DNA from: Escherichia phage PECP20
Sequence record: OQ873415.1
Reading direction: 5' to 3' (one strand)
DNA: 64,000 nucleotides
Shown here: positions 1 to 64,000 of the stretch, one piece after another
Position numbering within the stretch: the first letter of the stretch is position 1
How the letters are laid out: each line of letters begins with the position of its first letter
Translations under genes and position numbers: made by a program
The notes under the pieces: model-generated
What the model saw: the letters and a program-made list of their open reading frames with translations, nothing else
Told to the model about the DNA's origin: nothing
Databases searched by the model: none

Positions 1-164
1 CGCTTGGCGCATGTGACGTTGTCACGTTCAATTATTAACGAGAAGTTGGTCCCATGGATTTTCTCACGTGCTACCCAAACACCAGTAGTCAAACCATTAG
101 TGTAGAGTTTTTCAATAAACTTAGAGTTGTAGTGGTTTTCAAGACTGCTGTATTTCTTAAACAT
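1..164 (-). CDS. rnlB: RNA ligase 2 (Rnl2), N-terminal part; gene continues beyond window start
   Basis: Minus-strand translation from ATG at 164 gives [21 protein letters not shown]...[15 protein letters not shown], matching the T4 Rnl2 N-terminus including the KxHG nucleotidyltransferase motif I. Confidence 0.8.
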
Positions 165-255
165 AAATCACCATTATAAATAATAATATCAAAATAATTA
201 GCAGAGACTCTATCTCCGACCCGATGTTTAATTTGAATGGATAGAACCTAGATTC

Positions 256-281
256 ATTATACCATCAAAAAATGTAAAGCA
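256..281 (-). promoter_or_regulatory. MotA-dependent middle promoter upstream of rnlB
   Basis: Minus strand reads ATGCTTTAC (MotA box, plus 275-281) then 13 nt then TATAAT (plus 256-261); no sigma70 -35. Confidence 0.45.
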
Positions 282-283
282 TA

Positions 284-535
284 TTAGAACTTGATTTCTA
301 TCCAATGACCATCACGTTGGTCGTGATTAATTTTGTACTGAAAGCCATTATCACGTAACCACTGCCCGACTTGCTCGGTGATAGTTAAATCATTCTTTGA
401 TGGATAGTACGTGAATTGTGTCTGGCCTTTGTCAGCGGCTTTCTCTGCCATCACAGAGAAGTTAGTAATAAAATCACTCAACAAATTGGCTTTAATGGCC
501 AGAGCCCTTTCTCTTAATTCCTGTGCAAAACTCAT
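284..535 (-). CDS. hypothetical protein (83 aa)
   Basis: ORF in minus-strand operon upstream of rnlB; 4-nt overlap with upstream ORF; no recognisable motif. Confidence 0.5.
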   Translation of the reverse strand: MSFAQELRERALAIKANLLSDFITNFSVMAEKAADKGQTQFTYYPSKNDLTITEQVGQWLRDNGFQYKINHDQRDGHWIEIKF

Positions 536-732
536 TTCTTCACCTTTTTATTAATCAGACGTTTACGGTATACAACTTTTTCTTTTGCTTTAAACTTTGA
601 CCGAGCTGTCTCGGCTTTAGTCCATAGTAATCCAACTTCTTTAGGTTGTAAACCGATTTTTTGAGCAATTTCTACGAATGAAAATCCCGCCTCATGTAAT
701 GTATAAACTTCAACTTCAGCTCTCATAATCAA
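532..732 (-). CDS. hypothetical small protein with helix-turn-helix-like segment (66 aa)
   Basis: ORF with basic C-terminus and HTH-like stretch LHEAGFSFVEIAQKIGLQPKEV. Confidence 0.45.
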   Translation of the reverse strand: MIMRAEVEVYTLHEAGFSFVEIAQKIGLQPKEVGLLWTKAETARSKFKAKEKVVYRKRLINKKVKK

Positions 733-794
733 TCCAGTATTATTTGGTTTGTGCCATTATATACATCAATCTCAAGTTGTGGTTTATATGCTTT

Positions 795-820
795 AAAACG
801 AAGAAAGGGGCCGAAGCCCC
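795..820 (-). terminator. rho-independent terminator downstream of hoc
   Basis: GGGGCTTCGGCCCC hairpin (807-820) followed on the minus strand by TTTCTTCGTTTT, 6 nt after the hoc stop. Confidence 0.6.
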
Positions 821-826
821 TTACGA

Positions 827-2242
827 TTATGGATATGTATAAATGATACCAGTTTCTAGCGCAGTTTTATGAATGATGTATCCATTACGTGATTCTTGAA
901 CATCAACTTCTGGATAGTCTTTCATCATCTTCTGAAGCGTATAACGATGCAAGTAGTACTTACTACCCGGATCGTCGATTTTCCAATCTTTACCTTCTTC
1001 AGTCATTTTTTGGATTTCATCCATAACCCACCAACCACACCAAATGTAAGCTGAAGTACGGTGTGGAAGAGGATGAACATAAGGTAATTCACCTTCTGGT
1101 TCAATTGGAGTCCGTTCAGCAATAACAACTTCAGCGGTTGAACTAATTGTCTTTGGAGTATAATTATCTTTAGTTAATACTGCTTCAACTTTAATTGTAT
1201 GAGTACCAGCTGAGGAGGTATCAATACTGTAAGTATTGGTAGAATTACTTTCTGCTACGTTGTCTTTCTTCCAAGAATACACAATATTAGTATCACCTGG
1301 AGCACCAGTAACAGATGCTGTTAAAGTTGCAGTTCCACCAACAGTAGTATTAACTGATGGCGGAGATAAAGAAATGGTGGCACTATTAAATGTCGCATTA
1401 TTAGTTACTACTGTTGCTTCTGCTGAAATTTCTTTTGTAACATAATTTGTTGCAGAAACAGATACAGTGCATTTAAGAGTTTTACTTCCGACCTCGGTTG
1501 GAGTGAATTTATATGTAGCAGAAGTTGCATCCGGAATATTACTGTCATCCATTGACCACTGGAATGATGTAGTAGCACCTGAGGGTGCACTAGAGACATT
1601 TGCAGTTAAAGTAATAGGAACACCAAAGACCGTAGTCGGAGACTCAGGCGTAATTTTTAGTGTTGAAGAATTAGCCTTTTTATTTACAGTCAAAGAAACC
1701 GCTGATGATTCTACTGTTTTATCAACGTAATCAGTTGCAGTTACTGTGACGGAGCAAGTTATAGACTTAGTTCCTTCAGATGTTGGTGTATATTCAAAGG
1801 TTGATTGCTTTTGACCATCAGCAGCGACCCCGTCAACTTTCCATGTATAAGCAATAGCAGCACCACTAGGTTGATTACTTACATTAGCAGTGAATGTTGT
1901 TGCTGTTCCAATTTCTACTGCAGCCGGAGAAGCCGGAGTAACAGCGACGGTAGAATTATTTTCTTTCTTATTAACAGTGATAGTTGTTGACGCTTCAGCT
2001 ATTTCCGGATCTCCTGCGGAAAGTGTATTAGTTGCAACCACTTTAATTTTTTTTGTTCCTGCTGGAGAAGCAAGAGTATAATCCATTGTAGCAGCCGTAG
2101 ACTCCTGTGCTATATCATCTACAGTCCAGACGTATGTAATAGTACCATCTGGACTTTCACCTGCAGGTGTAGCAGTGAATGTTTGTGAACCTCCAATAAC
2201 CCCTGTAGGAGTTAAAGGAGATAACGTGACAGTGAATGCCAT
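827..2242 (-). CDS. hoc: Hoc, highly immunogenic outer capsid protein with four tandem Ig-like domains
   Basis: 471-aa Ser/Thr-rich protein with four repeated Ig-like units (recurring ...TxTA.V...Y.W... pattern) and a T4 Hoc-like C-terminal capsid-binding domain (YIWCGWWVMDEIQKM...). Confidence 0.85.
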   Translation of the reverse strand: MAFTVTLSPLTPTGVIGGSQTFTATPAGESPDGTITYVWTVDDIAQESTAATMDYTLASPAGTKKIKVVATNTLSAGDPEIAEASTTITVNKKENNSTVAVTPASPAAVEIGTATTFTANVSNQPSGAAIAYTWKVDGVAADGQKQSTFEYTPTSEGTKSITCSVTVTATDYVDKTVESSAVSLTVNKKANSSTLKITPESPTTVFGVPITLTANVSSAPSGATTSFQWSMDDSNIPDATSATYKFTPTEVGSKTLKCTVSVSATNYVTKEISAEATVVTNNATFNSATISLSPPSVNTTVGGTATLTASVTGAPGDTNIVYSWKKDNVAESNSTNTYSIDTSSAGTHTIKVEAVLTKDNYTPKTISSTAEVVIAERTPIEPEGELPYVHPLPHRTSAYIWCGWWVMDEIQKMTEEGKDWKIDDPGSKYYLHRYTLQKMMKDYPEVDVQESRNGYIIHKTALETGIIYTYP

Positions 2243-2251
2243 AAGTTATCC

Positions 2252-2920
2252 TTATTTTAATGTTACGAAAGAAGAATTACGAGTTTCACGAATTAGAACT
2301 GATCCATCGCGATTAATATAATAAATTAAGCTAAATAATGTTTGGTGAGCAGAAGCATGCACAAAACTCGTTGGGTGAGATTTCCAATCAGGTGTTTCGG
2401 CTATCCATTGATAAATCCACCAAGGAACAGTAACATATCCTGGACCTTTGCCTAATTTAATGAGTGTAGGACTAAAATTTTCAGGCAGAACAAATTTTAC
2501 TTCTTTATTTACCTCTGTCTCAGGCTCTTTTTCAGATTCAACAACCTTAGTAATTGCTTCTTCAAATTTATCATGGTCGAATTCTTTTTCTTGTTCGACA
2601 ACTTCTAATACTTCAACTTGTTCTGTTGGAGAATCAAACAACAGAATAGCTTCTTCTTTAACTTCTTCGTTGGTGAAATTAACACCGTCCACATCATCTG
2701 CGGCAGTAATTAAATCGGTGATAGATAATCCATCAGTTTCAGGTAATGGTTCATCAGCCAGTGCGTTAAGAGCTTCTTCGATATCAACAACAATATTATC
2801 GAATGATTTTGTTTTCTTAACACTAATGCCAAATTGTTTCGCATATTCGAACAGTTTAGCTTTGGCTTCCTTTTTATCGGAAAGAGCACGTAACTCTTCA
2901 ATATAGTCTTTATCGATCAT
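2252..2920 (-). CDS. inh: Inh, inhibitor of prohead protease
   Basis: 222-aa acidic protein at the T4 inh position between hoc and uvsW; C-terminal region resembles T4 Inh. Confidence 0.7.
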   Translation of the reverse strand: MIDKDYIEELRALSDKKEAKAKLFEYAKQFGISVKKTKSFDNIVVDIEEALNALADEPLPETDGLSITDLITAADDVDGVNFTNEEVKEEAILLFDSPTEQVEVLEVVEQEKEFDHDKFEEAITKVVESEKEPETEVNKEVKFVLPENFSPTLIKLGKGPGYVTVPWWIYQWIAETPDWKSHPTSFVHASAHQTLFSLIYYINRDGSVLIRETRNSSFVTLK

Positions 2921-2933
2921 AGTATTTCCTCAT

Positions 2934-2941
2934 TATAAATA
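2934..2941 (+). promoter_or_regulatory. late promoter (TATAAATA) for uvsW
   Basis: Exact TATAAATA 30 nt upstream of the uvsW ATG. Confidence 0.55.
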
Positions 2942-2970
2942 TAACTATATTTATTACATGGTAATTTGAC

Positions 2971-4485
2971 ATGACTGACATTAAAGTACATTTTTATGAT
3001 TTTAGTCACGTTCGCATTGAATGCGACGAAAGTACGTTTTACGAACTTCGTGACTTTTTTAGCTTTGAAGCCGACGGGTATAAATTTAACCCAAAATATC
3101 GCTATGGGCAATGGGATGGTAGAATTCGACTTTTAGATTACAATCGTTTGTTACCATATGGTCTTGTAGGACAAATAAAAAAGTTCTGTAACAATATGAG
3201 TTATTCTATATGGATTGACCCTAAAATCTTTGAGACTGAAGACCTTACCAGGGAAGATTTTGACGCGTGGCTTTCTAAACAAGAAATTTATTCGGGCAAC
3301 GCCAAAATCGAACCACATTGGTATCAAAAAGATGCAGTATATGAAGGACTAGTTAATCGTCGTCGAATTTTAAACCTTCCGACATCAGCAGGTAAATCAC
3401 TAATCCAAGCACTTTTATCTCGGTATTATCTAGAGAACTATGAAGGTAAAATTCTCATTATCGTCCCTACAACAGCATTGACAACCCAGATGGCTAATGA
3501 TTTTGTTGATTATCGCTTGTTTAGTCATTCGATGATTAAGAAAATTGGCGGTGGTGCTGATAAAGCAGACAGAGCTAAAAACGACGCTCCAATTATTGTT
3601 GGCACATGGCAAACGGTAGTTAAGCAGCCTAAAGAATGGTTCTCTCAGTTCGGTATGATGATGAACGATGAATGCCACTTAGCAACAGGCAAAAGTATTT
3701 CTTCAATCATCTCAGGATTAAATAATTGCATGTTTAAATTCGGTTTATCTGGCTCATTAAGAGACGGAAAAGCCAATGTAATGCAGTACGTAGGTATGTT
3801 CGGCGAAATCTTCCGTCCTGTTAGCACGTCTAAATTAATGGAAGACGGACAGGTAACTGAGCTTAAGATTAATAGTATTTTCCTTCGTTATCCAGACGAA
3901 TTCGCCACCAAATTAAAAGGTAAAACATACCAAGAAGAAGTTAAAATTATTACCGGACTAAAACGTCGTACAAAGTGGATTGCTCAACTTTCAGTCAAAT
4001 TAGCCAAGAAAGACGAGAACGCCTTTGTAATGTTTAAACATGTTACACACGGTAAAGAAATATTTGAAGCTATTAAAGAGCTTGGATACGAAAAAGTTTA
4101 TTACGTATCAGGTGAAGTTGATACTGAAACACGTAACGCGCTTAAAGTCATGGCAGAAAATGGTAAAGGCATTATTATTGTCGCATCATATGGAGTATTC
4201 TCTACCGGTATTTCAGTCAAGAATCTTCATCATGTTATTTTTGCCCATGGTGTTAAATCAAAAATTATCGTACTTCAAACAGTAGGTCGTGTGCTTCGTA
4301 AGCATGGTTCTAAAGCTGTTGCTACAGTTTGGGATCTCATCGATGACGCAGGTGTAAAACCTAAATCATTAAATACTAAAAAGAAGTATACTCATCTTAA
4401 TTACTTGTTAAAACACGGTATTGATCGTATCCAGCGTTACGCTGATGAGAAATTTAACTATGTAATGAAAACAATTAATTTATAA
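2971..4485 (+). CDS. uvsW: UvsW DNA/RNA helicase (SF2)
   Basis: 504 aa; N-terminus MTDIKVHFYDFSHVRIECDESTFYELRDFFSF and Walker A NLPTSAGKS, DECH box, strongly T4 UvsW-like. Confidence 0.95.
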   Translation: MTDIKVHFYDFSHVRIECDESTFYELRDFFSFEADGYKFNPKYRYGQWDGRIRLLDYNRLLPYGLVGQIKKFCNNMSYSIWIDPKIFETEDLTREDFDAWLSKQEIYSGNAKIEPHWYQKDAVYEGLVNRRRILNLPTSAGKSLIQALLSRYYLENYEGKILIIVPTTALTTQMANDFVDYRLFSHSMIKKIGGGADKADRAKNDAPIIVGTWQTVVKQPKEWFSQFGMMMNDECHLATGKSISSIISGLNNCMFKFGLSGSLRDGKANVMQYVGMFGEIFRPVSTSKLMEDGQVTELKINSIFLRYPDEFATKLKGKTYQEEVKIITGLKRRTKWIAQLSVKLAKKDENAFVMFKHVTHGKEIFEAIKELGYEKVYYVSGEVDTETRNALKVMAENGKGIIIVASYGVFSTGISVKNLHHVIFAHGVKSKIIVLQTVGRVLRKHGSKAVATVWDLIDDAGVKPKSLNTKKKYTHLNYLLKHGIDRIQRYADEKFNYVMKTINL

Positions 4486-4497
4486 GGGCTTCGGCCC
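4486..4497 (+). other. intercistronic GC hairpin between uvsW and uvsW.1
   Basis: GGGCTTCGGCCC immediately after the uvsW stop and before the uvsW.1 SD; no U-tract, so more likely an RNA stability/processing structure than a terminator. Confidence 0.4.
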
Positions 4498-4510
4498 TTA
4501 GGAGATAAAA

Positions 4511-4744
4511 ATGGTACTTGAATTTAAACAATTTTTATACGAAGCATCTATTGACGAATTCATGGGTAAAATTGCTAGTTGTCATACCCTAGAAGGGCTT
4601 GAAGAATTGGAAGCTTATTATAAGAAACGTATAAAAGAAACGGAATTAAAAGATACAGATGATATTTCTGTCAGGGATGCCTTAGCAGGTAAGCGTGCCG
4701 AACTTGAAGGCGACGATGATGAGGATGTGGAAGAAGACTTCTAA
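4511..4744 (+). CDS. uvsW.1: UvsW.1 small acidic protein
   Basis: 77-aa ORF with SD GGAG directly after uvsW, as in T4. Confidence 0.75.
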   Translation: MVLEFKQFLYEASIDEFMGKIASCHTLEGLEELEAYYKKRIKETELKDTDDISVRDALAGKRAELEGDDDEDVEEDF

Positions 4745-4748
4745 TTAA

Positions 4749-4776
4749 AAAAAGGCCCGACCTTTTTGGAAGGGCC
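4749..4776. terminator. probable bidirectional terminator between uvsW.1 (+) and the minus-strand uvsY operon
   Basis: AAAAAGG-CCCGA-CCTTTTT and GGCCC...GGGCC stems; on the minus strand the hairpin is followed by TTTTTTT. Confidence 0.5.
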
Positions 4777-4802
4777 AAAAACCATAGGCAAAAAAGGTAA
4801 CA

Positions 4803-4970
4803 CTATAGTAAAAGTTGGGTTTCGTTCAATTGCTCTTCTGAACTTTCTGAAACCGGCAATTGTTGTACATAATTATAACAAGGACCAGGATGTGCTGGAC
4901 CTTTGTCTGTTTCAACAACCAATGCAGAATCGATTGGAGTTTTACAGACAACACAAATCTTATCTGACAT
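4803..4970 (-). CDS. small cysteine-containing protein (55 aa), late-expressed
   Basis: ATG at 4970 with SD GGAGG; CxxC near N-terminus (MSDKICVVCK...); own TATAAATA late promoter at 5000-5007 and terminator at 4749-4776; the plus-strand ORF 4766-4972 in the track is its antisense shadow. Confidence 0.55.
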   Translation of the reverse strand: MSDKICVVCKTPIDSALVVETDKGPAHPGPCYNYVQQLPVSESSEEQLNETQLLL

Positions 4971-4999
4971 GATTGCCTCCTAAGTTGAAATTACATATC

Positions 5000-5007
5000 T
5001 ATTTATA
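5000..5007 (-). promoter_or_regulatory. late promoter (TATAAATA on minus strand)
   Basis: Plus-strand TATTTATA at 5000-5007, about 30 nt upstream of the ATG at 4970. Confidence 0.45.
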
Positions 5008-5227
5008 CCACTCGCATGCACATATCGATACCCATATCTTTTGTATAAAAATACTCGTCGATATACCCAGCAAACTTCCCTTTAATATAAAGGACGTCTT
5101 CGCCACAAGGATGGTCTGCCAGGATACGAATATCCTGACGTCGTAGACGATACTTTTCCATTAAGAATTTAATTTCAGTTTCAAATTCTTCATCATTATT
5201 AAAGGCATCTTCAATTGAATAACGCAT
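5003..5227 (-). CDS. hypothetical protein (74 aa), uvsY.-1 position
   Basis: ORF whose ATG overlaps the uvsY stop (TAATG); same position as T4 uvsY.-1. Confidence 0.55.
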   Translation of the reverse strand: MRYSIEDAFNNDEEFETEIKFLMEKYRLRRQDIRILADHPCGEDVLYIKGKFAGYIDEYFYTKDMGIDMCMRVV

Positions 5228-5640
5228 TATTGCCCCGCTTCAAATTCTCGCATATCTTGAATATGTTTAAGTGCAAAACTACGAGACTTGACTGCATCAA
5301 GTGCACCACTACAGAACTCAAGTAAAATTCCCCAGTATTGTAAAGTAGTCTCTATTTTAAGCACATCTTTATCTGCAGCCAGGACAGTTTTCATTTCAGA
5401 TTTCTCATATCGGTCCATACTGAATTCATCACCATCACCTCGTCCCGAGTAGTAGTCTAATCTTGCTTTTAGAGCAGTTTTCTTCTGAGTCTCTATACGC
5501 AACATTTCTTTACGAATAAATGAGTGCTTACGTAGCCATTTGCTGTATAACTTAACATTATTCGCCGTCTCATATTGCAACTTTGTCGTATCAATAGCTA
5601 AGTCTGCGTCTAACTCTTCCTGTAAATCTTCCAGCTTCAT
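5227..5640 (-). CDS. uvsY: UvsY recombination mediator
   Basis: 137-aa product from the internal ATG at 5640 (MKLEDLQEEL...KLQYETANNV...YYSGRGDGDEFSMDRYEKSEMK...) matches T4 UvsY; the 164-aa track ORF is an upstream in-frame extension. Confidence 0.9.
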   Translation of the reverse strand: MKLEDLQEELDADLAIDTTKLQYETANNVKLYSKWLRKHSFIRKEMLRIETQKKTALKARLDYYSGRGDGDEFSMDRYEKSEMKTVLAADKDVLKIETTLQYWGILLEFCSGALDAVKSRSFALKHIQDMREFEAGQ

Positions 5641-5695
5641 AATGTTCTCTCTTTTAACTAATAATCTCCCGGCTGTATCGGAAGGACCTAAAACC

Positions 5696-5720
5696 ATTAT
5701 ACATAGGTTGCCTTGAAGCA
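5696..5720 (-). promoter_or_regulatory. MotA-dependent middle promoter for uvsY
   Basis: Minus strand TGCTTCA (plus 5714-5720), 12 nt, TATAAT (plus 5696-5701). Confidence 0.55.
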
Positions 5721-6119
5721 TTACACTCTATTGCTTGACGCTAACTGAAGTTTGATTTGTTCGATATCATCAGGGTTGTCTACGACCGAAAATCTAATCT
5801 CTACTATAACTGTATAGTCATCATATACTGGCGTTACACTTACAGAAAGTTTGTCGATGCGTGGCTCATAGTTACGAACAGCTGCCTGGATATTACGCTC
5901 AATCGTATTGGCTGTAAGTGGTGTCATGTTCTCGAAAAGTTCATCAACCAAATCGCATCCAAATTCAGGGTCGAAGGGGCGTGAGCCTTTTCTAGTTGTC
6001 ACTATACCAAGAAGACTATTTTTAATAGAACGAAGTCCTACAGAACGAGCAACGTCCTTGTTCCAATCCATACGCATTTCTGGGTCGATATCTGAATAAA
6101 GTTTATTGATATTAGACAT
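5721..6119 (-). CDS. 25: gp25 baseplate wedge subunit
   Basis: 132 aa, T4 gp25-like throughout (MSNINKLYSDIDPEMRMDWNKDV...). Confidence 0.92.
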   Translation of the reverse strand: MSNINKLYSDIDPEMRMDWNKDVARSVGLRSIKNSLLGIVTTRKGSRPFDPEFGCDLVDELFENMTPLTANTIERNIQAAVRNYEPRIDKLSVSVTPVYDDYTVIVEIRFSVVDNPDDIEQIKLQLASSNRV

Positions 6120-6745
6120 TATAGTAACTCAAAGAATTCTTTGAGGCCTCGTATTGTGTGAACGTGTGACGCCCCACATTTGGGACATTTAATAGGGGTT
6201 GCCAGATAAATTGACGGTGATACCAAAAGATTTTTAATATTAATCATGTCATCTTCTGTTATAAGGCCGTAAAGGTCGTTTATTTCTGCTTCAGTTAAAT
6301 CTTCAACAGGGATGGACTCTCCATTGACAAAAACAGCCTCAATACATGAAGCAATCATTAATGCGATATTTTTATCATCAAATAATTTAGGTTGACGGAA
6401 CTTAATTTTAATACCACTGAACGAATACCAGGGATCCGCCTGTTCATCTAATTGAGTGTGCAATAAATTCATATAGACTTGAAATGAATGCCCACAGGAA
6501 CAATTCCAGGTGTGTTCTTGATTCACTTCACCTAATGAATGTGCCCACAGATTTACCAACAATAGCTCGGCTTCTTGTTTAGTCAAGTTTTTAGCATTAG
6601 AGCAATTAGTGATAATATTGTTCACTGCTGATTCAATAGTACCGGTAGCCCGCGCACCTATGAGTCCTAAATATTCTTTTAAAGTAAAGGCTCTACAATT
6701 CACTTCTTTATCGCCTAAACGTACGGTAAACGTATATTTGTACAT
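6119..6745 (-). CDS. 26: gp26 baseplate hub subunit
   Basis: 208 aa, same length and position as T4 gp26, divergent from gene 51. Confidence 0.85.
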   Translation of the reverse strand: MYKYTFTVRLGDKEVNCRAFTLKEYLGLIGARATGTIESAVNNIITNCSNAKNLTKQEAELLLVNLWAHSLGEVNQEHTWNCSCGHSFQVYMNLLHTQLDEQADPWYSFSGIKIKFRQPKLFDDKNIALMIASCIEAVFVNGESIPVEDLTEAEINDLYGLITEDDMINIKNLLVSPSIYLATPIKCPKCGASHVHTIRGLKEFFELL

Positions 6746-6763
6746 GTTAACTCCTTTATTGTG

Positions 6764-6775
6764 TATTTATAAATA
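6764..6775. promoter_or_regulatory. overlapping divergent late promoters for genes 26 (minus) and 51 (plus)
   Basis: TATTTATAAATA: plus TATAAATA at 6768-6775 and minus TATAAATA at 6764-6771. Confidence 0.6.
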
Positions 6776-6792
6776 ATAGAAAAGGAGTAATT

Positions 6793-7545
6793 ATGGCTAA
6801 TATAATTCGTTGTAAATTACCGGATGGTGTTCATCGTTTCAAGCCGTTCACCGTGGCGGATTATAGAGACTTTTTACTAGTTAGAAATGATATCGAACAT
6901 CGTTCGCCACAAGAACAAAAAGAAATAATTGCCGATCTGATTGATGATTATTTTGGCGAGTACCCTAAAACATGGCAACCATTTATATTCCTGCAAGTTT
7001 TTGCAGGCTCTATAGGCAAAACAAAAGTTCCCGTTATTTTCACTTGCCCTAAATGCTCTAAAGAAAAAACTGCACCATTTGAGATATATCAAAAAGAACT
7101 AGTCGAACCTGAACTTGATGTTGCTGGTATAAAAATACGTTTTTCTTTCCCTGAAAAGTTTTATGACAATAAAGCATTAATGATAAGTGAAAACATAAAA
7201 GAAATATATTATAATGATGAATGGTACCCATGGAATGATTTGACTGAAGAGAACCAAATCCAAGTAATAGAAGCAATAGACATTGACTCTCTCGAGAAGG
7301 TTATTGCTTCTATGAACCCTATTAATTTGACCCTTAGATTAGGTTGTTGTGAACGCCATGTTAAAACATATACTGATATCTTAGAGGTTTTTAAATTGTT
7401 AGTTAACCCTGATGAGATTTTTACATTCTATCAGATAAACCATTCACTAGTAAAGAGTCAATACACATTGGATTCTATTATGCAAATGATTCCTGTTGAA
7501 CGTGGTATTGCTTTAACATTAGTAGAAAAGGACCATAAAAAATGA
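6793..7545 (+). CDS. 51: gp51 baseplate hub assembly protein
   Basis: 250 aa at the T4 gene 51 position; contains two CxxC-type pairs. Confidence 0.85.
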
Positions 7546-8714
7546 CAGTATTCCAACGTCCAGGATATCCTAACTTAAGCGTTAAATTATATCAAGATTA
7601 TTCGGCTTGGCAAGAAAATAGATACGTTGAACTCGCTGCAACAATAACAACTTTAACCATGCGAGATTCGCTATATGGAAGAAATGAAGGGATTCTTCAA
7701 TTTTATGACACTAAAAACATCCACACTAAAATGGATGGTAGGCAGATAGTCCAAATCTCTGTTTCAAATTCAAACACACCTCTCCAAGTTAGAACTCGAA
7801 TTTACGGATGTAGACATTATTCTGTGTCTGTGGACTCAAAAGGTGACAATATTATTGCAATTGAGCTTGGAACAATACATTCTATAGAGAACCTTAAATT
7901 TGGGCGTCCGTTCTTCCCGGACGCAGGCGAATCTATACGTGAAATGTTAGGTGTCATATATAAAGACCGTACGTTAATTACTCCGCCAATAAACACTATT
8001 AATGCTTATGTTCCTGATATTCCTTGGACAAGCACATTTGATGATTATTTGGCATATGTCAGAGAATTAGGACTTGCTACAGCGAGTGATAAGTTCGTAT
8101 TCGTATGGCAAGATATTTTAGGCGTAAACATGATTGACTACGATACTCTTATTGGTCAAGAAGGCATTAAGATGATTGTAGGTGAGCCAAATACTGTAGG
8201 TCAGTATATTCAAGAGCTTGAGTATCCATTAGTATGGGATTTTACCTGGATGACTAAAGCCAACCAATTTACAAGAGACCCTATTAAAAACGCCACAATA
8301 TTCGCCCATTCATTTTTAGATACATCTATTCCAGTTATTGTTACTGGCGACGGCGATAATGCTATTCTTGTGTCAAGATCCGGCGGATATTCCGAAATGA
8401 CCTATCGTAACGGATTTGAAGAAGCAAGTCGTCTTCAGACAATGGCTCAATACGACGGTTATGCTAAATGCACTACTACAGGTAATTTTAACATAACGCC
8501 TGCTACTAAAATTATATTTGTTGACCAAAAGAACCAATTCAAATCCGAATTTTACGTGGATGAAGTTATTCATGAGTTATCAAATAACAACTCACAAACT
8601 CATCTGTACATGTTTACCAACTCAATGGTGTTAGAACCTGTTAACCCAGTTAAGGTTAAAAATGAACTTAAATCTGATTCTACCTCTAAAGAAAATAATT
8701 CTACCACAGTCTAA
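7542..8714 (+). CDS. 27: gp27 baseplate hub subunit
   Basis: 390 aa; T4 gp27 length and position; ATGA overlap with gene 51. Confidence 0.9.
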
Positions 8715-9195
8715 TAAAAAGGTAATGATTCCCAAATTAGGGCTCAAACATTATAATCTTTTAAAGGATGTTAAAGGTCCTGATGAAAACATGAAAATCT
8801 TAGCTGATTCTATTTGTAAAAATATGAGTCCTGCTGATTTTGATTTTGCATGTCTACATATATTGGAATTTAATAACAAACTTAAGTCTGAAGTTGAAAA
8901 AGACGGATTCACATATAAACTAGATGACGTCTATGTATGCCAACGAACAGAATTCCAATTCCAAGGCAATACTTTTTATTTTAGACCTCCAGGCAAATTT
9001 GAACAATTCGCTACAATCAGTGAAATGTTATCAAATTGCTTAATAAAAGTTAATGACGAAGAGAAAGAAATTTCTTTCCTTGAGATGCCTGCTTTTGTAA
9101 TCAAATGGGCAGAAGACCTTTCGACAACCATTGCTATTCCAGGCCCTAATGGCCCTATTAAGGGTATAGCAGAAATTATTGGATTGCTTGAATGA
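8662..9195 (+). CDS. 28: gp28 baseplate hub distal subunit
   Basis: 177-aa ORF with SD AAGG; start overlaps the gp27 3' end; T4 gp28 is 177 aa. Confidence 0.75.
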
Positions 9196-10964
9196 AACCT
9201 GAAGAAATGAAATCCATGCGTAGAAATAAGGTCATTGCCGATAATAAACCACAAAAAGTAGCTGCAACAGCAGCTACCGATTCATTAGAAGCATTGAATG
9301 ACATTTCATCAAAACTAGACGATGTCCAAGCCGCGTCTGAACTCACATCACAAAGTGTAGAAGATAAAGGCAATGGAATTATTGAATCAATTGGAGACTT
9401 AAAGAATTCGACAGATAATACTGCTGAAGGCACAGAGCTTATCGCAGAAGTTATTGAAAAACAAACTGAAGTCTCTAAAAGTATAAACGAAGTTTCTAGT
9501 GCAATAAGCTCTAAGTTAGACCGATTAGCTACATTGTTAGAGCAAAAATTACAAGCATCTACCGCTATTCAAAATACAGGAGGCACCTCTCTTGAAGTAA
9601 TTGAGAACGCGATACCTGTTAAAGTGGTTGAGAATGAAACTTCTGATGAGTTGTTTAAAGCATTACCTACACCTGAAAAGATTGATAATAAGCCAGACGA
9701 AGATTTCTTCCCGGTCCCGGTTCAAGAAAGTGCTAATTCTACTTCCGATTCTAAAGGCGGTATTAGCTTTAAATTGAGCGATAAAATTGCAATGCTCACT
9801 AAAACAGTTCAAACCGGGTTTAATAAATCAATATCAATTTCAGACAGAATTGCTGGAATGCTTTTCAAATACACTATAACGGCTGCTATTGAAGCAGCAA
9901 AAATGGCCGCACTTATTCTTGGTATTGTTATCGGTATTGATTTATTGATAGTCCATTTCAAATATTGGACAGACAAGTTCACTTCTGCCTGGGATTTATT
10001 TGATGAAAACTTTACTAAATTCTCCGACGAAGCTAAAGAGTGGGGTAAATTCTTAAGTGATATATTCACTTCTATTGACTCGATAAAACAATTGTGGGAA
10101 GCTGGAGACTGGGGCGGTTTAACCGTTGCTATTGTCAAAGGTGTAGGAACAGCATTAATGAACTTAGGTGAACTAATTCAATTAGGAATGGCTAAACTCT
10201 CCGCGTCTATATTGCGTGCTATAGGTTTTGGTGATACCGCGGACGAAATAGAAGGACGTGCTTTGGAAGGATTCCAAGAAACTACTGGGAACAAATTAAA
10301 GAAAGAAGACCAAGAGAAAGTCGCTAAATATCAAATGAAGCGTGACGATGGGGAATTAGGAACCGTTTCTAAAGGTCTTGATATGTTACAACGCGGCAAA
10401 ACATTCGTTACTAACTGGGTTCGTGGTAATGACAATAAAGAAGAGTTTAGTACAAGTGATGAGCGCGCTGCGGAATCAGCAAAATTAAAAGAGTTACCTG
10501 AAGAGGAACGTAAAGAGGCGTACATAAAAGCGAATGAAACTCGTGCTGCACTGGTTAGATTTGAGGATTATATCGATAAAATCGATATGACTAATCCGGA
10601 AAATGCTAAAAACGTCGAGAAGTCTTATGCTGATTTAAGTAAACTTATTAAAGACCCTGAACTTAATAAAACTCCTGTTGTTAAAAAGGAAATAGATGCT
10701 AGATTTGAAAAGCTAAATAATAAAATGGCTGAAGCCAAAAAGGCTCAGACAACAGTTAAGCCTGAATCTTCGACTAAATCTCCGGAAGCAAAACAAGTTC
10801 AGTCAATAGAGAAAGGACGTGCTTCTGAATCTAAACAACAGCAACCGGTAGCGGCGATTAGTAACACAAATAATGTCGTCAAAAAGAATACCGTAGTCCA
10901 GAATATGACCCCTGTAACAAGTACAACGGCTCCTGGAATTTTCCATGCCACCGGTGTTAATTAA
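9192..10964 (+). CDS. 29: gp29 baseplate hub / tail-length determining protein
   Basis: 590 aa, same as T4 gp29; ATGA overlap with gene 28. Confidence 0.9.
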   Translation: MKPEEMKSMRRNKVIADNKPQKVAATAATDSLEALNDISSKLDDVQAASELTSQSVEDKGNGIIESIGDLKNSTDNTAEGTELIAEVIEKQTEVSKSINEVSSAISSKLDRLATLLEQKLQASTAIQNTGGTSLEVIENAIPVKVVENETSDELFKALPTPEKIDNKPDEDFFPVPVQESANSTSDSKGGISFKLSDKIAMLTKTVQTGFNKSISISDRIAGMLFKYTITAAIEAAKMAALILGIVIGIDLLIVHFKYWTDKFTSAWDLFDENFTKFSDEAKEWGKFLSDIFTSIDSIKQLWEAGDWGGLTVAIVKGVGTALMNLGELIQLGMAKLSASILRAIGFGDTADEIEGRALEGFQETTGNKLKKEDQEKVAKYQMKRDDGELGTVSKGLDMLQRGKTFVTNWVRGNDNKEEFSTSDERAAESAKLKELPEEERKEAYIKANETRAALVRFEDYIDKIDMTNPENAKNVEKSYADLSKLIKDPELNKTPVVKKEIDARFEKLNNKMAEAKKAQTTVKPESSTKSPEAKQVQSIEKGRASESKQQQPVAAISNTNNVVKKNTVVQNMTPVTSTTAPGIFHATGVN

Positions 10965-10972
10965 GGATTATT

Positions 10973-12082
10973 ATGATTAGTGTAAAAGAAATAGTAGTAG
11001 ATGCAAAGGATTTAAATAAAGCAATCCCAGTCTCAGAAAGTGCTGGGCAAAGCACCAAAACCGAAACAACTACTAAAACTTATGTTGCTCAATTTCCTAC
11101 AGGAAGAGCAGCCGGAAATGACTCCACAGGAGACTTCCAGGTAACAGACCTTTATAAGAACGGATTATTATTTACCGCGTACAATATGTCTGCACGCGAT
11201 TCAGGATCCCTAAGAAATTTACGTCCGGCGTATGCCAGGACTTCATCTAATGGTATCTTATCAGATTTAACTGATAACGTGAAAGATGCAGTGACTAAAT
11301 TCTCAAGCGGATTGCTTCCTGCCGGAGCTAATAAATCTACTATAAATAAAACTCCTGTTGCTAATATACTTTTGCCACGTTCCAAATCTGACGTTGATAC
11401 AACTTCACATCGTTTTAATGATATCGGTGATAGCCTTATTACTAAAGGTGGAGGTACTGCTACGGGTGTTTTAAGTAACATTGCTTCTACTGCAGTCTTT
11501 GGTGCATTAGATTCTATTACTCAAGGGCTTATGGCTGATAATAACGAACAGATTTATACGACTTCTCGTAGTATGTATGGCGGTGCTGAGAACCGTACTA
11601 AAGTCTTTACATGGGATTTAACTCCACGTTCGACTGAAGACCTTATGGCTATTATAAACATTTACCAGTATTTTAACTATTTCTCTTATGGTGAGACCGG
11701 TAAATCACAATATGCCCAAGAGATTAAAAGTTATTTAGACGAATGGTATCGTTCAACGTTTATTGAGCCTATGACACCAGACGATGCTGTAAAAAATAAG
11801 ACATTATTTGAAAAGATTACTGCGTCATTAACAAATGTATTAGTTGTAAGCAACCCTACGATTTGGATGGTTAAAAACTTTGGTTATACATCTAAATTTG
11901 ACGGATTAACTGACGTATTTGGTCCATGCCAAATTCAAAGCGTACGTTTTGATAAAACTCCAAATGGGCAATTTAATGGTCTTGCTGTTGCTCCTAACTT
12001 ACCGTCAACATTTACGTTAGAGATAACAATGCGAGAAATTATTACATTAAACCGTTCTTCACTTTATGCGGGGACTTTCTAA
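10973..12082 (+). CDS. 48: gp48 baseplate tail-tube junction protein
   Basis: 369 aa at the T4 gene 48 position. Confidence 0.88.
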   Translation: MISVKEIVVDAKDLNKAIPVSESAGQSTKTETTTKTYVAQFPTGRAAGNDSTGDFQVTDLYKNGLLFTAYNMSARDSGSLRNLRPAYARTSSNGILSDLTDNVKDAVTKFSSGLLPAGANKSTINKTPVANILLPRSKSDVDTTSHRFNDIGDSLITKGGGTATGVLSNIASTAVFGALDSITQGLMADNNEQIYTTSRSMYGGAENRTKVFTWDLTPRSTEDLMAIINIYQYFNYFSYGETGKSQYAQEIKSYLDEWYRSTFIEPMTPDDAVKNKTLFEKITASLTNVLVVSNPTIWMVKNFGYTSKFDGLTDVFGPCQIQSVRFDKTPNGQFNGLAVAPNLPSTFTLEITMREIITLNRSSLYAGTF

Positions 12083-13044
12083 TGTACTCTTTAGAAGAAT
12101 TTAATAACCAAGCTATAAATGCAGATTTCCAACGAAACAATATGTTTAGTTGTGTATTTGCTACCACACCGTCGACCAAATCGTCTTCACTAATTTCGAC
12201 AATTGGTAGTTTTGCTTATAATAACTTAGGGTTGGATTCTGATTGGTTAGGATTGACTCAAGGTGATATCAATCAGGGCGTAACAACCCTGATTACAGCA
12301 GGAACACAGAAATTAATTCGAAAATCGGGTATAAGTAAATATCTGATTGGAGCAATGAGCCAACGTACGGTACAAAGCTTGTTAGGTGAGTTCACGGTAG
12401 GAGCTTATCTGATAGACTTCTTCAATATGGCATATAATAATACAGGTTTAATGATTTATTCTGTAAAAATGCCTGAGAACCGATTATCGTATGAAACAGA
12501 TTTCAACTATAACTCCCCGAACATCCGAATTACCGGCCGTGAAATGGACCCGTTAGTAATAAGCTTTAGAATGGATTCCGAAGCATCTAACTTTAGAGCA
12601 ATGCAAGACTGGGTAAACTCAGTCCAAGACCCTGTAACAGGTCTTCGTGCTTTACCACAAGACGTCGAAGCAGATATTCAGGTTAATTTACATGCACGAA
12701 ATGGTTTACCACATACCGCCGTCATGTTCACTGGATGTATTCCTGTTAGTGTCTCTTCTCCTGAGTTAACGTATGATGGTGATAATCAGATAACAGTTTT
12801 TGACGTAACATTTGCTTATCGCGTTATGCAATCAGGTGCTGTAAATAGACAGGCCGCTTTAGAATGGCTGGAATCAGGACTTATTAGTAGTGTTTCAGGA
12901 ATGTTTGGGAATAATCAAAATGATTCTGGGCTAGGAAGTGCAGTATCAAGACTTTCTAGATTAGGTGGGACTGCTGGAGGTGTGTCTAATATAAACACAA
13001 TGACAGGTATGGTGAATTCTACATCAAGAGTTTTAGGTCTATAA
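12082..13044 (+). CDS. 54: gp54 baseplate tail-tube initiator
   Basis: 320 aa, same as T4 gp54; overlaps the gene 48 stop. Confidence 0.88.
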   Translation: MYSLEEFNNQAINADFQRNNMFSCVFATTPSTKSSSLISTIGSFAYNNLGLDSDWLGLTQGDINQGVTTLITAGTQKLIRKSGISKYLIGAMSQRTVQSLLGEFTVGAYLIDFFNMAYNNTGLMIYSVKMPENRLSYETDFNYNSPNIRITGREMDPLVISFRMDSEASNFRAMQDWVNSVQDPVTGLRALPQDVEADIQVNLHARNGLPHTAVMFTGCIPVSVSSPELTYDGDNQITVFDVTFAYRVMQSGAVNRQAALEWLESGLISSVSGMFGNNQNDSGLGSAVSRLSRLGGTAGGVSNINTMTGMVNSTSRVLGL

Positions 13045-13072
13045 GAAAAAGGGAGACGTTGTCTCCCTTTAG
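13045..13072. terminator. bidirectional terminator between convergent gene 54 and the alt-downstream ORF
   Basis: GGGAGACGTTGTCTCCC hairpin (13051-13067) flanked by A-run upstream and T-run downstream. Confidence 0.6.
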
Positions 13073-13076
13073 GGGT

Positions 13077-13370
13077 TTATTTACGGAATGAAAGAAATGC
13101 TGGTGCTCGGAATGGAGTATCATCTTTAGAGTATTTAACTAATACGACCATTGGTACCTCTGTTTCTAAATGACCTGTCAGTACACCGATAAAAATTTGA
13201 TCAGTGTGTTCAGGGTCACGAAAGTTTTTAAGAGGTTCCATAGCAATATGGAATGCACCTGGGAATACTCGATTCAATTCGTCAATCACAGCTTCGTTAA
13301 AAACATCATCCGCTGGGATAGCATCTTCAACTACTAGTTCTTGACCATTAAAGCGAAGCATAGATTTCAT
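13077..13370 (-). CDS. hypothetical protein (97 aa), downstream of alt
   Basis: ORF from ATG at 13370 with SD GAGGAAA, preceded by an early promoter cassette; the track ORF start at 13442 lies inside the promoter. Confidence 0.5.
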   Translation of the reverse strand: MKSMLRFNGQELVVEDAIPADDVFNEAVIDELNRVFPGAFHIAMEPLKNFRDPEHTDQIFIGVLTGHLETEVPMVVLVKYSKDDTPFRAPAFLSFRK

Positions 13371-13399
13371 AACGTTTTCCTCATGTTGTTGATAGGATG

Positions 13400-13429
13400 A
13401 TAGTATCACACATCCATGTGCTTGTAAAC
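13400..13429 (-). promoter_or_regulatory. T4-type early promoter cassette
   Basis: Minus strand GTTTAC (plus 13424-13429), 18 nt, TACTAT (plus 13400-13405), then CAACAACATGAGGAAA RBS block shared with other cassettes. Confidence 0.5.
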
Positions 13430-15516
13430 TATCCTTGAACAAATTTAAACGGAATCGATTCTAAATCCATTAAAGATGCTAACAATTTCAAACCTTTAGG
13501 TGCACTAGTTTTTTCTACAAATGAAGAGAATGATACCGGCTCATCCGATTCGATTTCACCCGTCATAGCAACCACCTCGCCTGTTTCCATGAGAACATCA
13601 CCATCGTAAATGACCGCTTCATCCAACTGGTCTGAGGACATGACTTCAGCTTGAATAAATTTAAGGTTGGATTCTAAACCTGCACCAGTGTCAGATGACG
13701 CATCTGTAATTTTATTTATCTGCAAGAGAATGCCTCTAGGCAAAATAATTTCTTGCTCATTAGGGTGATTACTCAACTGTCCTGGATAAATCACGTTAAC
13801 TTTATGGGCGCCATCAATAGCCCATCCAACGTTAACACGGATTTGTTCTGGTGCATGCATAGCTGTTCTTACTTGACTAGGAGAAATAGTAACACCTTCG
13901 TCATTATTGTCAATGTTAAGCTCTTTGCGAACTTCTTCAGGAGCAAGTCCAAGGGCAACGTTCTCTTTAAACCCGCCGAAAATAATAGGAGCTAGTGAAG
14001 TAGAAACATAGTTTCTGAAGTAGAATACCTTATTTTTAACCATTGCTTCGTAAATAGGCATTCTGATAGACTGAGCTCTATACAACGTTAGTCCTTCAGG
14101 TAAACGGTCTCCATTTAAAAACGCCGAATCAAGACCATCAATAGCGCGTTTAACTTCATCTTCATCTGCAACATCATAAAAATCCGGTTTATAACGACCT
14201 AACAACATATTATTGATATCGGTATATGCAGAAGAGGCATATTCACGAATAGCTCGTTTTTCAGCAACAGAGTATTGTTTAGGGTCCCGATTCATTGTTA
14301 TATTAAAGGTGCCTCTGGCCGATTCTCGTGCATAAGTATACATCACATTAGACAAGAACGCTGATTTACGTTGTTTCCAAGTTTTTTCAGATACTTCAGC
14401 TAAAACGTCATCAGCCAGTTGGAAATTATCTCGTCTAAAATCTTCAAACCATTCGTCTCTAATAGAGTCTGCAATTTCGTTTGCAGCTTCAACAAAAGCA
14501 GCTAATGCTTTAACAGATGTTGTTTTTTCAGTTTTAATTTTCTTAGCAAACTTTTCTAAAGTCGGCTTAATAACACTACCATAAGAAACTTCATCAGCAA
14601 ATCTAAAGGATTCATCAATACGATTATAAATCTTATTTTCGATATCAGCAACTAGGGTGCCTTTTGCTGTAGACGATGCTTGGGCTAGTACGATTTCATA
14701 TGCTTCAGGAAGTAATTCAGCTGTAGCTGGGCCACTAACTTCTTTAGCAGAATTTTCGTATTTCTGGAATAGCTCACCTTCTTGGCGGTCAGCTTCTAAA
14801 GATTGACTTGCGGCAATAGCGCGACGAGAAATTTTAGTACGAGCAATAACAGGCTTATCTTTACGTTTTTCTTCTACAGCAGCAATAGAACCAGCGATAG
14901 CCGTTTCTTTGGTGACCTTTTCGCCAGTCTTTTTACTCACATAAACTTCACCAACATCAGAATCTACTTTCGTGTACAACTCTGTGTTAATGTTAGGGAT
15001 GCCTTTAATATCTTCAATGTTGGCATTTTTACGAACCATCATCACATATGTGTGTTTACCTGTGAATTGATACATTGCAGACAATACTTTAAAACGACCA
15101 CCAGTTTTAGTAGAAACTAAACGAGCAAGAAGAGTTTGAAGTTGTTGTCCACGTCCTTTCAATTTCTTGGTAGGAAATCGGAACAGAACTGCATCCATAC
15201 GAAGAGCTTTAACCTGTTCATACACTGTATTGAAAATGGTGTTGATTGCATCAATAGGAGCAGGACCAAGGCCATTTTTCAATTCAGCGAGATTACCCTT
15301 TTCAGACAGACTCATAATAACGACATGAGCGTATTTGTCACCAAGTTTAACTTGTTTTACAGCATCGCCTTCGGAAAGGTAAGAGAATAAACGGACTACG
15401 ATGTTTGTATCGATATCACCAATTTTCCAGACTTGTGGAACTTTAGCTTTAGGGTTCAAATTGACGACAGGAAGACTGCCTTCAGATTCAAACACTTCAT
15501 TTAATTGTTCAGACAT
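13429..15516 (-). CDS. alt: Alt, ADP-ribosyltransferase packaged in virions
   Basis: 695 aa at the T4 alt position between gene 54 and gene 30; T4 Alt is 682 aa. Confidence 0.85.
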   Translation of the reverse strand: MSEQLNEVFESEGSLPVVNLNPKAKVPQVWKIGDIDTNIVVRLFSYLSEGDAVKQVKLGDKYAHVVIMSLSEKGNLAELKNGLGPAPIDAINTIFNTVYEQVKALRMDAVLFRFPTKKLKGRGQQLQTLLARLVSTKTGGRFKVLSAMYQFTGKHTYVMMVRKNANIEDIKGIPNINTELYTKVDSDVGEVYVSKKTGEKVTKETAIAGSIAAVEEKRKDKPVIARTKISRRAIAASQSLEADRQEGELFQKYENSAKEVSGPATAELLPEAYEIVLAQASSTAKGTLVADIENKIYNRIDESFRFADEVSYGSVIKPTLEKFAKKIKTEKTTSVKALAAFVEAANEIADSIRDEWFEDFRRDNFQLADDVLAEVSEKTWKQRKSAFLSNVMYTYARESARGTFNITMNRDPKQYSVAEKRAIREYASSAYTDINNMLLGRYKPDFYDVADEDEVKRAIDGLDSAFLNGDRLPEGLTLYRAQSIRMPIYEAMVKNKVFYFRNYVSTSLAPIIFGGFKENVALGLAPEEVRKELNIDNNDEGVTISPSQVRTAMHAPEQIRVNVGWAIDGAHKVNVIYPGQLSNHPNEQEIILPRGILLQINKITDASSDTGAGLESNLKFIQAEVMSSDQLDEAVIYDGDVLMETGEVVAMTGEIESDEPVSFSSFVEKTSAPKGLKLLASLMDLESIPFKFVQG

Positions 15517-15550
15517 AGTGTTTTCCTTTTAGTAATAATTTATATTTATG

Positions 15551-15572
15551 CCAAAAAGAGCCCGAAGGCTCT
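15551..15572 (-). terminator. rho-independent terminator upstream of alt
   Basis: GAGCCTTCGGGCTC hairpin followed by TTTTT on the minus strand. Confidence 0.55.
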
Positions 15573-15760
15573 TAATCCACAATCGGGAGCAAAGTACGAT
15601 AAACTTCAAAATTAGGGCCTTTTTCGTACTTATCAAAATTGTCCATAAAAATATTATAGGAATCGTTATTAGGAAAATCTAATACAATTTGGGAACAAGA
15701 GGTGGAAACATCACCGCCATCTTTATTAGCGACAACTACTGTTTCTAAATAAGCTTTCAT
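15572..15760 (-). CDS. hypothetical protein (62 aa)
   Basis: ATG at 15760 overlapping the ligase stop (TAATG); the track start at 15781 is GTG. Confidence 0.45.
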   Translation of the reverse strand: MKAYLETVVVANKDGGDVSTSCSQIVLDFPNNDSYNIFMDNFDKYEKGPNFEVYRTLLPIVD

Positions 15761-17253
15761 TATAAACCTGTCTGGGACCACGGTCCAAATACGTCTTCAA
15801 ATGAATCCGCTTCTGTTTTATCAAAACGGAACCCTTTAATAATTGGAAGGAAAATACCTACAGTACCTTCACGGCCTTTAGAATGAACCCAACCATTACA
15901 TTCGCAATCAGCAATACGTCCAATCAATTTACCTTCACGAGCTTCAGCCATTAATCGTTCACGGTCTAAATCATGACGCTCATCTAAAGGAATAAGAATC
16001 TTTACACCATCAACTGTTTTATGAGTTGTATCTTTAAACCCTGAACCACAATCGGTTGTAATACGACGACAACGTGATACGAGTTCGACACCACCTAATT
16101 TGTTAGGGTCTTTAGAGTGTTCATAGTATCCTACAACTTCTAAAGCGATATCAATAACTTCTTTAAATTTAATTAGGTTCTTAGAGCGTTTGTTTTCCCA
16201 ATATGAATCACGGTTTTTAAGGATAATACCTTCAAGACCTTGGTCAACATATTTTTTATAAACCACTTTAGCTTCGTCAAGATTACGAACTAACTGATTT
16301 TCAATTGGCTCAATTCGCTTAAAGCCTTCAGCCATATTTTCAAGAGCAGCAAAACGAACATCGTATTTCTGACCTTTAATTTTGCCATCAGAATAGACTT
16401 CATCTAAAGGAACATAGTCCCAGGCTTGAAGAACCATACCTTCCGCTTCTTTAGGAGAAATAGTCCCTTGAAGAGATTTATTTGCTAAACCGTTTGAAGT
16501 GCTACGGTCTGCAACTTGTACTTCTTCGGATTCTTCATTATCGCCAAATAAGAACGACAGGTCATTTCCTGAGCTCACAGCCTTTTTAATATCAAATGAA
16601 TGATAAACTAATTCGCCGTCGATTAAAACCCCATTAGGGTGTCTTTCACGGGCTTCTTTAGTCATTTCCATTAGTTCATCCGCTAATAGAGTAAGACCAT
16701 GGTATTCGTTACCAGCACGAGAAAAGAATTGAACACCATCATCACGAACTTCAGCGAAACAACGAGCACCATCTGCTTTTAATTGGGCGAATGCCGGCCA
16801 TTTAATATTTTTAGTAATCAATTTCTCATCATATGCAGATGCTAACATCTGTGGTTGCAATTGAATAAGTCCAGGCCACACCTTATTCGCGATAGACACT
16901 GAAGCACCTACTTCAAGGTCGCGCATCATTACACGACGAAGGACTTCTACATCATCAGGTTTACCGTCAGCGATATAACCCATGAGCTCTTTAATTGCAG
17001 CATTACCAGTGAGTTTACGAGTGGCTAATGTGAACTCAATAAAATCCAACATGTCATCTAATTCAAGAAGACCATACGCTTGAGACCTTTCACCTGGCCC
17101 AGGCCATTTCTTAATATAATACTGGATACCACGTGCATACGTTAAACGATACACACGTTCAAGTAATTTGTTGTCCTTATTTTTCTTAAGGATTTCCTGT
17201 TTTGTTTTAGTAGAACCGATCGCAGCTATTTGGTTTAAAATATCTAAAATCAT
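15760..17253 (-). CDS. 30: DNA ligase (ATP-dependent)
   Basis: 497 aa; MILDILNQIAAIGSTKTKQEIL...FAQLKADGARCFAEV (KxDG adenylation motif), closely T4 gp30-like. Confidence 0.95.
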   Translation of the reverse strand: MILDILNQIAAIGSTKTKQEILKKNKDNKLLERVYRLTYARGIQYYIKKWPGPGERSQAYGLLELDDMLDFIEFTLATRKLTGNAAIKELMGYIADGKPDDVEVLRRVMMRDLEVGASVSIANKVWPGLIQLQPQMLASAYDEKLITKNIKWPAFAQLKADGARCFAEVRDDGVQFFSRAGNEYHGLTLLADELMEMTKEARERHPNGVLIDGELVYHSFDIKKAVSSGNDLSFLFGDNEESEEVQVADRSTSNGLANKSLQGTISPKEAEGMVLQAWDYVPLDEVYSDGKIKGQKYDVRFAALENMAEGFKRIEPIENQLVRNLDEAKVVYKKYVDQGLEGIILKNRDSYWENKRSKNLIKFKEVIDIALEVVGYYEHSKDPNKLGGVELVSRCRRITTDCGSGFKDTTHKTVDGVKILIPLDERHDLDRERLMAEAREGKLIGRIADCECNGWVHSKGREGTVGIFLPIIKGFRFDKTEADSFEDVFGPWSQTGL

Positions 17254-17519
17254 TTGATATCCTCGATTTTGGTTACGGTTCTATTATAAGCCACTTCATC
17301 TAGAAGCGATTTCATCGTTTTCTGATAAGTGGTAATCCATTTACCGAGTCCTTCAACATAATATTCTGAAATGTAGATGAACCCTTGTTCAACACACTCT
17401 TTAAATATTTCTGCGTCTTTTACTGAACGAAACACCGGCCAGTCTCGAAAGAACATGTTAACATGGCCGTAGTCACGTGTGGTGTTTTTGCCATCTGTAA
17501 TATCATGAACTACAAACAT
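17250..17519 (-). CDS. hypothetical protein, 30.1 position (89 aa)
   Basis: ORF coupled (ATGA) to ligase. Confidence 0.6.
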   Translation of the reverse strand: MFVVHDITDGKNTTRDYGHVNMFFRDWPVFRSVKDAEIFKECVEQGFIYISEYYVEGLGKWITTYQKTMKSLLDEVAYNRTVTKIEDIK

Positions 17520-17528
17520 AATTAGCCC

Positions 17529-18353
17529 TTAACAATTTATAGACCAAGTCCATTTAGACGAATCTAAAGGAAAGTTTTGAATCGTCCACCATGGCTGCAT
17601 ATCGGTTGGTCCTGGGGTTCGCCAGGTATATGGAGTACGTGTTGTCGAGGGGCCACCAATTTGATTAGGCCATGCACCTGGACTTGTTGCACCAGATTCT
17701 TTAAGCAAATCGGCCAATCGTTTTAAAAGGTCTTCACGATCTGAATTTGAATTATGCTCTGGCGGAACCAATCGAGATTCAATATCATCCCACGTGTGTA
17801 CACGTTGTGCAGTGCGAGGAATATCATCACGTTCACCACGAGCCAACCAATAAATCGGTACATTAAGAATTTCTGCCGCATGGTCACAGTGATGAGCTAA
17901 ATCGTCAACGTAACAAATCACGTTATATTTTGTTTTAGCTAGTTCGAATAATTGTTCCTTTGAAGAATCATGACCACACATCATTACTTCAGAGAAAGCG
18001 CCTGGGAACAAAGCATTCAAATTAAATTGTCTATTCAATCGAGCATCAATTGAATCACCTAGCGCCGTCACGGCTACAAAATTATAGTCTTCTTTTAGTT
18101 TATTGATAACTCGAAGAGCATCTGAATAAGGCGCTAAGTAACGAATAAAATCAGAGCTATTATATTTTTCTATTAATTGTTTACCAAGGTTATCGTCGGT
18201 ATTGAATAGTTTACCAGGAGAAATAAATTTTTCGTCCTGAATCATTTTTAAAATATGTTCTAATGGAAGATTATATTTTTGGGCAAAATAAGGAAGTCCG
18301 GATTGCCAACTTAAACATACACCATCAATATCAGTCAAAATAGTAGGCTTCAT
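17529..18353 (-). CDS. HAD-superfamily-like hydrolase, 30.2 position (274 aa), with Trp/Pro-rich C-terminal tail
   Basis: N-terminal LTDIDGV (DxDG nucleophile motif of HAD phosphatases); C-terminal 60 aa rich in W, P and T. Confidence 0.6.
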   Translation of the reverse strand: MKPTILTDIDGVCLSWQSGLPYFAQKYNLPLEHILKMIQDEKFISPGKLFNTDDNLGKQLIEKYNSSDFIRYLAPYSDALRVINKLKEDYNFVAVTALGDSIDARLNRQFNLNALFPGAFSEVMMCGHDSSKEQLFELAKTKYNVICYVDDLAHHCDHAAEILNVPIYWLARGERDDIPRTAQRVHTWDDIESRLVPPEHNSNSDREDLLKRLADLLKESGATSPGAWPNQIGGPSTTRTPYTWRTPGPTDMQPWWTIQNFPLDSSKWTWSINC

Positions 18354-18817
18354 AAAGAGTCTCTTAATAGGTTTAACACATCAATAAATTCAGCTTCAGT
18401 TAGTATTGTATCATCTTTTGTTAGGTGGCTAGCCATGCTGTGCTTCAAAATTTTTCCTTTAGAGGCTTGTAAGGCATCACGAAACCCCTTATTTTGGATC
18501 GCGGCTTCAAAATATGCATTTGTGTATAATTCTTTCCACGCTTCGGAGTATCTTGAAAACGGAACTCCTAACCAGAAGAGAGTTCCACGGTCCTGAGCTC
18601 TTGCATAAGACCTTCCAGCTTGCTGTGCAGCCAATCCAGACAACCCAAATATACGTCTTTGTTGTTCAACATTTTTCACCTTACATCCTTGGAGAAATCC
18701 TTCAAGACCTCCGAATTGAATACCATCCATAACAAAAGGCCATTGAGCAAAGTTACTTAATGCACATGACGGCCACTTGAAATTACTTCTTATTTCTAAT
18801 TCAGACATCTTTAACAC
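18350..18817 (-). CDS. hypothetical protein, 30.3 position (155 aa)
   Basis: ORF coupled to the downstream gene. Confidence 0.6.
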   Translation of the reverse strand: MLKMSELEIRSNFKWPSCALSNFAQWPFVMDGIQFGGLEGFLQGCKVKNVEQQRRIFGLSGLAAQQAGRSYARAQDRGTLFWLGVPFSRYSEAWKELYTNAYFEAAIQNKGFRDALQASKGKILKHSMASHLTKDDTILTEAEFIDVLNLLRDSL

Positions 18818-19013
18818 TTATAATTTCAACATCAGCCCAATGGCCGTAACTAGGCAGACGGTCTTCAATAGATAAACCACCGTCATTTTTAAGCATTTTA
18901 ATTGTCTTGATAAATGGTTCATCCTGTGGATGAATAGGCGAGCAGTCAGTTACACGATAAGTAACTTCGATCATTTCTGTACCAAACAATTTCTGGATTA
19001 GTTTATTCAACAT
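18801..19013 (-). CDS. hypothetical protein (70 aa)
   Basis: ORF in the 30.x cluster. Confidence 0.45.
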   Translation of the reverse strand: MLNKLIQKLFGTEMIEVTYRVTDCSPIHPQDEPFIKTIKMLKNDGGLSIEDRLPSYGHWADVEIISVKDV

Positions 19014-19200
19014 GTTTCAACCCTTTAATAGGAGATAACTCTTTACCCATACGTATGTCAGAAGTCCCATCAACCCATTGAACAGCATACGCTTCATTGA
19101 TAATTACGGCGGCGGTTTTAAATTCATGGAGAACTTTAAAAATCATCCCAGGGATTCCAACACCTTTTAATTGGACTGTTTGTGCTATTAAAAATTTCAT
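19003..19200 (-). CDS. hypothetical protein (65 aa)
   Basis: ORF directly downstream of an early promoter cassette. Confidence 0.45.
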   Translation of the reverse strand: MKFLIAQTVQLKGVGIPGMIFKVLHEFKTAAVIINEAYAVQWVDGTSDIRMGKELSPIKGLKHVE

Positions 19201-19224
19201 ATTTTTCCACTTGCTAAAGAAATC

Positions 19225-19255
19225 ATTATACTCTAATCCGTCCTTGGATGTAAAC
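19225..19255 (-). promoter_or_regulatory. sigma70-type early promoter
   Basis: Minus strand GTTTACA (plus 19250-19255), 18 nt, TATAAT (plus 19225-19230). Confidence 0.5.
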
Positions 19256-19869
19256 TACTTAACGAAATTAATTTCCACCGGATGAACAACAGGTTGAGCA
19301 GTGATATATTGAGTAATTGCTTTCATGACTAGAGCTTCAGAACCAGGATTTTTCTCAACGAATTCACGTGCTTGGTTATGAGCTTCGAGTTCACTCAATA
19401 ATCCGGAACGTTGGCATCCACGGTCTTGAGTACCCTGTTCAGATAAAAAGACGACGATGTATTTTTCATCGTCATACGGTTTAGACGGTTGAGCAAATGT
19501 TCCTTTACTTCCAAAAGGAGAGTTATGACGCCACATCACGCCGTGAGGAGTTTCAACCTTCGTATATTCGTGCGGGCCATTTTTCTTAATTTCTTGATGT
19601 GGAACTTCATAGACCTTAGGGTTAGGACATTCAATAAAATGCTCATCTAAATCGGTCGAGAATATTAAAGTAAAACAATTACTGAATTTACCAACACCTG
19701 CCTGATAAATTTTACCTTCAGAAGTTCTAATTTCACAAACCGAGCCAGCATCAGTAACTTCTAAAACTTCAAAAGGCTCGATAAGGTCATATGAGAACAT
19801 GTTTTTAAGGCGTGGAGTAATATCCCCATTTTTAAAATTCATTTTATAAAAAGTATTAACTTTAAACAT
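19255..19869 (-). CDS. hypothetical protein (204 aa)
   Basis: ATG at 19869 with SD GAGGAAA; the track start at 19899 lies inside the upstream terminator hairpin. Confidence 0.5.
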   Translation of the reverse strand: MFKVNTFYKMNFKNGDITPRLKNMFSYDLIEPFEVLEVTDAGSVCEIRTSEGKIYQAGVGKFSNCFTLIFSTDLDEHFIECPNPKVYEVPHQEIKKNGPHEYTKVETPHGVMWRHNSPFGSKGTFAQPSKPYDDEKYIVVFLSEQGTQDRGCQRSGLLSELEAHNQAREFVEKNPGSEALVMKAITQYITAQPVVHPVEINFVK

Positions 19870-19881
19870 AATTTCCTCACT

Positions 19882-19897
19882 GGGAGCCGAAGCTCCC
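19882..19897 (-). terminator. GC hairpin with GAAG/CTTC loop between accessory genes
   Basis: GGGAGCTTCGGCTCCC on the minus strand just after the upstream stop; weak U-tract, so possibly a partial terminator. Confidence 0.4.
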
Positions 19898-19904
19898 AAT
19901 TAAT

Positions 19905-20270
19905 TTAGATATCAAATTCATTAAGAACTACATCAAAGATTGCTTCGAGATGTTCAGGTTTAGCTCGGTTACTCAGGATATGACGAATCCAGGTTTTAAC
20001 CAGAAGTTTACGATTAACACCATTCCAGCAAGGATGAGTACCTAAATCGCGCTGACGGAAATCATCATCTAATGCAATTTTAAAATTTGAACCTTCCATC
20101 GTGATTGAAACCGTGATGCCATTTTCAAATCGCATATAAACATAATTAGGAGTCATGCACTGTTCGATTTCACAAACTGTACCGTTTTCGTGTTTCCATA
20201 AGCAAATAACTTCAGAAGAACCAGCGATACCGTTAGAAACATATTTACGTTCGAAGTTGATGTAGTTCAT
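19905..20270 (-). CDS. hypothetical protein (121 aa)
   Basis: ATG at 20270 preceded by SD GGAGAA and an early promoter cassette. Confidence 0.5.
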   Translation of the reverse strand: MNYINFERKYVSNGIAGSSEVICLWKHENGTVCEIEQCMTPNYVYMRFENGITVSITMEGSNFKIALDDDFRQRDLGTHPCWNGVNRKLLVKTWIRHILSNRAKPEHLEAIFDVVLNEFDI

Positions 20271-20300
20271 TTTATTCTCCAGATGTTTAAGTTGTTTGTT

Positions 20301-20340
20301 GGTACAGGTATATAATAACATATCCTGTACCAAAGTAAAC
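20301..20340 (-). promoter_or_regulatory. early promoter embedded in a palindrome
   Basis: Minus strand GTTTAC (plus 20335-20340); inverted repeat GGTACAGG/CCTGTACC (20301-20308 and 20324-20331) flanks the AT-rich -10 region. Confidence 0.45.
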
Positions 20341-20344
20341 TGTT

Positions 20345-20713
20345 TTATGCAACTTTAATCCAATTGTCTAAATTTAAAACACCTTTGGCTTTCATTTTTT
20401 CGATCAGGTTATCTGCTGTAATGCGTCCATTTTGATACCATGTAACATCTTCAGAGTAACCAGTTTCTTCGTCAACATATGTTTCTGAGCGAATTTTACC
20501 GGTAATAATAGTTTTTAATTCGTATGTGTCACCTGTGAAAAAGTTTGCTAACACAATTTTCCAAGAGAAATCATTTGAAGGACCTTCAGGGGTCATACAA
20601 CTTACGAACTCAAATTGCTCTTTGTATAACATCCACTGGAATTCTTTAATTTCGATAGCTTTATAACCGTCGTGTTCTTTACATTTGATGTATGAGTTCA
20701 GATTGATTTTCAT
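20345..20713 (-). CDS. hypothetical protein (122 aa)
   Basis: ORF with its own upstream promoter cassette. Confidence 0.5.
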   Translation of the reverse strand: MKINLNSYIKCKEHDGYKAIEIKEFQWMLYKEQFEFVSCMTPEGPSNDFSWKIVLANFFTGDTYELKTIITGKIRSETYVDEETGYSEDVTWYQNGRITADNLIEKMKAKGVLNLDNWIKVA

Positions 20714-20755
20714 TTTATTCTCCAGTTTGTTTTATTGATTAGGTGGTACAAGTCT

Positions 20756-20784
20756 ATAGTAACACATCCTACAGGAGAGTAAAC
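20756..20784 (-). promoter_or_regulatory. early promoter
   Basis: Minus strand GTTTAC (plus 20779-20784), 17 nt, TACTAT (plus 20756-20761). Confidence 0.45.
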
Positions 20785-20810
20785 ATCTTTTTAAACTTTT
20801 TCTGCCCTAA

Positions 20811-20838
20811 ACGCACAAAAGGGAGACCGAAGTCTCCC
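20811..20838 (-). terminator. rho-independent terminator
   Basis: Minus strand GGGAGACTTCGGTCTCCC then TTTTGTGCG; the 24 nt including the hairpin are identical to the gene 32 terminator at 35551-35573. Confidence 0.65.
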
Positions 20839-20843
20839 TAAAA

Positions 20844-21023
20844 TTATGCAACAACCTTTCCAAAACGAGAAGCATCATCTCGAAGAACTGCACGTGCTCT
20901 GCGCATGATCTTCTCAACTGTTTGATTAATACGAGAGTTCGACCCACGCTTGTATCCAGCGCGTTTAGAGGTACCATCAACTTTCTTTTCAACTGCTTTC
21001 TTTGCTTTAGCTTGTTTTGCCAT
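20844..21023 (-). CDS. small highly basic protein (59 aa)
   Basis: Hand-translated minus-strand ORF MAKQAKAKKAVEKKVDGTSKRAGYKRGSNSRINQTVEKIMRRARAVLRDDASRFGKVVA, ending 5 nt before the terminator hairpin; absent from the track because it is under 60 aa. Confidence 0.5.
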   Translation of the reverse strand: MAKQAKAKKAVEKKVDGTSKRAGYKRGSNSRINQTVEKIMRRARAVLRDDASRFGKVVA

Positions 21024-21286
21024 TATAAATTCTCTTTAAATGAAAATGCAGGACTTATTGACATTGCCTGCGCAAGCCCTCATGGGGAACATAGGTTTTG
21101 GATATTTAACGACAGGATAACCATAAACCCGTCATCATACCAACCACGACTTAGACAGATAACCTTTTTCTGACGCGTGATAGTACAAAATACATTCAAG
21201 AGGTACACCGTAAAACTGCCGGGGTCTTAAAACTATAATGATTCGCAAATCATTAATCAGACAATTCGACGGCTCCTCGATTTAAC

Positions 21287-21535
21287 TTACTTCAGGGTAA
21301 TAACAAAATGACGTACTGCTTTACGAGCTGCTGAAGCCAAAGGCTTAGCATATTTCAGTTCATCTTTTGCTTCCAGTTCAGCAGCCAGAGTAGCCTGAGC
21401 AGGATTCAGATGTTTGAAATATCGCAGGATTTCCAGTGCTTCGGCTTCAACATCAATTGAAGCGCCGTAGTTTTCGTGACCGTTATTCCATGCGTTGCGT
21501 TGCAGATCAAGAGCGTGTTGTAGTTGTTTAATCAT
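21287..21535 (-). CDS. rIII: rIII lysis-inhibition accessory protein
   Basis: 82 aa; MIKQLQHALDLQRNAWNNGHENYGASIDVEAEALEILRYFKHLNPAQ, T4 rIII-like. Confidence 0.9.
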   Translation of the reverse strand: MIKQLQHALDLQRNAWNNGHENYGASIDVEAEALEILRYFKHLNPAQATLAAELEAKDELKYAKPLASAARKAVRHFVITLK

Positions 21536-21651
21536 TTTAAATTCTCAATTCGAGATAATATTTAGTAGCCACGTTCGTCTGAATTTCACCTTCTTTCGAC
21601 AAGTCTCTCAGTTGTAGGCTACCGCTTAGAAGAGTGTTCTCTTCATATAGT

Positions 21652-21659
21652 TATTTATA
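21652..21659 (-). promoter_or_regulatory. late promoter (TATAAATA) upstream of rIII
   Basis: Plus-strand TATTTATA at 21652-21659, abutting the gene 31 stop. Confidence 0.45.
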
Positions 21660-21992
21660 TCACTTATAAAGACACGGAATAGCTTTATAGTGGCATGTTA
21701 CGAATTTCTGTTTAATTTCTTTAGGTTGTTTAAGTCCCAAAGCCACAAATGGATGTGGAACATTTCGAATTTGTCCAACTGGTAGTGGAGTCAAATCACC
21801 GACTTCAACAAAACCTTCAGGAACATCAGGACCTACAGAATGAACTACACATAGTTCAGGAACTTCACCTTGAACACGTTTACCAATCACAAGTCCTGAT
21901 TCGGTAACTTCTTCATCACCTGCTTGAGCGGGTTCAGAAACCAGAATGACATATTCACCAACAGCACGAATTGGGAGTTGTACTTCAGACAT
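21660..21992 (-). CDS. 31: gp31 co-chaperonin (GroES analogue)
   Basis: 110 aa; [60 protein letters not shown], near-identical to remembered T4 gp31. Confidence 0.95.
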
Positions 21993-22049
21993 CTTATTTC
22001 CTTGTTGTTTGACGATAGATTAATAATACCATACTATTCGTAAAGCATA

Positions 22050-22358
22050 TTACATAAGAAGCAAACGTTCGACCGGAGTACCATCAACCGAAATTACTTT
22101 ATCAAGGCGGAAAGAACGCCACTGACCTAACTTGGTATCGAATGCTCGAACTGATTCACGAGGTTCATAACGAACTTCTGTTGCCGGATTGTTATTTTCA
22201 TATTTGACTTCAAGTTCATCGCGCGAAGCAAACATAGTGCGTACATCACCGTTAGCCTTTTCAAATACAACACAATGAACGCCTACAGACAGAATAGTTT
22301 TAATACGTTCACGAAGAACCATAGTTTCTTGTTCAGTTAAAATCATATTATTCACCAC
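22050..22358 (-). CDS. hypothetical protein, 31.1 position (102 aa)
   Basis: ORF between cd and gene 31. Confidence 0.6.
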   Translation of the reverse strand: MVNNMILTEQETMVLRERIKTILSVGVHCVVFEKANGDVRTMFASRDELEVKYENNNPATEVRYEPRESVRAFDTKLGQWRSFRLDKVISVDGTPVERLLLM

Positions 22359-22929
22359 AAAAGTTTCGGATTTGTTCCCAATTCAGAGAACGAAGATTAT
22401 TACGAGAGTACTGAATTACTTCAATGCCAGCTTGTTTTAGAATGTCTGCCCAATTTTCAGGAGATCTGTCGTATAATTCTGCGTATACGACCTTTTTAAT
22501 ACCTGACTGCGTAATAGCTTTAGTACAATCAGGACATGGAGAAAGCGTCGTATATAACGTAGCACCTTCAATAGAATTACCTTTACGAGCGGCAAACAAA
22601 ATTGCATTCAATTCTGCATGGATTTCATTATTAGCAGACCATGCACTATGAGCAGCTCGATGTTCTTTGGCTAAAACAAAATTATCTACCCGTCCAAATG
22701 CTGTAGTGCCTTCTTTATGTCCAGCAACGATGACTGGGATTGGTTTATTCTTCAACCAACCATTTTCAGATGCATGTTCGCAACAGTTAACGCCACCTGC
22801 AGGTGAACCGTTATATCCAGTAGAGATAATGCGTCCATCTTTTTCAATGACGGCACCAACTTTCCATGAACAACATTTTGATTCTTGAGAAATCAGATAT
22901 GCAATCTGAAGGTATGTGCTAGCTTTCAT
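22348..22929 (-). CDS. cd: dCMP deaminase
   Basis: 193 aa; zinc motifs HAELNAI and SPCPDC; T4 Cd-like. Confidence 0.95.
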   Translation of the reverse strand: MKASTYLQIAYLISQESKCCSWKVGAVIEKDGRIISTGYNGSPAGGVNCCEHASENGWLKNKPIPVIVAGHKEGTTAFGRVDNFVLAKEHRAAHSAWSANNEIHAELNAILFAARKGNSIEGATLYTTLSPCPDCTKAITQSGIKKVVYAELYDRSPENWADILKQAGIEVIQYSRNNLRSLNWEQIRNFCGE

Positions 22930-23921
22930 TATTGAACCTTATTAATATAAGTTAACAGCTCTTTAGTTTGTTCCCAACTGATGCACGCATCGGTAACGGA
23001 AACGCCATAGGACATATTATCAGAAATTTTTTGATTTCCTTCATGTAGGAACGATTCTATCATAATTCCTTTGACCAAATCATTAGCTGCTAAATTTTTA
23101 CCAATACCAATTTGATTGCTATAATGCCCATCAGCGTTTGCATGGCTACAGTCAACCATTACATAATGATTCAGACCTACTGCCCTTGCTTTGTTAGAAG
23201 CTTCTTGAATATCAGAAGAATGATAGTTCGGACCGTTGGTCCCGCCACGCAATACGATATGCGTATTCTGATTACCTTCAGCTTCAACAATGCCTACAGT
23301 ACCATCGACGTCCATACCCATATACCGATGAGGCCAGGCAGCACTATACATCGCGTCTGTAGCTACTTTAATAGAACCATTGGTTGCGTTCTTGAAGCCT
23401 ACGCACATCGGTAGACCTGAAGCAATTTCACGATGTGTCTGACTTTCAGTCGTACGGGCGCCAATAGCAACCCATGAGAAAATACCAGAAAGATACTTAA
23501 TCGTGAATGGGTCTAATACTTCAGTTGCTAATGGAAGTCCCATACGTAGAAGTTTACGACACAATGTTCGTGCAACTATAAGACCGTGGTTCATATCAAA
23601 ACTTCCGTCAAGATATGGATCATTTACAAGACCTTTCCAACCTACGGTAGTTCGAGGCTTTTCAAAATAAACGCGCATCACTAACAGAACATTAGGAAGA
23701 CGAGTTTGAAGTTCAGCCAGACGTTTGCCGTATTCAACAGCAGCAATAGGGTCATGAATTGAACAAGGACCTACAACAATAAGTTTGCGTGGGTCTTCAC
23801 CGTTCATAATCGAATTAACTTGTTCGCGATGAGAAGCCACTTGTGATGCGTAAGCTTCCGACAAAGGAATAATCTCAGCCAGTTCTTTTGGAGAAATAAG
23901 TTTTCCGACGACAGGTAACAT
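22929..23921 (-). CDS. class-I DAHP synthase (3-deoxy-7-phosphoheptulonate synthase, AroG/F/H family) homologue
   Basis: 330 aa with AroG signature blocks VVGPCSIHD, MRVYFEKPRTTVGWKGL, AIGARTTESQTHRE, CVGFKN, IVLRGG, MVDCSHAN, GIMIESFLHEGNQ; stop overlaps the cd ATG; SD AAGGA. Confidence 0.8.
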   Translation of the reverse strand: MLPVVGKLISPKELAEIIPLSEAYASQVASHREQVNSIMNGEDPRKLIVVGPCSIHDPIAAVEYGKRLAELQTRLPNVLLVMRVYFEKPRTTVGWKGLVNDPYLDGSFDMNHGLIVARTLCRKLLRMGLPLATEVLDPFTIKYLSGIFSWVAIGARTTESQTHREIASGLPMCVGFKNATNGSIKVATDAMYSAAWPHRYMGMDVDGTVGIVEAEGNQNTHIVLRGGTNGPNYHSSDIQEASNKARAVGLNHYVMVDCSHANADGHYSNQIGIGKNLAANDLVKGIMIESFLHEGNQKISDNMSYGVSVTDACISWEQTKELLTYINKVQ

Positions 23922-24041
23922 AACAATCCTTAGGAGATATAAACAGATTCTGATTCAACAATACCTTTAACCGGATTAGACAGGCTAAGTTGGTAGTGCT
24001 CAGATTTATGACCATTCTCGATAGTAATGAGATAGCTCTCA

Positions 24042-24278
24042 TTATAGTGTTCCATATACTCGAGTTGCTTCAACAAGACCATCACTGCCTAATTTAAGAT
24101 TAGTAATTTGGTCACCATCTTTAGGATTAACGATTATGAGAAAAGAACGTGGAGATTCTTGAATAACTCGTAATGTTGCATCTTGGAAACGTTCAGACAC
24201 TTTATTGATGAGTGCTTGAGCAAATTCTTTTACTTTAATCTGAAATTCGTGTACTGTAATTGGGTTTTCACTTAGCAT
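24042..24278 (-). CDS. hypothetical protein (78 aa)
   Basis: ORF upstream of the DAHP synthase gene. Confidence 0.5.
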   Translation of the reverse strand: MLSENPITVHEFQIKVKEFAQALINKVSERFQDATLRVIQESPRSFLIIVNPKDGDQITNLKLGSDGLVEATRVYGTL

Positions 24279-24304
24279 TTCTATTTCCTCATTTTGGTAG
24301 AGTC

Positions 24305-24334
24305 ATCATATCACAACTCTACGGTGTTGTAAAC
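24305..24334 (-). promoter_or_regulatory. early promoter
   Basis: Minus strand GTTTAC (plus 24329-24334), 18 nt, TATGAT. Confidence 0.4.
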
Positions 24335-24610
24335 TTAAATTGCAAAACATTTAATTTCTTGTGAATCGAAATCAACTTCGCACTGAATTACTAGTTCAGC
24401 ATCAAGTCCAAACACAACAATCACATGAGCCGAGCTGGGCAACAGTGTAACGGACACAGAATCCACTTGGTCAGGCACCAGCGTATTCAAAACGTAGAGT
24501 AGTTCAGAGTGGATCTTAAGCTCTGTAGCCGTGTCCAGCTTATCAAAGAAATGATTTGCGATAATCTGACTAAAAACGACCTTTACAATTTCAGAATATT
24601 TAGGGAACAT
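24335..24610 (-). CDS. hypothetical protein (91 aa)
   Basis: ORF in the cd.x-equivalent cluster. Confidence 0.5.
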   Translation of the reverse strand: MFPKYSEIVKVVFSQIIANHFFDKLDTATELKIHSELLYVLNTLVPDQVDSVSVTLLPSSAHVIVVFGLDAELVIQCEVDFDSQEIKCFAI

Positions 24611-24617
24611 AATTACC

Positions 24618-24842
24618 TCAGTGTACAGTATTTACTTTAACTCGAACAACAAATTGCTCGGTCGGTTCGCCTACAGGAACAAACTCTACATGATATTCAC
24701 CTTTGTAACGAGTATTCAGATCATTACGAATTCCTGCGAGTTTGTTGATTAATGTAGGACTCATATTAAGTCCCACTAGTTTACGAAGCATTTTGTATGC
24801 TTCATCTTCGATTTCATGATGTTTATCGTACATAATTTTCAT
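24618..24842 (-). CDS. hypothetical protein (74 aa)
   Basis: ORF in the cd.x-equivalent cluster. Confidence 0.5.
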   Translation of the reverse strand: MKIMYDKHHEIEDEAYKMLRKLVGLNMSPTLINKLAGIRNDLNTRYKGEYHVEFVPVGEPTEQFVVRVKVNTVH

Positions 24843-25013
24843 TTAACCATTCAATTGCCTGGTCGACGTTATCAAATATACCACCGTCCAAACGTTCTTC
24901 ATGCTCATAGTCCAGCACATCAATACCGAACTGTCCATTTACTAAAGGCCAGGCTACAAACAAATATTCTTTATGATGTTCGATGGCCTCAATCACTTCA
25001 TATAATCGTTTCA

Positions 25014-25014
<1 letters not shown>
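24823..25014 (-). CDS. hypothetical acidic protein (63 aa)
   Basis: ORF coupled (ATGA) downstream of pseT. Confidence 0.5.
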
Positions 25015-26100
<1,086 letters not shown>

Positions 26101-26101
<1 letters not shown>

Positions 26102-26400
26102 TATTTGATTCCTAAGAAAGCTTCAAGAATACGAATGTTGAGTTCGCGCCGGTCTTTATTAATTTCAGCAACGTTTTTATTAATTGACGTACTTCTAACG
26201 TTTGAAGAAATAAATTTAATCATATGACTTTTGAGTTGTTGCAAATCCAACCCTTTTTCTTTAGCAGCTTTACGAAGAGCTTTACCTGCTTCATCTAGTG
26301 CCTTTGCTGCATCTTCGTCATAATTGTCAAGTGACATTCCACGGCAGATATCAATATACTCATCCGACCGTTTGATGTAATTCTCTAGTAATATTTTCAT
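26101..26400 (-). CDS. hypothetical protein (99 aa)
   Basis: ORF downstream of an early promoter cassette. Confidence 0.5.
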
Positions 26401-26428
26401 TTAGATTTCCTCAATTATCCATGGGAGC

Positions 26429-26458
26429 ATTATACTCTGCTCCCGAGAGTTTGTAAAC
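26429..26458 (-). promoter_or_regulatory. early promoter with -10 inside a palindrome
   Basis: Minus strand GTTTAC (plus 26453-26458), 18 nt, TATAAT (plus 26429-26434); inverted repeat GGGAGCA/TGCTCCC (26423-26444); about 40 bp near-identical to the cassette upstream of ndd. Confidence 0.55.
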
Positions 26459-26682
26459 TATTTTACTAAAGATTCAATATACTCATGAAGAGCTTTAGTC
26501 GCAACTGCCCACTTGTTCTGATATTCATTTTTCAGATTAGCACGAGACTGAACTAACAAGCGGTCATTAGTCGGAGGCAAAGATTCTAATCGTTGAATCT
26601 GACGGCCGTAAATCATAGCCGCCATTTCAGAGTCATAGATAAGTCCTTTAAGGTATTCATGCTGTTCTTTAGTCATTGACAT
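26458..26682 (-). CDS. hypothetical protein (74 aa)
   Basis: ORF between the spanin pair and the promoter cassette. Confidence 0.5.
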   Translation of the reverse strand: MSMTKEQHEYLKGLIYDSEMAAMIYGRQIQRLESLPPTNDRLLVQSRANLKNEYQNKWAVATKALHEYIESLVK

Positions 26683-26963
26683 TTTTCCTCTTTTAAACCA
26701 CTACGATAATAACATAACATAGTCTTCTGGTCATGTACATATCTTTTTACGTCGTTTAACCAGATACGAAATTCTTGAGAGTCTTCAAATGGCATTCCAA
26801 CCCATGGATTACCATCAATAACCTTTACTTGCCATTTCTGGTTATATTCAACAATAGATTCAGGCCATTGCGGATGTAAAGTTTCTTTAGGGCTTACTGG
26901 CACATCCTGGGCACATCCAGCCAAAATGCCAATAGATAATACAACTGCGGTTAATTTAATCAT
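26673..26963 (-). CDS. pseT.2: o-spanin (outer-membrane lipoprotein spanin subunit)
   Basis: 96 aa; signal peptide with lipobox LAGC (MIKLTAVVLSIGILAGC), Pro-rich mature part; overlaps the i-spanin gene; the T4 spanins map to pseT.2/pseT.3. Confidence 0.8.
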   Translation of the reverse strand: MIKLTAVVLSIGILAGCAQDVPVSPKETLHPQWPESIVEYNQKWQVKVIDGNPWVGMPFEDSQEFRIWLNDVKRYVHDQKTMLCYYRSGLKEEKCQ

Positions 26964-27316
26964 TCTGAGAGCTTCCTGAGGTCTTCTGCAAAGGAATCGA
27001 AGGACCTGTTGATTTGTTTTTCAACCAATCCTGGTTTACTTGCCACCACGTTCTTCTTCTTCGAATCCTTACGGAGCTTTTCATTTTCAGCCTTAAGTTG
27101 GTCAACTAAAACACGGTTCTTATAAGTCATTTCTTCGATTGACTGATATTGAACTTTGAAGTCGTCTAATACTTTAGCATTGTTTTTAGCAGCCTCTTTA
27201 ACAGAAGCCAATTCAGTATTCAACGAATCAACTTTGTTGTTTAAGACAACTATTGTTACAGTAGAAACTAGAGCAAAAGCTGCTACTATAGCATAAATCG
27301 GATTTACTTTAAGCAT
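26960..27316 (-). CDS. pseT.3: i-spanin (inner-membrane spanin subunit)
   Basis: 118 aa; N-terminal TM helix IYAIVAAFALVSTVTIVVL followed by coiled-coil-like charged region. Confidence 0.8.
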   Translation of the reverse strand: MLKVNPIYAIVAAFALVSTVTIVVLNNKVDSLNTELASVKEAAKNNAKVLDDFKVQYQSIEEMTYKNRVLVDQLKAENEKLRKDSKKKNVVASKPGLVEKQINRSFDSFAEDLRKLSE

Positions 27317-27804
27317 GTTTTAATAATCTCAATGATTTCATCTCGGGATAATCCATTGATAAGAACGGTTTTCAAACCATCACACTGGATTTTGTACGAT
27401 TCAAACATTACACACAACTCTTCTGCTGTATGATACGGGCTTGAGATTCCGAGACGGTTGAATTTGTCGGTAAGAGGATCGCAAATAATATAGAATTTGA
27501 TACCTGCGATATGCACGTTAGGCTGGCTAATATTAATGAACACATTAGCGTCATATTTAGTCAAGTTGTTTTGGAGAAATTCTACCATAGCATTAACTGC
27601 TTCCGGCATCGCTTCGCGTTTCTCTTCAGCGTATCGGGTGGAATACTCTTTTTGTTTTACTTTCTTTTTAAGATTTTTGGCCAGAGTAACACGTAGGTCA
27701 GTAAGATAACCAACTGGACGTCCTTTCTTAAAGACTCGGATTCCGTCAGTTGTGTCTCCAAAAGCGGTTACGACCATATCGTTAGTAATCAATTGCATAT
27801 TCAT
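27304..27804 (-). CDS. alc: Alc, inhibitor of host transcription
   Basis: 166 aa at the T4 alc position upstream of the spanins; T4 Alc is 167 aa. Confidence 0.75.
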   Translation of the reverse strand: MNMQLITNDMVVTAFGDTTDGIRVFKKGRPVGYLTDLRVTLAKNLKKKVKQKEYSTRYAEEKREAMPEAVNAMVEFLQNNLTKYDANVFINISQPNVHIAGIKFYIICDPLTDKFNRLGISSPYHTAEELCVMFESYKIQCDGLKTVLINGLSRDEIIEIIKTCLK

Positions 27805-27834
27805 AATTTTCTCCTCGTGTTGTTGATAAAAGCC

Positions 27835-27864
27835 ATAGTAATACCTTCCTTGGTGTTTGTAAAC
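27835..27864 (-). promoter_or_regulatory. early promoter for alc
   Basis: Minus strand GTTTAC (plus 27859-27864), 18 nt, TACTAT (plus 27835-27840), then CAACAACACGAGGAGAA RBS block. Confidence 0.5.
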
Positions 27865-27866
27865 CG

Positions 27867-29000
<1,134 letters not shown>

Positions 29001-29045
29001 TCAGTTAGTTTTTTAAATTGTACCACAATCCTTGTGGTATGTAAA

Positions 29046-29456
29046 CTACTTTTTCTTATGTTGGATATTCCAAGGCGGGTTGAACTTTTTGATAAAAAGT
29101 GGTTCTTCAAGGTCCATTGTTGCAATGGTCATTGAACCAAGTTCGTTAGTGACTGAAAGGTCAAAACATTGGCGGGCCCAGAATTCAACCTTTTTGCCTT
29201 GCATTAAGGCATCCAAAATCATAAGTGATTTTCTTGAATCTGAAGTCTGGTCTTTTCGATTTATGGCTGTTCGATAATAGTTAATGCGTTTCTTTAAATT
29301 CTTGGTTTTACCAATATACACAAGTTCGTCATCTATAGCAATAGCGTATATGACATTTTTCTTATTAGGGGCATCAATGGTTTTAATTGTTGCATCTTCT
29401 AATAGCTCCAATTCTATATATTTAATAAAGGAATATTCGGCGGCAATATCTTTCAT
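29046..29456 (-). CDS. denA: endonuclease II (GIY-YIG)
   Basis: 136 aa; MKDIAAEYSFIKY...NVIYAIAIDDELVYIGKTKNLKKRINYYR...PPWNIQHKKK, T4 DenA-like. Confidence 0.92.
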   Translation of the reverse strand: MKDIAAEYSFIKYIELELLEDATIKTIDAPNKKNVIYAIAIDDELVYIGKTKNLKKRINYYRTAINRKDQTSDSRKSLMILDALMQGKKVEFWARQCFDLSVTNELGSMTIATMDLEEPLFIKKFNPPWNIQHKKK

Positions 29457-29482
29457 AATAAAGTGGGACCGAAGTCCCGTCC

Positions 29483-30661
29483 TTAGAAATATTTTTTGTA
29501 TGAATTGATTACATTTTGGTCTACATCATTATCAATTTGTGCAACAAGATAAGAACTGATTTCAACTTCCTGAGGAGCTGCTTGAACTAAATCAGAGTTC
29601 AGATATTCACGAATCCAAGGATACGGATGCTTGGTCGGAGCGTCAGTGATTGGGCATGGCAAACCGCACTGTTTCATACGAGACACAGTCAAGTAATCAA
29701 CAAAAGCACACATACTCTGAGTATTGATACCTGGACATGTACCATCTTTAAAAAGGTGTGCAGCCCATTCCTTCTCTTGACTATTTACTTCCATAAAAAT
29801 GTCAACTGCTTCTTGTTCACATTCTTTAGCAATTTGAACCCACTCATCACCGTCAGTACCAGATTGAAGTTGACGGATAATGTACTGAGTACCCTTGAGA
29901 TGGAGTTGTTCGTCACGAGCAATGAACTTCATAATCTTTGCATTGCCTTCCATAATTTCCATATTTTTATGGAAGTTGAAAGTACATGCAAATGATACGT
30001 AAAAACGAATAGCTTCTAAGGCGTTGATAACATGCAAACAGAGATAAAGAGACTTCATTAGGTCATGTTTACATTCTTCAATGTGCATAAGACTATTTGA
30101 ATATGCATCTAAATCATATTCATTTTCGGAAAAACACTTAAAAATTTCTTTAGCATTTTCCCATTCACGGGTTTTAATCAAAACGTCATCATAATAACGT
30201 CCAATGGATTCAGCGCGTTTCATAATAGCTTCATCTAATACAATTTCATCAAATACCTTCGATGGATCAGTATAAAGATTTCGCATAATATGAGTATACG
30301 AACGAGAGTGAATAGTTTCACTGAATGTCCATGTTGCGACCCATGTATCTAATGAAGGGTCAGAAATCAGTGCCATAAGTACCGCAGATGGGGCCCTGCC
30401 TTGGATAGAATCTAATAATGATTGATACTTAAGATTGTTTGTAAAGATGTCCTGTTGGAACTGAGGAAGCTTATTGAACTGCGCAGAGTCCAACATCAAG
30501 TTTACCTCTTCTGGACGCCAGAAAAATGACAAGGATTTTTCTATAAGTTCTTCGAAAACTTTATGACGCTGAATATCATACCGTGCGAGGCCAAGACCAG
30601 AACCAAAGAACATCGGTTCATTCAAAACATCGACTTGTTGCGTGTTAAAAACTGTACTCAT
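29483..30661 (-). CDS. nrdB: ribonucleotide reductase beta subunit (intronless)
   Basis: 392 aa, class Ia R2 with di-iron ligand context; continuous ORF with no intron. Confidence 0.93.
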   Translation of the reverse strand: MSTVFNTQQVDVLNEPMFFGSGLGLARYDIQRHKVFEELIEKSLSFFWRPEEVNLMLDSAQFNKLPQFQQDIFTNNLKYQSLLDSIQGRAPSAVLMALISDPSLDTWVATWTFSETIHSRSYTHIMRNLYTDPSKVFDEIVLDEAIMKRAESIGRYYDDVLIKTREWENAKEIFKCFSENEYDLDAYSNSLMHIEECKHDLMKSLYLCLHVINALEAIRFYVSFACTFNFHKNMEIMEGNAKIMKFIARDEQLHLKGTQYIIRQLQSGTDGDEWVQIAKECEQEAVDIFMEVNSQEKEWAAHLFKDGTCPGINTQSMCAFVDYLTVSRMKQCGLPCPITDAPTKHPYPWIREYLNSDLVQAAPQEVEISSYLVAQIDNDVDQNVINSYKKYF

Positions 30662-30716
30662 TATATTTTCTCACTTAGTTATTAACTCATCCATGAGTAA
30701 ATTATAATCAAAAGTC

Positions 30717-32972
30717 TTAAAGCTTACAAGCAGAACAATCTTCAGCTTTAGGTGTTTCTAATTCATAGTCATCTGTACCTGACCCATCACGAGTGTTATG
30801 ATAGTAGAGGTTTTTTCCGCCAAAGTACCAGAAGTAAAGCAGATCGTCAAGCATTACTGACATTGGCACTTTACCTTTCTCAAATACTGCAGGGTCATAG
30901 TAAGTATTAGCAGAAGCAGATTGGCACACCCATTTCAACATGATAGCAACTTGGGTCAAATAAGGTTTATTACCTTTCTTAGCAAGTTTCCACGCATAGT
31001 CATAAAGACCCATGTTGTGTTCAATATTAGGAACTACTTGACGGAAATTACCTTCTTTAGATTCTTTAATACTTACTGGGCCACGAGGTGGTTCAATACC
31101 GTTTGTGCTATTTGAGACCTGGCTGCTTGATTCGCATGGCATGAGTGCAGACAACGTTGAGTTACGAATTCCGTGTTCTTTGAGTTCAGCTCGAAGTTCT
31201 TTCCAGTCGCAGACGTAGTTCGGGGCTGCGATTTGGTCAATCTTTTTATTGTACCAGTCGATAGGTAATTCGCCTCGAGACCATTTAGTGTCTGAATAAT
31301 ACTCGCAAGGTCCTTTTTCTTTGGCGAGTTTGATTGAAGCTTTGATAAGGCCATATTGCAATCTCTCAAACAATTCATGAGTCAAATCGTTAGCGTCTTC
31401 ATATGAAGCAAAGTTAGAAGATAACCATGCAGCATAGTTCGTCACACCAACACCGAGATTTCGACGCTTTTTGGCTTTTAAAGCTTCTGGAACCGGATAG
31501 TCTTGATAGTCTAACAGGTTATCAAGTGCACGTACTTGTACTTCAGCAAGTTCATTAATTTTATCTTGGTCTTGCCAATCAAATTTATCTAATACAAAAG
31601 CAGATAACGTGCATAAACCAATTTCAGCATCAGGGCCATTCACATCATTAGTTGGAATAGCGATTTCACAACATAAGTTACTCTGACGAATTGGAGCTTT
31701 TTCACGAATAAATGGAGTGTAGTTATTCGTGTTATCAACAAACTGTGGATAAATTCGAGCAGTACCAGAACGTTCAGTCATGAACAATTCAAAGAGTTCT
31801 AGTGCTTTGATTCTTTTCTTTCTGATTGTTGGGTCTTTTTCAGCTTTCTCATAAAGCTCACGGAATTTATCTTGATCTTCAAAGAACGAGTAATATAGTT
31901 CGCCTGACATTTCGTGAGGGCTAAATAAAGTAATATAATCATTTTTGCCAAGGCGTTCCATCATGAGGTCATTAATCTGAATTCCATAGTCCATATGTCG
32001 AATACGGTTTTCATCCACGCCTTTGTTATTTTTCAGAACTAATAGGTTCTCTACTTCTAAGTGCCACATCGGATAATACGCTGTAGCAGCACCACCACGA
32101 ATACCACCTTGAGAACAAGATTTTACTGCAGTTTGGAAATGTTTCCAGAATGGAATAACACCCGTATGTCGAACTTCACCCATACCGATCTTAGAACCTT
32201 CTGCACGAAGCATACCAACGTTGATACCGATACCAGCTCGTTTAGAAATATATTCAATAATTGATGCTGAAGTTTTGTTAATAGATTTTAACGAATCACC
32301 AGCTTCAATAACTACACAACTAGAGAACTGGCGAGTTGGAGTACGAGCACCTGCCATAATTGGAGTAGGCAACGAAACTTGATGAGTAGAAACGGCATCA
32401 TAAAAACGAATAATATGTTTCAAACGGCCATGAGTTTCGTCTTGATGTAAGGCCATACCAATGGCCATGATAGCAAACTGTGGAGTTTCATAAATCTTCC
32501 CAGTTGTTTTATCTTTAACCAGGTATTTTTCTTTAAGCTGCATAGCACCAGCATAAGTCAGATCAAAATCTCGCTCATGTTTAATCCGAGAATCAAGATA
32601 AATGATTTCTTCTGCAGAATATCTAGACAACAACTCAGGATCATATTTGCCTTCATTAACACAATACGAGATATGGTCGATAAAAGCAGGAGGTTCAAAC
32701 TGACCATACACATCTTTACGAAGTGCAAACATTAATCCTTTAGCGGCAACATATTGATAATCAGGTTCTTCGACAGAAATCGAGTTAGCTGCAACTTTAA
32801 TACAAATCTTCTGGATATCTTTGGTGCTCATCCCATCAACCAGATGAGTCTTAATTTCTTCATACAATTCGTATGGGTCGATTTGTGTTCCTTCACACTG
32901 CCAAGTTAAGACTTGAATAATTTTCTGTGCATCAAAATTTTGGGATACCCCACTGCTCTTAGTTACTTGCAT
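30717..32972 (-). CDS. nrdA: ribonucleotide reductase alpha subunit
   Basis: 751 aa; class Ia R1 with C-terminal CSACKL-type tail. Confidence 0.95.
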   Translation of the reverse strand: MQVTKSSGVSQNFDAQKIIQVLTWQCEGTQIDPYELYEEIKTHLVDGMSTKDIQKICIKVAANSISVEEPDYQYVAAKGLMFALRKDVYGQFEPPAFIDHISYCVNEGKYDPELLSRYSAEEIIYLDSRIKHERDFDLTYAGAMQLKEKYLVKDKTTGKIYETPQFAIMAIGMALHQDETHGRLKHIIRFYDAVSTHQVSLPTPIMAGARTPTRQFSSCVVIEAGDSLKSINKTSASIIEYISKRAGIGINVGMLRAEGSKIGMGEVRHTGVIPFWKHFQTAVKSCSQGGIRGGAATAYYPMWHLEVENLLVLKNNKGVDENRIRHMDYGIQINDLMMERLGKNDYITLFSPHEMSGELYYSFFEDQDKFRELYEKAEKDPTIRKKRIKALELFELFMTERSGTARIYPQFVDNTNNYTPFIREKAPIRQSNLCCEIAIPTNDVNGPDAEIGLCTLSAFVLDKFDWQDQDKINELAEVQVRALDNLLDYQDYPVPEALKAKKRRNLGVGVTNYAAWLSSNFASYEDANDLTHELFERLQYGLIKASIKLAKEKGPCEYYSDTKWSRGELPIDWYNKKIDQIAAPNYVCDWKELRAELKEHGIRNSTLSALMPCESSSQVSNSTNGIEPPRGPVSIKESKEGNFRQVVPNIEHNMGLYDYAWKLAKKGNKPYLTQVAIMLKWVCQSASANTYYDPAVFEKGKVPMSVMLDDLLYFWYFGGKNLYYHNTRDGSGTDDYELETPKAEDCSACKL

Positions 32973-33007
32973 ATATTCCTCAGTATAGGTTGATAGACAT
33001 TACTCCA

Positions 33008-33059
33008 AACGGGATAGTATTTATCCCGTTAATTTATTATACACTTTTAAACTGAAGCG
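33008..33059 (-). promoter_or_regulatory. probable middle promoter plus 5' leader hairpin for nrdA
   Basis: Minus strand CGCTTCA (MotA-box-like, plus 33053-33059), 11 nt, TATAAT (plus 33036-33041), then 9-bp stem AACGGGATA/TATCCCGTT (33008-33030) before SD GAGGAA. Confidence 0.45.
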
Positions 33060-33062
33060 TTA

Positions 33063-33314
33063 ATTATTCTTAGCAATAATTTCTTTGTATTCTTTAGGTG
33101 TCAAGACTGTGATATTGAAATAAACCAACGGTTCTTTTTCCATACCGTAACCACCACAAAATTCACGATATTCATAAATTCGTTCGTGTGAATGACAAAT
33201 GAATCGTTCACCTTTAACTGTGATTTCACTATTCGGTGAAGGGATATCCAGTTCACTTGGATTTTTCATTTCAAAAATTGTGGTGCCATATGAATTAATA
33301 AAACGTAAAATCAT
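33063..33314 (-). CDS. hypothetical protein (84 aa), nrdA.1 position
   Basis: ATG at 33314 one nt after the td stop; the track ORF extension overlaps td. Confidence 0.5.
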
Positions 33315-33315
33315 T

Positions 33316-34176
33316 TTATACCGCCATTTTAGCTTTGATAGCTGGATGTGATTCGTAATTTTTAAGAATGAAATCACTCGGATTCATATGCTCTGTTACC
33401 CAATGAAGCTGTAATGTCGTGCTCCAATCAGAGAATCCTTCAGGCCAATCAATTTTAAGTTCACACAGTTCTTTAGGCTCACGACGAAGAACTTCTTTGC
33501 ATTGCTCAACATGGTTGCTGTAGATATGCGTGTTGCCGCCTGAGAACACTAAATCACCTGGGATAAGATTACACATCTTAGCCACAATATGCGTCAAGGC
33601 AGCGTACGAGGCAATGTTGAACGGCAGGCCCAAGAAAACATCTACACTGCGTTGATACCATTGTAAATCAAGATGTCCATTACGCACATTAAATTGATAG
33701 AACATATGACAAGGAGGAAGAGCCATTTGGTCAATTTCGGCAGGGTTCCAGGCAGAAACAATTTGACGACGATCAGTTGGTAATTTTTTAATACGGTCGA
33801 TTGTTTCAACTAATTGGTCCACACCACCGAAATCACGCCATTGTTTACCATATATAGGACCAAGTTCACCACTATGATAACCAAGGTCTTTTGCCTGATT
33901 TTCGTAATTATCGTCCCAAATAGTTTTACCTTCAATTAGACTACCATGAGTACGAAGACGTAATTCATTAACATTAGTAGAACCGGACATGAACCACAGT
34001 AACTCGGCAATACAAGCTTTCCATGCTAATTTCTTAGTTGTTACTGCAGGGAATCCTTTAGTCAGGTCCCAACGTAATTTAGTTCCGAACAGGGCAATTG
34101 TTCCTGTGCCTGTACGGTCGTCTGTTTCGTAGCCATTTTCTAGGATATCATTAATCAGGTATTGGTATTGTTTCAT
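33316..34176 (-). CDS. td: thymidylate synthase (intronless)
   Basis: 286 aa continuous ORF with ThyA core motifs (LPPCHMFYQF, active-site Cys context). Confidence 0.95.
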   Translation of the reverse strand: MKQYQYLINDILENGYETDDRTGTGTIALFGTKLRWDLTKGFPAVTTKKLAWKACIAELLWFMSGSTNVNELRLRTHGSLIEGKTIWDDNYENQAKDLGYHSGELGPIYGKQWRDFGGVDQLVETIDRIKKLPTDRRQIVSAWNPAEIDQMALPPCHMFYQFNVRNGHLDLQWYQRSVDVFLGLPFNIASYAALTHIVAKMCNLIPGDLVFSGGNTHIYSNHVEQCKEVLRREPKELCELKIDWPEGFSDWSTTLQLHWVTEHMNPSDFILKNYESHPAIKAKMAV

Positions 34177-34760
34177 TTATATACGCTCTCAGTAATTTCG
34201 GTGAGTTCATCGATTCTGTAGTAATGAGATTCTACCATAGAACGTTGAAGCATAATATCTTGGATGAAATCTTTATCAAGTTGAACATCGGAATTAACAC
34301 GACATTTCTTAATGATTTTAGTCATCACAATTTCATCGGCATAAGGCAGTGCTTGTTTTAATAAGGCAGGACCGCCGATAACAGATACATCAACATGTTC
34401 AGTAGAAAGTTTAAACGGTACGTCTGTTGAAGGGCTGAACAAGTTAATTTCACTACCAGTCACCAGGGTAATAAATTCTGCTTGGGTGATATAGAACCGT
34501 GCAAGTTCATCAGTTTTAGTCCTAGGCAGTTTTCTGGCCATATCAGTGACAACCACATGAGTACGATCTGGTAGTAGACGAGGTAATGATGCAAAAGTCT
34601 TAGCACCCATAACCAATACAGTGTTTTTAGTGCGAGCAACAAAGTTACTCATATCTTGTTTGATATGCTTCCATGGAAGTCCATCACCTAATCCAAAAGC
34701 ATATTCCAGTTTATCATCAACTGTTTTAGATGGTGCGCATGCGAATACTAATTTAAGCAT
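34173..34760 (-). CDS. frd: dihydrofolate reductase
   Basis: 195 aa; MLKLVFACAPSKTVD...FGLGDGLPW...VMGAKTF, T4 Frd-like; ATGA overlap with td. Confidence 0.93.
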   Translation of the reverse strand: MLKLVFACAPSKTVDDKLEYAFGLGDGLPWKHIKQDMSNFVARTKNTVLVMGAKTFASLPRLLPDRTHVVVTDMARKLPRTKTDELARFYITQAEFITLVTGSEINLFSPSTDVPFKLSTEHVDVSVIGGPALLKQALPYADEIVMTKIIKKCRVNSDVQLDKDFIQDIMLQRSMVESHYYRIDELTEITESVYK

Positions 34761-34762
34761 TT

Positions 34763-35011
34763 TTATTTCCTCAGATTTTTCTTAACAACCTTCCAATCAG
34801 CTTTGAACATTTCAACGTCAGAGTGGCAAATCCAGAATCCTGCACTTTCACCATCTTCATAGAGTGGACATCCATCACATTCTTCGTTCCAACCCATTTC
34901 ACGTAAAGCTTCTTCAGCTTGTTCAAGGAGTTCAGCGTCTTTACCGACGATGTTGAAGTACCATTTACCTCTAACTTCAGAATCTTTGATGCTCTGACGT
35001 TGCAATCTCAT
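34763..35011 (-). CDS. hypothetical protein (82 aa), frd.1 position
   Basis: ATG at 35011 with SD GGAGAA; contains a C-x2-C pair (CDGCPLYEDG); the track ORF start lies inside the promoter. Confidence 0.5.
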   Translation of the reverse strand: MRLQRQSIKDSEVRGKWYFNIVGKDAELLEQAEEALREMGWNEECDGCPLYEDGESAGFWICHSDVEMFKADWKVVKKNLRK

Positions 35012-35073
35012 TTTATTCTCCTTCACTTTTGATTTGATAGGGCTACTATAACATAACCCTATCTGATTGTACA

Positions 35074-35466
35074 CTACTTTTTAAAAGTTTTTTGCAAAAG
35101 TTCGATGATTTCGTCGACGTTGGTTTCATCTACGATACAATGGATTTTTGTTACACCTAAAGTTATACCTTCGTTAGTAGTTTGAGGCTTTACTAAATCT
35201 ACCTCAGTAAAGTATTTGAACTCGTCAGGATAAATCTCAAAATAAGTTCCAATTTCACCACCGGCAGAACATACAGTACCATCTTCCATAGTTACACTTA
35301 CTACGTTTGGCGTATCGCTATCATAATCAGGTTCCATTCCGTTTACAACAAAACTAGGCCCATGGAGTTCAATCAATTTTAACATCTTAGCGTTATTATG
35401 TGGTGCTTCTTGAACAAAGTCGTCTTTAAATAAAGGGTTAATGATATAAGATTTTCCGATTTCCAT
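35074..35466 (-). CDS. hypothetical acidic protein (130 aa), frd.2 position
   Basis: ORF with SD GAGGAAA downstream of an early promoter cassette. Confidence 0.55.
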   Translation of the reverse strand: MEIGKSYIINPLFKDDFVQEAPHNNAKMLKLIELHGPSFVVNGMEPDYDSDTPNVVSVTMEDGTVCSAGGEIGTYFEIYPDEFKYFTEVDLVKPQTTNEGITLGVTKIHCIVDETNVDEIIELLQKTFKK

Positions 35467-35492
35467 TTTGATTTCCTCATGTTGTTGATAGG

Positions 35493-35524
35493 TCTATACT
35501 AACACATCCATGGAAGAAGTAAAC
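35493..35524 (-). promoter_or_regulatory. early promoter cassette
   Basis: Minus strand GTTTAC (plus 35519-35524), about 19 nt, TATAGA, then CAACAACATGAGGAAA block; same cassette family as 13400-13429 and 27835-27864. Confidence 0.4.
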
Positions 35525-35550
35525 AACTTTTTCGGCAATTTACAGATACT

Positions 35551-35573
35551 CAAAAGGGAGACCGAAGTCTCCC
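35551..35573 (-). terminator. rho-independent terminator downstream of gene 32
   Basis: Minus strand GGGAGACTTCGGTCTCCC then TTTTG, 6 nt after the gene 32 stop. Confidence 0.7.
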
Positions 35574-35579
35574 GATTTA

Positions 35580-36482
35580 TTATAGACCAGCTAACAGGTC
35601 ATCGAGGTCGCCATCATCAGAGGATGAGGTAGAGCTCATGAAGTCATCTTCAGTTTTTGCAGAACTAAAGGCTTCCATGTCTTTATCAAAATCGTCAAGG
35701 TCAGAAGCAACTTTATCTGCAACAGAAGCTGCTGCGGCTGCTGCACCACCAAGAGCGGCAGTACCAAGAACCTTAGCGAAAGATTCATTTAATTTTTCAA
35801 AGGATTTGAACTGGTCTTTAGCCGTCAAAGTAGTAAGGTCTACCATCTGGTCATATAGTTCTTTCTGGAATGCTTCGTCATTAATACGAGGAATTTCAGA
35901 TTGACCCAAGAATTTAGATTCGTCGTAGTTGCTAAAACCAGAAACCTGCTTAGCTTTCAGAACGAAGTTAGCACCTTCAAACGGACAAGTAACATCAACT
36001 GGAGTTTCACCCATTTCGGTATCAACTGCAATCATTGCATTGATTTTGTCCCAAATCTTTTTACCGAAACGATATTTAAATACTTTACCTTCGTTATCTG
36101 GAGCTTGAGGGTCTTTAACAACCAGAATATTAGCCCAATAAGAAGTTTTACGTTTCAGTTGAGAATATTCAGTTTTGTTGGTATTGTACAGGTCATTTTT
36201 ACTAATGTACTGACATACAGGACAAGAGTCGTAATCACCATGTGTAGAAGAGCAATTTTCAATATACCATTTACCATTTTTCTTGAAACCGTGGTTAACA
36301 AGAATTGCAAATGGTAGTGCATCATCAGTTTTTGCTGGCAAGAAACGAATTACCGCTTGACCATTACCTGATGCATCTAGCTTCAGCTTCCATTCGCCTT
36401 TATCTTCTGAAGAGAAACCTTTGTTACCGTTCAGTTTAGCCATTTGAGCAGCGAGGTCAGCAGTAGATTTACGTTTAAACAT
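35580..36482 (-). CDS. 32: gp32 single-stranded DNA-binding protein
   Basis: 300 aa; [36 protein letters not shown]... and acidic C-terminal tail [22 protein letters not shown], near-identical to remembered T4 gp32. Confidence 0.97.
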
Positions 36483-36560
36483 TATATTTACCTTTATTTA
36501 AATTATTTAATTTATTTACAGTTGGTTGCTACGACACTTATACCTCGTAGCTGGTATGAT
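36483..36560 (-). promoter_or_regulatory. gene 32 autoregulatory translational operator (hairpin/pseudoknot plus A/U-rich tract)
   Basis: Leader reads CCAGCTACGAGGTATAAGTGTCGTAGCAACC (7-bp stem) followed by AAATAAATTAAATAATTTAAATAAAGG before the ATG, matching the known T4 gene 32 operator organisation. Confidence 0.6.
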
Positions 36561-36562
36561 TT

Positions 36563-36570
36563 ATTTATAA
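36563..36570 (-). promoter_or_regulatory. late promoter (TATAAATA) upstream of gene 32
   Basis: Plus-strand TATTTATA at 36563-36570. Confidence 0.45.
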
Positions 36571-36598
36571 AGTAATTTTAACACACAAGAAATAAAGC

Positions 36599-37252
36599 TT
36601 AATACTTACATGATTTGATTGTTTCTATGAACAATTTCTTAGCAGCATTTCCATCGATTTGAAGTATTTTTCGATATGCCTTTAATTTGGTAGAATAATT
36701 TTGCCAGACTAAATTGTCGGTGAGTTCGTCGTGCTTATCTATAATATTCAAGAATGAATCCAACAACAAGAAGGTTTCAAATGAAATTATATTGCTTTGT
36801 AGCAATTTAAATATGTAGCTCGACTGAACTTTATTATTATAATCAAATATCTCTTGAAGCGCACTAACTTCCACTTTCTTACTGAAATAGTAGATGTTAC
36901 GTACATCTTCAGCAAACGTCTCCTTGGCTTGTTTGAGACGTCCAATATATTCCCTATAGAAAACTAATGCATCAGCGTCTGATATCTCACCAATCCACGC
37001 ATCTTGGTTAGCAACTAAGTTACTGATGAATATCAAGGTGAGTTCCTTTAACTTATATTTCTCTGCTAGTTTCTCAAAGAAATATTTATCTCGGCGTTTT
37101 TGATACGCATTATCCGAAACACGCATGCACCAGTTATATTTGATTACGTCATACCGACCATTAAAATGTTGTTTGCACATCAAGTATAGTTTGTATACCG
37201 ATTTTCCGTTAATATAACGTTCTCCGTCAGGAGGCATGCGTATTTTAATCAT
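36599..37252 (-). CDS. 59: gp59 helicase-loading protein
   Basis: 217 aa; MIKIRMPPDGERYINGKSVYKLYLMCKQHFNGRYDVIKYNWCMRVSD, T4 gp59-like and same length. Confidence 0.95.
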   Translation of the reverse strand: MIKIRMPPDGERYINGKSVYKLYLMCKQHFNGRYDVIKYNWCMRVSDNAYQKRRDKYFFEKLAEKYKLKELTLIFISNLVANQDAWIGEISDADALVFYREYIGRLKQAKETFAEDVRNIYYFSKKVEVSALQEIFDYNNKVQSSYIFKLLQSNIISFETFLLLDSFLNIIDKHDELTDNLVWQNYSTKLKAYRKILQIDGNAAKKLFIETIKSCKY

Positions 37253-37587
37253 AATAAGAAATCTAACGTATTAGTTTTTTCGCCACGAGCAACTGATGGG
37301 CGAAGCATGTTTTCGTCAATTGCTTCGCTTGTAATTTTTTCAACAATTCCTGTAGGAATAAATTTAGCAAATTGTGTTTCTGGAATAGAATTTTCTTCCA
37401 AGAAAGCAGTTGTTGCTTCTAAATAAGACATACCAAATTGTTCAACCATGGATTCGATAATGAATCCGTTTTCTTGGCGGTCAAGCAATTTAGCGATATC
37501 ATCTTTATCGTGTTTTACTGCTAATTCTTGTTCAGATAAACCGGTCTCATCAACCGGTTTAATATCACTTAGTGAAAACTGTGTCAT
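37249..37587 (-). CDS. 33: gp33 late transcription co-activator
   Basis: 112 aa at the T4 gene 33 position; ATGA overlap with gene 59. Confidence 0.85.
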   Translation of the reverse strand: MTQFSLSDIKPVDETGLSEQELAVKHDKDDIAKLLDRQENGFIIESMVEQFGMSYLEATTAFLEENSIPETQFAKFIPTGIVEKITSEAIDENMLRPSVARGEKTNTLDFLL

Positions 37588-37834
37588 AAAGCTCGACTAC
37601 CTCTTCGTTTTCAGCTTCAAATTGGTCACGAGCATCTTTATGATAAAGAGCTAACAAACGATTAAACATTTTTCCATCGACACCAAGCTCTTCTTTAGCA
37701 CGAGTACGAATGTCTTTAATCAGTTCATTATAACCAGAAATTTTAAGTTTGTTATCGGAAGCTTCCTTGACTAGTTTAGCCAGTTCTTCACCATGCACAT
37801 CTTGATTAAATTCAACTGCTTCTTTCTTAGCCAT
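37565..37834 (-). CDS. dsbA: DsbA double-stranded DNA-binding protein
   Basis: 89 aa at the T4 dsbA position, overlapping the gene 33 start. Confidence 0.8.
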   Translation of the reverse strand: MAKKEAVEFNQDVHGEELAKLVKEASDNKLKISGYNELIKDIRTRAKEELGVDGKMFNRLLALYHKDARDQFEAENEEVVELYDTVFTK

Positions 37835-37841
37835 GTTTACC

Positions 37842-38759
37842 TCAGAATTCGTTAATTACACTTGTTAATTTAGAAAGACCCGATTTTACAAAGTATGAAT
37901 AAATCTTGCCTTTAGGTTGTTGTTTATACGAGTTATAATACTCTATAATGGTTGAAGCAATATTATCAGGGATATAATCAAAATCAATGAGAACCAAATT
38001 TTCTTGATACCGTTTATATTCTTCTGCACTTAATAATACTTCAGCTTGAGAACGGTCATTGGCAATTGCTTCAATAATCGTTGTTTTCATGCTTGGAGTT
38101 CGTTCGCCTTCAACTCGAGTAAACCAGAAGTCACCACGAACTCGAACAGACGCAACACCATCTTTACGGTCGCCTTTAAGAATTTTAGTCATGCAATCAA
38201 TTTCAGCAGAACCATTCTTAATTTTAACCCATTTTTTCTGCGGTGGCGACCACTGTTTAACGTTAGGGTACTTGTGTAATTGTGTAAAGTCACCATCTGA
38301 TGCAACAATACACACCTTATGACCAGCTAATGACAAATATTTAGTTAATACACCGATATGGTCATCCGCTTCGTATTTGTCAATATCCATTACAACGTAT
38401 GGCATATATTTCTTAATCTCATCAACAACTTGATGAAGTGCAGTAAAATATCCTTCCCAATCCCACTTTGAAGCTTCACGATCGGTTTTACGATTTTTCT
38501 TATAATAGTAAGCAAAGTCACGACGCCAATATCCAGAAGTAGCGTTATCCATGCACAATACAAATTTTGTATAACCTTGCTTACGGAACATCACTACGTT
38601 TTTACGAATTGAATTCAAGACTACATGGCGAACCATCGGAACAGTAATTTTATCACCGTCTTCAAAGTTGTTTAATGCAGCTGCCAATGCAATGTTACTA
38701 AAGTCGGCAAGTGCAATACCTTCTTTGTAATCTTCATTCAACATCATTTCTAAATCCAT
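37842..38759 (-). CDS. rnh: RNase H (5'-3' exonuclease, FEN-1 family)
   Basis: 305 aa, T4 Rnh length and position; acidic active-site clusters. Confidence 0.9.
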   Translation of the reverse strand: MDLEMMLNEDYKEGIALADFSNIALAAALNNFEDGDKITVPMVRHVVLNSIRKNVVMFRKQGYTKFVLCMDNATSGYWRRDFAYYYKKNRKTDREASKWDWEGYFTALHQVVDEIKKYMPYVVMDIDKYEADDHIGVLTKYLSLAGHKVCIVASDGDFTQLHKYPNVKQWSPPQKKWVKIKNGSAEIDCMTKILKGDRKDGVASVRVRGDFWFTRVEGERTPSMKTTIIEAIANDRSQAEVLLSAEEYKRYQENLVLIDFDYIPDNIASTIIEYYNSYKQQPKGKIYSYFVKSGLSKLTSVINEF

Positions 38760-38792
38760 ATGAACCTCTTGTTCAGTTAGTCAACTTGGACT

Positions 38793-38822
38793 ATAGTAAC
38801 ATACTAGTTCGAAAGCGTAAAT
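38793..38822 (-). promoter_or_regulatory. early promoter for rnh
   Basis: Minus strand TTTACG, about 18 nt, TACTAT (plus 38793-38798). Confidence 0.4.
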
Positions 38823-38837
38823 AGTCTTTTACTCGTT

Positions 38838-38845
38838 TATAAATA
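38838..38845 (+). promoter_or_regulatory. late promoter (TATAAATA) for gene 34
   Basis: Exact TATAAATA 35 nt upstream of the gene 34 ATG. Confidence 0.6.
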
Positions 38846-38879
38846 GTAAAATAGAACACATAATGATAAGAGGACTACC

Positions 38880-41800
38880 ATGGTTGACATCAAACGTAAG
38901 TTCAGGGCCGAAGATGGTCTTGACGCAGGCGGTGATAAGATAGTTAACGTTGCGCTTGCTGACCGCACAGTTGGCACCGATGGCGTGAACGTTGACTTTT
39001 TGGTGCAAGAAAACACCGTACAGAATTATGACGATACGCGCGCGTATACAAAAGATTTTATTGTTCTTTATGATAATCGTTTTTATCAAGCTTTAAGCGA
39101 TATTCCAGCTCCGGCAGGCCCTTTCTCTTTGGCTAAATGGAAGGCAACTCGTACAGATGCAGAATGGATTACAGTTCAAGGCGGAGATTTCCAATTATCA
39201 GTAGGTAACTCTATTGCGGTTGATACTTCAGCTGGCACTGATATTAATTTCACTTTGCCTAAAAATCCTTTAAATGGCGATACAGTTATTTTGTCTGATA
39301 TTGGCGGTAGAGTAGGCTATGTAAAAGTTCAAATTACTGCAGAGGCTCAAAGTATTGTAAACTTTAGAGGACAACAGGTTCGTTCAGTTTTAATGACGCA
39401 CCCAAAATCTAAAATGGTCTTCATTTTTAGCAACCGCCTATGGCAAATGTATGTTTCTGATTACGAACGTAATGCAGTCACAGTAACTCCTGCTAAGCCA
39501 TATCAGGCGCAACCTAACGATTTTATCATTCGACGTTTTACATCAGCCGCTCCTATTAATATTACATTGCCTCGCAATGCTAATAATGGCGATATTATTA
39601 ATTTAGTTGATTTAGACAAATTAAACCCGTTATATCACACAATTGTCAAAACTTACGATGATACAACTTCTATACGAGAAGCCGGTGTTCATGTAGCAGA
39701 AGGACGTAATACTGCGGAAGCATTCTTTGTTTATGATTCTGCTAATAGCTTATGGCGTGTTTGGGAAGGTGACCAGAAATCTCGTTTACGTATAGTTCGT
39801 AATGATACTGATTTACGCCCTAATGAAGAAGTTCTTGTTTTTGGAACTAATAATGATACAATCTCGACGGTAAATCTTACTTTGCCTACAGATATTTTGT
39901 CTGGTGATACTGTTAAAATATCGTTGAATTATATGCGTAAAGGGCAAACTGTAAAAATTAAAGCTGCTGAAGGCGATACAATTGCTAGCAGTATTTCTTT
40001 ATTACAGTTCCCAAAACGTTCAGAGTATCCACCTGATGCACAATGGGTTTCTGTTAGTGAGCTGGAATTTAATGGCGATACTTCGTATGTACCTGTACTT
40101 GAGTTAGCTTATATAGAAGATTATTCATCTGAAACAAAATATTGGGTAGTTCAGCAAAACACTGTAACCGTCGAACGAGTCGATGCATCGAGCAATACAA
40201 CTCGAGCTCGTTTAGGTGTTATTGCTCTTGCTTCTCAAGCGCAAGCAAATGTCGATTTAGAAAATGCTCCTGGTAAAGAACTTGCTATTACTCCGGAAAC
40301 ATTAGCAAATCGTACAGCAACTGAAACTCGTCGTGGTATTGCTCGTATTGCAACAACTGCACAAGTTAACCAGAATACCGATTTTGCATTCCAAGACGAC
40401 TTGATTATTTCTCCTAAGAAATTGAACGAACGTACAGCAACTGAAACCCGTAGAGGTGTTGCTGAAGTTGCAACTCAGGATGAAACTAATGCTGGCATAG
40501 ATGATACCACTATTATTACTCCTAAGAAATTGGATGCCCGTCAAGGTTCTGAAGTTTTATCTGGTATTGTAAAATACACATCTACGACTGGTACTACAGC
40601 GGCTACTGTTCGTGGTAATGCTGGGACTAACGTTTATAACAAAGCCGTAGATAATTTAACTATTTCTCCAAAGGCTCTTGACCAGTATAAAGCTACCCCT
40701 ACTCAACAGGGCGCAGTAATTCTTGCTATTGAAAGTGAAGTTATCGCTGGTGAATCACAAACCGGTTGGGCTAATGCTGTAGTGACCCCTGAAACACTAC
40801 ATAAGAAAACTTCTACTGATGGACGTATTGGTTTAATTGAAATTGCTACGCAAGCAGAAACTAACACTGGAACTGATTATACTAGAGCAGTAACGCCTAA
40901 GACGTTAAATGATAGGAAAGCTACGGAAGGATTATCCGGCATAGCCGAAATTGCTACGCAAGTTGAATTTGATACTGGAACTGACGATACTCGTATCTCG
41001 TCTCCACTGAAAATTAAAACTCATTTTGATTCTTCTGACCGTACCAGTGTTAATTCTGATTCCGGACTTATTGAAGAAGGAACCTTGTGGAACCATTATA
41101 CTCTTGATATTTCTAAAGCAAATGAAACACAACGTGGTACACTTCGCGTAGCGACTCAGGCAGAATCTAATGCCGGAACTTTAGATGATGTTCTTATTAC
41201 TCCTAAAAAACTTTTAGGGACTAAGTCCACTGAAACGTCTGAAGGCGTGATTAAGGTTGCTACTCAGGCTGAAACTGTAACAGGAACTTCTGCTAATACT
41301 GCTGTATCGCCTAAGAATTTAAAATGGATTGTCCAGGATGAACCAACATGGGCTGCTACTACGGCAATTCGTGGATTCGTTAAAACTTCATCTGGTTCTA
41401 TTACATTCGTTGGTGACGATACTCAAGGTAGTACCCAGGACCTGAATCTTTACGAGAAAAATAGTTATGCTATTTCTCCATATGAATTAAACCGTGTACT
41501 TGCTAACTATTTGCCATTGAAAGCTAAAGCCGTAGATAGTAATCTGTTAGATGGTCTAGATTCTCTTCAGTTCATCCGTAGAGACATCGACCAGACGGTT
41601 AATGGTTCTTTAAGTCTTACTAAACAGACCAACCTGAGTGCTCCTTTAGTATCTACAAGCACTGCTTCTTTTGGTTCCGAAGCATCTGTTACTCGTAGAT
41701 TAACTCTTAATGACTCTAGCGGTTCCGAAATAGTTTTCACTAAAGGAACTCAATCTCTTAGTAATAAAGAGAATTTCGTTGTTAGAGCATGGGGTAATAG

Positions 41801-42713
41801 CGCTACAGATGGTGCCCGTGATACAGTATTTGAAGCGGGTGACGAAACTGGATACCATTTCTATTCTCAGCGCGCTTCTGATAATAAAGTATCATTTAAT
41901 ATTAATGGAACACTTTATTCAACAGGCATTGTTTCTACAAATGGATTAAACGTTACAGGTGTTTCTACCTTTACCGGGCCTATTAGTGCTACAGGCGAAA
42001 TTGTTTCTAGTTCTCCTATTGCATTCAGAGCTATTAACGGTAACTATGGTGTTATGCTTTATAATGCTGGTAACAGTTCTTATATTGCATTAACTAACTC
42101 AGGTGACCAGACCGGGACGTTTAATAACTTACGCCCGATCACGATTAACAATGCCACAGGCCTAGTTCGTCTTGACAACGGTGTTCAAATCACAAGTGGT
42201 GCAACAATAACTACCGGTGGGTTAACTGTAAATAACAGGATTATTTCTAACGGCGTTAAAACTGCCACGGTTTATACCGATAAACCAACAGCTTCTACTG
42301 TAGGTTTTTGGTCTATTGACATTAACGATTCTGCTGTATATAGCCAATTCCCTGGATACTGGACGCGTGATAACAAAGGTAACCGTGACCAAGAAATTAA
42401 ATATCCTGGTACTTTGACTCAATTTGGTAATAGCTTAGATTCGCTTTATCAGGATTGGATTTGTTATCCTACAGGTGCAAATGGTGGTAGTATTCGTTAT
42501 ACTCGTACCTGGCAGAAAAATAAAGATGCTTGGACTTCATTTGCAATGGTATTTGATAGTGGCAACCCACCTTCACCTAGCGATGTCGGTGCTATCCCGT
42601 CTGATAATGCTGTTATTGGAAACCTTACTATTCGAGACTTCTTACAATTAGGAAATGTGAGAATTGTTCCAGACCCGGTTAACAAAACAGTTAAATTTAT
42701 ATGGGTTGAATAA
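38880..42713 (+). CDS. 34: gp34 long tail fibre proximal subunit
   Basis: 1277 aa with repeated fibre motifs; T4 gp34 is about 1289 aa. Confidence 0.95.
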   Translation: MVDIKRKFRAEDGLDAGGDKIVNVALADRTVGTDGVNVDFLVQENTVQNYDDTRAYTKDFIVLYDNRFYQALSDIPAPAGPFSLAKWKATRTDAEWITVQGGDFQLSVGNSIAVDTSAGTDINFTLPKNPLNGDTVILSDIGGRVGYVKVQITAEAQSIVNFRGQQVRSVLMTHPKSKMVFIFSNRLWQMYVSDYERNAVTVTPAKPYQAQPNDFIIRRFTSAAPINITLPRNANNGDIINLVDLDKLNPLYHTIVKTYDDTTSIREAGVHVAEGRNTAEAFFVYDSANSLWRVWEGDQKSRLRIVRNDTDLRPNEEVLVFGTNNDTISTVNLTLPTDILSGDTVKISLNYMRKGQTVKIKAAEGDTIASSISLLQFPKRSEYPPDAQWVSVSELEFNGDTSYVPVLELAYIEDYSSETKYWVVQQNTVTVERVDASSNTTRARLGVIALASQAQANVDLENAPGKELAITPETLANRTATETRRGIARIATTAQVNQNTDFAFQDDLIISPKKLNERTATETRRGVAEVATQDETNAGIDDTTIITPKKLDARQGSEVLSGIVKYTSTTGTTAATVRGNAGTNVYNKAVDNLTISPKALDQYKATPTQQGAVILAIESEVIAGESQTGWANAVVTPETLHKKTSTDGRIGLIEIATQAETNTGTDYTRAVTPKTLNDRKATEGLSGIAEIATQVEFDTGTDDTRISSPLKIKTHFDSSDRTSVNSDSGLIEEGTLWNHYTLDISKANETQRGTLRVATQAESNAGTLDDVLITPKKLLGTKSTETSEGVIKVATQAETVTGTSANTAVSPKNLKWIVQDEPTWAATTAIRGFVKTSSGSITFVGDDTQGSTQDLNLYEKNSYAISPYELNRVLANYLPLKAKAVDSNLLDGLDSLQFIRRDIDQTVNGSLSLTKQTNLSAPLVSTSTASFGSEASVTRRLTLNDSSGSEIVFTKGTQSLSNKENFVVRAWGNSATDGARDTVFEAGDETGYHFYSQRASDNKVSFNINGTLYSTGIVSTNGLNVTGVSTFTGPISATGEIVSSSPIAFRAINGNYGVMLYNAGNSSYIALTNSGDQTGTFNNLRPITINNATGLVRLDNGVQITSGATITTGGLTVNNRIISNGVKTATVYTDKPTASTVGFWSIDINDSAVYSQFPGYWTRDNKGNRDQEIKYPGTLTQFGNSLDSLYQDWICYPTGANGGSIRYTRTWQKNKDAWTSFAMVFDSGNPPSPSDVGAIPSDNAVIGNLTIRDFLQLGNVRIVPDPVNKTVKFIWVE

Positions 42714-42721
42714 GAGGTTAT

Positions 42722-43846
42722 ATGGAAAAATTTATGGCAAGGTTTGGACAGGGATACGTCCAAACGCCGTTTTTATCGGAAAGCAATTCAGTTAGATTTA
42801 AGCTAAGTATAGCGGGTTCATGCCCGCTTTCAACAACTAATCCGTATATTTTGTTCCAAAACGAGCCTTTAGGGTTGCAGTCTTTTGGTATTGGACTAAA
42901 TGTTAGGGTGATAAATCCGGAAAATGGAACTATAGTTGATAGTAAATTATACAATTTTGCGCCTACAAATAATGCAACTTCAGCTGCATTTATTTCGTTT
43001 GTTAATACATACGCGGATAATTTCATTTTCGCATTTATTTCTAATAACAAATTTAATTTGCCACCAGAAATAATTGAATGGTTTAAAGCTGCTGGGAGTT
43101 CAGTTATACCGTCAATTGAAGTTGCTAGTCTTGTTGATATTTCATATTCAGCGTTTTATGTTTCAGGTAAAAATACTATTGCATTAGAACACATAAAATA
43201 CAGTAATAAGAAAACAATTTCTGATTACGCAACCCCATTAGATATTGTATATGACTCTATTGCTGATATAGGTGCTACCGGCTATCCTAGACGTACATAT
43301 GAAGCTTTAGAAACGTTTTTATCTCCTGTTGGAGGAACTAACAATGAAATAAAAAGGATGCCTACGTCATCCCTTGTTACTCCTATCGCAAACTATGGAT
43401 TAAAGCCTGCAGATTTTCTTTATTTGAAATTTCAATTAATGGCTGATGAAGAATTATTAGAGGAAGGAACCACAAGACTTTCAATTCGTTTCTTTAAGTC
43501 TCCATCTAGCTCTCCTATATCATCTAAAGATATAAACTTTGATGGAACTGCCGGGGAGTGGAAGTTATATGAAGAATACGTTGAAATACCAGCTGAAGCT
43601 GATGGCTTTACAGTATATTGTTACCGTACGGCCTCAGTCGGTCAAGGTGGACTAAGAAATGTTATTTTCACTGAAGTATCATGTAACGGAAGTATAGCAA
43701 AACCCGCCGAGTTTGGCCTAAACGGTATTCGTGCTAATTACATCGATGAATCATTAATCGGTAATGATATAATGGACTTGCCTACCCAGTTATCTAACGA
43801 CACAGGTAAGGTATTTGGGCAGGAATTTAAAGAGTACACAGAATAA
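42722..43846 (+). CDS. 35: gp35 long tail fibre hinge
   Basis: 374 aa directly after gene 34. Confidence 0.88.
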   Translation: MEKFMARFGQGYVQTPFLSESNSVRFKLSIAGSCPLSTTNPYILFQNEPLGLQSFGIGLNVRVINPENGTIVDSKLYNFAPTNNATSAAFISFVNTYADNFIFAFISNNKFNLPPEIIEWFKAAGSSVIPSIEVASLVDISYSAFYVSGKNTIALEHIKYSNKKTISDYATPLDIVYDSIADIGATGYPRRTYEALETFLSPVGGTNNEIKRMPTSSLVTPIANYGLKPADFLYLKFQLMADEELLEEGTTRLSIRFFKSPSSSPISSKDINFDGTAGEWKLYEEYVEIPAEADGFTVYCYRTASVGQGGLRNVIFTEVSCNGSIAKPAEFGLNGIRANYIDESLIGNDIMDLPTQLSNDTGKVFGQEFKEYTE

Positions 43847-43868
43847 AGGAGACTTCGGTCTCCTTTTC
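43847..43868 (+). terminator. rho-independent terminator after gene 35
   Basis: GGAGACTTCGGTCTCC followed by TTTTCGCG. Confidence 0.6.
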
Positions 43869-43871
43869 GCG

Positions 43872-43879
43872 TATAAATA
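43872..43879 (+). promoter_or_regulatory. late promoter (TATAAATA) for genes 36-37-38
   Basis: Exact TATAAATA 27 nt upstream of the gene 36 ATG, SD AAGGAG. Confidence 0.6.
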
Positions 43880-43905
43880 CTTTAATATTAATAAGGAGAC
43901 ACGAA

Positions 43906-44562
43906 ATGGCCGATTTAAAAGCCGGAAGTACAGTTGGTGGTTCCGTCATATGGCATCAAGGCAATTTTCCTTTAATGCCAGCTGGCGATGACATCCTATA
44001 TAAAACATTTAAATTATACACCGAATATAACAAGCCAAAAGCGGCTGATAACGATTTCGTATCTAAAGCAAACGGTGGGACATATCTCAAAAAGGTAATC
44101 TTTAACGAAGGTGTTGCAGTCAAAACAGCAGATGACCAAACGAATGGTATTTTTTCTGGTGGTGGTGACGCCGCGACATTCGACCAAACAAACATGGATA
44201 TTGTTTCGTGGTATGGTATTGGGTTTAAATCATCTCAAGGTACAGGTGAAAGAACCGCTGTAATTGATACTCGCACCGGTAATATAAGTTCTAAAGGCGT
44301 TATTGAAGCATCTCAATTCAGAGCCACAACGTTAGCACCTTTAAATAATTACGACCTTACTCGCAAAGATTATGTTGATAGTCAAATAAATACAGTTAAT
44401 GCTAATGCAAACAGTCGTGTACTCCGTTCAGGAGATACGATGACCGGCGCGCTAACCGCCCCAAACTTTTTCTCACAGAATCCTGCATCTCAACCCTCGC
44501 ATGTTCCACGATTTGACCAAATTGTTATTAAGGATTCTGTTCAAGATTTCGGCTATTATTAA
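43906..44562 (+). CDS. 36: gp36 long tail fibre distal connector
   Basis: 218 aa at the T4 gene 36 position. Confidence 0.88.
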   Translation: MADLKAGSTVGGSVIWHQGNFPLMPAGDDILYKTFKLYTEYNKPKAADNDFVSKANGGTYLKKVIFNEGVAVKTADDQTNGIFSGGGDAATFDQTNMDIVSWYGIGFKSSQGTGERTAVIDTRTGNISSKGVIEASQFRATTLAPLNNYDLTRKDYVDSQINTVNANANSRVLRSGDTMTGALTAPNFFSQNPASQPSHVPRFDQIVIKDSVQDFGYY

Positions 44563-44570
44563 GAGGACTT

Positions 44571-47500
44571 ATGGCTACTTTAAAACAAATACAATTTAAA
44601 AGAAGCAAAACTGCAGGAGCACGTCCTGCCGCTTCAGTATTAGCCGAAGGTGAATTGGCTATAAACTTAAAAGACCGTGTACTTTTTACTAAAGATGACC
44701 AAGGAAATATTATTGATCTAGGTTTTGCTAAAGGTGGTAGTATTGACGGGAATGTTATTCATACTGGCAATTACAACCAAACTGGTGATTATACTTTAAA
44801 TGGCGTCTTCACACAGACGGGTAATTTTAATTTAACTGGTATTGCTCGAGTAACTCGCGATATTATTGCCGCCGGGCAGATTATGACTGAAGGCGGTGAA
44901 CTTATTACAAAAAGTTCAGGCACAGCACATGTTCGTTTTTTCGATAACAATAGTCGCGAACGCGGAATCATTTATGCCCCGGCTAATGATGGTTTAACTA
45001 CACAAGTACTTAATATCAGGGTTCAAGACTATGCCGCTGGTAGCGAAAGCACTTATGCATTTTCAGGCAGTGGACTATTTACTTCACCTGAAGTATCAGC
45101 ATGGAAATCTATTTCGTCTCCACAAATTCTAACCAACAAAGTCATTACTAATAATAAATCTACGGGTGATTATGACATCTATTCGATGGCAGACAATGTT
45201 CCATTGTCTGAAAGCACTACTGCTATTAATCATCTTCGTGTCATGCGTAATGCCGTTGGTTCTGGTATTTTCCATGAAGTTAAAGATAATGATGGAATAA
45301 CTTGGTATAGTGGAGATGGATTAGATGCTTATCTTTGGTCATTTACCTGGAGCGGCGGAATTAAATCAAGTCACTCAATTTCTATCGGTTTAACACCAGG
45401 TAATAAAGATTATTCAATATTAGGACCATCTAGCATTGCTTTAGGAGATAATGATACTGGATTTAAATGGCATCAAGACGGATATTATTTCAGCGTTAAT
45501 AATGGAACAAAAACGTTTTTATTTAATCCTAGCGAAACAACTAGCCTAAGAAAATTTGTAGCTGGATATTCTACTAATGGAACCGATTTAACTACTCCTC
45601 CAACTGAAAACTATGCTCTTGCTACTGTTGTGACATATCACGATAATAACGCGTTTGGAGATGGTCAGACTCTTTTGGGATATTATCAAGGCGGTAACTA
45701 TCATCATTATTTCCGCGGCAAGGGTACTACAAACATTAATACTCACGGCGGTTTGTTAGTTACTCCTGGTAATATTGACGTTATTGGCGGTTCTGTAAAT
45801 ATAGATGGTAGAAATAATTCTTCTACACTAATGTTTAGAGGCAACACAACAGGATACAGCTCGGTTGATAATATGGATATTAAAGTTTGGGGTAATACGT
45901 TTGTTGATCCAAGCGGAGGTATCCGTAAAAACATTATGGAAATTTCTGATGCAACTAGCTGGATGAGCTATATTCAAAGACTTACTACTGGCGAAGTAGA
46001 AATGAACGTTAATGGTTCATTTGAATCATCTGGTGTTACTGCTGGAGATAGAGGAGTTCACACAACAGGTGAAATTTCATCTGGAGCAATGAATGCACTT
46101 CGCATTTGGAATGCAGATTATGGAGCCATTTTTAGACGTTCAGAAGGTAGTCTTCATATTATTCCAACTGCTTACGGTGAAGGCAAAAATGGTGATATCG
46201 GTCCACTTCGCCCGTTTAGTATGGCTTTAGATACCGGTAAAGTTACTATTCCAGATTTACAATCAAGTTACAATACGTTCGCAGCGAACGGCTATATTAA
46301 ATTTGTTGGTCATGGCGCTGGCGCAGGTGGATATGATATTCAATATGCCCAAGCGGCTCCTATTTTCCAGGAAATTGATGATGATGCTGTAAGCAAATAT
46401 TATCCTATTGTTAAACAGAAGTTTTTAAATGGTAAAGCCGTTTGGTCTTTAGGTACTGAAATTAATTCGGGTACATTCGTTATTCATCATCTGAAAGAAG
46501 ATGGATCACAAGGCCATACGTCTCGTTTTAATCAAGACGGTACTGTTAACTTCCCAGATAACGTTTCTGTTGGCGGCGGTGAAGCTACTATTGCTCGCAA
46601 TGGTAATATCTGGTCTGATATCTGGAAAACGTTTACTTCTGCCGGTGATACTACAAATATTCGCGATGCTATTGCGACTCGTGTTTCGAAAGAAGGCGAC
46701 ACGATGACCGGCACTCTTTGGATTAATAAAGATGCCGCTGGAATAGTTCTTAATCCTCCTTTGACCAGTGATTCATCATTTATTCGTTCTGATACGGCCG
46801 GGGCCAATAATTGGTATATTGGTAAAGGCGGTGCCGACAATGGTCTAGGTTTTTACAGTTATGTTACACAAGGCGGTGTATATATAACAAATAACGGAGA
46901 AATATCACTTTCTCCTCAAGGCCAAGGAACATTTAATTTTAATAGAGACCGCCTCCATATAAACGGTACACAATGGGCCGCACACCAGGGCGGTGGTTGG
47001 GGAAATCAATGGAATCAAGAAGCACCGGTATTTGTAGATTTTGGTAATGTTGGTAATGATAGTTATTATCCTATTATTAAAGGAAAATCCGGTATTACTA
47101 ATGAAGGATACATATCTGGTGTAGATTTTGGTATGCGACGCATTACTAATACATGGGCACAAGGTATTATTCGTGTAGGTAATCAGGAAAACGGTTACGA
47201 CCCACAAGCTGTATATGAATTCCATCATAACGGTACTTTTTATGCTCCAAGCTTACTTAAGAGCAGTAGAGTATCAGCTGGTGGTGGTGACCCTGCATGG
47301 GGCGGGCCGTGTATTGTACTTGGAGATAACGATACCGGTTTGCTTTGGGAAAACGATGGTATTTTCAACGCATATGCAAACGGCCAAGGTGTGTTTAGTT
47401 TTAGACCTGGTTTAGCTCAGACATTCGGTGATGTTAACTTCCACTGTAATGCAGGTATGTATGTTCGTGATAACATTGATGTTAATGACGTTTATATTCG

Positions 47501-47822
47501 TTCTGATATTCGTTGTAAGTCGGAAATTAAGCTTATTAAGAACGCTCAAGAGAAATCTAAACTATTGGGCGGTTATACTTATCTGCTTAAAAACTCTGTT
47601 ACAGACGAAGTTAAACCGTCCGCAGGTTTAATTGCTCAGGAAGTTCAAGAAGTATTACCTGAACTTGTTTCTGAAGATAAAGAGACCGGACTGCTTCGTT
47701 TGAACTATAACGGTATTATTGGTTTAAATACAGCTGCAATAAACGAGCATACAGATGAAATCAAGGAATTGAAATCTGAAATTACCGAATTGAAAGCATT
47801 AATTAAATCATTGATAAAATAA
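44571..47822 (+). CDS. 37: gp37 long tail fibre distal subunit with C-terminal intramolecular chaperone (peptidase S74-like) domain
   Basis: 1083 aa; conserved N-terminus MATLKQIQFKRSKTAGARPAASVLAEGELAINL; C-terminal about 114 aa (VYIRSDIRCKSEIKLIKNAQEK...coiled coil) resembles self-cleaving chaperone domains of T5 pb1, endosialidases and T2/S16 gp37. Confidence 0.9.
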   Translation: MATLKQIQFKRSKTAGARPAASVLAEGELAINLKDRVLFTKDDQGNIIDLGFAKGGSIDGNVIHTGNYNQTGDYTLNGVFTQTGNFNLTGIARVTRDIIAAGQIMTEGGELITKSSGTAHVRFFDNNSRERGIIYAPANDGLTTQVLNIRVQDYAAGSESTYAFSGSGLFTSPEVSAWKSISSPQILTNKVITNNKSTGDYDIYSMADNVPLSESTTAINHLRVMRNAVGSGIFHEVKDNDGITWYSGDGLDAYLWSFTWSGGIKSSHSISIGLTPGNKDYSILGPSSIALGDNDTGFKWHQDGYYFSVNNGTKTFLFNPSETTSLRKFVAGYSTNGTDLTTPPTENYALATVVTYHDNNAFGDGQTLLGYYQGGNYHHYFRGKGTTNINTHGGLLVTPGNIDVIGGSVNIDGRNNSSTLMFRGNTTGYSSVDNMDIKVWGNTFVDPSGGIRKNIMEISDATSWMSYIQRLTTGEVEMNVNGSFESSGVTAGDRGVHTTGEISSGAMNALRIWNADYGAIFRRSEGSLHIIPTAYGEGKNGDIGPLRPFSMALDTGKVTIPDLQSSYNTFAANGYIKFVGHGAGAGGYDIQYAQAAPIFQEIDDDAVSKYYPIVKQKFLNGKAVWSLGTEINSGTFVIHHLKEDGSQGHTSRFNQDGTVNFPDNVSVGGGEATIARNGNIWSDIWKTFTSAGDTTNIRDAIATRVSKEGDTMTGTLWINKDAAGIVLNPPLTSDSSFIRSDTAGANNWYIGKGGADNGLGFYSYVTQGGVYITNNGEISLSPQGQGTFNFNRDRLHINGTQWAAHQGGGWGNQWNQEAPVFVDFGNVGNDSYYPIIKGKSGITNEGYISGVDFGMRRITNTWAQGIIRVGNQENGYDPQAVYEFHHNGTFYAPSLLKSSRVSAGGGDPAWGGPCIVLGDNDTGLLWENDGIFNAYANGQGVFSFRPGLAQTFGDVNFHCNAGMYVRDNIDVNDVYIRSDIRCKSEIKLIKNAQEKSKLLGGYTYLLKNSVTDEVKPSAGLIAQEVQEVLPELVSEDKETGLLRLNYNGIIGLNTAAINEHTDEIKELKSEITELKALIKSLIK
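47478..47819 (+). other. gp37 C-terminal intramolecular chaperone / autoproteolytic domain
   Basis: Motif YIRSDIRCK (Ser-Lys dyad context) followed by a predicted coiled-coil tail. Confidence 0.55.
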
Positions 47823-47827
47823 TAAAA

Positions 47828-47841
47828 GGGCCTTCGGGCCC
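47828..47841 (+). other. GC hairpin between genes 37 and 38
   Basis: GGGCCTTCGGGCCC directly after the gene 37 stop and before the gene 38 SD GGAGG; no U-tract. Confidence 0.4.
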
Positions 47842-47852
47842 TGGAGGTTTAT

Positions 47853-48632
47853 ATGGCAGTAGTAGGAATCCCTGGTTGGATTGGGACTTCAGCCGTTGCT
47901 GAAACGGGACAAAGATGGATGACGGCTGCTTCAAGGGAACTTCGTTTAGGAAACCCTTCATGGATGTCCCAATTCGCGGGCCGTTCAAGAGAAATAATTC
48001 ACACACTTGGAGCAGACCATAACTTCAACGGTCAATGGTTCCGAGATAGATGTTTTGAGGCAGGTAGTGCACCTATAGTGTTTAATATCACCGGAAATTT
48101 GGTATCATATAGTAAAGATGTTCCATTATTCTTTATGTATGGCGATACGCCAAATGAATATGTTACTTTGAATATTCATGGTGGAGTTCATATGTGGGGA
48201 CGAGGTGGTAACGGTACTGTAAACGGAAACCCAGGCACTAATGGTGGCGATGTAATCCAAAATGATATCGGCGGAAGACTTCGTATTTGGAACTATGGTG
48301 TTATTGCATCAGGCGGTGGCGGAGGTGGTGCAGTGTCATTACAGAATAGCTGGGCGCCAAATGCTACAGCAGGTGGCGGTGGTGGTAGACCATTTGGCAT
48401 CGGCGGAGGTGGAGTTAATTGGCCGGGTGGTAATGCTAGTTATGACGCCCCGGGCGGGGCCGGTTACACTTCCCAATTCGGCGGAGGCAATGGCGGTGAT
48501 GCTGGAGGTCGTGGCGGAGATGGATGGGGTAATCACTTATCTAGATCTGGCGGTGGTGCTCCTGGCAGAGCAGTATTCGGAAGTTCACCGTCATGGGGTG
48601 CTACAGGCACAATCTACGGCTCCTGGATTTAA
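47853..48632 (+). CDS. 38: gp38 T2-type receptor-binding adhesin
   Basis: 259 aa; N-terminal gp37-attachment region [23 protein letters not shown]...[43 protein letters not shown] is T2 gp38-like; C-terminal half has glycine-rich motifs separated by variable segments. Confidence 0.9.
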
Positions 48633-48650
48633 ACGATAATACCTCTCAAT

Positions 48651-48658
48651 TATAAATA
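48651..48658 (+). promoter_or_regulatory. late promoter (TATAAATA) for holin gene t
   Basis: Exact TATAAATA about 8 nt upstream of SD GGGAGG. Confidence 0.6.
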
Positions 48659-48665
48659 TTGATAA

Positions 48666-49337
48666 ATGGGAGGTAATATGGCAGCACCAAAAGTATCATT
48701 TTCGCCTAGTGATATTTTATTTGGGTTGCTAGACCGCATTTTCAAAGATAACGCCTCTGGAAATATTCTTATTTCAAGAGTTGCTGTTGTAGTTCTTTTG
48801 TTCCTAATGGCACTAATATGGTACAAAGGGAATATTTTTATGGATTATTACGTGAGGTCGAAATATGATACTTACACAGAAGTAATTCAAAAAGAAAGAA
48901 ATACACGATTTGAATCTGCGGCTTTAGAACAACTACAAATAGTCCACGTCACATCAAGGGCGGATTTTAGTTCGGTGTATTCTTTCAGACCTAAAAATCT
49001 AAATTATTTCGTCGACCTTATTGCGTATGAAGGTAAGTTACCTAGCACAGTAACTGAAAAATCTATGGGAGGATTTCCTGTTGATAAAACGACAGCAGAA
49101 TATTCGGTCCATTTAAGTGGACTTCACTTTACTTCTAAAACAGATTTTGCTTTCTTACCTACCAAATCAAAAACTCCGGAACTGGCGTATATGTATAGTT
49201 GTCCTTACTTCAATTTGGATAACATATATGCGGGAACTGTTTCTATGTATTGGTATAAGGGATCGGATGTGCTAAATGAAGAACGCTTGGCTGCAATATG
49301 CAACCAAGCAGCAAGGATATTAGGGCGGGCTAAATAA
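48666..49337 (+). CDS. t: holin T
   Basis: 223 aa; single N-terminal TM (VAVVVLLFLMALIWY) and large periplasmic domain; T4 T-like throughout. Confidence 0.93.
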   Translation: MGGNMAAPKVSFSPSDILFGLLDRIFKDNASGNILISRVAVVVLLFLMALIWYKGNIFMDYYVRSKYDTYTEVIQKERNTRFESAALEQLQIVHVTSRADFSSVYSFRPKNLNYFVDLIAYEGKLPSTVTEKSMGGFPVDKTTAEYSVHLSGLHFTSKTDFAFLPTKSKTPELAYMYSCPYFNLDNIYAGTVSMYWYKGSDVLNEERLAAICNQAARILGRAK

Positions 49338-49610
49338 TTAGTTGTTAGAATACATCGTCAAATGGCGATAAATATTTTCAAAACCTTCATTGAATTCACT
49401 AATCAGTGTTTTCTTTTCTTCGGCAGTTAAATTTGTAATTAGTTTTCTGAACGAATTCTGATTTAGCTGCCGACCATCTTTTTTAATTCCAATCTCATTC
49501 AAGAATCCGATGAAATTTGCTCGGTCTTCAACAATATCTTCCCTAGAGAATTTAATCAAAATAGAAGCAATAGTAATAATTTCACGTACGATTTCAATGT
49601 CTTTATTCAT
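49338..49610 (-). CDS. asiA: AsiA anti-sigma70 factor
   Basis: 90 aa; MNKDIEIVREIITIASILIKFSREDIVEDRANFIGFLNEIG, T4 AsiA-like and same length. Confidence 0.9.
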   Translation of the reverse strand: MNKDIEIVREIITIASILIKFSREDIVEDRANFIGFLNEIGIKKDGRQLNQNSFRKLITNLTAEEKKTLISEFNEGFENIYRHLTMYSNN

Positions 49611-49644
49611 AACGTTTTATTCATTCCACTTAATTGTTAGGAGT

Positions 49645-49674
49645 ATAGTACCATTATCAGTGTTGATTGTAAAC
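49645..49674 (-). promoter_or_regulatory. early promoter for asiA
   Basis: Minus strand GTTTAC (plus 49669-49674), 17 nt, GTACTAT. Confidence 0.45.
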
Positions 49675-49818
49675 GGCTTTTTCTACACTTTTAACGTAAT
49701 CAGTGTAGTCTTCCTGTTCGTACGAGTGTAAGGCCAAGAACGTGGCTAATAGTTCATTATAGACTAAAGCCTCACGCTCACGTTCTGCCTCTACTACGTT
49801 CTGAAGATTATGGCTCAT
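49657..49818 (-). CDS. hypothetical protein (53 aa)
   Basis: ATG at 49818 with SD AAGGA, 1 nt after the upstream stop; the track ORF start is further upstream and overlapping. Confidence 0.4.
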   Translation of the reverse strand: MSHNLQNVVEAEREREALVYNELLATFLALHSYEQEDYTDYVKSVEKAVYNQH

Positions 49819-49819
49819 A

Positions 49820-50107
49820 TCATTCCTTATAACTATCAATGTAGTCCTGTATGTCAAAGAACGACATTTCATATTCTAGGACATTAAGAGCCCGTTCTTC
49901 AGTATAGTCAGAACCAAAGACGATAGTGATTTCACCAGGCTTCATATGATTGAAATCAACGCTAAAAGGAATACGAGAACATACTTCGTCTGCCATATCT
50001 ACGATAACACTACGACACACTTCTCGGTTAACCTGATAAAGCTCTGCAAGTTCTTCACAACGAATAACAAGTTCAGTGGCAGGATTTTCTTTGATTTTAG
50101 TAAACAT
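49820..50107 (-). CDS. hypothetical protein (95 aa)
   Basis: ATG at 50107 with SD AAGGG; the track ORF extends upstream. Confidence 0.45.
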   Translation of the reverse strand: MFTKIKENPATELVIRCEELAELYQVNREVCRSVIVDMADEVCSRIPFSVDFNHMKPGEITIVFGSDYTEERALNVLEYEMSFFDIQDYIDSYKE

Positions 50108-50190
50108 AGTCTTTACCCTTATGTTTTTGTTTACGCTTAGATTGAAGTTCTGATTTCTTCTTGTCCTTATGGACAGAAGCCTTATTGAAA

Positions 50191-50409
50191 TCATGTTTTG
50201 CTACAAGATTGTTCATAATGATTTATAACCTCGTTTAAACATTTGTCTGTGAAAGAAAACTTTTTAGCCACAGAACATTCGATAATGTGCTCTTTCAAAT
50301 CTTTAGAGTCAGTATAACCCATCTCAGTAATAAAGTGGCGAATTAAAGCTTTATTCTTATCATTAACAGAATTAAAATAATCTGCTTTAGAATCAATTAT
50401 TCTCATCAT
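50191..50409 (-). CDS. hypothetical protein (72 aa)
   Basis: ORF in the asiA-motA accessory cluster. Confidence 0.45.
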   Translation of the reverse strand: MMRIIDSKADYFNSVNDKNKALIRHFITEMGYTDSKDLKEHIIECSVAKKFSFTDKCLNEVINHYEQSCSKT

Positions 50410-50674
50410 CTAATTTCCTTAATTGATATTGCAACGAGCTAATAATTTCTTCGTTCATTTTAATATACATGTCACGCAAGAAAGGTTTTAACCCATCACG
50501 AATAATTGCTAACGTATCACCTTTACATAAATTAACCAAATAAGGATGATCTAAAGCGTCCCAACCAGGCTGATTAGCATACATACCATAGTTTTCTTCC
50601 ATCATATGATTAAGACGTTTGATATCTTGGATACGTGATTCAATAGCATCTTTCTGGAGTTGTTTAATATTCAT
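50393..50674 (-). CDS. hypothetical protein (93 aa), acidic C-terminus
   Basis: ORF in the asiA-motA accessory cluster; overlaps its neighbours. Confidence 0.5.
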   Translation of the reverse strand: MNIKQLQKDAIESRIQDIKRLNHMMEENYGMYANQPGWDALDHPYLVNLCKGDTLAIIRDGLKPFLRDMYIKMNEEIISSLQYQLRKLDDENN

Positions 50675-51135
50675 TAATAAAGGTCCTCTGAATAAAGTTC
50701 TTTCTCACTTCCGCCACGTTCAATACGTACCTGTCCAGCATACGTTGCAATAATCATTGCTTCTTCACGTGTCCAGTAATTAGAGTATTGGTCAATAAAG
50801 CCTTGGTCGTCACCACAAACTTGTTGCGAGACTAATTGAGGACCGACTATGTCAAGTACTTCAGCCATATCTTTAGAGTAATGACGAACTCCAGGAATAA
50901 CCAGAGTTCCACCACTCTTCAATTTAAACCTATTAGCTGCACATACTATAACACGTTGAACTTTTTGGTCATTGTTCCAATAGCACGTTTGCCAACAGAT
51001 TTCAGGAACTTCATTCATTATATCATCAGCAGAATAATTATAACCGTAGGACTGGAATTTTTCTGCTAGACTTTCAGGAGTCTCACGAGACAAGGCTAAA
51101 TCTAATAGCTCTAAACGTTCTTTAAATGATTTCAT
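50674..51135 (-). CDS. hypothetical protein (153 aa)
   Basis: ORF in the asiA-motA accessory cluster. Confidence 0.55.
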
Positions 51136-51461
51136 TTAAACCATTCCTTAATACGTTGCCAAATAGATTTTTGTGCTTGTTTATTTACACCAATCGAACG
51201 AATAACCGGTTGTGACTGCTGATATTCTTTATAATCTTCTTTATAGATTTCGTAAGCTGCATCAACAAATGAACTGATCGCTGCCATGTAGTTTTTACGA
51301 AGGCCAAATGGCGCGTCATTATTTTCACGAATAACCGTATATTGGCCTGCTTTAATCTTTACAATTGTCCCTAAATAAGCCCCGTGGTACCAAATATCCC
51401 ATCCTTCCTGAGTAGGTTCTGCACATTTACGAAGTTCGTTAATAATATTCAGCTTATTCAT
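51132..51461 (-). CDS. hypothetical protein (109 aa)
   Basis: ORF coupled (ATGA) upstream of the 153-aa ORF. Confidence 0.55.
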
Positions 51462-51471
51462 TATGTATTCC

Positions 51472-52104
51472 TCACAGTACGTTAGTTACAAGGGTAATGA
51501 TTTCTTTGGACACATTAGGGAAGTCAATGTAAGTATATTTACCACCGATTTTAATCTTAACATCATTTTCAAGAGAAGTAAACAGCTTTGATTCAGTTTC
51601 TGACATGTTGTATGCAAAGATTCTAAGAGCGCCATCTCGTCGAATTTCAATTTGGCGAATGCCTAGAACTCGTTTAGCGAATCGAACTTCTAAGTTACTA
51701 CGGTTTTCACCAATTTCTTTAACTTCAACTTTATCTTTAATATTTTCAAAAACAAAGTTCGCTAGTTCATGCATTTCAGGAGTAACTCCACGTGCTTTTC
51801 TGGTGTTACGTTTCTGGAGAAGTTCTGGAGCATTTTCTTGAGCAAATAGGTCTGCAGCTTTTTGGATAATATCCATTGCTTCGCCGGTTGCCACAAGTCC
51901 ATCACCGGATTTTTCGACTAAACCTTTTTTAATCAATACACCAATGTTAGAGTTAACAACCGATGCATTGTATTCCGCTTTCAGAGCTTCACGGACATTG
52001 GCAGCAGTGGTGAAGTTGTTCTTAATGATATAAACCATTATTGCAGCAGTTTTTTCATTCAGAGCGTTTTCAGAAGCTTTGATGATGTAAGTAACTTTAG
52101 ACAT
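51472..52104 (-). CDS. motA: MotA middle-promoter transcription activator
   Basis: 210 aa; MSKVTYIIKASENALNEKTAAIMVYI...NSNIGVLIKKGLVEKSGDGL, T4 MotA-like. Confidence 0.92.
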   Translation of the reverse strand: MSKVTYIIKASENALNEKTAAIMVYIIKNNFTTAANVREALKAEYNASVVNSNIGVLIKKGLVEKSGDGLVATGEAMDIIQKAADLFAQENAPELLQKRNTRKARGVTPEMHELANFVFENIKDKVEVKEIGENRSNLEVRFAKRVLGIRQIEIRRDGALRIFAYNMSETESKLFTSLENDVKIKIGGKYTYIDFPNVSKEIITLVTNVL

Positions 52105-52140
52105 TTTATTTCTCCAAATTAGTATTTGTTTGATAGGTCT

Positions 52141-52169
52141 ATAATATCATGTTTGAAGCAAAAGTAAAC
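52141..52169 (-). promoter_or_regulatory. early promoter cassette for motA (copy 1 of a tandem pair)
   Basis: Minus strand GTTTAC (plus 52164-52169), 17 nt, TATTAT (plus 52141-52146). Confidence 0.55.
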
Positions 52170-52206
52170 TTTATTTTGGGCTCTTTTTCAAAAGCCCTGG
52201 TAAAAT

Positions 52207-52422
52207 TTACAAACTCATTTCTTTAATAAGGCTAATAAGTTTTGCCTTTTTAGAACGAAGCTTTTCTAAATGATGTCCATTTGAACCGCGAACCACTAAA
52301 GAATTGATTTCAACTTCTAAGAAATTTAATTCTTCAACAAGTGCTTTACGGAGAGCATTCATACCAGGTTTAACTTTACCGAAACGAGTAGTTGTGTTTT
52401 GGGTTAATTTCATTTTAGACAT
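52207..52422 (-). CDS. hypothetical basic protein (71 aa)
   Basis: ORF flanked by the two near-identical promoter cassettes; its start context GACATTTTATTTCTCCAA is duplicated from motA. Confidence 0.5.
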   Translation of the reverse strand: MSKMKLTQNTTTRFGKVKPGMNALRKALVEELNFLEVEINSLVVRGSNGHHLEKLRSKKAKLISLIKEMSL

Positions 52423-52461
52423 TTTATTTCTCCAATTTGGTTGTTTTGTTTTGATAGGTCT

Positions 52462-52490
52462 ATAATATCATGTTTGAAGCACATGTAAAC
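52462..52490 (-). promoter_or_regulatory. early promoter cassette (copy 2 of the tandem pair)
   Basis: Near-identical repeat of 52131-52169 (TGATAGGTCTATAATATCATGTTTGAAGCA...GTAAAC). Confidence 0.55.
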
Positions 52491-52510
52491 TGTTTTGTGA
52501 GAAAAAAATG

Positions 52511-52533
52511 CACAAAAGGGAGCTTCGGCTCCC
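52511..52533 (-). terminator. rho-independent terminator downstream of gene 52
   Basis: Minus strand GGGAGCCGAAGCTCCC then TTTTGTGCATTTTTTT. Confidence 0.6.
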
Positions 52534-52609
52534 TAATCATGTTTGTCCAACCAATACAGCCAAATCACTAGTGCAGCTATTGCACCGAGAAATCCTAAGG
52601 CTAGGGCAC

Positions 52610-53935
52610 TCAAAGTGCCTCCAAGTCTTTAGTGTACTCTGACACAACATCAGTAGACTTCCAATACTCATTTTCTTCTTTCTTAGCTTTAGCTTCTTCT
52701 GCTAGTTTACGTGCTTCGTCAGAAGTGATATGGAAGATGTTAAGACCTACCAATTTATCGATATGTTCTTTATACATTTCGATTTGTGCTAGCTCTTCAG
52801 TCAAAGCTTTACGAGTCTTGCCTTGAATCACAATTTCGCCACTGATAACTTTTTTGATGAAGTGTGCCTTAGCAAAAGCCAGTTTAAATGCTTTTTCAGA
52901 TTCAATGATTTTGTTATCAATACGTTTCTGAACGTAAGTCTTACGGACTTCAACAAAATCTTTGATTAAGTCCACTACGTTATCGTAGACCGTTAATTTA
53001 CCCTTTTCATTAATCACTGTGATGTTTTGTGAACGACGTTCGATGAGACTAAAATCTTTCATGATTTTTTCATGACGTAGCTCTTCATCATCAGGAAGCG
53101 AGTACTCTTTACGGAACTTCACCTTAAACCCAAAACCGTGTTCACCACAATCATCTTCCCATGAGATTAGACCTTTGTCTTCCAACGGGTCAAGAACCTT
53201 ACTCACATACGTTTCACGGTCGAATTTATATGGGATTTCAGTTATCTGCATTTGAGTGCGAGATGTGAACTTATATGTTCCGTGAATCTCATAACGCCCA
53301 TCAACTTCATGCACTTCACCGCGGAATTCCGGGAATTCAACTTTTGGTTTAGTGACATTTTTACCTTGAAGAGCTTGTAATACAGCCTTTTTGACCGATT
53401 TAAAACTATGAGGCAGAATATTTGTTGCGTAACCGGTTGCAATACCAGAGACACCGTTCAAAAGAACTGTCGGAATAATAGGAAGATAGAATTTTGGTGG
53501 AACGTGTTCTTTATCTTCATGAGCTGGAGCATATTCGGTATCTTTATAGACATTATAGAAATTTTTGCTTACACGAGCAAAAATATAACGAGATGCTGCA
53601 GCTTTTTGGACTGTTCGAGAACCAAAGTTGCCTTGACCATCTAATAGTGGATAGTTGTTATTCCATGTGTTAGCCATCAATGCACCTGCATCTTGTGCAG
53701 AAGATTCACCATGGTGATAACCTAAATCTGCAACACCGCCTGCAATTGACGCAAGTTTATGAAATTTTTCTTTATTACCACGAGCCAAATCTAATGCACG
53801 ATGAACCACAAAACGTTGAACCGGCTTAAATCCATCAATCATGTTTGGGATTGCACGGTTTTCAACGGTGTACATAGCATATGCTAAGGCTTCGTTATCA
53901 ATAATACTTTTTAGATTACGAGAATTCAATTGCAT
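52610..53935 (-). CDS. 52: gp52 topoisomerase II medium subunit (GyrA-like)
   Basis: 441 aa; MQLNSRNLKSIIDNEALAYAMYTVENRAIPNMIDGFKPVQRFV, T4 gp52-like; T4 gp52 is 442 aa. Confidence 0.95.
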   Translation of the reverse strand: MQLNSRNLKSIIDNEALAYAMYTVENRAIPNMIDGFKPVQRFVVHRALDLARGNKEKFHKLASIAGGVADLGYHHGESSAQDAGALMANTWNNNYPLLDGQGNFGSRTVQKAAASRYIFARVSKNFYNVYKDTEYAPAHEDKEHVPPKFYLPIIPTVLLNGVSGIATGYATNILPHSFKSVKKAVLQALQGKNVTKPKVEFPEFRGEVHEVDGRYEIHGTYKFTSRTQMQITEIPYKFDRETYVSKVLDPLEDKGLISWEDDCGEHGFGFKVKFRKEYSLPDDEELRHEKIMKDFSLIERRSQNITVINEKGKLTVYDNVVDLIKDFVEVRKTYVQKRIDNKIIESEKAFKLAFAKAHFIKKVISGEIVIQGKTRKALTEELAQIEMYKEHIDKLVGLNIFHITSDEARKLAEEAKAKKEENEYWKSTDVVSEYTKDLEAL

Positions 53936-53939
53936 ATTT

Positions 53940-54080
53940 TCACCATATTAATGAACGAATAACCATTATAACATCTGAAATGAAAAGCACTACTTGGATT
54001 AGTCCAAACATCACACCGTAGTACAGAATCGTAAACAACAACAAGAGCCCGAAGGCTCCTGCTAAGATTTTCTTAATCAT
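53940..54080 (-). CDS. small hydrophobic membrane protein (46 aa)
   Basis: Hand-translated MIKKILAGAFGLLLLFTILYYGVMFGLIQVVLFISDVIMVIRSLIW; start overlaps the upstream stop (TAATG); ac-like position. Confidence 0.4.
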   Translation of the reverse strand: MIKKILAGAFGLLLLFTILYYGVMFGLIQVVLFISDVIMVIRSLIW

Positions 54081-54226
54081 TACTCGCCTTTTAACACGTT
54101 AAGAAGAGCTAAGACCGCTAAGGTACCTTGTGATACGGCCTGTTGAAATACCGTTGTTTCGCCTGTAACTAAAGTGTTAACGAATAAAAACGACCAACAC
54201 AACAATGCAATAATCCATGATACCAT
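54080..54226 (-). CDS. small hydrophobic membrane protein (48 aa)
   Basis: Hand-translated MVSWIIALLCWSFLFVNTLVTGETTVFQQAVSQGTLAVLALLNVLKGE with SD GAGGT. Confidence 0.4.
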   Translation of the reverse strand: MVSWIIALLCWSFLFVNTLVTGETTVFQQAVSQGTLAVLALLNVLKGE

Positions 54227-54278
54227 TTTAATTACCTCACAAATAAATTAAAGGCCTAACTTAATAGGCCTGTATAAA

Positions 54279-54725
54279 TTAGTAACTCTGCAGAATAAAT
54301 TTGAAATTATCTGCCAGAAGACGGTTCATTTCAGTGAGTGTTTGATATTCTGATGTATGGTTGCGAGTGAATGCCAGAGCCAATTGACCTTTACCATAAC
54401 CAGTAGTCAGGGGTTTCATGTTCTTGGCTGAAACAAAGATTACGTCATATTCAATATTATTAGTGCCCATGGTACGGGCTAGTTGCGAACGGCCTTGACG
54501 AATGTGAGAAAGAATTGCATCCAACCCTTGTTTAGAACGTTGACGTCCTACAAAGAATCGTGCTGCTACTTGTCGCCAGTCAGATGAACCTTTAACAAAG
54601 AAGTAAAAACCTTCACGAGAACGAAACTCTTTAGAAACTTCAGAACCGTATTCGCCATTACGAACTACTGCAACAACTTCACCGCCAACTGCCAGAAGGT
54701 CTTTACGAGTTAAATATTTGGACAT
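54279..54725 (-). CDS. ndd: Ndd nucleoid disruption protein
   Basis: 148 aa; ...[47 protein letters not shown]...[41 protein letters not shown]4 Ndd-like. Confidence 0.9.
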
Positions 54726-54769
54726 GCTAATTTCCTCAATTGATTAATGTTTTTGTAATCCATGAGAGC

Positions 54770-54798
54770 ATTATACTCTGCTCTCAAGAGTTTGTACA
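54770..54798 (-). promoter_or_regulatory. early promoter for ndd with -10 in palindrome
   Basis: Minus strand TATAAT (plus 54770-54775) inside inverted repeat GAGAGCA/TGCTCTC; near-duplicate of the cassette at 26423-26458. Confidence 0.5.
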
Positions 54799-54801
54799 AT
54801 T

Positions 54802-55017
54802 TTATTCGGCCATATCAGAACGTTCAAAAAGCTCTTCAACAGTTAAACATTCAGTGTCATCCTCGATAAAGAATCGGGTCCAACACGTTGGGGCGATGCA
54901 GTTATGAGTTTGTCCAGCTATAGAAGCTACACGAATAAGCTGCTGTCCATTATTCAGGACAAATTTTTCACCAATTTCAACATCTTTAAAAAGCTTAGCC
55001 ATTTTTGTATTCCTCAT
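54802..55017 (-). CDS. hypothetical protein (71 aa)
   Basis: ORF with ATG at 55017, downstream of an early promoter cassette. Confidence 0.45.
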   Translation of the reverse strand: MRNTKMAKLFKDVEIGEKFVLNNGQQLIRVASIAGQTHNCIAPTCWTRFFIEDDTECLTVEELFERSDMAE

Positions 55018-55023
55018 GTTTAA

Positions 55024-55061
55024 GTAGGACTACTATACCATAATCCTACTGTGTTGTAAAC
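55024..55061 (-). promoter_or_regulatory. early promoter with palindrome
   Basis: Minus strand GTTTAC (plus 55056-55061); inverted repeat GTAGGA/TCCTAC (55024-55049) around the -10. Confidence 0.4.
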
Positions 55062-55252
55062 AATTAAATTACATTAAAATATGTTAAAGCCAACCATGTT
55101 CCAGTGAACGAACATGCAATGTAAAAACCGTATCACAAAATGTTCTTAGTACAATAAGAAGTGCATTTTTCATAAGTACCTCAACACAATTGAAAATATT
55201 ATACAAATCATTGGGATACTAAGCAACCATATTCCTATCCACATTTTAGAGC

Positions 55253-55516
55253 TCATATCTCAACTTCCGTGAGTTCCATATATCCTTTGTTGATAACCTC
55301 TTTAAGGTCTTTAGAAAGAATAACACCAAAATGGTCGTTCATATGTCCATTAACTAAACGAGTTATTTCGGCTTCAGATGACATATAAGGCACGTCTGAG
55401 TCCCAATGAGATAGACCTAAATGGGTATAAATCATCCCTTCGTCATCTGCCGTGTTGTACATTGAAACAAATTCGCCTGTTACTTTATGTTTTGCGTAGA
55501 AAAATTTAAATTTCAT
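55253..55516 (-). CDS. hypothetical protein (87 aa)
   Basis: ORF with ATG at 55516, downstream of an early promoter cassette. Confidence 0.5.
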   Translation of the reverse strand: MKFKFFYAKHKVTGEFVSMYNTADDEGMIYTHLGLSHWDSDVPYMSSEAEITRLVNGHMNDHFGVILSKDLKEVINKGYMELTEVEI

Positions 55517-55534
55517 GATGTTATCCTCTTTTAG

Positions 55535-55572
55535 ATAGGACTACTGTATCATAGTCCTACTTAGTTGTAAAC
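55535..55572 (-). promoter_or_regulatory. early promoter with palindrome
   Basis: Minus strand GTTTAC (plus 55567-55572); inverted repeat TAGGACT/AGTCCTA (55535-55558). Confidence 0.4.
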
Positions 55573-55584
55573 ACTTTTATGAAA

Positions 55585-56142
55585 TTAAAGATGAAGATAC
55601 CACCCGTTGTAGTTGCTCTTGCGGACGATTTTCTTTAGGTCTTCATGGTCTCCCACGAACTTTATAGAATAAGAGAAGACGTCAGGTGAGGTTTCTTTGA
55701 CATTCAATATAATAATACAGTCAGCGACTCGATGATTAAGGAAGGGCCCTATGTTGATTCCGTTGCCACCCGGATAATCACCACTGTATCCTGTGGTAAC
55801 AGAAATCCATTTAGAATCCATCTGATGTGTCTTGACTTCGACACGCAACCCGCAGTATTTAGGATGAGCTAACACGTCCCATGCATACGTATACGGGTCT
55901 TCTACATCTTCAATACCTTTATTAACATATCCGTCTAGCCAATTTGCTACTACATACTCTGCAAAGACTGCAACCTTACAACGTCGAACTACATCTTCTT
56001 TGTTTTGGTCAGGATTTTGGCTCAACGAATATCGAGCAGTGTCAGCAATCTTCACCTTCATTTCACTAGTCAAAAACTCATTCGACAGGATAAATGTCGG
56101 AAGATTCTTCAGCCTCAACAGTCCCAAGTTCGTCTTTACCAT
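55585..56142 (-). CDS. denB: endonuclease IV
   Basis: 185 aa from ATG at 56142 (SD GAGG), matching the T4 DenB length; the track ORF extends 21 codons upstream. Confidence 0.6.
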   Translation of the reverse strand: MVKTNLGLLRLKNLPTFILSNEFLTSEMKVKIADTARYSLSQNPDQNKEDVVRRCKVAVFAEYVVANWLDGYVNKGIEDVEDPYTYAWDVLAHPKYCGLRVEVKTHQMDSKWISVTTGYSGDYPGGNGINIGPFLNHRVADCIIILNVKETSPDVFSYSIKFVGDHEDLKKIVRKSNYNGWYLHL

Positions 56143-56365
56143 AGATACCTCTGATGTGTAGTTCGCCAAAATAAATGCGGTCTCCTTCTTCAAGATATTC
56201 TGCATCTACAGGCGGGATTTCAATAACAACTTCGTCGCATTCTAACCAGCCGTAGTGTGCATCACCAGGATGTTTTACCAATTTAGCACAATAAACTGAT
56301 TTACACTTATGATGACCACGAAGATTAGCAATTTTGGATTCTGATACGTCAAATGGATGAATCAT
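56078..56365 (-). CDS. hypothetical protein (95 aa) with Cys/His cluster
   Basis: ORF with SD; HHKCKSVYCAK...HPGDAHYGWLECDE; its 3' end overlaps the proposed denB start. Confidence 0.4.
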   Translation of the reverse strand: MIHPFDVSESKIANLRGHHKCKSVYCAKLVKHPGDAHYGWLECDEVVIEIPPVDAEYLEEGDRIYFGELHIRGIYGKDELGTVEAEESSDIYPVE

Positions 56366-56382
56366 AATTACCCCTAAAGAAA

Positions 56383-56398
56383 AAAGGGGACCGAAGTC
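56383..56398 (-). terminator. hairpin terminator downstream of rIIB
   Basis: Minus strand GGGGACTTCGGTCCCC then TTTTTTC. Confidence 0.55.
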
Positions 56399-56406
56399 CC
56401 CAATTA

Positions 56407-57342
56407 TTATTCTGCAAATAATTCAGTAACGTCTGAAATTACTTCATAACGACAAGTACGCATCTTAGCATCACCGTAGTCAACCGGGATGGATACAACA
56501 TCACGTGGATGAACTTTAACCTTAACAACTTTATCTGAGCTTGAACCAAAGTGGCGAATATAAGATTTAGCACAAACATGGAGACCGCGAGAACAGGTTT
56601 GAGTATCATCGTCGTTAACTCGAGTACGAGGCATTGAAACAACTTTACCTGGGGAGTTATCAAATGTACCACTATAGCAGTCTAAATAGTCCTTACGAAC
56701 TACTTTCCATGCATAGAAATACCCATCTTCAGTGATTTCAATATCGTTTGCAACCAAGAAGTCGAATAAACGTTGTACAGCTTTTTCGCTTGGGTTTTCT
56801 AACAGGTTTTCAAGGAACGGCAGATAGAATTTAAAGTCTTCGCCTTTTTCCATAGAATCAATAATACGATTAACCAGGCCAGAACGAATCTCTATACCTT
56901 GATAAAATAAACTACCACCTTCAATAACAACATTACCATCAACAAACTTACTAATAGCTTTCTTGATGTTAATAAGTTCGACAGCTTTACTAAGGTTTCC
57001 TGCGACCAGATTAGCTTTAATTTCTTCAAAATTTGCATGACTTGATGGGGTCGCATTGTATGCTACGCGTCCTTCAATAATTGAAATAAATTTAGATGAC
57101 GCGTTCCATACGATTTCTGGACGATGTCCGCCAATAATAGGTTCATCATTTTCTTGGACTTGTTCTTCGTCTTCAAATTCAGCGGCTTTCTCTTCAGCTT
57201 TAAAATTCTTAACAATCTTACGAAGAGTGTCAGTGGAAATATTGAAGTAATCAGCAATTTCCCGACGGGTCCATTTGCCTGATTCAACCAGGCCGTAAGC
57301 TTCTAACTGTTCTTCTTGGGACAAGCATTTGATATTGTACAT
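56407..57342 (-). CDS. rIIB: rIIB membrane-associated protein
   Basis: 311 aa immediately downstream of rIIA; T4 rIIB is 312 aa. Confidence 0.9.
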   Translation of the reverse strand: MYNIKCLSQEEQLEAYGLVESGKWTRREIADYFNISTDTLRKIVKNFKAEEKAAEFEDEEQVQENDEPIIGGHRPEIVWNASSKFISIIEGRVAYNATPSSHANFEEIKANLVAGNLSKAVELINIKKAISKFVDGNVVIEGGSLFYQGIEIRSGLVNRIIDSMEKGEDFKFYLPFLENLLENPSEKAVQRLFDFLVANDIEITEDGYFYAWKVVRKDYLDCYSGTFDNSPGKVVSMPRTRVNDDDTQTCSRGLHVCAKSYIRHFGSSSDKVVKVKVHPRDVVSIPVDYGDAKMRTCRYEVISDVTELFAE

Positions 57343-57351
57343 AATGTTTCC

Positions 57352-59565
57352 TTATTTGGCCGCTTCCACGGCCTTCATGAATTTAACGATTTGAGCGACC
57401 TGTTCTTTAGAAAGAGTACCACGTCGTCCCATGTATTCTGACACAATATGATAATTGGTTTCGAATTCAATAACCATTTTATCATCATTATCGTAAGCGT
57501 TATCTTTAAGCTTATCGAAAATTTTAGCACATAGTTCTAACTTTTTATTCAGTTCTCTGTTAGTAGCACCTGAGAATCGATTCCATCCCCAACGATTATT
57601 TACTGTTGAGAGTTTTGCAAAATCTTTACTGATTTCTTTGTTTTTAAAGCTAAAATACTTACTAAGGAAGTTAAGCTCTTCATTACGAGTAATATGATTC
57701 AAATAAGGTTGAGCTCTACGACTTGGTGATACATACTCATCATAATCTACTTTATCGATTAGCATAATATAGTCGTTAATTGATTTTTCAAACAAACACT
57801 CTACTTCACCAAGTTTACGAACTTTCTTAGCAATCTGTTGGCGAACTACAGTGAACTCTTTAATACCTGACAAATCGGCAATACGAGTCAAGAAATTAGA
57901 ATCATAGTTCAACCAACCTTTATCTGCGTCAAGACATTCAGCATTAGAACGATTACGAACTATAGCATAACCTTGGATTTCATCTGCTTCACTTGCCGAA
58001 ATAAAGAGGTCTTCTGATACCCAAACATCGTTTTCATTCTTAAAGAATCGATGAGCACTTGGCGATTTAGGACGAGGCTCATTAGTCCGTTTCCTGACTT
58101 CAATCCATGGCTTAACGATTTGTAAAAGCTCTGAAGTCTTGTACATGTTAATGTTGTCGCCATCAAAGATAACTTTAAGGCGTTCCAGAAGTTTCATTGC
58201 ATCTTCGTCTGTAGGGTCAACGAATAGTACACTTTTACCAAAACCGCGTGGAACTTTACCAGTTAATTTAACCTCGTCTTTAGACATTTCAATTGAATTA
58301 AGAGCTCGCATTAATGGAACGCGTCCCTTAACGTCGTCAATAACAATTTCAACGTTTTTAATGTTAATGCCAATCAAACTGTTAATTGAAATGGTTGTCG
58401 TTGAGCTACCACTTTCACGAATACGACGAAGACGAGGGGATTCAACGATATCGTATACGACGCCAAGATTACACCACTCAGGCCCCATTTTAAAACGTTT
58501 GTACAACTCAGAATAAGTTAGTTGTTCTTTAGAGTATTTCAGTGATTCAATATTGGACCCGGCCTTTTCCATGTATTTACGAGCGGTATAGCCAAGAGAA
58601 TCAATTTCACGGAACACATGGCGTGGGTATTTACAATCAATCCATTTCTTAGAATCTTCAGCGAACAATTTAGCATCGATTTCTGCAACACGTTTATGGA
58701 TATTTGCTACTGTACGTTTATCAAATGACAATGCTTCACGAGACGGGGCTACATCTAGTTCACCCATAGGGAATTTAATATAAGCTGTAGTGCATCGCGT
58801 CATCATCCATGTTTGTTCTTTAATAACACTTCCGATCGGATATACAATACCACCATAAACAGCCATGATATTACCACGTTCACCCCATGGAGCTTCCTTG
58901 GCCAAATATACATCGTCAAATTCCGGGAAGTATTTGATATCTTTAACACCACGAACTTCTGCAATATCACCTAGAGGACGCATAACATATGCAATTTCGG
59001 ATGCAAACTTTTCAAAATCTTCCGGGTTAACCGGTACGACTACTTCTACACCCGTACGGTCATCAGGACCCATCTTATCTACAAAGGTCGGCTTAATTTG
59101 TGGACCCGTGTCATCTTGGTAGATTACGTAACCACGAACTTCACCATTGTGATAAGACGTAAGGTTAAACGTATCGGTATATGCTAGCGGAGCTTTAGAG
59201 CCGAGTCCGAATCCACCGATGAAATCGTTACTCGATGTTTTAGTTGAAGCAAAATATGAGTTATAGATTCCTGGCTCTTCGTCATTACCTCTAATGGTGA
59301 AATCACTCATACCAGGACCAAAGTCTCGAACTACAAAACGTGGGTCTAAACGACCTGGAGCCTGAACAATAAACTTATCAGTGCAACCGTTAAGAATTTG
59401 TCCATCGATACAGTTTGTAATTAATTCACGTACACAAGCCAATTCTTTGTTTGTATAAAGGTCATTAGACAAAATCTTATAAACTTTGCTATTGCCTTGA
59501 ATAGTGAATGCTGTGCTCTTACCGCCTGAACCAATAATCGTTTCTTTAGCCGTTTCAATAATCAT
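57352..59565 (-). CDS. rIIA: rIIA
   Basis: 737 aa; MIIETAKETIIGSGGKSTAFTI...VRELITNCIDG...FGPGMSDF...GGFGLGSK (GHKL-type ATPase motifs), T4 rIIA-like. Confidence 0.95.
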   Translation of the reverse strand: MIIETAKETIIGSGGKSTAFTIQGNSKVYKILSNDLYTNKELACVRELITNCIDGQILNGCTDKFIVQAPGRLDPRFVVRDFGPGMSDFTIRGNDEEPGIYNSYFASTKTSSNDFIGGFGLGSKAPLAYTDTFNLTSYHNGEVRGYVIYQDDTGPQIKPTFVDKMGPDDRTGVEVVVPVNPEDFEKFASEIAYVMRPLGDIAEVRGVKDIKYFPEFDDVYLAKEAPWGERGNIMAVYGGIVYPIGSVIKEQTWMMTRCTTAYIKFPMGELDVAPSREALSFDKRTVANIHKRVAEIDAKLFAEDSKKWIDCKYPRHVFREIDSLGYTARKYMEKAGSNIESLKYSKEQLTYSELYKRFKMGPEWCNLGVVYDIVESPRLRRIRESGSSTTTISINSLIGINIKNVEIVIDDVKGRVPLMRALNSIEMSKDEVKLTGKVPRGFGKSVLFVDPTDEDAMKLLERLKVIFDGDNINMYKTSELLQIVKPWIEVRKRTNEPRPKSPSAHRFFKNENDVWVSEDLFISASEADEIQGYAIVRNRSNAECLDADKGWLNYDSNFLTRIADLSGIKEFTVVRQQIAKKVRKLGEVECLFEKSINDYIMLIDKVDYDEYVSPSRRAQPYLNHITRNEELNFLSKYFSFKNKEISKDFAKLSTVNNRWGWNRFSGATNRELNKKLELCAKIFDKLKDNAYDNDDKMVIEFETNYHIVSEYMGRRGTLSKEQVAQIVKFMKAVEAAK

Positions 59566-59577
59566 ATTTTTCTCTCA

Positions 59578-59778
59578 TCACAAGTTACGTTTAAAAATTT
59601 CTGCTACTTCAAGAAGTTCTTCTTTAGTAGCTGTATCGGTTTGTATTTTATATCGAATTTCTTTAAAGCGTTCTTTAAAGGACTCTGCTGATTCGATATC
59701 AAAAAATCTTTGGATAAGCCGGAATTCCCGGAGCACTGCTTTATCAAAAAGTTCCAAGTCCACGTTATACGTTCTCAT
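59578..59778 (-). CDS. rIIA.1-position small protein (66 aa)
   Basis: ORF directly upstream of rIIA. Confidence 0.6.
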   Translation of the reverse strand: MRTYNVDLELFDKAVLREFRLIQRFFDIESAESFKERFKEIRYKIQTDTATKEELLEVAEIFKRNL

Positions 59779-59802
59779 AATATTCTCTTCAGTAGATTCC
59801 TA

Positions 59803-59857
59803 GGGCACTATTACTAAAGACCATATAATCTATCATCTTATGTGTAATAGTGCCTCA
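59803..59857. repeat. 11-bp perfect inverted repeat with about 30-nt AT-rich spacer
   Basis: GGCACTATTAC (59803-59813) and GTAATAGTGCC (59845-59855) in the intergenic region between the glycosyltransferase gene and rIIA.1. Confidence 0.6.
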
Positions 59858-59870
59858 GGCGATTCAGGAT

Positions 59871-60971
59871 TTACGCTGTGAAGATTTTATCCCACATCGC
59901 AACAACTGCATCTCGGTTATACTTCTTCCATACGGCTTCAGCACGTTTAACTCGAGCTTCGTATGTGTCAGTGAATTCTAATACAGCTTTTGTGTAAAGC
60001 GCAACTACTTCTTTCTTAGGAGTAGAGGAATCAATTTCTACACGCACAGTATCTGGGTCATATTCGAATGTCGCGTGCGGATAATCCTTAAAAACTAACT
60101 GAATCACAGGGACACCTTTAGAGATGGCTTCAATAGAACTATTCTCTACCGTACCCGTGTCAGGACACGTATTGATAAGTGCTTTAGCTGTTTTAAGACG
60201 TTCCATGATTTCACTGTGTGGAGCATCAATAATAACAGGATACTTAGCCGGTGGTGCCCATTTACTAGGACAGTATCCTGCACCATTTTCGCCTAGTGCT
60301 TTAATCGCTTCAAGAGCAACATCAGTACGACGCATTTTAGTGTCATAACGTTGTGCACTAATAATCAGATCAGTCGCCGGAAGAACTTCAGGTTTCTCAT
60401 TCAAACAAATAACCGGATAATCTTCGGCTTCAAACAACGGATTTGCTCGCCAATAATCATAATCAATTTTGTCAGTCAGACCTGAAGTCATATAACAATA
60501 TTTGCGTTCAAATTCACGGAAGGCTTTAGTAGGAGCATAACTCTTACCACCGTTCTTATGAATTTGAATAGTCTGGTCCCAAATTTGAACAATACCACGA
60601 GATACCGGTTCAAATGGTGTTGCCATAAAATTCTTATGAACTTTAGAGAGACCTGCGTCTTTAATTGCCTGAACGGTTAGTTTGGTCGGTTCCATTGTAA
60701 CAACGAAATCGTACTCATTAATGCCGGCTAGTTCAACAATCTTACGAGCCATAGTATAACTCATACCTAGACTGAATTTAGTCAGATGACCAACAGGATG
60801 ATGATTAACCTTCCAATCACCAAATGTGTCATTATCAAAACCGATATAATCAATATCGGCACCGATAGAAACTAAATATTTCAACACATTTAAATGTACT
60901 GCTTCAAGACCACCTTGTACACGTTCAGGATTAAATGGGACTGCACGAGATGGGATAAACATAACTTTCAT
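59871..60971 (-). CDS. GT-B fold glycosyltransferase (GT4-like); candidate DNA sugar-modification enzyme
   Basis: 366 aa; N-terminal MKVMFIPSRAVPFNPERVQGGLEAVHLNVLKYL and C-terminal ...TCPDTGTVENSSIEAISKGVPVI resemble the GT4 donor-binding region; no resemblance to T4 alpha- or beta-glucosyltransferase; located between rIIA.1 and gene 39. Confidence 0.65.
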   Translation of the reverse strand: MKVMFIPSRAVPFNPERVQGGLEAVHLNVLKYLVSIGADIDYIGFDNDTFGDWKVNHHPVGHLTKFSLGMSYTMARKIVELAGINEYDFVVTMEPTKLTVQAIKDAGLSKVHKNFMATPFEPVSRGIVQIWDQTIQIHKNGGKSYAPTKAFREFERKYCYMTSGLTDKIDYDYWRANPLFEAEDYPVICLNEKPEVLPATDLIISAQRYDTKMRRTDVALEAIKALGENGAGYCPSKWAPPAKYPVIIDAPHSEIMERLKTAKALINTCPDTGTVENSSIEAISKGVPVIQLVFKDYPHATFEYDPDTVRVEIDSSTPKKEVVALYTKAVLEFTDTYEARVKRAEAVWKKYNRDAVVAMWDKIFTA

Positions 60972-60984
60972 AATTAAGCCTTAT

Positions 60985-61015
60985 TAAAATTAAAATGAAG
61001 CTCCTAAAGGAGCTT
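60985..61015 (-). terminator. hairpin terminator at the gene 39 stop
   Basis: Minus strand AAGCTCC-TTTA-GGAGCTT then CATTTTAATTTTAAT. Confidence 0.45.
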
Positions 61016-62831
61016 AGGACATCCATTCTTTACGAAGTTCTGAATCATCACCCAACAACATTTCAAAGAGTTCTTTCCAATTTTCAGGAAGTTTAACTAC
61101 GTCGTACACAGGGTTCTGAATCATTTCACGATACTCTGACTTTTCAAGGGAGCCTAATCCCTTGATGTATCGAATACTATGCTTAGGCAGTGTATCTTTA
61201 ACTTCTTCATACTCAGCTACAGTATAAAACCATTTTTGAGTTTTGCCAATTTGTGCAATAATTACAGGTGTTTTAACAAAGCGAATACGTCCTTGTTCAA
61301 ACAATTCAGGCCAATTACTAAAGAAAGCAAGCAAAGCCGGATAGATACTTCCAAGACCGTCATGATCGGCATCGGTCATAATTGCAATATTACGATAGTT
61401 CGTATTCTCTGCCTTTTCACCAAGAATAAGACCTGTGATAGCACAGATATCGAATAACTCTTTGTTCTTCATCATATCAGCATATGACATACCCCAGCTA
61501 TTCATCACCTTACCACGTAATGGGAATCCACCGTGTAGTTCACGGTCACGAACATCAATGAGATATCCAATTGCCGAATCACCTTCTGTTAAGAACAATG
61601 TCGTATCTGCATCTTTACCACATTGGTTAGCTTTAATATGCTTATGAACCTTAGCTTTAGTTGCCTTTTTAGCTGCTTTAGTTTCTGCAGCCTTTTCTGC
61701 TGCCAATTTACGAGCTAATGCTGCTTCAACAATAGGCATAATCAAGGCTTCGTTTTTAAGAAGTGCCTGGGCAATTTTCTTAGCATCTAATTGGATATGA
61801 TTACGAATATCACCATACGTTGACGTTAAACGTTCTTTAGTCTGAGAATCAAAACGCATGTTGCTCATGTCTCGAATAAACATCAACATTGTGAGGCATT
61901 CTTTAACACGAGCTTTAGTGACTTCAATACCCTTATATTTCTTTTTAATACCTGGCAAAAGATGTTCGCAGATATCATCCATTACACATTCAACATGATG
62001 ACCACCATTTTTAGTATGGATGTTATTCACATAAGTTAAATGACGGAAGCCATCTGGTGATGTTGTGAATGCTATAGAGACTTTATCATTTTCTTGAATG
62101 ATGTTATCTTCACCAAATTGTTTAGCAAATCGTTTAAAATTACCATCGACCTTTTTACCATTAAATGTGAACTTGATATCAGGATAAACGACTGCCAATG
62201 TTTGAAGTCGATCTAAAGTAATATCTAAATAAATTTGAGATAAATTATGCTCTTCAAATGAAGTGAAATCAGGAGTGAAGATTACTTTAGTGCCTTTACC
62301 TTTAGATTTCTTAGAAGACCATGATTTGTTTTCCATTCCGTTTGAACAGTTAACAGTGATTTCATTTTCGCCATCTGACGTGATGCCTGTAAACAACGTA
62401 GAGAAGATATTAGTTAAACTACTCCCGACGCCGTTCATACCACCAGTCTTGCGTTCAGAGTCATCACCAAAGTTACCACCGGCCTTTGGAATAGTCCAGG
62501 CTGCTACAGGCCCAGGAATTTGTTCACCTGTTTGGTCGGTAACTAAACCTTGAGGAATACCACGTCCGTTATCTTCCACCGAAACTTGATTATTTTTAAT
62601 TTGCACATCAATTTTATTTGCAAACTTAAATGATGTACGAATAGCTTCATCAACCGAGTTGTCAATAATCTCATCGATTAATTTAACCAGGCCAGGAACA
62701 TATTCAACTTGTTGATATTTACCAAACAAAAAACGCTCGTGGGCTTCTTTAGCAGAAGAACCAATATACATACCACTACGTTTCTTAATATGTTCTACAT
62801 CTGACAATACCTTAATTTCATTTTTAATCAT
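61014..62831 (-). CDS. 39: topoisomerase II large subunit (GyrB-like), single fused 39+60 equivalent
   Basis: 605 aa with GHKL ATPase and TOPRIM regions in one ORF; T4 splits this into gene 39 (516 aa) and gene 60. Confidence 0.93.
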   Translation of the reverse strand: MIKNEIKVLSDVEHIKKRSGMYIGSSAKEAHERFLFGKYQQVEYVPGLVKLIDEIIDNSVDEAIRTSFKFANKIDVQIKNNQVSVEDNGRGIPQGLVTDQTGEQIPGPVAAWTIPKAGGNFGDDSERKTGGMNGVGSSLTNIFSTLFTGITSDGENEITVNCSNGMENKSWSSKKSKGKGTKVIFTPDFTSFEEHNLSQIYLDITLDRLQTLAVVYPDIKFTFNGKKVDGNFKRFAKQFGEDNIIQENDKVSIAFTTSPDGFRHLTYVNNIHTKNGGHHVECVMDDICEHLLPGIKKKYKGIEVTKARVKECLTMLMFIRDMSNMRFDSQTKERLTSTYGDIRNHIQLDAKKIAQALLKNEALIMPIVEAALARKLAAEKAAETKAAKKATKAKVHKHIKANQCGKDADTTLFLTEGDSAIGYLIDVRDRELHGGFPLRGKVMNSWGMSYADMMKNKELFDICAITGLILGEKAENTNYRNIAIMTDADHDGLGSIYPALLAFFSNWPELFEQGRIRFVKTPVIIAQIGKTQKWFYTVAEYEEVKDTLPKHSIRYIKGLGSLEKSEYREMIQNPVYDVVKLPENWKELFEMLLGDDSELRKEWMS

Positions 62832-62894
62832 GTTGTCTCCTCGTTATGAAGGTATTCTATCATCCGAAATCTAAAGCAAAAAGGGCCGAAGCCC

Positions 62895-63317
62895 TTATTT
62901 AAATTTAATTTTCTGAAGTGCATCAATTGCAGCCAAACGCCCTTGTTCACTTTTAACCGTAATGACCACATCACCTGATACGATCACTGAACCATCAACA
63001 AATTCTATAGAGCCTTTTTTGAAATCGACAGCTGTATCTGATTCCGGAACTTCTTCAAAGAATTTAAATTCTGCACCATAAATCAGAATATCACCTTGCA
63101 TACTAATGATTGTACGTCCAGGTCCATCGGTTTCAGCGGCAATCATTGAAACACCGTAGCCAATCATCTCTTCTACAATAAAATCTCTTGATAATAAAAC
63201 TGTATGCAGAGTAGTGTTAAGACGTTTACCAGTTGTATTAAGAATTCTCAAGAAATTATCTTCTTGACCTTTGATAATACGATATTTCTTACCAACTTCA
63301 AAACCTTTAAAAGCCAT
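62895..63317 (-). CDS. hypothetical protein (140 aa), goF/39.x position
   Basis: ORF at the position of T4 goF; identity to goF not verified. Confidence 0.5.
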   Translation of the reverse strand: MAFKGFEVGKKYRIIKGQEDNFLRILNTTGKRLNTTLHTVLLSRDFIVEEMIGYGVSMIAAETDGPGRTIISMQGDILIYGAEFKFFEEVPESDTAVDFKKGSIEFVDGSVIVSGDVVITVKSEQGRLAAIDALQKIKFK

Positions 63318-63319
63318 AA

Positions 63320-63499
63320 TTATCCCTTCTTAAGTAAGTCGTAAAAACCACCATTCACATGTTTAGGAGCAGAAACCCGACGAGTAGACAGACGATGACA
63401 TTCAGGGCAAACATCGTTTTCTCGTTCAGAAATCCTTTTAATTTTTTCATATTCATGGCCACAATCTTCAGATTGACATTTATAGTCGTATAACGGCAT
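63320..63499 (-). CDS. small zinc-ribbon protein (59 aa), FmdB-like
   Basis: Hand-translated MPLYDYKCQSEDCGHEYEKIKRISERENDVCPECHRLSTRR... with CxxC(18)CxxC; tightly packed between neighbours; under 60 aa so absent from the track. Confidence 0.5.
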   Translation of the reverse strand: MPLYDYKCQSEDCGHEYEKIKRISERENDVCPECHRLSTRRVSAPKHVNGGFYDLLKKG

Positions 63500-63501
63500 T
63501 A

Positions 63502-63906
63502 TTATTCCTTAAAATGTGCTTTCAACATTTGATACAAAGACCATGCCTGGTCGTTATTTTCGATAGTAACTTTCATTACTGGGAATTCTGTGAAATCTTC
63601 TATCTGTTCTTGCTCTTCAGATGCTTGATATGGATTTCCAACTTCATCAAAAAACTCTGCTTCACTAGTAGAGAGCCAGATAAAGTTTTCATCAAGAATA
63701 TCACCACCAGTTGCGTATCCAACCATGCCAGTAGATGTCACAATTTTAGTAGGTCGTCCAAGATGGTCAACATCTAATACTTTAAATGGTTCCATGCCAA
63801 GACGTCGTGCATAAATCCCATTATCAGTGTGGTTTTTAATAAACTCTTCTTGGGCACGTTTATCTTTAAATTGGTACCATGAGTTAACGCGGAATTTATT
63901 AGCCAT
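63502..63906 (-). CDS. hypothetical acidic protein (134 aa)
   Basis: ATG at 63906 overlapping the upstream stop (TAATG). Confidence 0.5.
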
Positions 63907-64000
63907 TAGTAAGTTTCCTTCCAATAAGTTGTACCGTTTTCAGTGATTTCACGGAAGATACCATAGATAGGCATTTCATCACCGAGTTTTTCGTAAACGT
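63906..64000 (-). CDS. hypothetical protein, C-terminal fragment (gene continues beyond window end)
   Basis: In-frame minus-strand coding ...[30 protein letters not shown] ending at a TAATG junction. Confidence 0.4.

Follow-up and report, generated by a model that had tools for sequence, protein, structure and literature searches.

Gene 30.9 of phage T4 (130364..130540) encodes a 58-amino-acid protein (NP_049823.1; UniProt P17310) that was catalogued in T4 decades ago and has no assigned function. The neighbouring gene rIII encodes a protein that binds ribosomal protein S1 (PMC9409239). In a published time-course data set, the 30.9 transcript (T4p212, P17310) falls in the early class and the protein class is NA, meaning undetected in the proteome (PMC9697503 Table S2), a result that says little either way because a lysine/arginine-rich protein of 6.6 kDa yields very short tryptic peptides. 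CRISPRi-ART knock-down of 30.9 in T4 caused no fitness defect ('Not Fit', score 0.04, p 0.26; PMC11879866 supplement), and a 2003 paper in Biologija is on record on the in vivo expression of rIII and 30.9. Our literature search found no account of gp30.9 function.

The 30.8-30 cluster, which follows 30.9, is reportedly preceded by a terminator and early promoters in 16 T4-type phages, as described by Truncaite and colleagues in 2006. Composite terminator/early-promoter cassettes of T4-like phages have been named PeSLs, for promoter-early stem-loop (PMC2839356, PMC4122927).

Here we analysed a stretch of 64,000 nucleotides from Escherichia phage PECP20 (OQ873415.1), hereafter the window, which derives from a T4-like phage of the Mosigvirus type. 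The analysis centred on a minus-strand open reading frame (ORF) of 59 codons and on the RNA around it (Table 1).

Table 1. Features at the 30.9 locus and related elements in the window
Feature	Coordinates	Strand	Basis or remarks
CDS, T4 gene 30.9 orthologue, 59 aa plus stop	20844..21023	-	Invariant core SKRAGYKRxSNxRI; C-terminal amphipathic helix
Overlapping 61-aa ORF, +1 frame, TTG start, running through the terminator	20807..20992	-	Judged spurious
Intrinsic terminator: stem-loop GGGAGAC-UUCG-GUCUCCC (20821..20838), then UUUUGUGCGUUU	20809..20838	-	Fold, conservation, covariation
T4 early-promoter-like site GTTTAC-17-TACTAT, for downstream 30.8	20756..20784	-	Consensus only
Second cassette: 18-nt stem-loop identical to the 30.9 terminator (35556..35573), then GTTTAC-17-TAGTAT	35490-35580	-	Sequence
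rIII-30.9 spacer, 263 nt	21024..21286	-
H1: AUGACGGG-loop-CCUGUCGU (21109..21135), conserved single-stranded tail GUUAAAUAUCCAAAAC	21092..21146	-	Covariation
H2 (candidate, short): CCC(C)-auga-GGG	21077..21087	-	Variants GCC..GGC (locus L043) and CCUC..GAGG (locus L016); weaker evidence
H3: GCAGG(C)-aauguCaauaa-(G)UCCUGC	21048..21071	-	Covariation
H4: AUUUUC-auuuaaa-GAGAAU, pairing the Shine-Dalgarno-like AAGAGA	21029..21047	-	MFE folds
Element X, ~60-nt structured RNA in the rIII leader	21559..21627	-	Between TATAAATA at 21659 and the rIII ATG at 21535

The 30.9 orthologue and its reading frame

In a DNA comparison, the 601 bases around the ORF matched Escherichia phage CCU7 at 100% identity and PhAPEC2 at 99.2%. 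CCU7 carries an annotated CDS at the same coordinates (XYS98038.1) that is 100% identical to the ORF of the window, the PhAPEC2 gene (PhAPEC2_200) is annotated as 'similar to gp30.9 NP_049823' (NP_049823.1), and the T4 protein is itself nearly identical to the 59-aa product. A sequence-only reading of the window had called this ORF unannotated, a label that followed from the first-stage ORF track only and that proved wrong, as the CDS is annotated both in T4 (NP_049823, P17310) and in CCU7. The predicted protein matched the profile phrog_1427, a family of unknown function, over residues 1-57 (E=2.4e-31); the same profile was matched by 23 of 23 diverse family members, and tblastn found relatives in 1006 phage records. 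Several GenBank phage records name the small 30.9 ORF '1,4-alpha-glucan branching enzyme', apparently a mistake in annotation that has been passed from record to record.

On the minus strand of the window, the gene order is dCMP deaminase (cd), 31.1, 31 (co-chaperonin), rIII, 30.9, 30.8 and 30.7, and rIII was found upstream of 30.9 in 38 loci. The position is conserved beyond what sequence alone would indicate, since a 171-kb phage has a distant member (26% identity) flanked by a gene 31-like ORF and the DNA ligase gene, with no rIII in this place. On the basis of homology and gene order, the ORF is the orthologue of T4 gene 30.9 and the last cistron of a 31-rIII-30.9 stretch. These comparisons also show that 30.9 has been kept in both sequence and position across the Straboviridae, between gene 31/rIII and the cluster that extends from 30.8 to DNA ligase. 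Finding 30.9 again changes little in itself; it mainly shows that the ORF track chose the wrong frame.

That frame is a 61-aa ORF overlapping the 59-aa one, and the sequence-only reading had set it aside as spurious in favour of a hand-translated ORF, which does exist at the position given there and translates exactly as stated. We compared the two frames across forty related loci from IMG/VR, plus T4. Within the 59-aa frame, third codon positions were the most variable (mean column entropy by codon position 0.53/0.45/0.94), and pN/pS was below 1 (0.17-0.83) in 34 pairwise comparisons with the window. Log-odds scoring of codon usage, with the 35 long ORFs of the window as training set, a comparison of both frames that had been proposed as a check, gave 0.76 for the 59-aa frame, in line with real 59-codon pieces of genes in the window (0.60+/-0.21), versus -0.38 to -0.41 for the 61-aa frame. 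The start, Met-Ala/Ser-Lys (MAK), is conserved and the sequence upstream of it is not; in the window, a TAA stands five codons upstream of the ATG. T4 differs here by one extra A upstream of the 30.9 ATG (locus L003 ~2040-2160, equivalent to T4 130540-130660), which removes this in-frame stop and, by opening the T4 frame, gave rise to the 97-aa '11.1 kDa protein in Gp30-rIII intergenic region' entry that is still in UniProt-derived sets.

We considered whether the 59-aa ORF might not be the functional unit at all, with the 61-aa ORF being the gene or the region acting as non-coding RNA only. The 61-aa ORF is present and stays open in the closest relatives, but among the 40 loci and T4 only the window, the T4 group and locus L016 keep the +1 frame open, and most other relatives have one to seven stops in it. 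It also begins with TTG, crosses the terminator hairpin, has the codon usage of an off-frame sequence and found no family match in PHROGs or Pfam, whereas constraint at the protein level on the 59-aa frame extends across more than 1000 genomes. The comparative data rule against this alternative and leave it effectively refuted. They show that the 59-aa frame is a genuine protein-coding gene, and the earlier choice of frame was right, given these frame statistics and a phrog_1427 match for the 59-aa protein and none for the 61-aa ORF.

The 59-aa protein has a mass of 6.6 kDa, a pI of 11.35 and a net charge of about +12.5; it contains 10 lysines and 8 arginines, or 30.5% basic residues, which agrees with the 'about 30%' quoted previously. 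Its N terminus is rich in lysine and alanine and of low complexity, with AKAKKA-type repeats, and the first 15 residues are the least conserved in the family. The family alignments place the conserved part after this segment, in a motif [ST][KG]RxG[YF]KRx[ST]NxR[IV][ND] followed by a helix, which the protein of the window fits; R21, K25, R26 and R31 are invariant and G23, Y24, S28 and N29 nearly so. AlphaFold2 (AF2) modelling with the family alignment gave a pLDDT of 66.8, with the N-terminal half at low confidence and residues 30-54 confidently helical; this helix is predicted to be amphipathic (hydrophobic moment 0.59).

The family comprises 65 clusters at 90% identity and is phage-specific. 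Among 1.84 billion representative proteins, a profile search picked up no more than 21 clusters, each of them this same small phage protein; one 617-aa repeat protein that it also matched was a false positive. Members are small and basic, from 46 to about 100 aa, the longest being N-terminally extended ORF calls or proteins with extended C termini. A sensitive homology search, which the sequence-only reading had named as a further check, placed the protein in phrog_1427 and returned no relative from Pfam, NCBIfam, PADLOC, PDB or Foldseek that would give it a function: the best matches fell short of significance in Pfam (E=0.14), NCBIfam (E=0.034, far short of the cut-off) and a PDB-sequence profile search (a helix of SlmA, E=0.13), PADLOC gave no match, and Foldseek found 0 matches for the AF2 model in PDB and BFVD.

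Terminator and leader RNAs

Between the TAA stop codon of 30.9 and an 18-nt stem-loop lie 5 nt (UUUUA), and UUUUGU comes next after the stem-loop, as the sequence-only reading had described in placing a terminator 5 nt after the ORF. The stem is GC-rich, with 7-8 bp and a UUCG loop, and the U-tract has four U before a G, where most relatives have 5-8 U. A simple consensus terminator scan of the window missed this hairpin; its folding energy is -19.2 kcal/mol (z -4.4), and 0 of 200 shuffled sequences folded as well. The PhAPEC2 record marks an ARNold-based terminator at the same place, and a hairpin with a T-run directly follows the 30.9 stop in 39 of 40 loci. The stem occurs in several versions, including GGGAGAC/GUCUCCC, GGACUCC/GGAGUCC, GGGACUC/GAGUCCC, GGGAACC/GGUUCCC and GGGGCUCC/GGAGCCCC. 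In an alignment of 16 distinct versions, all cells (100%) were paired and four of the seven pairs had changed on both sides, a value that none of 500 shuffles reached and that controls slid along the alignment did not come close to. These data point to a genuine, conserved and covarying intrinsic terminator that closes 30.9.

The early-promoter-like site predicted for 30.8 lies 37 nt past the terminator stem, and the two together make a PeSL-like cassette. The second copy of this arrangement in the window follows a gene 32-like ORF (35580..36482).

Upstream of 30.9, the spacer to rIII has an unusual length, and distant relatives share parts of its nucleotide sequence. The spacer is mosaic, being about 50 nt longer in the window than in T4. 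The reading frames of two small ORFs within the spacer (21080..21208 and 21135..21248) are not conserved, and we found no convincing sigma-70, MotA-box or late consensus promoter site in the leader. Transcription of 30.9 probably reads through from rIII or from promoters further upstream. A search of positions 20300..21700 against Rfam gave only sub-threshold chance matches (E<=1).

Four hairpins, H1 to H4, can be drawn in this leader. The folding energy of the single sequence was no better than that of shuffles (z -0.4 to -0.7), so the case for structure is built on covariation. For H1, 85% of cells were paired in alignment A3, compared with 30-53% in slid controls, covariation was 0.40 versus at most 0.14, and four pairs had changed on both sides; a covariance model of H1 (R1) found a single copy in the window (E=5e-15). 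The alignment of the whole region from H2 to the ATG (A4, made with MAFFT) was structurally inconsistent, and H3 was therefore tested on an anchored mini-alignment (A5), its arms having been extracted by sequence anchors. There, the closing stem of H3 was 94% paired versus at most 47% in slid controls, with five of six pairs changed on both sides, and it took at least six different sequences at that anchored position. The window type also allows an alternative pairing, AGGGCUUG/UAAGUCCU, that competes with H2 and H3. The last hairpin, H4, pairs the AAGAGA that lies 5-10 nt upstream of the 30.9 ATG; in other clades, UCUCC-aaaa-UGGAAGA occupies this position as its counterpart. The structured leader suggests that 30.9 is under translational control.

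A further structured RNA, which we call element X, precedes rIII in the window, where its closing stem is GGUAGCC/GGCUACU, its internal loops are UACAAC and ACGAACGUG, and GAAA caps the inner stem. In Klebsiella-type T4-like phages, H3 is replaced by element X, so that X lies upstream of 30.9 instead of rIII; there it forms a 60-nt hairpin in three tiers, which has a GAAA tetraloop and is interrupted by the internal loops UACAAC and A(A/C)GAACGUG. Seven versions could be aligned without gaps, and this alignment was 97.5% paired, as against at most 45% in slid controls, and 8 of 17 pairs had changed on both sides. The covariance model found exactly one element X per locus, before either rIII or 30.9, and a hairpin pairing the Shine-Dalgarno sequence comes after every copy. 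Element X is absent from Rfam, and our literature search found no description of it. A second match in the window (53442..53516, plus strand; 15.9 bits, E=0.18) lies antisense in a topoisomerase-subunit-like gene (52610..53935, minus strand) and was judged to be due to chance.

Possible roles of gp30.9

From the extreme positive charge, the variable lysine/alanine-rich N terminus and the invariant Arg/Lys/Tyr motif, we infer a polyanion-binding peptide. In our best explanation, gp30.9 would be disordered alone and take up its fold on a polyanion. The R-x-G-Y-K-R-x-S-N-x-R motif and the amphipathic helix at the C terminus would serve to bind nucleic acid, with RNA or the ribosome as the likeliest target, and the protein would act as a dispensable early accessory factor in host takeover or RNA metabolism. 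Its own translation would be gated by a leader hairpin that occludes the Shine-Dalgarno sequence. Taken as a whole (a 30.9 orthologue, a putative nucleic-acid-binding accessory factor and leader-gated translation), we hold this explanation tentatively, at somewhat short of an even chance. Nucleic-acid binding, which the sequence-only reading had also suggested, is a reasonable reading of the composition, although basic peptides can bind acidic proteins too, and none of the Pfam, NCBIfam, PADLOC, PDB-sequence or Foldseek searches returned a match that would speak for it.

A serious rival to RNA binding, if on the whole an unlikely one, is that gp30.9 binds a protein and, small and made early, inhibits or modulates some host protein, for instance in countering defence or in adjusting the activity of a host enzyme, much as many dispensable early products of T4 do. 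An early transcript together with the lack of a knock-down defect in a laboratory strain is a pattern typical of accessory and anti-defence genes, a strictly conserved motif between variable flanks would fit a specific interface, and the product of the neighbouring rIII gene binds host ribosomal protein S1 (PMC9409239). Against this, nothing points to a target, neither PADLOC nor any other family search gave a match, and the extreme positive charge and lysine/alanine-rich N terminus are more typical of nucleic-acid binders. The known DNA-mimic anti-restriction proteins are acidic, whereas gp30.9 is basic. It would be improbable, in our estimate, for gp30.9 to be instead a histone-like DNA-binding protein, coating or compacting the DNA of the phage or the host, or, in the more specific version, a packaged internal head protein. 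Its high lysine, arginine and alanine content, its AKAKKA-type N-terminal repeats and its small size would suit such a role, and the sequence-only reading had likened the protein to internal proteins. This likeness found no support, however. The family alignment has no conserved L/I-x-E prohead-protease site in the N terminus (MAKQAKAKKAVEKK) and no capsid-targeting start of the internal-protein type, and it is the 15 N-terminal residues that vary most; the 263-nt leader directly upstream has no late promoter TATAAATA, the nearest being the one at 21659 ahead of rIII; no known DNA-binding family is similar; and the T4 time course put the transcript in the early class and did not detect the protein (PMC9697503). 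A more far-reaching proposal, that gp30.9 is an RNA-binding translational regulator, possibly autogenous, that recognizes H1, H3 and element X, seems to us improbable. If it were true, RNA-binding gp30.9 and the rIII-S1 interaction would together form a previously undescribed phage module controlling translation in early infection.

The product of 30.9 is among the more strictly conserved 'unknown' early proteins of the Straboviridae (invariant RxGYKRxSNxR), yet it is dispensable in the laboratory, and this combination makes gp30.9 a defined candidate for studies of host takeover or RNA metabolism. The structured leaders are a more interesting by-product of the analysis than the 30.9 gene itself: covarying structures that are not in Rfam, in the leaders of both 30.9 and rIII, make translational control of a small operon directly testable.

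Comparison with known systems

The T4 internal proteins IPI, IPII and IPIII resemble gp30.9 in being small and basic; gp30.9 differs in that it is not homologous to them, lacks signatures of capsid targeting or protease cleavage and has no late promoter of its own. The autoregulated operators of T4 (the gene 32 pseudoknot, the gene 43 hairpin and the RegA sites) and the leaders of ribosomal-protein operons have a structured 5' leader at or near the ribosome-binding site. The 30.9 leader shares such structure ahead of a gene for a putative nucleic-acid-binding protein, but the likeness is one of analogy only, as the leader has no sequence or Rfam similarity to these operators. The cassette at the end of 30.9 resembles the PeSLs in its GC-rich stem-loop terminator, in a T4 early promoter within about 40 nt and in the repetition of the motif in the genome, whereas the published PeSLs come from the RB49/phi1, PST and nt-1 phage pairs and have stem consensus sequences that differ from those of the window.

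The closest match is T4 itself. The T4 leader is about 50 nt shorter than that of the window, and the two proteins, of 58 and 59 aa, are near-identical except at residues 15-18 and the last four (VGD in T4 and VDGT in the window; C-terminal KQKA and KVVA, respectively). In both phages, 30.9 lies downstream of rIII, with the same placement of the terminator and the same conserved blocks in the leader.

Follow-up and report, generated by a model that had tools for sequence, protein, structure and literature searches.

The leader of the T4 gene 32 mRNA carries an H-type pseudoknot that lies tens of nucleotides upstream of the ribosome site and serves translational autoregulation. In pistol ribozymes the loop of a P1 hairpin forms a pseudoknot with a downstream strand (PMC4604425), and the conserved nucleotides include purine32-G33 and G40-C41-G42 (PMC6154101). 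T4-related phages also contain PeSLs, stem-loops placed immediately upstream of a sigma-70-like early promoter (TTTACW-N17-TAYWAT) and dispersed in many copies (PMC4122927). Here we describe a pseudoknot, domain A, in the spacer between rIII and gene 30.9 of a T4-type coliphage; it belongs to an RNA family that occurs across T4-type phages and had not been catalogued before. Few viruses have been dissected as thoroughly as T4, yet its own counterpart spacer of 244 nt (130541-130784) has no annotation in the reference record. We found no paper on the rIII-30.9 spacer in the open literature, though a brief mention in older subscription papers on rIII is possible; Raudonikiene and Nivinskas reportedly published on this gene in the early 1990s. 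The main text of a 2023 survey of more than ten thousand candidate viral RNA structures contains none of the T4-related terms searched for.

The spacer between rIII and gene 30.9

The 64-kb stretch of DNA analysed here (the window) belongs to a Mosigvirus-like T4-type coliphage. When the spacer was compared together with the genes on either side of it (window 20700-21700, a query of 1 kb), Escherichia phage CCU7 proved 100% identical, and ATK47 and PhAPEC2 about 98%. All genes around the spacer lie on the minus strand (Table 1). The first-pass annotation had described a region of about 260 nt between rIII and a small basic gene, directly upstream of a 59-aa ORF; both statements hold, the spacer measuring 263 nt and gene 30.9 following it directly on the coding strand. 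In comparison with relatives, gene 30.9 has a coding-type substitution pattern. We found no Pfam or PDB relative and no recognisable RNA-binding domain for gp30.9, and a single-sequence AlphaFold model has a long C-terminal helix (mean pLDDT 73). The terminator that follows the gene is annotated as such in the ATK47 and PhAPEC2 records.

Table 1. Genes, signals and predicted RNA domains in and around the rIII-30.9 spacer (window positions)
Feature	Position	Strand	Remarks
dCMP deaminase gene	22348-22929	-	
Gene 31.1	22050-22358	-	
Co-chaperonin gp31 gene	21660-21992	-	
Late-promoter-like TATAAATA	21652-21659	-	upstream of rIII
rIII	21287-21535	-	phrog_1457 match; upstream cistron, same transcription unit as 30.9
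rIII-30.9 spacer, 263 nt	21024-21286	-	predicted multi-domain non-coding RNA region
Domain F, long imperfect hairpin	21200-21278	-	outer stem GAGG...CCTC; contains GGAG
Apical hairpin of F, TAATGATT-TGCG-AATCATTA	21236-21255	-	
Domain G, hairpin TTGTACTATCACG/CGTGGTTGGTATGA	21135-21188	-	G-U-rich, optional cassette; RNAalifold
Inner hairpin of G, CAGA...TCTG	21156-21172	-	
Domain A, H-type pseudoknot, about 45 nt	21085-21140	-	pseudoknot 21094-21133; covariance-model match
S1 of A, GACGGG with CCTGTC	21128-21133 with 21111-21116	-	
S2 of A, GGTT (hairpin loop) with AACC	21119-21122 with 21094-21097	-	3' arm 13 nt past S1
Loop 3 of A, GTTAAATATCCAA	21098-21110	-	
Domain B, mini-hairpin GTT-CCCC-ATGA-GGG	21073-21090	-	followed by conserved CTTG
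Domain C, hairpin GCAGG-14 nt-CCTGC with ATTTTC tail	21042-21071	-	hairpin 21048-21071
Shine-Dalgarno-like AAGAGA of 30.9	21031-21036	-	read from sequence
ATG of gene 30.9	21021-23	-	read from sequence
Gene 30.9, 59-aa basic protein	20844-21023	-	phrog_1427 match, phrog without assigned function
Terminator hairpin GGGAGACTTCGGTCTCCC and T run	20815-20838	-	closes rIII-spacer-30.9 unit; read from sequence
Gene 30.8	20345-20713	-	

Transcription presumably runs from rIII straight through the spacer into 30.9. In T4 RNA-seq data, 30.9 reaches about 0.74 of the counts per nucleotide of rIII (supplement of PMC6024815); the 30.9 RNA of T4 has been classed as 'early', and gp30.9 was not detected (supplement of PMC9697503). 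A scan for sigma-70 promoters and terminators returned nothing in the spacer, and a manual search found none of the conserved early (GTTTAC-N17-TATAAT), middle (MotA box) or late (TATAAATA) promoters there. A weak early-promoter-like site, TTTACG-N16-TATTTT, is present in F/G and is deleted in T4. The TATGAT just 5' of S1 was considered as a -10 box and rejected for an S1-containing RNA; it is also missing in some lineages. In the literature and supplements searched we found no usable table of transcription start sites.

That no ORF exceeds 18 codons, as had been stated for both strands, is correct for ATG ORFs on the gene strand, where the longest has exactly 18 (MFPMRACAGNVNKSCIFI), but not for either strand, as the plus strand has a 26-codon ATG ORF within the spacer (21040-21120). 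With GTG and TTG starts, the minus strand has ORFs of 42 codons (21080-21208) and 37 codons (21135-21248), and stop-free frames of 48-49 codons are present. At least one ORF-poor stretch of the window is longer than the spacer. None of the spacer ORFs of 18-42 codons is conserved among relatives; an ATGATG... uORF and the 18-codon MFP... ORF were considered as small genes and rejected on this ground. Coding calls in the spacers of relatives are sporadic, small and mutually inconsistent, and a homologous conserved protein gene is absent from the spacer in all relatives compared.

The spacer is widespread and well conserved. A query with its 263 nt matches 773 phage records in GenBank, 518 of which cover at least 80% of it, and among 40 IMG/VR loci found through rIII the spacer measures 120-416 nt wherever a full-length 30.9 is present. 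In an alignment of relatives, blocks that hardly vary are broken up by 1-nt indels and by segments, corresponding to whole domains, that have been cleanly gained or lost. Between T4 and the window, rIII has 87% nucleotide identity (20 of 35 four-fold sites identical) and gene 30.9 has 92% (26/30), compared with 94% for the spacer block A-B-C and 98% for domain F. The Dhakavirus-type relative L017 has 82% in rIII (four-fold sites 18/34) and 68% in gene 30.9 (7/19), and again 94% in A-B-C and 95% in domain F. By these identities, the spacer changes more slowly than do synonymous sites in the flanking genes. Part of the high identity across lineages could reflect recent horizontal exchange, so that purifying selection need not be its sole cause. 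The predicted folding energy is ordinary (z = -0.71 for the sense strand, z = -0.32 for the antisense strand). It is conservation together with covariation, and not the absence of ORFs or the stability of the fold, that singles out the spacer.

An earlier proposal that the spacer is the remnant of a deleted gene does not survive this comparison. No relative has a protein gene or an ORF of this kind here, the spacer exceeds its flanks in conservation, 1-nt indels are tolerated, and base pairs show compensatory changes. That frame-breaking indels are tolerated in slowly evolving DNA shows the spacer to be non-coding and under selection; the alignments largely refute a decayed gene.

Pseudoknot A and its neighbouring domains

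Read 5' to 3' on the minus strand, the spacer consists of domains F-G-A-B-C followed by the ribosome site of 30.9. The evidence from covariation is carried by the pseudoknot in domain A, which was absent from the first-pass annotation. The family consensus is an S1 of about 6 bp, GUU-N3-(S2 5' arm)-AUC, CGU(U/A)AA-N5-8-AAA and the S2 3' arm, and the window agrees with it throughout. The unpaired GUU of loop 1, which follows the 5' arm of S1, is invariant, and CGU(U/A)AA...AAA of loop 3, which follows the 3' arm of S1, is almost invariant; within lineages the loop sequences do not vary at all.

Both helices change while remaining paired. Among distant relatives S1 occurs as GAC/GTC, GTC/GAC, GGC/GCC, GTG/CAC, GTT/AAC and ATG/CAT, with inner pairs TGG/CCA, TAG/CTA and GAG/CTC. 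S2 has about ten variants that keep complementarity, including GGTT/AACC, AGTT/AACT, AGGTT/AACCT, TGGT/ACCA, GTTGGTT/AACCAAC, GGTAGT/ACTACT, GTGAG/CTCAC, GATGG/CCATC and TTTTGGTT/AACCAAAA. In a 30-sequence alignment, 83.9% of the cells of S1 and S2 are paired, compared with 32-48% when the partners are slid, and changes on both sides of a helix occur in 48 cells, compared with 17.3 +/- 3.1 after shuffling; none of 500 shuffles reached the observed covariation score. Since the model used to fit the alignment includes S1 and leaves out S2, the support for S2 from covariation is independent of that model. RNAalifold applied to close relatives alone mis-folded the region of A into nested alternatives, and distant sequences were required to recover the pseudoknot.

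The data favour a structured RNA on the gene strand. In an anchored strand test, allowing G-U adds 33 pairs and the A-C rule that would apply to the opposite strand adds 12, a modest effect; an earlier fixed-column version of this test was uninformative on account of register shifts and was replaced by the anchored one. The spacer folds at -62 kcal/mol in the sense and -47 kcal/mol in the antisense orientation. A structured RNA, either a small regulatory RNA or a structured 5' UTR, had been suggested for this region before. Folding and comparative alignment with related phages bear out the structure, which is conserved, lies on the gene strand and covaries in S1 and S2; the option of a simple 5' UTR specific to 30.9 fares less well, as A also occurs in tRNA clusters. 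Of the two hairpins named at that time both exist. GCAGG...CCTGC has its arms at 21048-21052 and 21067-21071 (domain C), and the loop between TAATGATT and AATCATTA is the 4-nt TGCG, not TGCGA.

The domains flanking A are conserved to different degrees and are arranged in different ways. Domain F is 95-98% identical to T4 and Dhakavirus-type relatives and shows compensatory or wobble changes at pairs 20-73, 24-69, 31-46 and 32-45 (RNAalifold, seven close sequences); in L033 its apex is shortened. Domain G is absent from T4 as a single clean block, its inner stem changes from CAGA/TCTG to CAGC/GCTG in two relatives (L006 and L023), and in five others (L004, L005, L015, L016 and L018) it is replaced by a 140-nt domain D, which also shows compensatory changes. 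The B motif, GT(A/T)CCC..GGGCTTG, is present in nearly all relatives, placed after A, before A or about 300 nt away. Domain B and the features near the Shine-Dalgarno sequence show little covariation, and the B hairpin is a candidate rather than a proven structure.

Domain C is always the last domain ahead of the 30.9 ribosome site, and among relatives it is swapped helix for helix. Seven unrelated stems occupy this position, namely GCAGG, AACTGG, GAGAGGT, GGCTCTA, GGGAGC, GTGGAG and GGGAAC, and the hairpin loop is exactly inverted between L022 and L028. Hairpin C was also considered as an intrinsic terminator or riboswitch platform and rejected; its U-tract is poor in many relatives and the terminator scan was empty. 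A further optional hairpin, domain E, lies beside the rIII stop in T4 and is missing from the window. Distant relatives have a small hairpin over the Shine-Dalgarno sequence, UCC(A)..(U)GGA. Across Tevenvirinae the observed orders include F-G-A-B-C (the window), B-A-C, B-D-A-C and A-E-D-B-C.

Distribution of A and its possible functions

A covariance model of A, R1, gives a single match in the window (72.4 bits, E about 1e-13), where the motifs of A and those of the rest of the spacer are single-copy. It matches once in each of the 34 Tevenvirinae loci (34/34) that encode a full-length gp30.9, and in every Tevenvirinae locus A is upstream of 30.9 on the same strand. At E<=1, R1 has no match in distant T4-likes with another gene after rIII, and it has none where a 44-aa 30.9-like gene abuts rIII; L037 and L084 have a 30.9-like gene and no spacer. 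Pattern scans followed by R1 added 17 metagenomic members, and Serratia phage 4S has A in the rIII-30.9 context. Among 185,579 bacterial and archaeal genomes, a pattern scan picked up a single chance match, rejected by R1.

A is also found away from gene 30.9. In the IMG/VR contig L113 it lies in 850 nt of non-coding sequence, with topoisomerase gp52 on one side and an unrelated 119-aa ORF on the other; for a small ORF of this contig an ArfA-like identity was rejected, that ORF being DUF7230. On two environmental contigs A precedes tRNA genes, 2 nt upstream of tRNA-Met in L147 and 82 nt upstream of tRNA-Lys in L141. Thirty Vibrio phage records contain A, and the vibriophage members are Schizotequatrovirus. 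In nt-1/VS2-type vibriophages, as in L147, A is 0-2 nt upstream of tRNA-Met. In VS2 it abuts tRNA-Met within a cluster of 11 tRNAs, and a 161-nt stretch of the nt-1 record with A and the start of tRNA-Met is identical to VS2. In KVP40 A lies in an unannotated 504-nt gap from tRNA-Arg to tRNA-Met, about 90 nt upstream of tRNA-Met. The approximately 45 nt of A are the only part shared among the rIII-30.9, tRNA and other contexts. Its presence inside vibriophage tRNA clusters and beside tRNA genes on environmental contigs argues that A is probably a portable RNA module and not a switch specific for 30.9, although a link to gene 30.9 may still exist.

The comparisons establish that the spacer is non-coding and under selection, that it has the pseudoknot and hairpin structures, that A belongs to one family in the contexts given above, and that the sense strand is favoured; from these we infer transcription through the spacer, partner binding and a role in processing or stability. 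Our preferred reading, which we hold with a probability of about 0.45, is that A and its flanking hairpins form an autonomous factor-binding module that sets a processing or stability boundary on its own transcript. The spacer would be transcribed on the minus strand within the rIII-to-30.9 message, and the transcript would fold into domains F, G, A, B and C, autonomous and strung one after another, with A as the invariant core. A conserved partner would recognise A, be it a protein (host or core-phage) or an RNA machine, and the invariant unpaired nucleotides of A suggest that this partner is specific and common to enterobacterial and Vibrio systems. A with its flanking hairpins may then act on the transcript that carries it, marking or shaping a boundary for processing and stability at which the RNA downstream would be uncoupled from the message upstream. 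In the window this downstream RNA would be the 30.9 mRNA, beginning with hairpin C; in vibriophages it would be a tRNA-Met precursor. The variable order of the domains and the position of A before tRNAs sit uneasily with a classical riboswitch or with an operator that serves 30.9 alone.

In several respects the same data fit a trans-acting role equally well. Under this reading, which we consider doubtful on balance, the spacer or A with its neighbours would be cut from the polycistronic transcript and accumulate as one or more stable small RNAs like rnaC/rnaD. Acting elsewhere, these might titrate a host factor or defence system as a decoy or sponge, or might combine with the basic gp30.9 into a particle. 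Where A is embedded in a tRNA cluster, cleavage by RNase P would free it; its loop sequences are invariant within lineages, and it co-occurs with full-length gp30.9 in 34/34 Tevenvirinae loci; the beads-on-a-string domains, with variable order and optional cassettes G, D and E, are typical of accessory functions. However, A has no sequence similarity to rnaC or rnaD, it is present without gp30.9 in L113 and the vibriophages, and gp30.9 offers no recognisable RNA-binding domain. It is improbable that A is instead a cis-regulator specific to 30.9, either a riboswitch-like aptamer or a translational operator (bound, for example, by gp30.9 as in T4 gene 32), that would govern ribosome access or read-through at hairpin C. 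The constant place of A upstream of 30.9 on the same strand in Tevenvirinae would agree with this, as would the small and basic gp30.9, the hairpin UCC(A)..(U)GGA over the Shine-Dalgarno sequence of distant relatives, and an H-type pseudoknot with an A-rich loop 3 like those of the preQ1-I and SAM-II aptamers. In vibriophages and on environmental contigs, however, A abuts tRNA genes with neither an ORF nor an expression platform; in some lineages 150-330 nt of independent domains, changing in order, separate it from the ribosome site. Helix 2 never overlaps that site, which tRNA genes lack altogether, C is not a consistent terminator, no riboswitch model matches, and L037 and L084 have a 30.9-like gene but no spacer.

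The resemblance to pistol raises the possibility of a self-cleaving ribozyme, whether a distant relative of pistol or a convergent form, that would cut the transcript beside hairpin B, with A supplying P1, the pseudoknot and the linker and B supplying P3. We regard this as quite improbable. The topology is the same, with the P1 loop pairing to a strand between possible P2 and P3, the 9-mer CGUUAAAUA after P1 recurs, a possible 3-bp P2 (CAA/UUG) stays wobble-compatible in CUAA and CCGA variants, and pistol ribozymes are phage-associated. Yet equivalents of the catalytic G40-C41-G42 and of purine32-G33 are absent, the junction is GC or AC and not GU, P2 lacks covariation and is broken in L040, and the Rfam Pistol model has no match at E<=10 in an 86-nt search. 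B, moreover, can lie upstream of A or 300 nt away, and KVP40-type phages have no clear B. A DNA-level element, be it a replication origin repeat, a recombination or homing site or a PeSL-type promoter-terminator cassette, is highly improbable, as is a decayed protein gene. One GenBank record labels 10 nt here as 'ori type 2 repeat', the domain mosaic suggests frequent recombination, and both the inverted loop of hairpin C (L022 vs L028) and the weak promoter-like site in F/G would agree with a DNA-level role. Against this, covariation in a helix that joins a loop to a distant strand is to be expected of single-stranded RNA only; each motif is present once in the window, whereas PeSLs are dispersed; and the promoter-like site is deleted in T4. 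A broader reading, tentative and with the odds against it, is that A and B together form a new functional RNA class in the core of the T4 superfamily, as a small pistol-related ribozyme or as an element that binds RNA polymerase, an RNase or the ribosome and so determines what becomes of its own transcript.

Taken together, the covarying pseudoknot, a conservation above that of the neighbouring genes and a wide recurrence turn an apparently empty gap into a concrete, testable RNA. Members of A come from T-even coliphages, from Serratia phages, from KVP40-type vibriophages and from metagenomic T4-likes; they constitute a new structured RNA family of phages, of which T4 itself has a copy, with solid comparative support for the fold. 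The catalogue of phage structured RNAs gains at least one family, and probably two. If A and B did prove to be a novel functional RNA, the spacer would be an 'RNA island' that in many coliphages also hosts a second structured RNA, the 140-nt domain D. A may reveal how T4-type phages punctuate or protect their polycistronic RNAs, or it may reveal a new ribozyme or factor-binding fold. The spacer RNA is accessible to deletion, compensatory mutation, probing and pull-down in a genetically tractable phage.

Comparison with known RNA elements

A search of the Rfam covariance models (Rfam 15) gave no credible match at E<=10 in positions 20500-21800 or in positions 21060-21145, and no family reached its gathering score anywhere in the 64-kb window. 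Rfam scans of the relatives that carry domain D and of L113 returned nothing relevant, and ARAGORN called 0 tRNA or tmRNA genes in the whole window.

With the T4 gene 32 leader A shares its fold only, both being H-type pseudoknots that precede a T-even phage gene in its 5' leader; locus and sequence are different, and A is also found beside tRNA genes and lies 70-330 nt from the ribosome site. The preQ1-I and SAM-II riboswitches resemble A in their compact H-type fold, A-rich third loop and invariant unpaired nucleotides. Unlike these, A has no Rfam match and no linked metabolic gene, its helix 2 is 70-330 nt from the Shine-Dalgarno sequence with variable domains between, and it can lie upstream of tRNAs; a riboswitch of this type was rejected for want of an expression platform. 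PeSLs and the spacer are alike as intergenic stem-loops in a plastic region, where modules are gained, lost and reordered between close relatives. PeSLs are short, however, whereas the spacer has single-copy domains, no conserved promoter and covariation of the RNA type that includes a pseudoknot. We rejected a PeSL or dispersed-repeat cassette, the motifs being unique in the window and the sole promoter-like site weak and deleted in T4.

Like A, T4 rnaC and rnaD (species 1 and 2) are non-coding RNAs of T4-type phages that lie among tRNA genes. In KVP40, nt-1 and VS2, A occupies the gap after tRNA-Arg, as rnaD/rnaC do in T4; in T-even coliphages, by contrast, A is between rIII and 30.9, outside the tRNA cluster. 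Homology was rejected, blastn-short giving only chance words of 8-11 nt, and R1 had no match in the T4 tRNA region with filters off.

The closest fold is that of pistol, for which the Rfam Pistol model and the env25 structure 5K7C served as reference. Both have a short P1 and a pseudoknot between its loop and a downstream strand, and in A both helices covary. Both have an A-rich linker after P1, in which CGUUAAAUA is identical to the env25 sequence (PMC6101554), both are phage-associated, and hairpin B follows the pseudoknot strand at the place of P3. They differ in that the P1 loop of A has 11-13 nt rather than 6 and its pseudoknot 4-7 bp. In pistol, P3 is followed by a strict 2-nt junction, usually GU, with the cleavage site, where A has GC or AC; after the pseudoknot strand A has UAUGUU or UAAGUA, and the catalytic nucleotides are missing. 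The P2 candidate of A amounts to 3 bp, and its variants include no double changes. The lack of a model match, the absent catalytic nucleotides, the non-GU junction and the movable B place A outside the pistol family. It is not a member, yet it is predicted to fold, and may also work, like the P1/pseudoknot core of pistol.

A multi-helix insert in the rIII-30.9 spacer

In many T-even-type phages, a multi-helix RNA of about 140 nt, here called domain D, is inserted in the spacer between rIII and 30.9, the gene of the 59-aa basic protein gp30.9. In some lineages it replaces G, the optional hairpin 5' of the common H-type pseudoknot A. An alignment of nine sequences shows compensatory changes at 17 of the 45 predicted pairs. 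Each genome has a single copy, and a search of Rfam returned no match for the domain. Domain D probably represents a second structured RNA that has not been catalogued.

Features of the window and of related loci
Feature	Location	Strand	Remark
Domain D	L004 900-1046; L024 1861-2007; L031 1770-1925		outside the window
Shorter gp30.9-like gene	L037 1735-1869; L084 1434-1568		more distant T4-likes
Non-coding stretch after gp52	L113 2457-3304		IMG/VR T4-like contig
tRNA-Arg/tRNA-Met gap	L150 1129-1544; L152 630-1133		Vibrio phage VS2; KVP40
DAHP synthase, 330 aa	window 22929-23921	-	PF00793, E 5e-75
23-nt terminator hairpin, two identical copies	window 20816-20838, 35551-35573		CAAAAGGGAGACCGAAGTCTCCC on plus strand
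Related copies of this hairpin	window 15552, 54039, 56380
Early-promoter-like repeats	window 20293, 35477, 52122, 52443	-	GTTTAC-N17-TATAAT
Stretches without open frames of at least 60 codons	window 53948-54278, 55030-55193

Rearranged and spacer-less loci

Two PD06-like loci (L044 and L045, ~1411-1620; 149.5-kb genome) have the last ~40 codons of rIII joined to the 3' end of the spacer, comprising pseudoknot A, the mini-hairpin B that follows it, hairpin C (the last before the 30.9 ribosome site), that site and the ATG. This indicates that the locus underwent a rearrangement or a deletion. A tRNA lies ~900 nt upstream. In L037 and L084, a 44-aa gp30.9-like basic protein is encoded right behind rIII after a gap of 9 nt, and this junction contains neither a structured spacer nor the pseudoknot.

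At position C, the hairpin of L022 (~1925-1945, GAGAGGTGTAAGACCTCTC) is the exact reverse complement of that of L028 (~1772-1792, GAGAGGTCTTACACCTCTC), suggesting that the loop was flipped via recombination between the arms. The C loops of most lineages carry a recurrent TAAG motif.

Neighboring features and record labels

The DAHP synthase gene, an aromatic-amino-acid pathway gene of this phage lineage that is also annotated in ATK47, adjoins the dCMP deaminase gene. The two identical terminator hairpins stand far apart, and the early-promoter-like repeats make up a family. Both stretches lacking long open frames are comparable in length to the rIII-30.9 spacer or exceed it. In the GenBank record of ATK47, 10 nt just 5' of the 30.9 start (L001 1835-1844) bear the label 'ori type 2 repeat'. 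Small spacer ORFs are named 'glycogen branching enzyme' in several records, evidently an annotation artefact.

Non-coding stretches ending in the pseudoknot

In L113, topoisomerase gp52 is followed by ~850 nt of non-coding DNA. A partial element resembling a tRNA opens this stretch; it scores 32 bits with Rfam tRNA, over positions 10-63 only, and ARAGORN found no tRNA here. The stretch closes with pseudoknot A, a hairpin and a U-run, followed by a 119-aa ORF without a family match and then a 64-aa DUF7230 ORF.

Schizotequatrovirus tRNA clusters contain an unannotated non-coding gap of 400-500 nt between tRNA-Arg and tRNA-Met, rich in UUCG-capped hairpins and ending in pseudoknot A. This gap is kept in 30 Vibrio phage records.

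Follow-up and report, generated by a model that had tools for sequence, protein, structure and literature searches.

An AroF-like DAHP synthase with a rewritten effector pocket in Mosigvirus coliphages: a candidate feedback-insensitive enzyme

DAHP synthase is the flux-controlling entry into the shikimate pathway, and the bacterial host governs it through feedback inhibition. The DAHP synthases share a Pfam superfamily and the chemistry of PEP-aldol condensation with KdsA of Escherichia coli. Other phage auxiliary metabolic genes rewire central carbon flow, for example talC (transaldolase) and CP12 of the cyanophages.

The inhibitor site of DAHP synthase comprises nine residues, among which Q151 and S180 hold the main chain of the inhibitor (PMC9529685; pocket positions follow AroG numbering unless stated otherwise). 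Enzymes which have been engineered or selected for feedback resistance include AroG P150L and S180F, both fully resistant (PMC9529685), AroG F209A and D146N, AroF lacking Ile11 (PMC10729320), and Corynebacterium glutamicum AroF altered at E154/P155 (PMC9529685, PMC10729320). Among T4-like phages the DAHP synthase gene itself is already known, being annotated in GenBank as "phospho-2-dehydro-3-deoxyheptonate aldolase" and forming PHROG 5045; the gene described here does not differ from this catalogued one and its novelty is low. Full-text searches of the literature turned up papers on phage genomes which mention the domain in passing (PMC8022965, PMC11845039), and no enzymology or functional characterisation of a phage DAHP synthase. 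The putative deregulation of the enzyme would be of moderate novelty.

The DNA analysed (the window) is a stretch of 64,000 nucleotides from Escherichia phage PECP20 (OQ873415.1), a member of the genus Mosigvirus (RB69-like viruses). A first-pass annotation made from the letters alone had recognized in it a class I DAHP synthase of 330 amino acids. The open reading frame was borne out and lies on the minus strand (Table 1), and all seven of the quoted motifs are present in its translation (VVGPCSIHD, MRVYFEKPRTTVGWKGL, GARTTESQTHRE, CVGFKN, IVLRGG, MVDCSHAN and GIMIESFLHEGNQ). The gene encodes a type I-alpha DAHP synthase. Its product exceeds the cut-offs of the NCBIfam equivalog TIGR00034 (aroFGH; 427.7 bits against 173.2) and of the AroF-type subfamily model PRK12755 (455 bits against 343), and the suggested Pfam search returned DAHP_synth_1 (PF00793) at 5e-75 (252 bits; threshold 25.5). 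The PHROG 5045 profile matches over the full length (3e-182), several Mosigvirus phages carry annotated proteins which are 100% identical, and the closest solved structure by sequence is that of E. coli AroF (6AGM; 5e-105, 51% identity over the full length).

Alignment to E. coli AroG, which had also been proposed, revealed no loss of catalytic residues. The metal ligands C53, H260, E289 and D311 correspond to AroG Cys61, His268, Glu302 and Asp326, and are invariant in 25 of 25 sequences of the phage clade; the KPRT motif is found at K88-T91 (KPRTT in the sequence); and the residues which bind PEP and E4P (AroG R92, K97, R99, T100, R165, K186 and R234) are all kept. None of the 15 residues for metal, PEP and E4P varies across the 25 phage-clade and 98 bacterial sequences. 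An AlphaFold model built with a 60-sequence alignment (pLDDT 92; a single-sequence run with pLDDT 36 was discarded) contains the (beta/alpha)8 barrel with its N-terminal helices, and superimposes in Foldseek on the DAHP synthases of Neisseria meningitidis and E. coli (4HSO, 1KFL, 8E0Z) with a TM score of 0.96 and an rmsd of 1.4 Å. The phage protein thus shares with E. coli AroF the metal ligands, KPRT motif, substrate residues and barrel, and differs from it in having shorter loops after beta7 and beta8 and a shorter C-terminus. It is best read as a catalytically competent, metal-dependent enzyme. The regulatory hairpin beta6a/beta6b, also shared with AroF, is still present in the model (strands 198-203 and 209-214), an observation which counts against a feedback-insensitive enzyme.

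Because DAHP synthase is homologous to KDO8P synthase, with which it has the fold and the Pfam family in common, the first-pass annotation had offered as its second reading an enzyme recruited for sugar-phosphate metabolism linked to DNA hypermodification; such an enzyme would be KDO8P-synthase-like and join PEP to arabinose-5-phosphate or to some other sugar phosphate. Mosigvirus phages do make arabinose-5-phosphate. The sequence argues strongly against this proposal, and we consider it very improbable: BLASTP against E. coli KdsA was not significant (E = 0.24), the NCBIfam scan returned no KDO8P family while the DAHP equivalog passes, and the protein carries the E4P-type KPRT, with all the DAHP-synthase substrate residues invariant, where KdsA has KANRS. 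Its Cys-His-Glu-Asp site is metal-dependent as in the DAHP synthases. Furthermore, the arabinosylation pathway as published is complete in the absence of this gene, and RB69 arabinosylates its DNA though it lacks it.

Table 1. Features of the DAHP synthase locus (positions in the window)
Feature	Position	Strand	Remarks
cd (dCMP deaminase) CDS	22348..22929	-	ATG overlaps the DAHP synthase stop
Direct repeat (19 nt, imperfect), right copy	22914..22932		Start of cd
DAHP synthase CDS, type I-alpha, AroF-like	22929..23921	-	ATG start, 330 aa
1.1-kb cassette (cd.2 fragment and DAHP synthase)	22933..24026		In window, absent from RB69
Shine-Dalgarno-like TAAGGA	23927..23932	-	5 nt upstream of DAHP synthase ATG; read from sequence
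51-aa ORF	23930..24085	-	Covers DUF7320 positions 43-76; C-terminal piece of a divergent second cd.2
Direct repeat (19 nt, imperfect), left copy	24027..24045		cd.2 stop and cd-start relic
Resident cd.2 homologue (DUF7320)	24042..24278	-	First gene past the promoter-like site
Sigma-70-like site TTTACA-17-TATGAT, extended TG	24305..24333	-	Between cd.3 and cd.2; consensus match

The gene stops within the start codon of its downstream neighbour, the two being joined in the sequence TAATG (DAHP synthase TAA, 22931-22929; cd ATG, 22929-22927). This overlap had been noticed earlier, and the identification of the neighbour as dCMP deaminase and the notion of translational coupling were likewise judged right; the same arrangement is present in L016. 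On the other side, the TAA of the Shine-Dalgarno-like TAAGGA doubles as the stop codon of the 51-aa ORF, and in phage Mizar a ribosome-binding site is annotated at the corresponding place. RB69 aligns to positions 21000-22932 and 24027-26000 of the window, skipping a cassette which is bounded by the two copies of the 19-nt repeat (16 of 19 nucleotides identical) and with which the cd.2 fragment came in. In T4 this interval holds cd.1-cd.5 and no DAHP synthase, in agreement with the earlier statement that T4 has no such gene here. T4 does possess an annotated early promoter at the corresponding cd.3/cd.2 position, and from this positional match the sigma-70-like site is likely to be the start of a cd.2 - DAHP synthase - cd transcript; as a class such sites were no more numerous in the sequence than expected by chance (14 found, 16.5 expected from shuffled sequence). 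No terminator-like sites were found on the minus strand between this site and cd. We infer that the DAHP synthase is expressed early.

DAHP synthase is annotated in approximately 140 GenBank records of Mosigvirus, and homologs occur in 212 phage records, a few of which are mislabelled bacterial contigs. Two sets of matches were rejected as phage homologs: the aroF matches of "Acinetobacter phage MD-2021a" come from bacterial contigs on which cobS and cobT lie nearby, and the human-faecal "Bacteriophage sp." scaffolds, whose phage origin is putative, carry a different subfamily. The gene occupies one and the same slot, between pseT and cd, in Mosigvirus, Marfavirus, Bragavirus, Winklervirus, Kagamiyamavirus and a metagenomic T4-like contig. 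The phage proteins were monophyletic in 30 of 30 neighbour-joining bootstraps and grouped with enterobacterial AroF. As to the closest relatives, a question raised at the outset, the identical proteins are those of other Mosigvirus phages, and the phage clade is sister to enterobacterial AroF. RB69 and T4 lack the cassette, and the proposal of an acquired gene is borne out. The composition of the gene is fully ameliorated, with a GC content of 41% (GC3 29%) compared with 52% (50%) for E. coli aroF.

RB69 thrives without the gene, as do several further members of Mosigvirus, so that any benefit it brings must be conditional. These gene-less genomes, and the truncated cd.2 relic which adjoins the gene, might indicate a passenger in a hyperplastic region which has lost its function and is decaying. 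The gene is, however, under purifying selection (dN/dS of 0.10 among Mosigvirus phages and of 0.13-0.31 when genera are compared), its catalytic residues are invariant in at least 25 cluster representatives, its frame is intact in approximately 140 genomes and its position is conserved in several genera. With selection and invariant catalytic residues against it, decay is effectively refuted and we give it next to no credence.

The catalytic site is untouched, and it is the effector pocket that has been rewritten, at the classical sites of feedback resistance. An unbiased scan for alignment columns which separate the 25 phage-clade sequences from the 98 nearest bacterial ones yielded only seven of 329, all of them inside or adjoining the Tyr/Phe inhibitor pocket. 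Four (Q151, D155, S180 and F209) fall within the nine-residue inhibitor site (hypergeometric p ~9e-6), and P150 is a fifth. The changes are P150 to I, Q151 to K, D155 to G, L156 to I, S180 to P, F209 to Y and T223 to A, which give the phage residues I141, K142, G146, I147, P171, Y200 and A214, respectively; in E. coli AroF the effector contacts P151, Q152, S181 and F210 stand where the phage protein has I141, K142, P171 and Y200. The N-terminus, the lid of this pocket, is approximately 9-11 residues shorter than in E. coli AroF, with the equivalents of AroF N8 and AroG D6/D7 gone; ahead of the position of AroG L16 the phage proteins have 5-9 residues, versus at least 13 in every bacterial relative. 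An unrelated virus, Aeromonas phage HJ05, has undergone independent changes at the same pocket positions, S180P included.

With the laboratory-resistant enzymes the phage protein shares changes at P150, S180, F209 and the N-terminal segment, as well as an intact active site. They differ in extent, since the former carry one or two substitutions whereas the phage clade has fixed seven together with a truncation and has conserved them over a deep divergence; furthermore, D146, mutated in AroG D146N, is unaltered in the phage enzyme. With the feedback pocket rewritten, the enzyme is probably free of the normal brake of its host, and inhibition by Tyr, Phe and Trp would have been lost. The first of the two original readings, an auxiliary metabolic gene perhaps escaping host feedback control, is accordingly the one which we favour on the strength of the intact catalytic residues and the altered pocket and lid. 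In its full form, that of an active DAHP synthase which is expressed early, is insensitive to feedback and is an accessory of the phage, we hold it with modest confidence, as somewhat the better bet.

One alternative is that this is an ordinary copy of AroF, still regulated by aromatic amino acids, which profits the phage through enzyme dosage after host shut-off, the pocket changes being neutral or tuning affinity. The AroF-type subfamily model is passed, the hairpin, D146 and L179 are kept, and phage G202 aligns with AroF G212 (AroG 211), the Gly of Tyr-type enzymes at the position of Tyr/Phe selectivity. Hence the protein belongs to the Tyr-sensitive AroF subtype by its subfamily HMM and selectivity residue; it does not by its effector-contact residues and N-terminal segment (N8, I11). 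Pocket positions also vary widely across the family. We had considered Q151 and S180 to be invariant in cellular enzymes, which proved true only of the nearest relatives: among 150 representatives of the wider family (clustered at 50%) position 151 is Q in 85 and position 180 is P in 22. This variation lowers our confidence in deregulation, since an altered pocket is not unusual where the positions are naturally variable and is, on its own, no proof of insensitivity. Against ordinary regulation, both holders of the inhibitor main chain are replaced, the acidic and Asn residues of the N-terminus are absent, P150 and F209 are altered, and at several such sites one substitution abolishes the inhibition of AroG or AroF. 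Moreover, the nearest bacterial relatives keep Q151 in 98 of 98 sequences, and S180 and F209 each in 97 of 98. We regard an ordinarily regulated enzyme as distinctly unlikely.

A further observation which counts against the favoured reading is that the pocket segment LDPFTIKYL is near-invariant within the phage clade, where it is more conserved than in bacteria. The pattern resembles that of a site constrained by a new role, for instance the binding of another ligand or a structural lock, more than that of a site simply lost. The effector site may have been retuned to an anionic intermediate of the pathway such as chorismate or prephenate, to a phage-specific metabolite or to a nucleotide, with regulation that suits the infected cell. 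The seven pocket residues and DPFTIKY are almost invariant though members of the clade are only 53-63% identical, the change of Q to K and the loss of the acidic N-terminus render the site more cationic, and the hairpin and the helices which build the site are retained. Such a ligand is, however, purely hypothetical; the invariance could equally stem from a need to lock the enzyme in its active state or from packing at the subunit interface, and the position of K214, a Phe contact in AroG, drifts freely. Retuning to another ligand appears unlikely to us. A broader version, in which the AroF pocket has been turned into either a site for another signal, such as one of these intermediates or a metabolite of the infected cell, or a built-in lock, would make these proteins a virus-specific regulatory class, possibly tied to the carbon demand of phages with arabinosylated DNA; we advance it tentatively, as a minority view.

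In a last alternative the product is irrelevant and the enzyme serves as a sink for E4P (and PEP), reshaping pentose-phosphate flux in phages whose arabinosylated DNA requires large amounts of ribulose-5-phosphate (Ru5P). The arabinosyl-5-hydroxycytosine pathway of Mosigvirus, which comprises 5hodCMP synthase, A5P isomerase and arabinosyltransferases, draws on Ru5P (PMC13326640), and the window encodes an orthologue of arabinosyltransferase 2. Most of the genera and phages bearing DAHP synthase also encode the arabinose-5-phosphate isomerase (Mosigvirus, Kagamiyamavirus, Winklervirus, Bragavirus, Enterobacter and Erwinia phages, KLB31 and SdyM_006). Strict co-occurrence was nevertheless not observed: arabinosylation or the isomerase occurs in the absence of a DAHP synthase in RB69, in approximately 57 T4-like phages of Acinetobacter and in some of Yersinia, while some 25 Klebsiella phages (Marfavirus) have the synthase and Klebsiella matches to the isomerase number at most three. 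The overlap may reflect shared ancestry, and by general reasoning from the non-oxidative pentose-phosphate scheme a drain on E4P wastes an intermediate which yields pentose. The link with arabinosylation is broad, neither necessary nor sufficient, and confounded by ancestry, which leaves the sink as a minor and quite improbable rival.

Under the favoured reading of a feedback-insensitive enzyme, the course of events would be as follows. An enterobacterial, Tyr-sensitive AroF-type enzyme entered a T4-like phage clade, where it has long resided, in Mosigvirus on a 1.1-kb cassette in a variable slot upstream of cd. It would be transcribed early, probably from the promoter upstream of cd.2, translated in coupling with cd, and would convert PEP and erythrose-4-phosphate to DAHP. 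The lost N-terminal segment is the one which closes the pocket from the neighbouring subunit; with it gone and the pocket rewritten, Tyr, Phe and Trp may cease to inhibit. Carbon would then flow into the shikimate pathway whatever the aromatic amino-acid pools, even after the shut-off of host transcription, and may sustain phage production through a supply of aromatic amino acids and of cofactors derived from chorismate. The gene is accessory rather than essential, and we infer some physiological benefit from it to the phage.

Like cyanophage talC and CP12, this would be a host-derived enzyme of central metabolism, employed in infection and regulated unlike the host copy. It differs from them in standing at the entry to the shikimate pathway and in having hosts among the Enterobacterales. 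Were the enzyme ordinarily regulated, it would merely be an annotated accessory gene. If deregulation is true, evolution would have supplied an optimised, resistant type I-alpha enzyme, with seven substitutions and a truncation, for strains which produce aromatic compounds. Mosigvirus phages which are near-isogenic but differ in whether they carry the 1.1-kb cassette would constitute a clean natural experiment on what a lytic phage gains from the supply of chorismate and aromatics, and virulent coliphages would be seen to override amino-acid feedback in biosynthesis, beyond nucleotide metabolism.

The 330-aa ORF of the first-pass annotation was recovered in the ORF listing with an ATG start, and each of the motifs quoted for it occurs in the translation. 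The protein matches the Pfam profile DAHP_synth_1 (5e-75), the NCBIfam equivalog TIGR00034 aroFGH (427.7 bits, cut-off 173), the NCBIfam subfamily PRK12755 (455 bits, cut-off 343) and PHROG 5045 'phospho-2-dehydro-3-deoxyheptonate aldolase' (3e-182), and its identity as a DAHP synthase is practically certain. The downstream ORF is indeed cd, the dCMP deaminase gene (Pfam dCMP_cyt_deam_1, 1.6e-26; PHROG 174), whose ATG overlaps the DAHP synthase stop in the sequence TAATG. The gene identification and its context had both been correct.

Features of the DAHP synthase locus and of the arabinosyltransferase ORF in the window
Feature	Position	Strand	Remarks
cd	22348-22929	-	dCMP deaminase
DAHP synthase gene	22929-23921	-	330 aa; TAA stop at 22931-22929
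Shine-Dalgarno TAAGGA		-	5 nt 5' of the DAHP synthase ATG; seen in the sequence
Cassette	22933-24026		1094 bp; between the segments aligned with RB69
19-nt direct repeat	22914-22932 and 24027-24045		imperfect, 16/19 identical; bounds the cassette; cd.2-stop/cd-start junction
51-aa ORF	23930-24085	-	inside the cassette; DUF7320 positions 43-76 (1.3e-6)
Promoter-like site	24333-24305	-	TTTACA-17-TATGAT, extended TG; between cd.3 and cd.2
Arabinosyltransferase ORF	59871-60971	-	366 aa; between rIIA and topoisomerase gene 39

As an annotation the phage gene is already known, and its own novelty is consequently low. Escherichia phages CCU7 and CEV1 match this region at 99.5% identity, and many further Mosigvirus (RB69-like T-even) phages do so at 98-99%. 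Homologues were found by tblastn in 212 phage records (139 at ≥95% identity), many of them already labelled DAHP synthase, 'aroF' or aldolase. Our literature search for enzymology or genetics of the phage enzyme returned passing mentions only, of ORF 64 in phiC120 (PMC8022965) and of an entry among the auxiliary metabolic genes of Klebsiella phage KLB31 (PMC11845039); the gene is thus catalogued but functionally uncharacterised. The aroF records of 'Acinetobacter phage MD-2021a' (e.g. CAKLQH020000056.1) have cobS, cobT and phosphatase genes as neighbours, which suggests bacterial contigs wrongly labelled as phage.

On the minus strand the genes run in the order pseT, three small ORFs (cd.4-like, unnamed and cd.3), cd.2 (DUF7320), the 51-aa ORF, the DAHP synthase gene, cd, 31.1 (WYL_2), gene 31 and rIII. 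T4 lacks the DAHP synthase gene, as had been stated, and cd.1 fills the slot before cd. It is also missing from RB69, the type Mosigvirus, whose alignment covers 21000-22932 and 24027-26000 of the window. RB69 has just one copy of the 19-nt repeat; through such a repeat the cassette could be acquired or precisely excised. Directly after the intact cd.2 comes the 51-aa ORF, a C-terminal piece of another, divergent cd.2 copy; the Shine-Dalgarno sequence of the DAHP synthase gene includes the stop codon of this ORF. Since the cassette contains this fragment, and cd.2 precedes the DAHP synthase gene in Marfavirus and Winklervirus, it looks to have been imported from another T4-like phage with that gene order. 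The same pseT-cd interval carries the gene in Marfavirus PWKp18, Bragavirus PM2, Winklervirus X20, Kagamiyamavirus EcS1 and a metagenomic T4-like contig, adjoining cd or one to two small ORFs away; in the metagenomic contig it likewise overlaps the cd start. The cassette is present in ca. 139 records, and a junction query revealed an unbroken cd.2-cd junction in 11 Mosigvirus records (among them RB69, JK36, JK42, moha, mar005P1 and ECO111 5-P), which makes the gene accessory.

The promoter-like site lies at the place corresponding to an annotated T4 early promoter, and no terminator-like sites were seen on the minus strand between it and cd, from which we infer that the DAHP synthase gene is co-transcribed early with cd. 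The cd gene of RB69 (7743-8252 of its record) is annotated 24 codons shorter at the 3' end, despite DNA that aligns with the window cd without large gaps. Possible causes are a frameshift, a premature stop, or an error in the sequencing of the old RB69 record, where such errors are known to split other genes (PMC13326640).

Among 120 database homologues the 24 cluster representatives of phage type, which share 55-98% identity with the window protein, make up one clade in 30/30 NJ bootstraps, and this clade groups with enterobacterial AroF. The base composition of the gene is fully phage-like (41% GC and 29% GC3, where E. coli aroF has 52% and 50%). Comparison with phage Mizar gave a dN/dS of 0.10, and comparisons between genera gave 0.13-0.31, with dS near saturation. 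The simplest history is a single old capture of an AroF-type gene, followed by a long stay in, and exchange among, T4-like phages of Enterobacterales.

The window protein is 47% identical to E. coli AroG, 51% to AroF and 44% to AroH. Alignment with these three enzymes located all of the metal ligands (AroG numbering here and below) (C61, H268, E302, D326) and PEP/E4P residues (R92, K97, P98, R99, T100, E143, G163, A164, R165, K186, R234), which are invariant across 25 phage-clade sequences. An AlphaFold model from a 60-sequence alignment (pLDDT 92, pTM 0.92) superimposes on the N. meningitidis and E. coli DAHP synthases with a TM score of 0.96 and rmsd of 1.4 Å, and keeps the beta6a/beta6b hairpin. 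Judged from sequence and model, the protein is very probably an active enzyme, and is predicted with high confidence to make DAHP from PEP and E4P.

The first-pass annotation had also entertained, in view of the homology to KDO8P synthase, an enzyme of sugar-phosphate metabolism linked to DNA hypermodification, citing the glycosyltransferase at 59871-60971. Similarity to E. coli KdsA is not significant (E = 0.24), and the protein carries the motif KPRT where KDO8P synthases have KANRS. The cited 366-aa ORF gave no Pfam match and hit PHROG 8302 'unknown function'; its product shares 99% identity with RB69p003, which has been assigned as beta-arabinosyltransferase 2 in the modification of DNA with arabinosyl-5-hydroxycytosine (PMC13326640). 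In Mosigvirus DNA, 5-hydroxycytosine is arabosylated with a sugar derived from Ru5P via phage arabinose-5-phosphate isomerase, kinase/uridylyltransferase and phosphatase (PMC13326640). This pathway needs neither DAHP nor KDO8P synthase, and RB69 modifies its DNA without the gene; the proposal is not supported. A flux link, with DAHP synthase acting as an E4P sink tied to arabinosylation, is of low probability. The isomerase occurs in 275 phage records covering most DAHP-synthase-bearing genera, and the genus ranges largely overlap, except that Marfavirus has the synthase alone, and RB69 and the Acinetobacter phages have the isomerase alone. Fifty-seven Acinetobacter phages have the isomerase without a phage-type DAHP synthase, and Klebsiella gave at most three isomerase matches versus 25 phages with DAHP synthase. 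The overlap is real, yet neither necessary nor sufficient, and may have arisen through common descent.

The regulatory parts of the protein are remodelled. Its N-terminus is 9-11 residues shorter than those of AroF, AroG and AroH, without equivalents of AroG D6/D7 and AroF N8; 5-9 residues precede the AroG-L16 position in phage-clade proteins, compared with at least 13 in 98/98 bacterial relatives. Alignment columns were called discriminating where ≥90% of the phage clade shared one residue, ≥85% of bacterial relatives another, and <5% of the latter had the phage residue. Only 7 of 329 columns qualified, namely AroG P150 (I in the phage clade), Q151 (K), D155 (G), L156 (I), S180 (P), F209 (Y) and T223 (A), the first of which is the classical aroG(fbr) site. 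Four of the seven belong to the inhibitor-site residues M147, Q151, D155, L179, S180, F209, S211, V212 and K214 (PMC9529685), the chance of at least four falling in this nine-residue set being ~9e-6. The inhibitor main chain is bound by Q151/Q152 and S180/S181, D155 forms a stabilising salt bridge, and P150L and S180F abolish inhibition (PMC9529685); AroF minus Ile11 is feedback-resistant (PMC10729320). The DAHP synthase of Aeromonas phage HJ05 (79 kb, unrelated and non-T4-like) is 38% identical with catalytic residues intact, and has its own changes at the same pocket positions (P150A, Q151H, D155P, S180P, F209V), which may represent convergent deregulation. This 388-aa protein (4899-6062 of the HJ05 record) is labelled 'hypothetical protein'. 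Together, the shortened N-terminus, the pocket-centred columns, the known resistance sites and the HJ05 parallels indicate that the phage-clade enzyme would, with somewhat better than even probability, no longer be inhibited by aromatic amino acids.

In 150 proteins retrieved from 1.84 billion cluster representatives, the catalytic residues are near-invariant and the pocket is variable (Q151 is Q in 85/150 and S180 is P in 22/150), so that the phage signature is distinctive only against an AroF-type ancestry. The top matches in that library were proteins of 730-800 aa, probably eukaryotic, with two tandem DAHP synthase domains; one of these proteins has lost catalytic motifs from one domain. 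Within the phage clade, whose members are just 53-63% identical, the LDPFTIKYL segment, P171, Y200 and A214 are nearly invariant, and the segment varies less than its bacterial counterpart. This suggests, as a rival reading, that the new pocket serves a separate purpose, such as binding a different ligand, locking the active conformation, or interface packing.

An auxiliary metabolic gene, perhaps free of host feedback, is the favoured reading, the catalytic core being frozen and the pocket and N-terminal lid replaced. There is about an even chance that the gene is selected for because it supplies aromatic amino acids or products of chorismate. What is added here is a testable prediction: because its effector pocket and lid have been exchanged around a frozen core, the AroF-derived enzyme of this T4-like phage clade should ignore Tyr, Phe and Trp.

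Follow-up and report, generated by a model that had tools for sequence, protein, structure and literature searches.

Why does the short sequence that separates pseT.1 from the next open reading frame (ORF) in Escherichia phage PECP20 recur at other gene junctions of the same genome, and what do its copies do? The question was addressed in a window of 64 000 nucleotides, the whole stretch of DNA analysed (sequence record OQ873415.1), to which all coordinates refer unless stated otherwise. Based on the sequence alone, the original prediction had placed positions 26423-26458 in a family of minus-strand cassettes combining an early promoter, a stem-loop and a ribosome-binding site, which were thought to match the promoter-early stem-loop (PeSL) elements of T4-type phages and to be capable of mediating gene shuffling. 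Our analysis suggests, with a probability of about 85%, that the sites are sigma-70-dependent early promoters followed by a short leader without structure and by a strong ribosome-binding site, and that most of them also carry a hairpin and constitute PeSL cassettes.

The window shared 96-98% identity with Mosigvirus phages (the RB69/PhAPEC2 group: CCU7, AlbertHofmann, F31), and judged by its sequence the source is an RB69/PhAPEC2-like T-even phage (Mosigvirus). The gene layout, using annotation carried over from phage AlbertHofmann, is as follows:

First block, minus strand: rnlB, hoc, uvsY
Second block, plus strand: baseplate genes 51-54
Third block, first part, minus strand: alt, 30, 30.x, rIII, 31, cd, pseT, alc, rnlA, denA
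Third block, remainder, minus strand: nrdB, nrdA, td, frd, 32, 59, 33, rnh
Fourth block, plus strand: tail-fibre genes 34-38, t
Fifth block, minus strand: asiA, arn, motA, 52, ndd, denB, rIIB, rIIA, 39, goF

The window differs from RB69 by a few indels. Its most divergent parts relative to close relatives were an internal segment of hoc (1231-1886), the Hoc protein being 58% identical to that of AlbertHofmann, and internal segments of the distal tail-fibre genes 37/38 (44773-48649). Because a search of IMG/VR with the Alc protein resulted in the identification of only 10 loci, the comparative panel was assembled from GenBank phage records.

The pattern GTTTAC-N16-19-TANNNT was found 18 times in the window, compared with 3.95 +/- 1.9 expected from dinucleotide shuffles, a count that was reached in none of 100 shuffles; 17 of the 18 matches were on the minus strand. 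An iterated two-block weight matrix built on the window identified 19 sites at a cut-off of at least 16 bits, all on the minus (early-gene) strand. On the plus strand of the window the same scan gave no site of 8 bits or more, and neither the baseplate nor the tail-fibre block on that strand contained one. All 15 previously listed sites were recovered at their coordinates. The GTTTAC that they were said to share was present in 13 of them but replaced by ATTTAC at site 38822 and by TTGTAC at site 54799 (sites and cassettes are cited by their highest coordinate). Four sites were additional to that list (653-624, 29046-29017, 35074-35045 with GTGTAC, and 51583-51554), two of which, 653 and 51583, lie inside ORFs. 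A generic sigma-70 scan had no discriminating power, with 79 sites against 65 +/- 8 expected, and the cassettes ranked at its top. No match was obtained anywhere in the window with Rfam at gathering thresholds. The cassettes and associated elements are listed below.

624-653, minus strand: promoter-like core in a small ORF, 88 nt before the next start codon, with the spacing of RB69 Pe:112451
13368-13429, minus strand: alt/alt.-3 cassette, with TGn and leader ATCAACAACATGAGGAAA, without a strong hairpin
19198-19255, minus strand: cassette in a replaced block (204-aa ORF, cassette, 65-aa ORF) where RB69 has gene 30.6
20268-20340, minus strand: 30.8/30.7 cassette, hairpin GGTACAGG...CCTGTACC (20301-20331) around the -10, MFE -18
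20711-20784, minus strand: 30.9/30.8 cassette, terminator-type hairpin GGGAGACTTCGGTCTCCC-TTTT ahead of it (20821-20838)
24276-24334, minus strand: cd.3/cd.2 cassette, hairpin 24297-24322, orthologue of T4 early promoter Pe133295
26398-26458, minus strand: focal cassette between pseT.1 and a 99-aa ORF (RB69ORF231c-like), orthologue of RB69 Pe:136687; -35 GTTTAC overlapping the TAG stop of pseT.1, -10 TATAAT at 26434-26429, SD GAGGAAA, ATG at 26400
26423-26444, minus strand: stem of the focal cassette, 7 bp, GGGAGCA/TGCTCCC around the -10, MFE -12.3
27802-27864, minus strand: rnlA/alc cassette, no hairpin
28989-29046, minus strand: denA/rnlA cassette, weak spacer hairpin (ACCACAAGGATTGTGGT)
35009-35074, minus strand: frd.2/frd.1 cassette, -35 GTGTAC, hairpin 35036-35063 around the -10
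35464-35524, minus strand: gene 32/frd.2 cassette, intrinsic terminator ahead of it (35556-35573)
38757-38822, minus strand: rnh cassette, -35 ATTTAC, orthologue of T4 Pe148.6
49608-49674, minus strand: asiA cassette, a matrix site ahead of asiA
51554-51583, minus strand: weaker promoter-like core in motA, -10 TAAGAT, 92 nt before arn.4
52102-52169, minus strand: downstream cassette of the 321-bp module, ahead of motA, preceded by hairpin GGGCTTTTGAAAAAGAGCCC (52178-52197)
52170-52490, minus strand: 321-bp module consisting of cassette, 71-aa ORF (52207-52422; phrog_6200) and hairpin
52420-52490, minus strand: upstream cassette of the module, ahead of the 71-aa ORF, preceded by terminator GGGAGCCGAAGCTCCC-TTTT (52518-52533)
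54723-54799, minus strand: ndd cassette, paralogue of the focal cassette, -35 TTGTAC, hairpin 54763-54786
55000-55061, minus strand: ndd.1 cassette, hairpin 55023-55050
55514-55572, minus strand: cassette between denB and an RB69ORF270c-like ORF, hairpin GTAGGACT...AGTCCTA (55536-55560)

The sites have a common layout of an A-rich upstream region, GTTTAC, a spacer of 16-18 bp, usually TGn, and TAnnnT. The -35 hexamer is exactly GTTTAC in 16 of the 19 (the variants being GTGTAC, ATTTAC and TTGTAC), and the extended -10 element TGn is present in 14. The 21 nt upstream of the -35 are 62-90% A+T with A-runs adjoining the hexamer, where the consensus reads AAAgca-GTTTAC; the full consensus is AAA..GTTTACA..(spacer)..TGnTAYWAT-AGNCCTATCAA. 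A loose start-site block, CCTATCAA, is common in the consensus of the matrix sites; within it, transcription is predicted to begin at an A some 7 nt past the -10. Seventeen of the 19 sites are intergenic and face early genes, with 18-38 nt from the predicted +1, and 24-45 nt from the -10, to the ATG; the leader of 18-38 nt contains GAGG or GGAG and ends at the ATG. The upstream gene ends at or near the promoter in 11 sites, with a stop codon that overlaps the -35 or is no more than 12 nt away. The block CAACAACATGAGGAAA, described as following the -10 in many sites, does exist, but its frequency had been overstated: it is exact only at 13376-13391 and 35472-35487, and two more minus-strand sites have it with up to 3 mismatches. 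Both pairs reported as near-identical were confirmed, with 43 of 47 aligned bases matching between 26458 and 54799 and about 46 of 55 between 13429 and 35524. A third and longer pair, which had not been named, is formed by 52169 and 52490 (about 75 of 86 bases).

The matrix built on the window was applied to RB69, F31, phi25-307, AlbertHofmann, IME08 (Dhakavirus) and T4, where it identified 12-19 sites per genome, confined to the early strand in each case. Conservation in related genomes, on which the proposal depended, was borne out: the gene junctions occupied in the window are also occupied in RB69, in three further Mosigvirus phages, in IME08 and in T4. The site-to-site distances in the window reproduce those of 16 of the early promoters that Nolan et al. 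2006 (PMC1524935) predicted for RB69, and the gene junctions agree. Sites 19255 and 52490 are missing from the RB69 list because RB69 does not have those genes. The sequence of the weak intragenic site 51583, the core of which is conserved in Mosigvirus relatives, is present in RB69 and is not in the list of Nolan et al. 2006. Agreement at single-nucleotide precision with published T4 early promoters was obtained for two sites. For the T4 orthologue of site 24334, the predicted +1 at 133295 coincides with Pe133295 of the T4 record, which names an 'early promoter Pe133295 between cd.2 and cd.3'. For that of site 38822, the predicted +1 is at 150727, the first map unit of the stretch that follows Pe148.6, a T4 promoter found to be active 1 min after infection by primer extension.

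Nolan et al. 2006 (PMC1524935) noted several features in the early promoters of RB69: GTTTAC, enrichment of A between -40 and -44, and C residues from -3 to -1. The window sites have all of these in common with the T4 early promoters and the predicted RB69 promoters, GTTTAC being at -35, and share with them TGn and a -10 with A at -11 and T at -7 as well. This set of features fits the 'UP/-35/TGn/-10' class of T4 early promoters (review by Hinton) and also the consensus of T4/PST PeSLs, TTTACW-N17-TAYWAT. No genome-wide study of T4 5' or 3' ends by sequencing was found in the literature; promoter activity in PECP20 is inferred from sequence and orthology, and host RNA polymerase would be expected to fire these promoters at once after infection, without phage factors.

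It is so improbable as to be nearly negligible that the sites are MotA-dependent middle promoters rather than early promoters. Both cassettes near motA (52141-52169 and 52462-52490) do have a MotA-box-like TGCTTCA in the spacer; however, it lies only 7 nt from the -10, where the middle-promoter consensus needs 11-13 nt. Middle promoters are without a -35, whereas all sites have a GTTTAC-type hexamer, and the T4 middle-promoter arrangement (MotA box TGCTT(t)A centred at -30, no -35) was found at none of them. In addition, two of the T4 orthologues are named early promoters.

Folding of the region from the end of the -35 to +22 past the -10, with z-scores against shuffles, indicated that the proposed enclosure of the -10 in a palindrome applies strongly to seven of the 19 sites (20340, 24334, 26458, 35074, 54799, 55061 and 55572) and not to the others. 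These seven hairpins have an MFE of -12 to -18 kcal/mol and z-scores of -2.8 to -5.9. A weaker hairpin is located within the spacer of site 29046, and at the remaining sites folding of the -10 region was the same as in shuffles. A wider scan identified a strong hairpin upstream of the -35 at four further cassettes, 20784, 35524, 52169 and 52490. Those of 20784, 35524 and 52490 are canonical UUCG or GNRA terminators with a T-run, resembling the intergenic intrinsic terminators of T4 in GC stem, tetraloop and T-run. A strong hairpin in a position allowed for PeSLs is thus present at 11 of the 17 intergenic sites. It is absent at 8 of the 19 sites overall, and since five to eight sites are without any stem-loop, not every promoter here is a PeSL.

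Hairpins around the -10 were found at 7 of the 11 sites in which the upstream stop codon is within 12 nt of the -35, compared with 0 of the 6 other intergenic sites (Fisher p = 0.017), and -10 hairpins and upstream terminators are mutually exclusive. The former are not canonical intrinsic terminators, because they have a long loop (6-14 nt) and no U-tract or T-run, unlike the intergenic intrinsic terminators of T4. A scan over 19000-38900 for intrinsic terminators, defined by a GC-rich stem, a loop of 3-8 nt and a subsequent T-run, called none of the four -10-enclosing hairpins in this interval while calling 35573-35556 and other UUCG hairpins; the remaining three -10-enclosing hairpins likewise have no T-run.

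The -10 hairpins have their 5' arm within the spacer, and their 3' arm extends from just past the -10 to about +3 (covering approximately -6 to +3). Their dyad axis in most cases separates the first two bases of the -10 hexamer. Of the 61 stems with 7 bp or more from all genomes, 35 have the axis in this register, between -12 and -11; random positions gave a flat distribution. The inner stem is partly forced by the quasi-palindromic TGn/-10 consensus and the outer 4-8 pairs are not. Arm sequences differ by slot (GGGAGCA, GTAGGAT, GATAGGG, GTAGAGT and GGTACAGG). Pairing is nevertheless kept where sequences change: the focal stem appears as AGGAGCA/TGCTCCT in three relatives including AlbertHofmann and phi25-307, and the ndd paralogue 54799 has GAGAGCA/TGCTCTC in place of GGGAGCA/TGCTCCC. 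An alignment of 32 cassettes with a -10 hairpin showed two-sided changes in 9 of 11 pairs, the sequences having been chosen for possessing a stem. Conservation of slots across genera is less circular evidence than this count. The hairpin is kept in T4 and/or IME08 at the slots 30.8/30.7 (20340, where the stem is conserved in both), cd.3/cd.2, frd.2/frd.1 and pre-ndd, and at frd.2/frd.1 it is kept in T4 and IME08 with changed sequence and register.

These data bear on two alternatives. The hairpins might be functionless, arising as a side effect of the quasi-palindromic TGn/-10 consensus and of shared ancestry among the cassettes, many copies of which are paralogues or orthologues of each other. 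Three to five consecutive pairs in the same register are already present in cassettes without a hairpin, yet the outer stems add 4-8 pairs past the consensus, and in three genera the hairpins have been retained at corresponding slots despite sequence turnover. They also occur only where a stop codon abuts the -35, an upstream hairpin being found elsewhere, and we regard absence of function as unlikely. Considerably less likely still is that the palindromes over the -10, which the original prediction regarded as possible regulatory binding sites, are operators for a dimeric DNA-binding protein such as an early-promoter shut-off factor. A dyad axis that most hairpin cassettes have at one position, between -12 and -11, would suit such a protein, and the shut-off mechanism of T4 early promoters has been described as unknown; the arms, however, differ between sites, compensatory substitutions preserve pairing and not a half-site, only 7 of the 19 promoters have a palindrome, and the register shifts at the frd.2/frd.1 slot in T4 and IME08.

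The role proposed for the hairpins is instead in RNA. They had also been considered as RNA 5' hairpins, a suggestion that was rejected for the transcript of the promoter itself, as the predicted start is inside the 3' arm and the leaders fold with about 0 kcal/mol. With the start in the 3' arm and the promoter's own transcript unstructured, the hairpin would form only in RNA reading through from the upstream gene. There it may serve the upstream cistron as a 3'-end structure that attenuates or terminates its transcription or stabilises its RNA, a role already proposed for PeSLs. Where the upstream gene ends right at the -35, such a structure would have to be accommodated in the promoter; where room exists, a separate terminator-type hairpin would be placed upstream. 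Terminator activity has been measured only for the G(n)/C(n) stem of the RB49 type, from which the stems in the window differ.

Sequestration of the SD by the spacer in read-through RNA was also considered and rejected for the cassettes of the window, in which the pairings were weak and not significant; it was convincing for the alc and alt.-3 cassettes of T4 and the alc cassette of IME08. The two T4 cassettes (-35 at 136336 for alc and 123093 for alt.-3) are identical over about 55 nt, and in their read-through RNA the spacer pairs with the SD region at -24.4 kcal/mol, compared with -1.8 for the promoter's own transcript. This pairing would limit translation to locally initiated transcripts. 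In IME08, the spacer of the alc cassette contains a perfect anti-SD of 9 nt (TCTCCTCAT); that of the window contains none.

The -10 palindromes could conceivably form cruciforms cut by a phage structure-specific nuclease, making these promoters recombination hot spots, or DNA or RNA structures that aid the shut-off of early promoters. We consider either role doubtful, slightly more so than absence of function; if true, it would be a mechanistic layer of PeSLs so far undescribed.

The proposed involvement of the cassettes in gene shuffling is supported by the gain and loss of the 71-aa ORF at 52207-52422, which is bracketed by two cassettes. The 321-bp module 52170-52490 is flanked by near-identical cassettes of approximately 75-95 bp, the order in the window being gene 52, terminator, cassette, 71-aa ORF, hairpin, cassette and motA, and the repeat extends from the -35 to ATGTCTAAA. 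The module is present in 76 phage records and missing from relatives at 95-97% identity. RB69 and phi25-307 lack it, and each has a single chimeric cassette instead. Alignment of the cassettes from the motA region (99 columns, 91% mean column identity) showed that the left part of the RB69 cassette is upstream-like and that it is downstream-like from the leader onward, whereas the phi25-307 cassette is upstream-like as far as the SD. Two different junctions imply at least two events, as homologous recombination predicts, and the alignment indicates repeated homologous recombination between the cassettes at 52170-52490. Crossovers at different places in the repeat are difficult to reconcile with a dedicated site-specific system acting on the cassettes, a mechanism left open by Arbiol et al., and no recombinase gene is linked to the cassettes in annotated relatives; we consider such a system highly improbable. 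General homologous recombination of the phage would, on the preferred reading, occasionally cross over between copies by virtue of their near-identity over 40-95 bp, and each crossover could delete, insert or swap the genes that the cassettes flank, along with the expression signals belonging to them.

Between gene 52 and motA, the module is present in 0, 1 or 2 copies depending on the phage. IME08 has two tandem modules in this slot (165963-166585 in record coordinates), each a promoter with a small ORF and with nearly identical cassettes, followed by a third cassette before motA, and T4 has the unrelated small gene motA.1. The leader block ATCAACAACATGAGGAAA of cassette 35464-35524 is at the junction where RB69 has the extra gene RB69ORF245c, which is missing from the window and is flanked in RB69 by two copies of the leader block, ATCAACAAATGAGGAAA. 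A single type of cassette can also precede different genes. The GAGCAGAGTATAATGCTC cassette is located ahead of three that are unrelated, ndd, the 99-aa ORF of Mosigvirus and a 160-aa ORF of Dhakavirus-like contigs, the latter two occupying the same slot. The GTAGGACT...AGTCCTA cassette is found ahead of at least 5 unrelated ORFs in IMG/VR contigs, with a promoter context at 12 of 14 loci. In the comparison of flanking gene content with relatives, the 321-bp module is cassette-bounded but most indels relative to close relatives are not. Of about 10 early-region indels that distinguish the window from four Mosigvirus relatives, only 2-3 were bounded by cassettes; the others consisted of homing-endonuclease-like inserts, a DAHP-synthase gene and internal gene variation.

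Several of the variable stretches can be described individually. An insert at 22929-24055 between cd and cd.2, absent from RB69 and T4, contains a 41-aa ORF and a gene of 330 aa that resembles DAHP synthase and is annotated as aroF or aldolase in relatives, and the borders of the insert are away from promoter cassettes. At 19003-19869, a 204-aa ORF (phrog_17531), a promoter cassette and a 65-aa ORF take the place of RB69 gene 30.6, the left border of the replacement being a UUCG hairpin and SD common to the window and RB69. The td-frd-frd.1 stretch (34173-35011) is variable in comparison with AlbertHofmann, F31 and phi25-307: in AlbertHofmann an HNH-like homing-endonuclease ORF separates td from frd, and F31 and phi25-307 have an extra 232-bp frd.1-like copy. 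In phi25-307, genes 59 and 33 are also separated by a 671-bp insert. None of the indel borders in td-frd-frd.1 or 59/33 is at a cassette.

The element class is already known (Nolan 2006, PMC1524935; Arbiol 2010, PMC2839356; Comeau 2014, PMC4122927), and the layout found here fits the published definition of PeSLs, as had been predicted. The stem-loop of a PeSL may precede or cover the -35, fall within the spacer, cover the -10 or follow directly after it, and PeSL copies are conserved over tens of bases to about 100 bp (PMC2839356; PMC4122927), as are the near-identical pairs of the window. The cassettes of the window resemble them in the combination of an early promoter with a stem-loop in one of several positions, in the upstream stop codon within an AT-rich region, in the SD and start codon at the 3' end, and in the repetition of copies across regions of small genes of unknown function (PMC2839356; PMC4122927). 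Ten small ORFs next to cassettes all belong to PHROGs of unknown function; several flanked genes (alc, rnlA, motA and ndd), however, are conserved. The presence of two cassettes around one gene here and of one chimeric cassette in a relative is a further likeness to described PeSLs (PMC2839356; PMC4122927), and the T4/PST elements are alike both in their consensus, TTTACW-N17-TAYWAT, and in AGNA...TCNT-type stems. Unlike described PeSLs, the window cassettes explain a minority of indels.

PeSLs have been described for RB49/phi1, T4/PST and KVP40/nt-1 and not explicitly for RB69-like phages, to which the same regulatory and recombination architecture would thus extend. Nothing departs from the published descriptions of PeSLs or RB69 promoters, and the overall significance is limited; the fixed dyad position and the mutual exclusion of -10 hairpins and upstream terminators are small refinements. 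The 321-bp promoter-plus-gene module is polymorphic among phages that are 95-99% identical, with different junctions in two genomes lacking it. For annotation, the 19 sites would define the early transcription units of the region. They would also mark where accessory genes are most easily exchanged, which may be useful for engineering or comparing therapeutic T-even phages.

Some further features of terminators and leaders were observed. The terminator hairpin GGGAGACTTCGGTCTCCC-TTTT occurs in identical form after gene 32 (35556-35573) and after 30.9 (20821-20838), on the minus strand. Other GC-stem hairpins with UUCG or GNRA tetraloops are located in the intergenic spacers at 19882-19897, 29465-29478, 56387-56400 and 52518-52533, the first of them directly before an SD and not after a gene. 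GGAG is the motif at which the T4 RegB endoribonuclease cleaves early mRNAs. SD sequences containing it (TGGAGAATAAAATG, TTGGAGAAATAAAATG, GAGGAGAAAATT) are present in many cassette leaders, namely those at 20270-20300, 20713-20745, 27804-27830, 35011-35035, 52104-52135 and 52422-52455.
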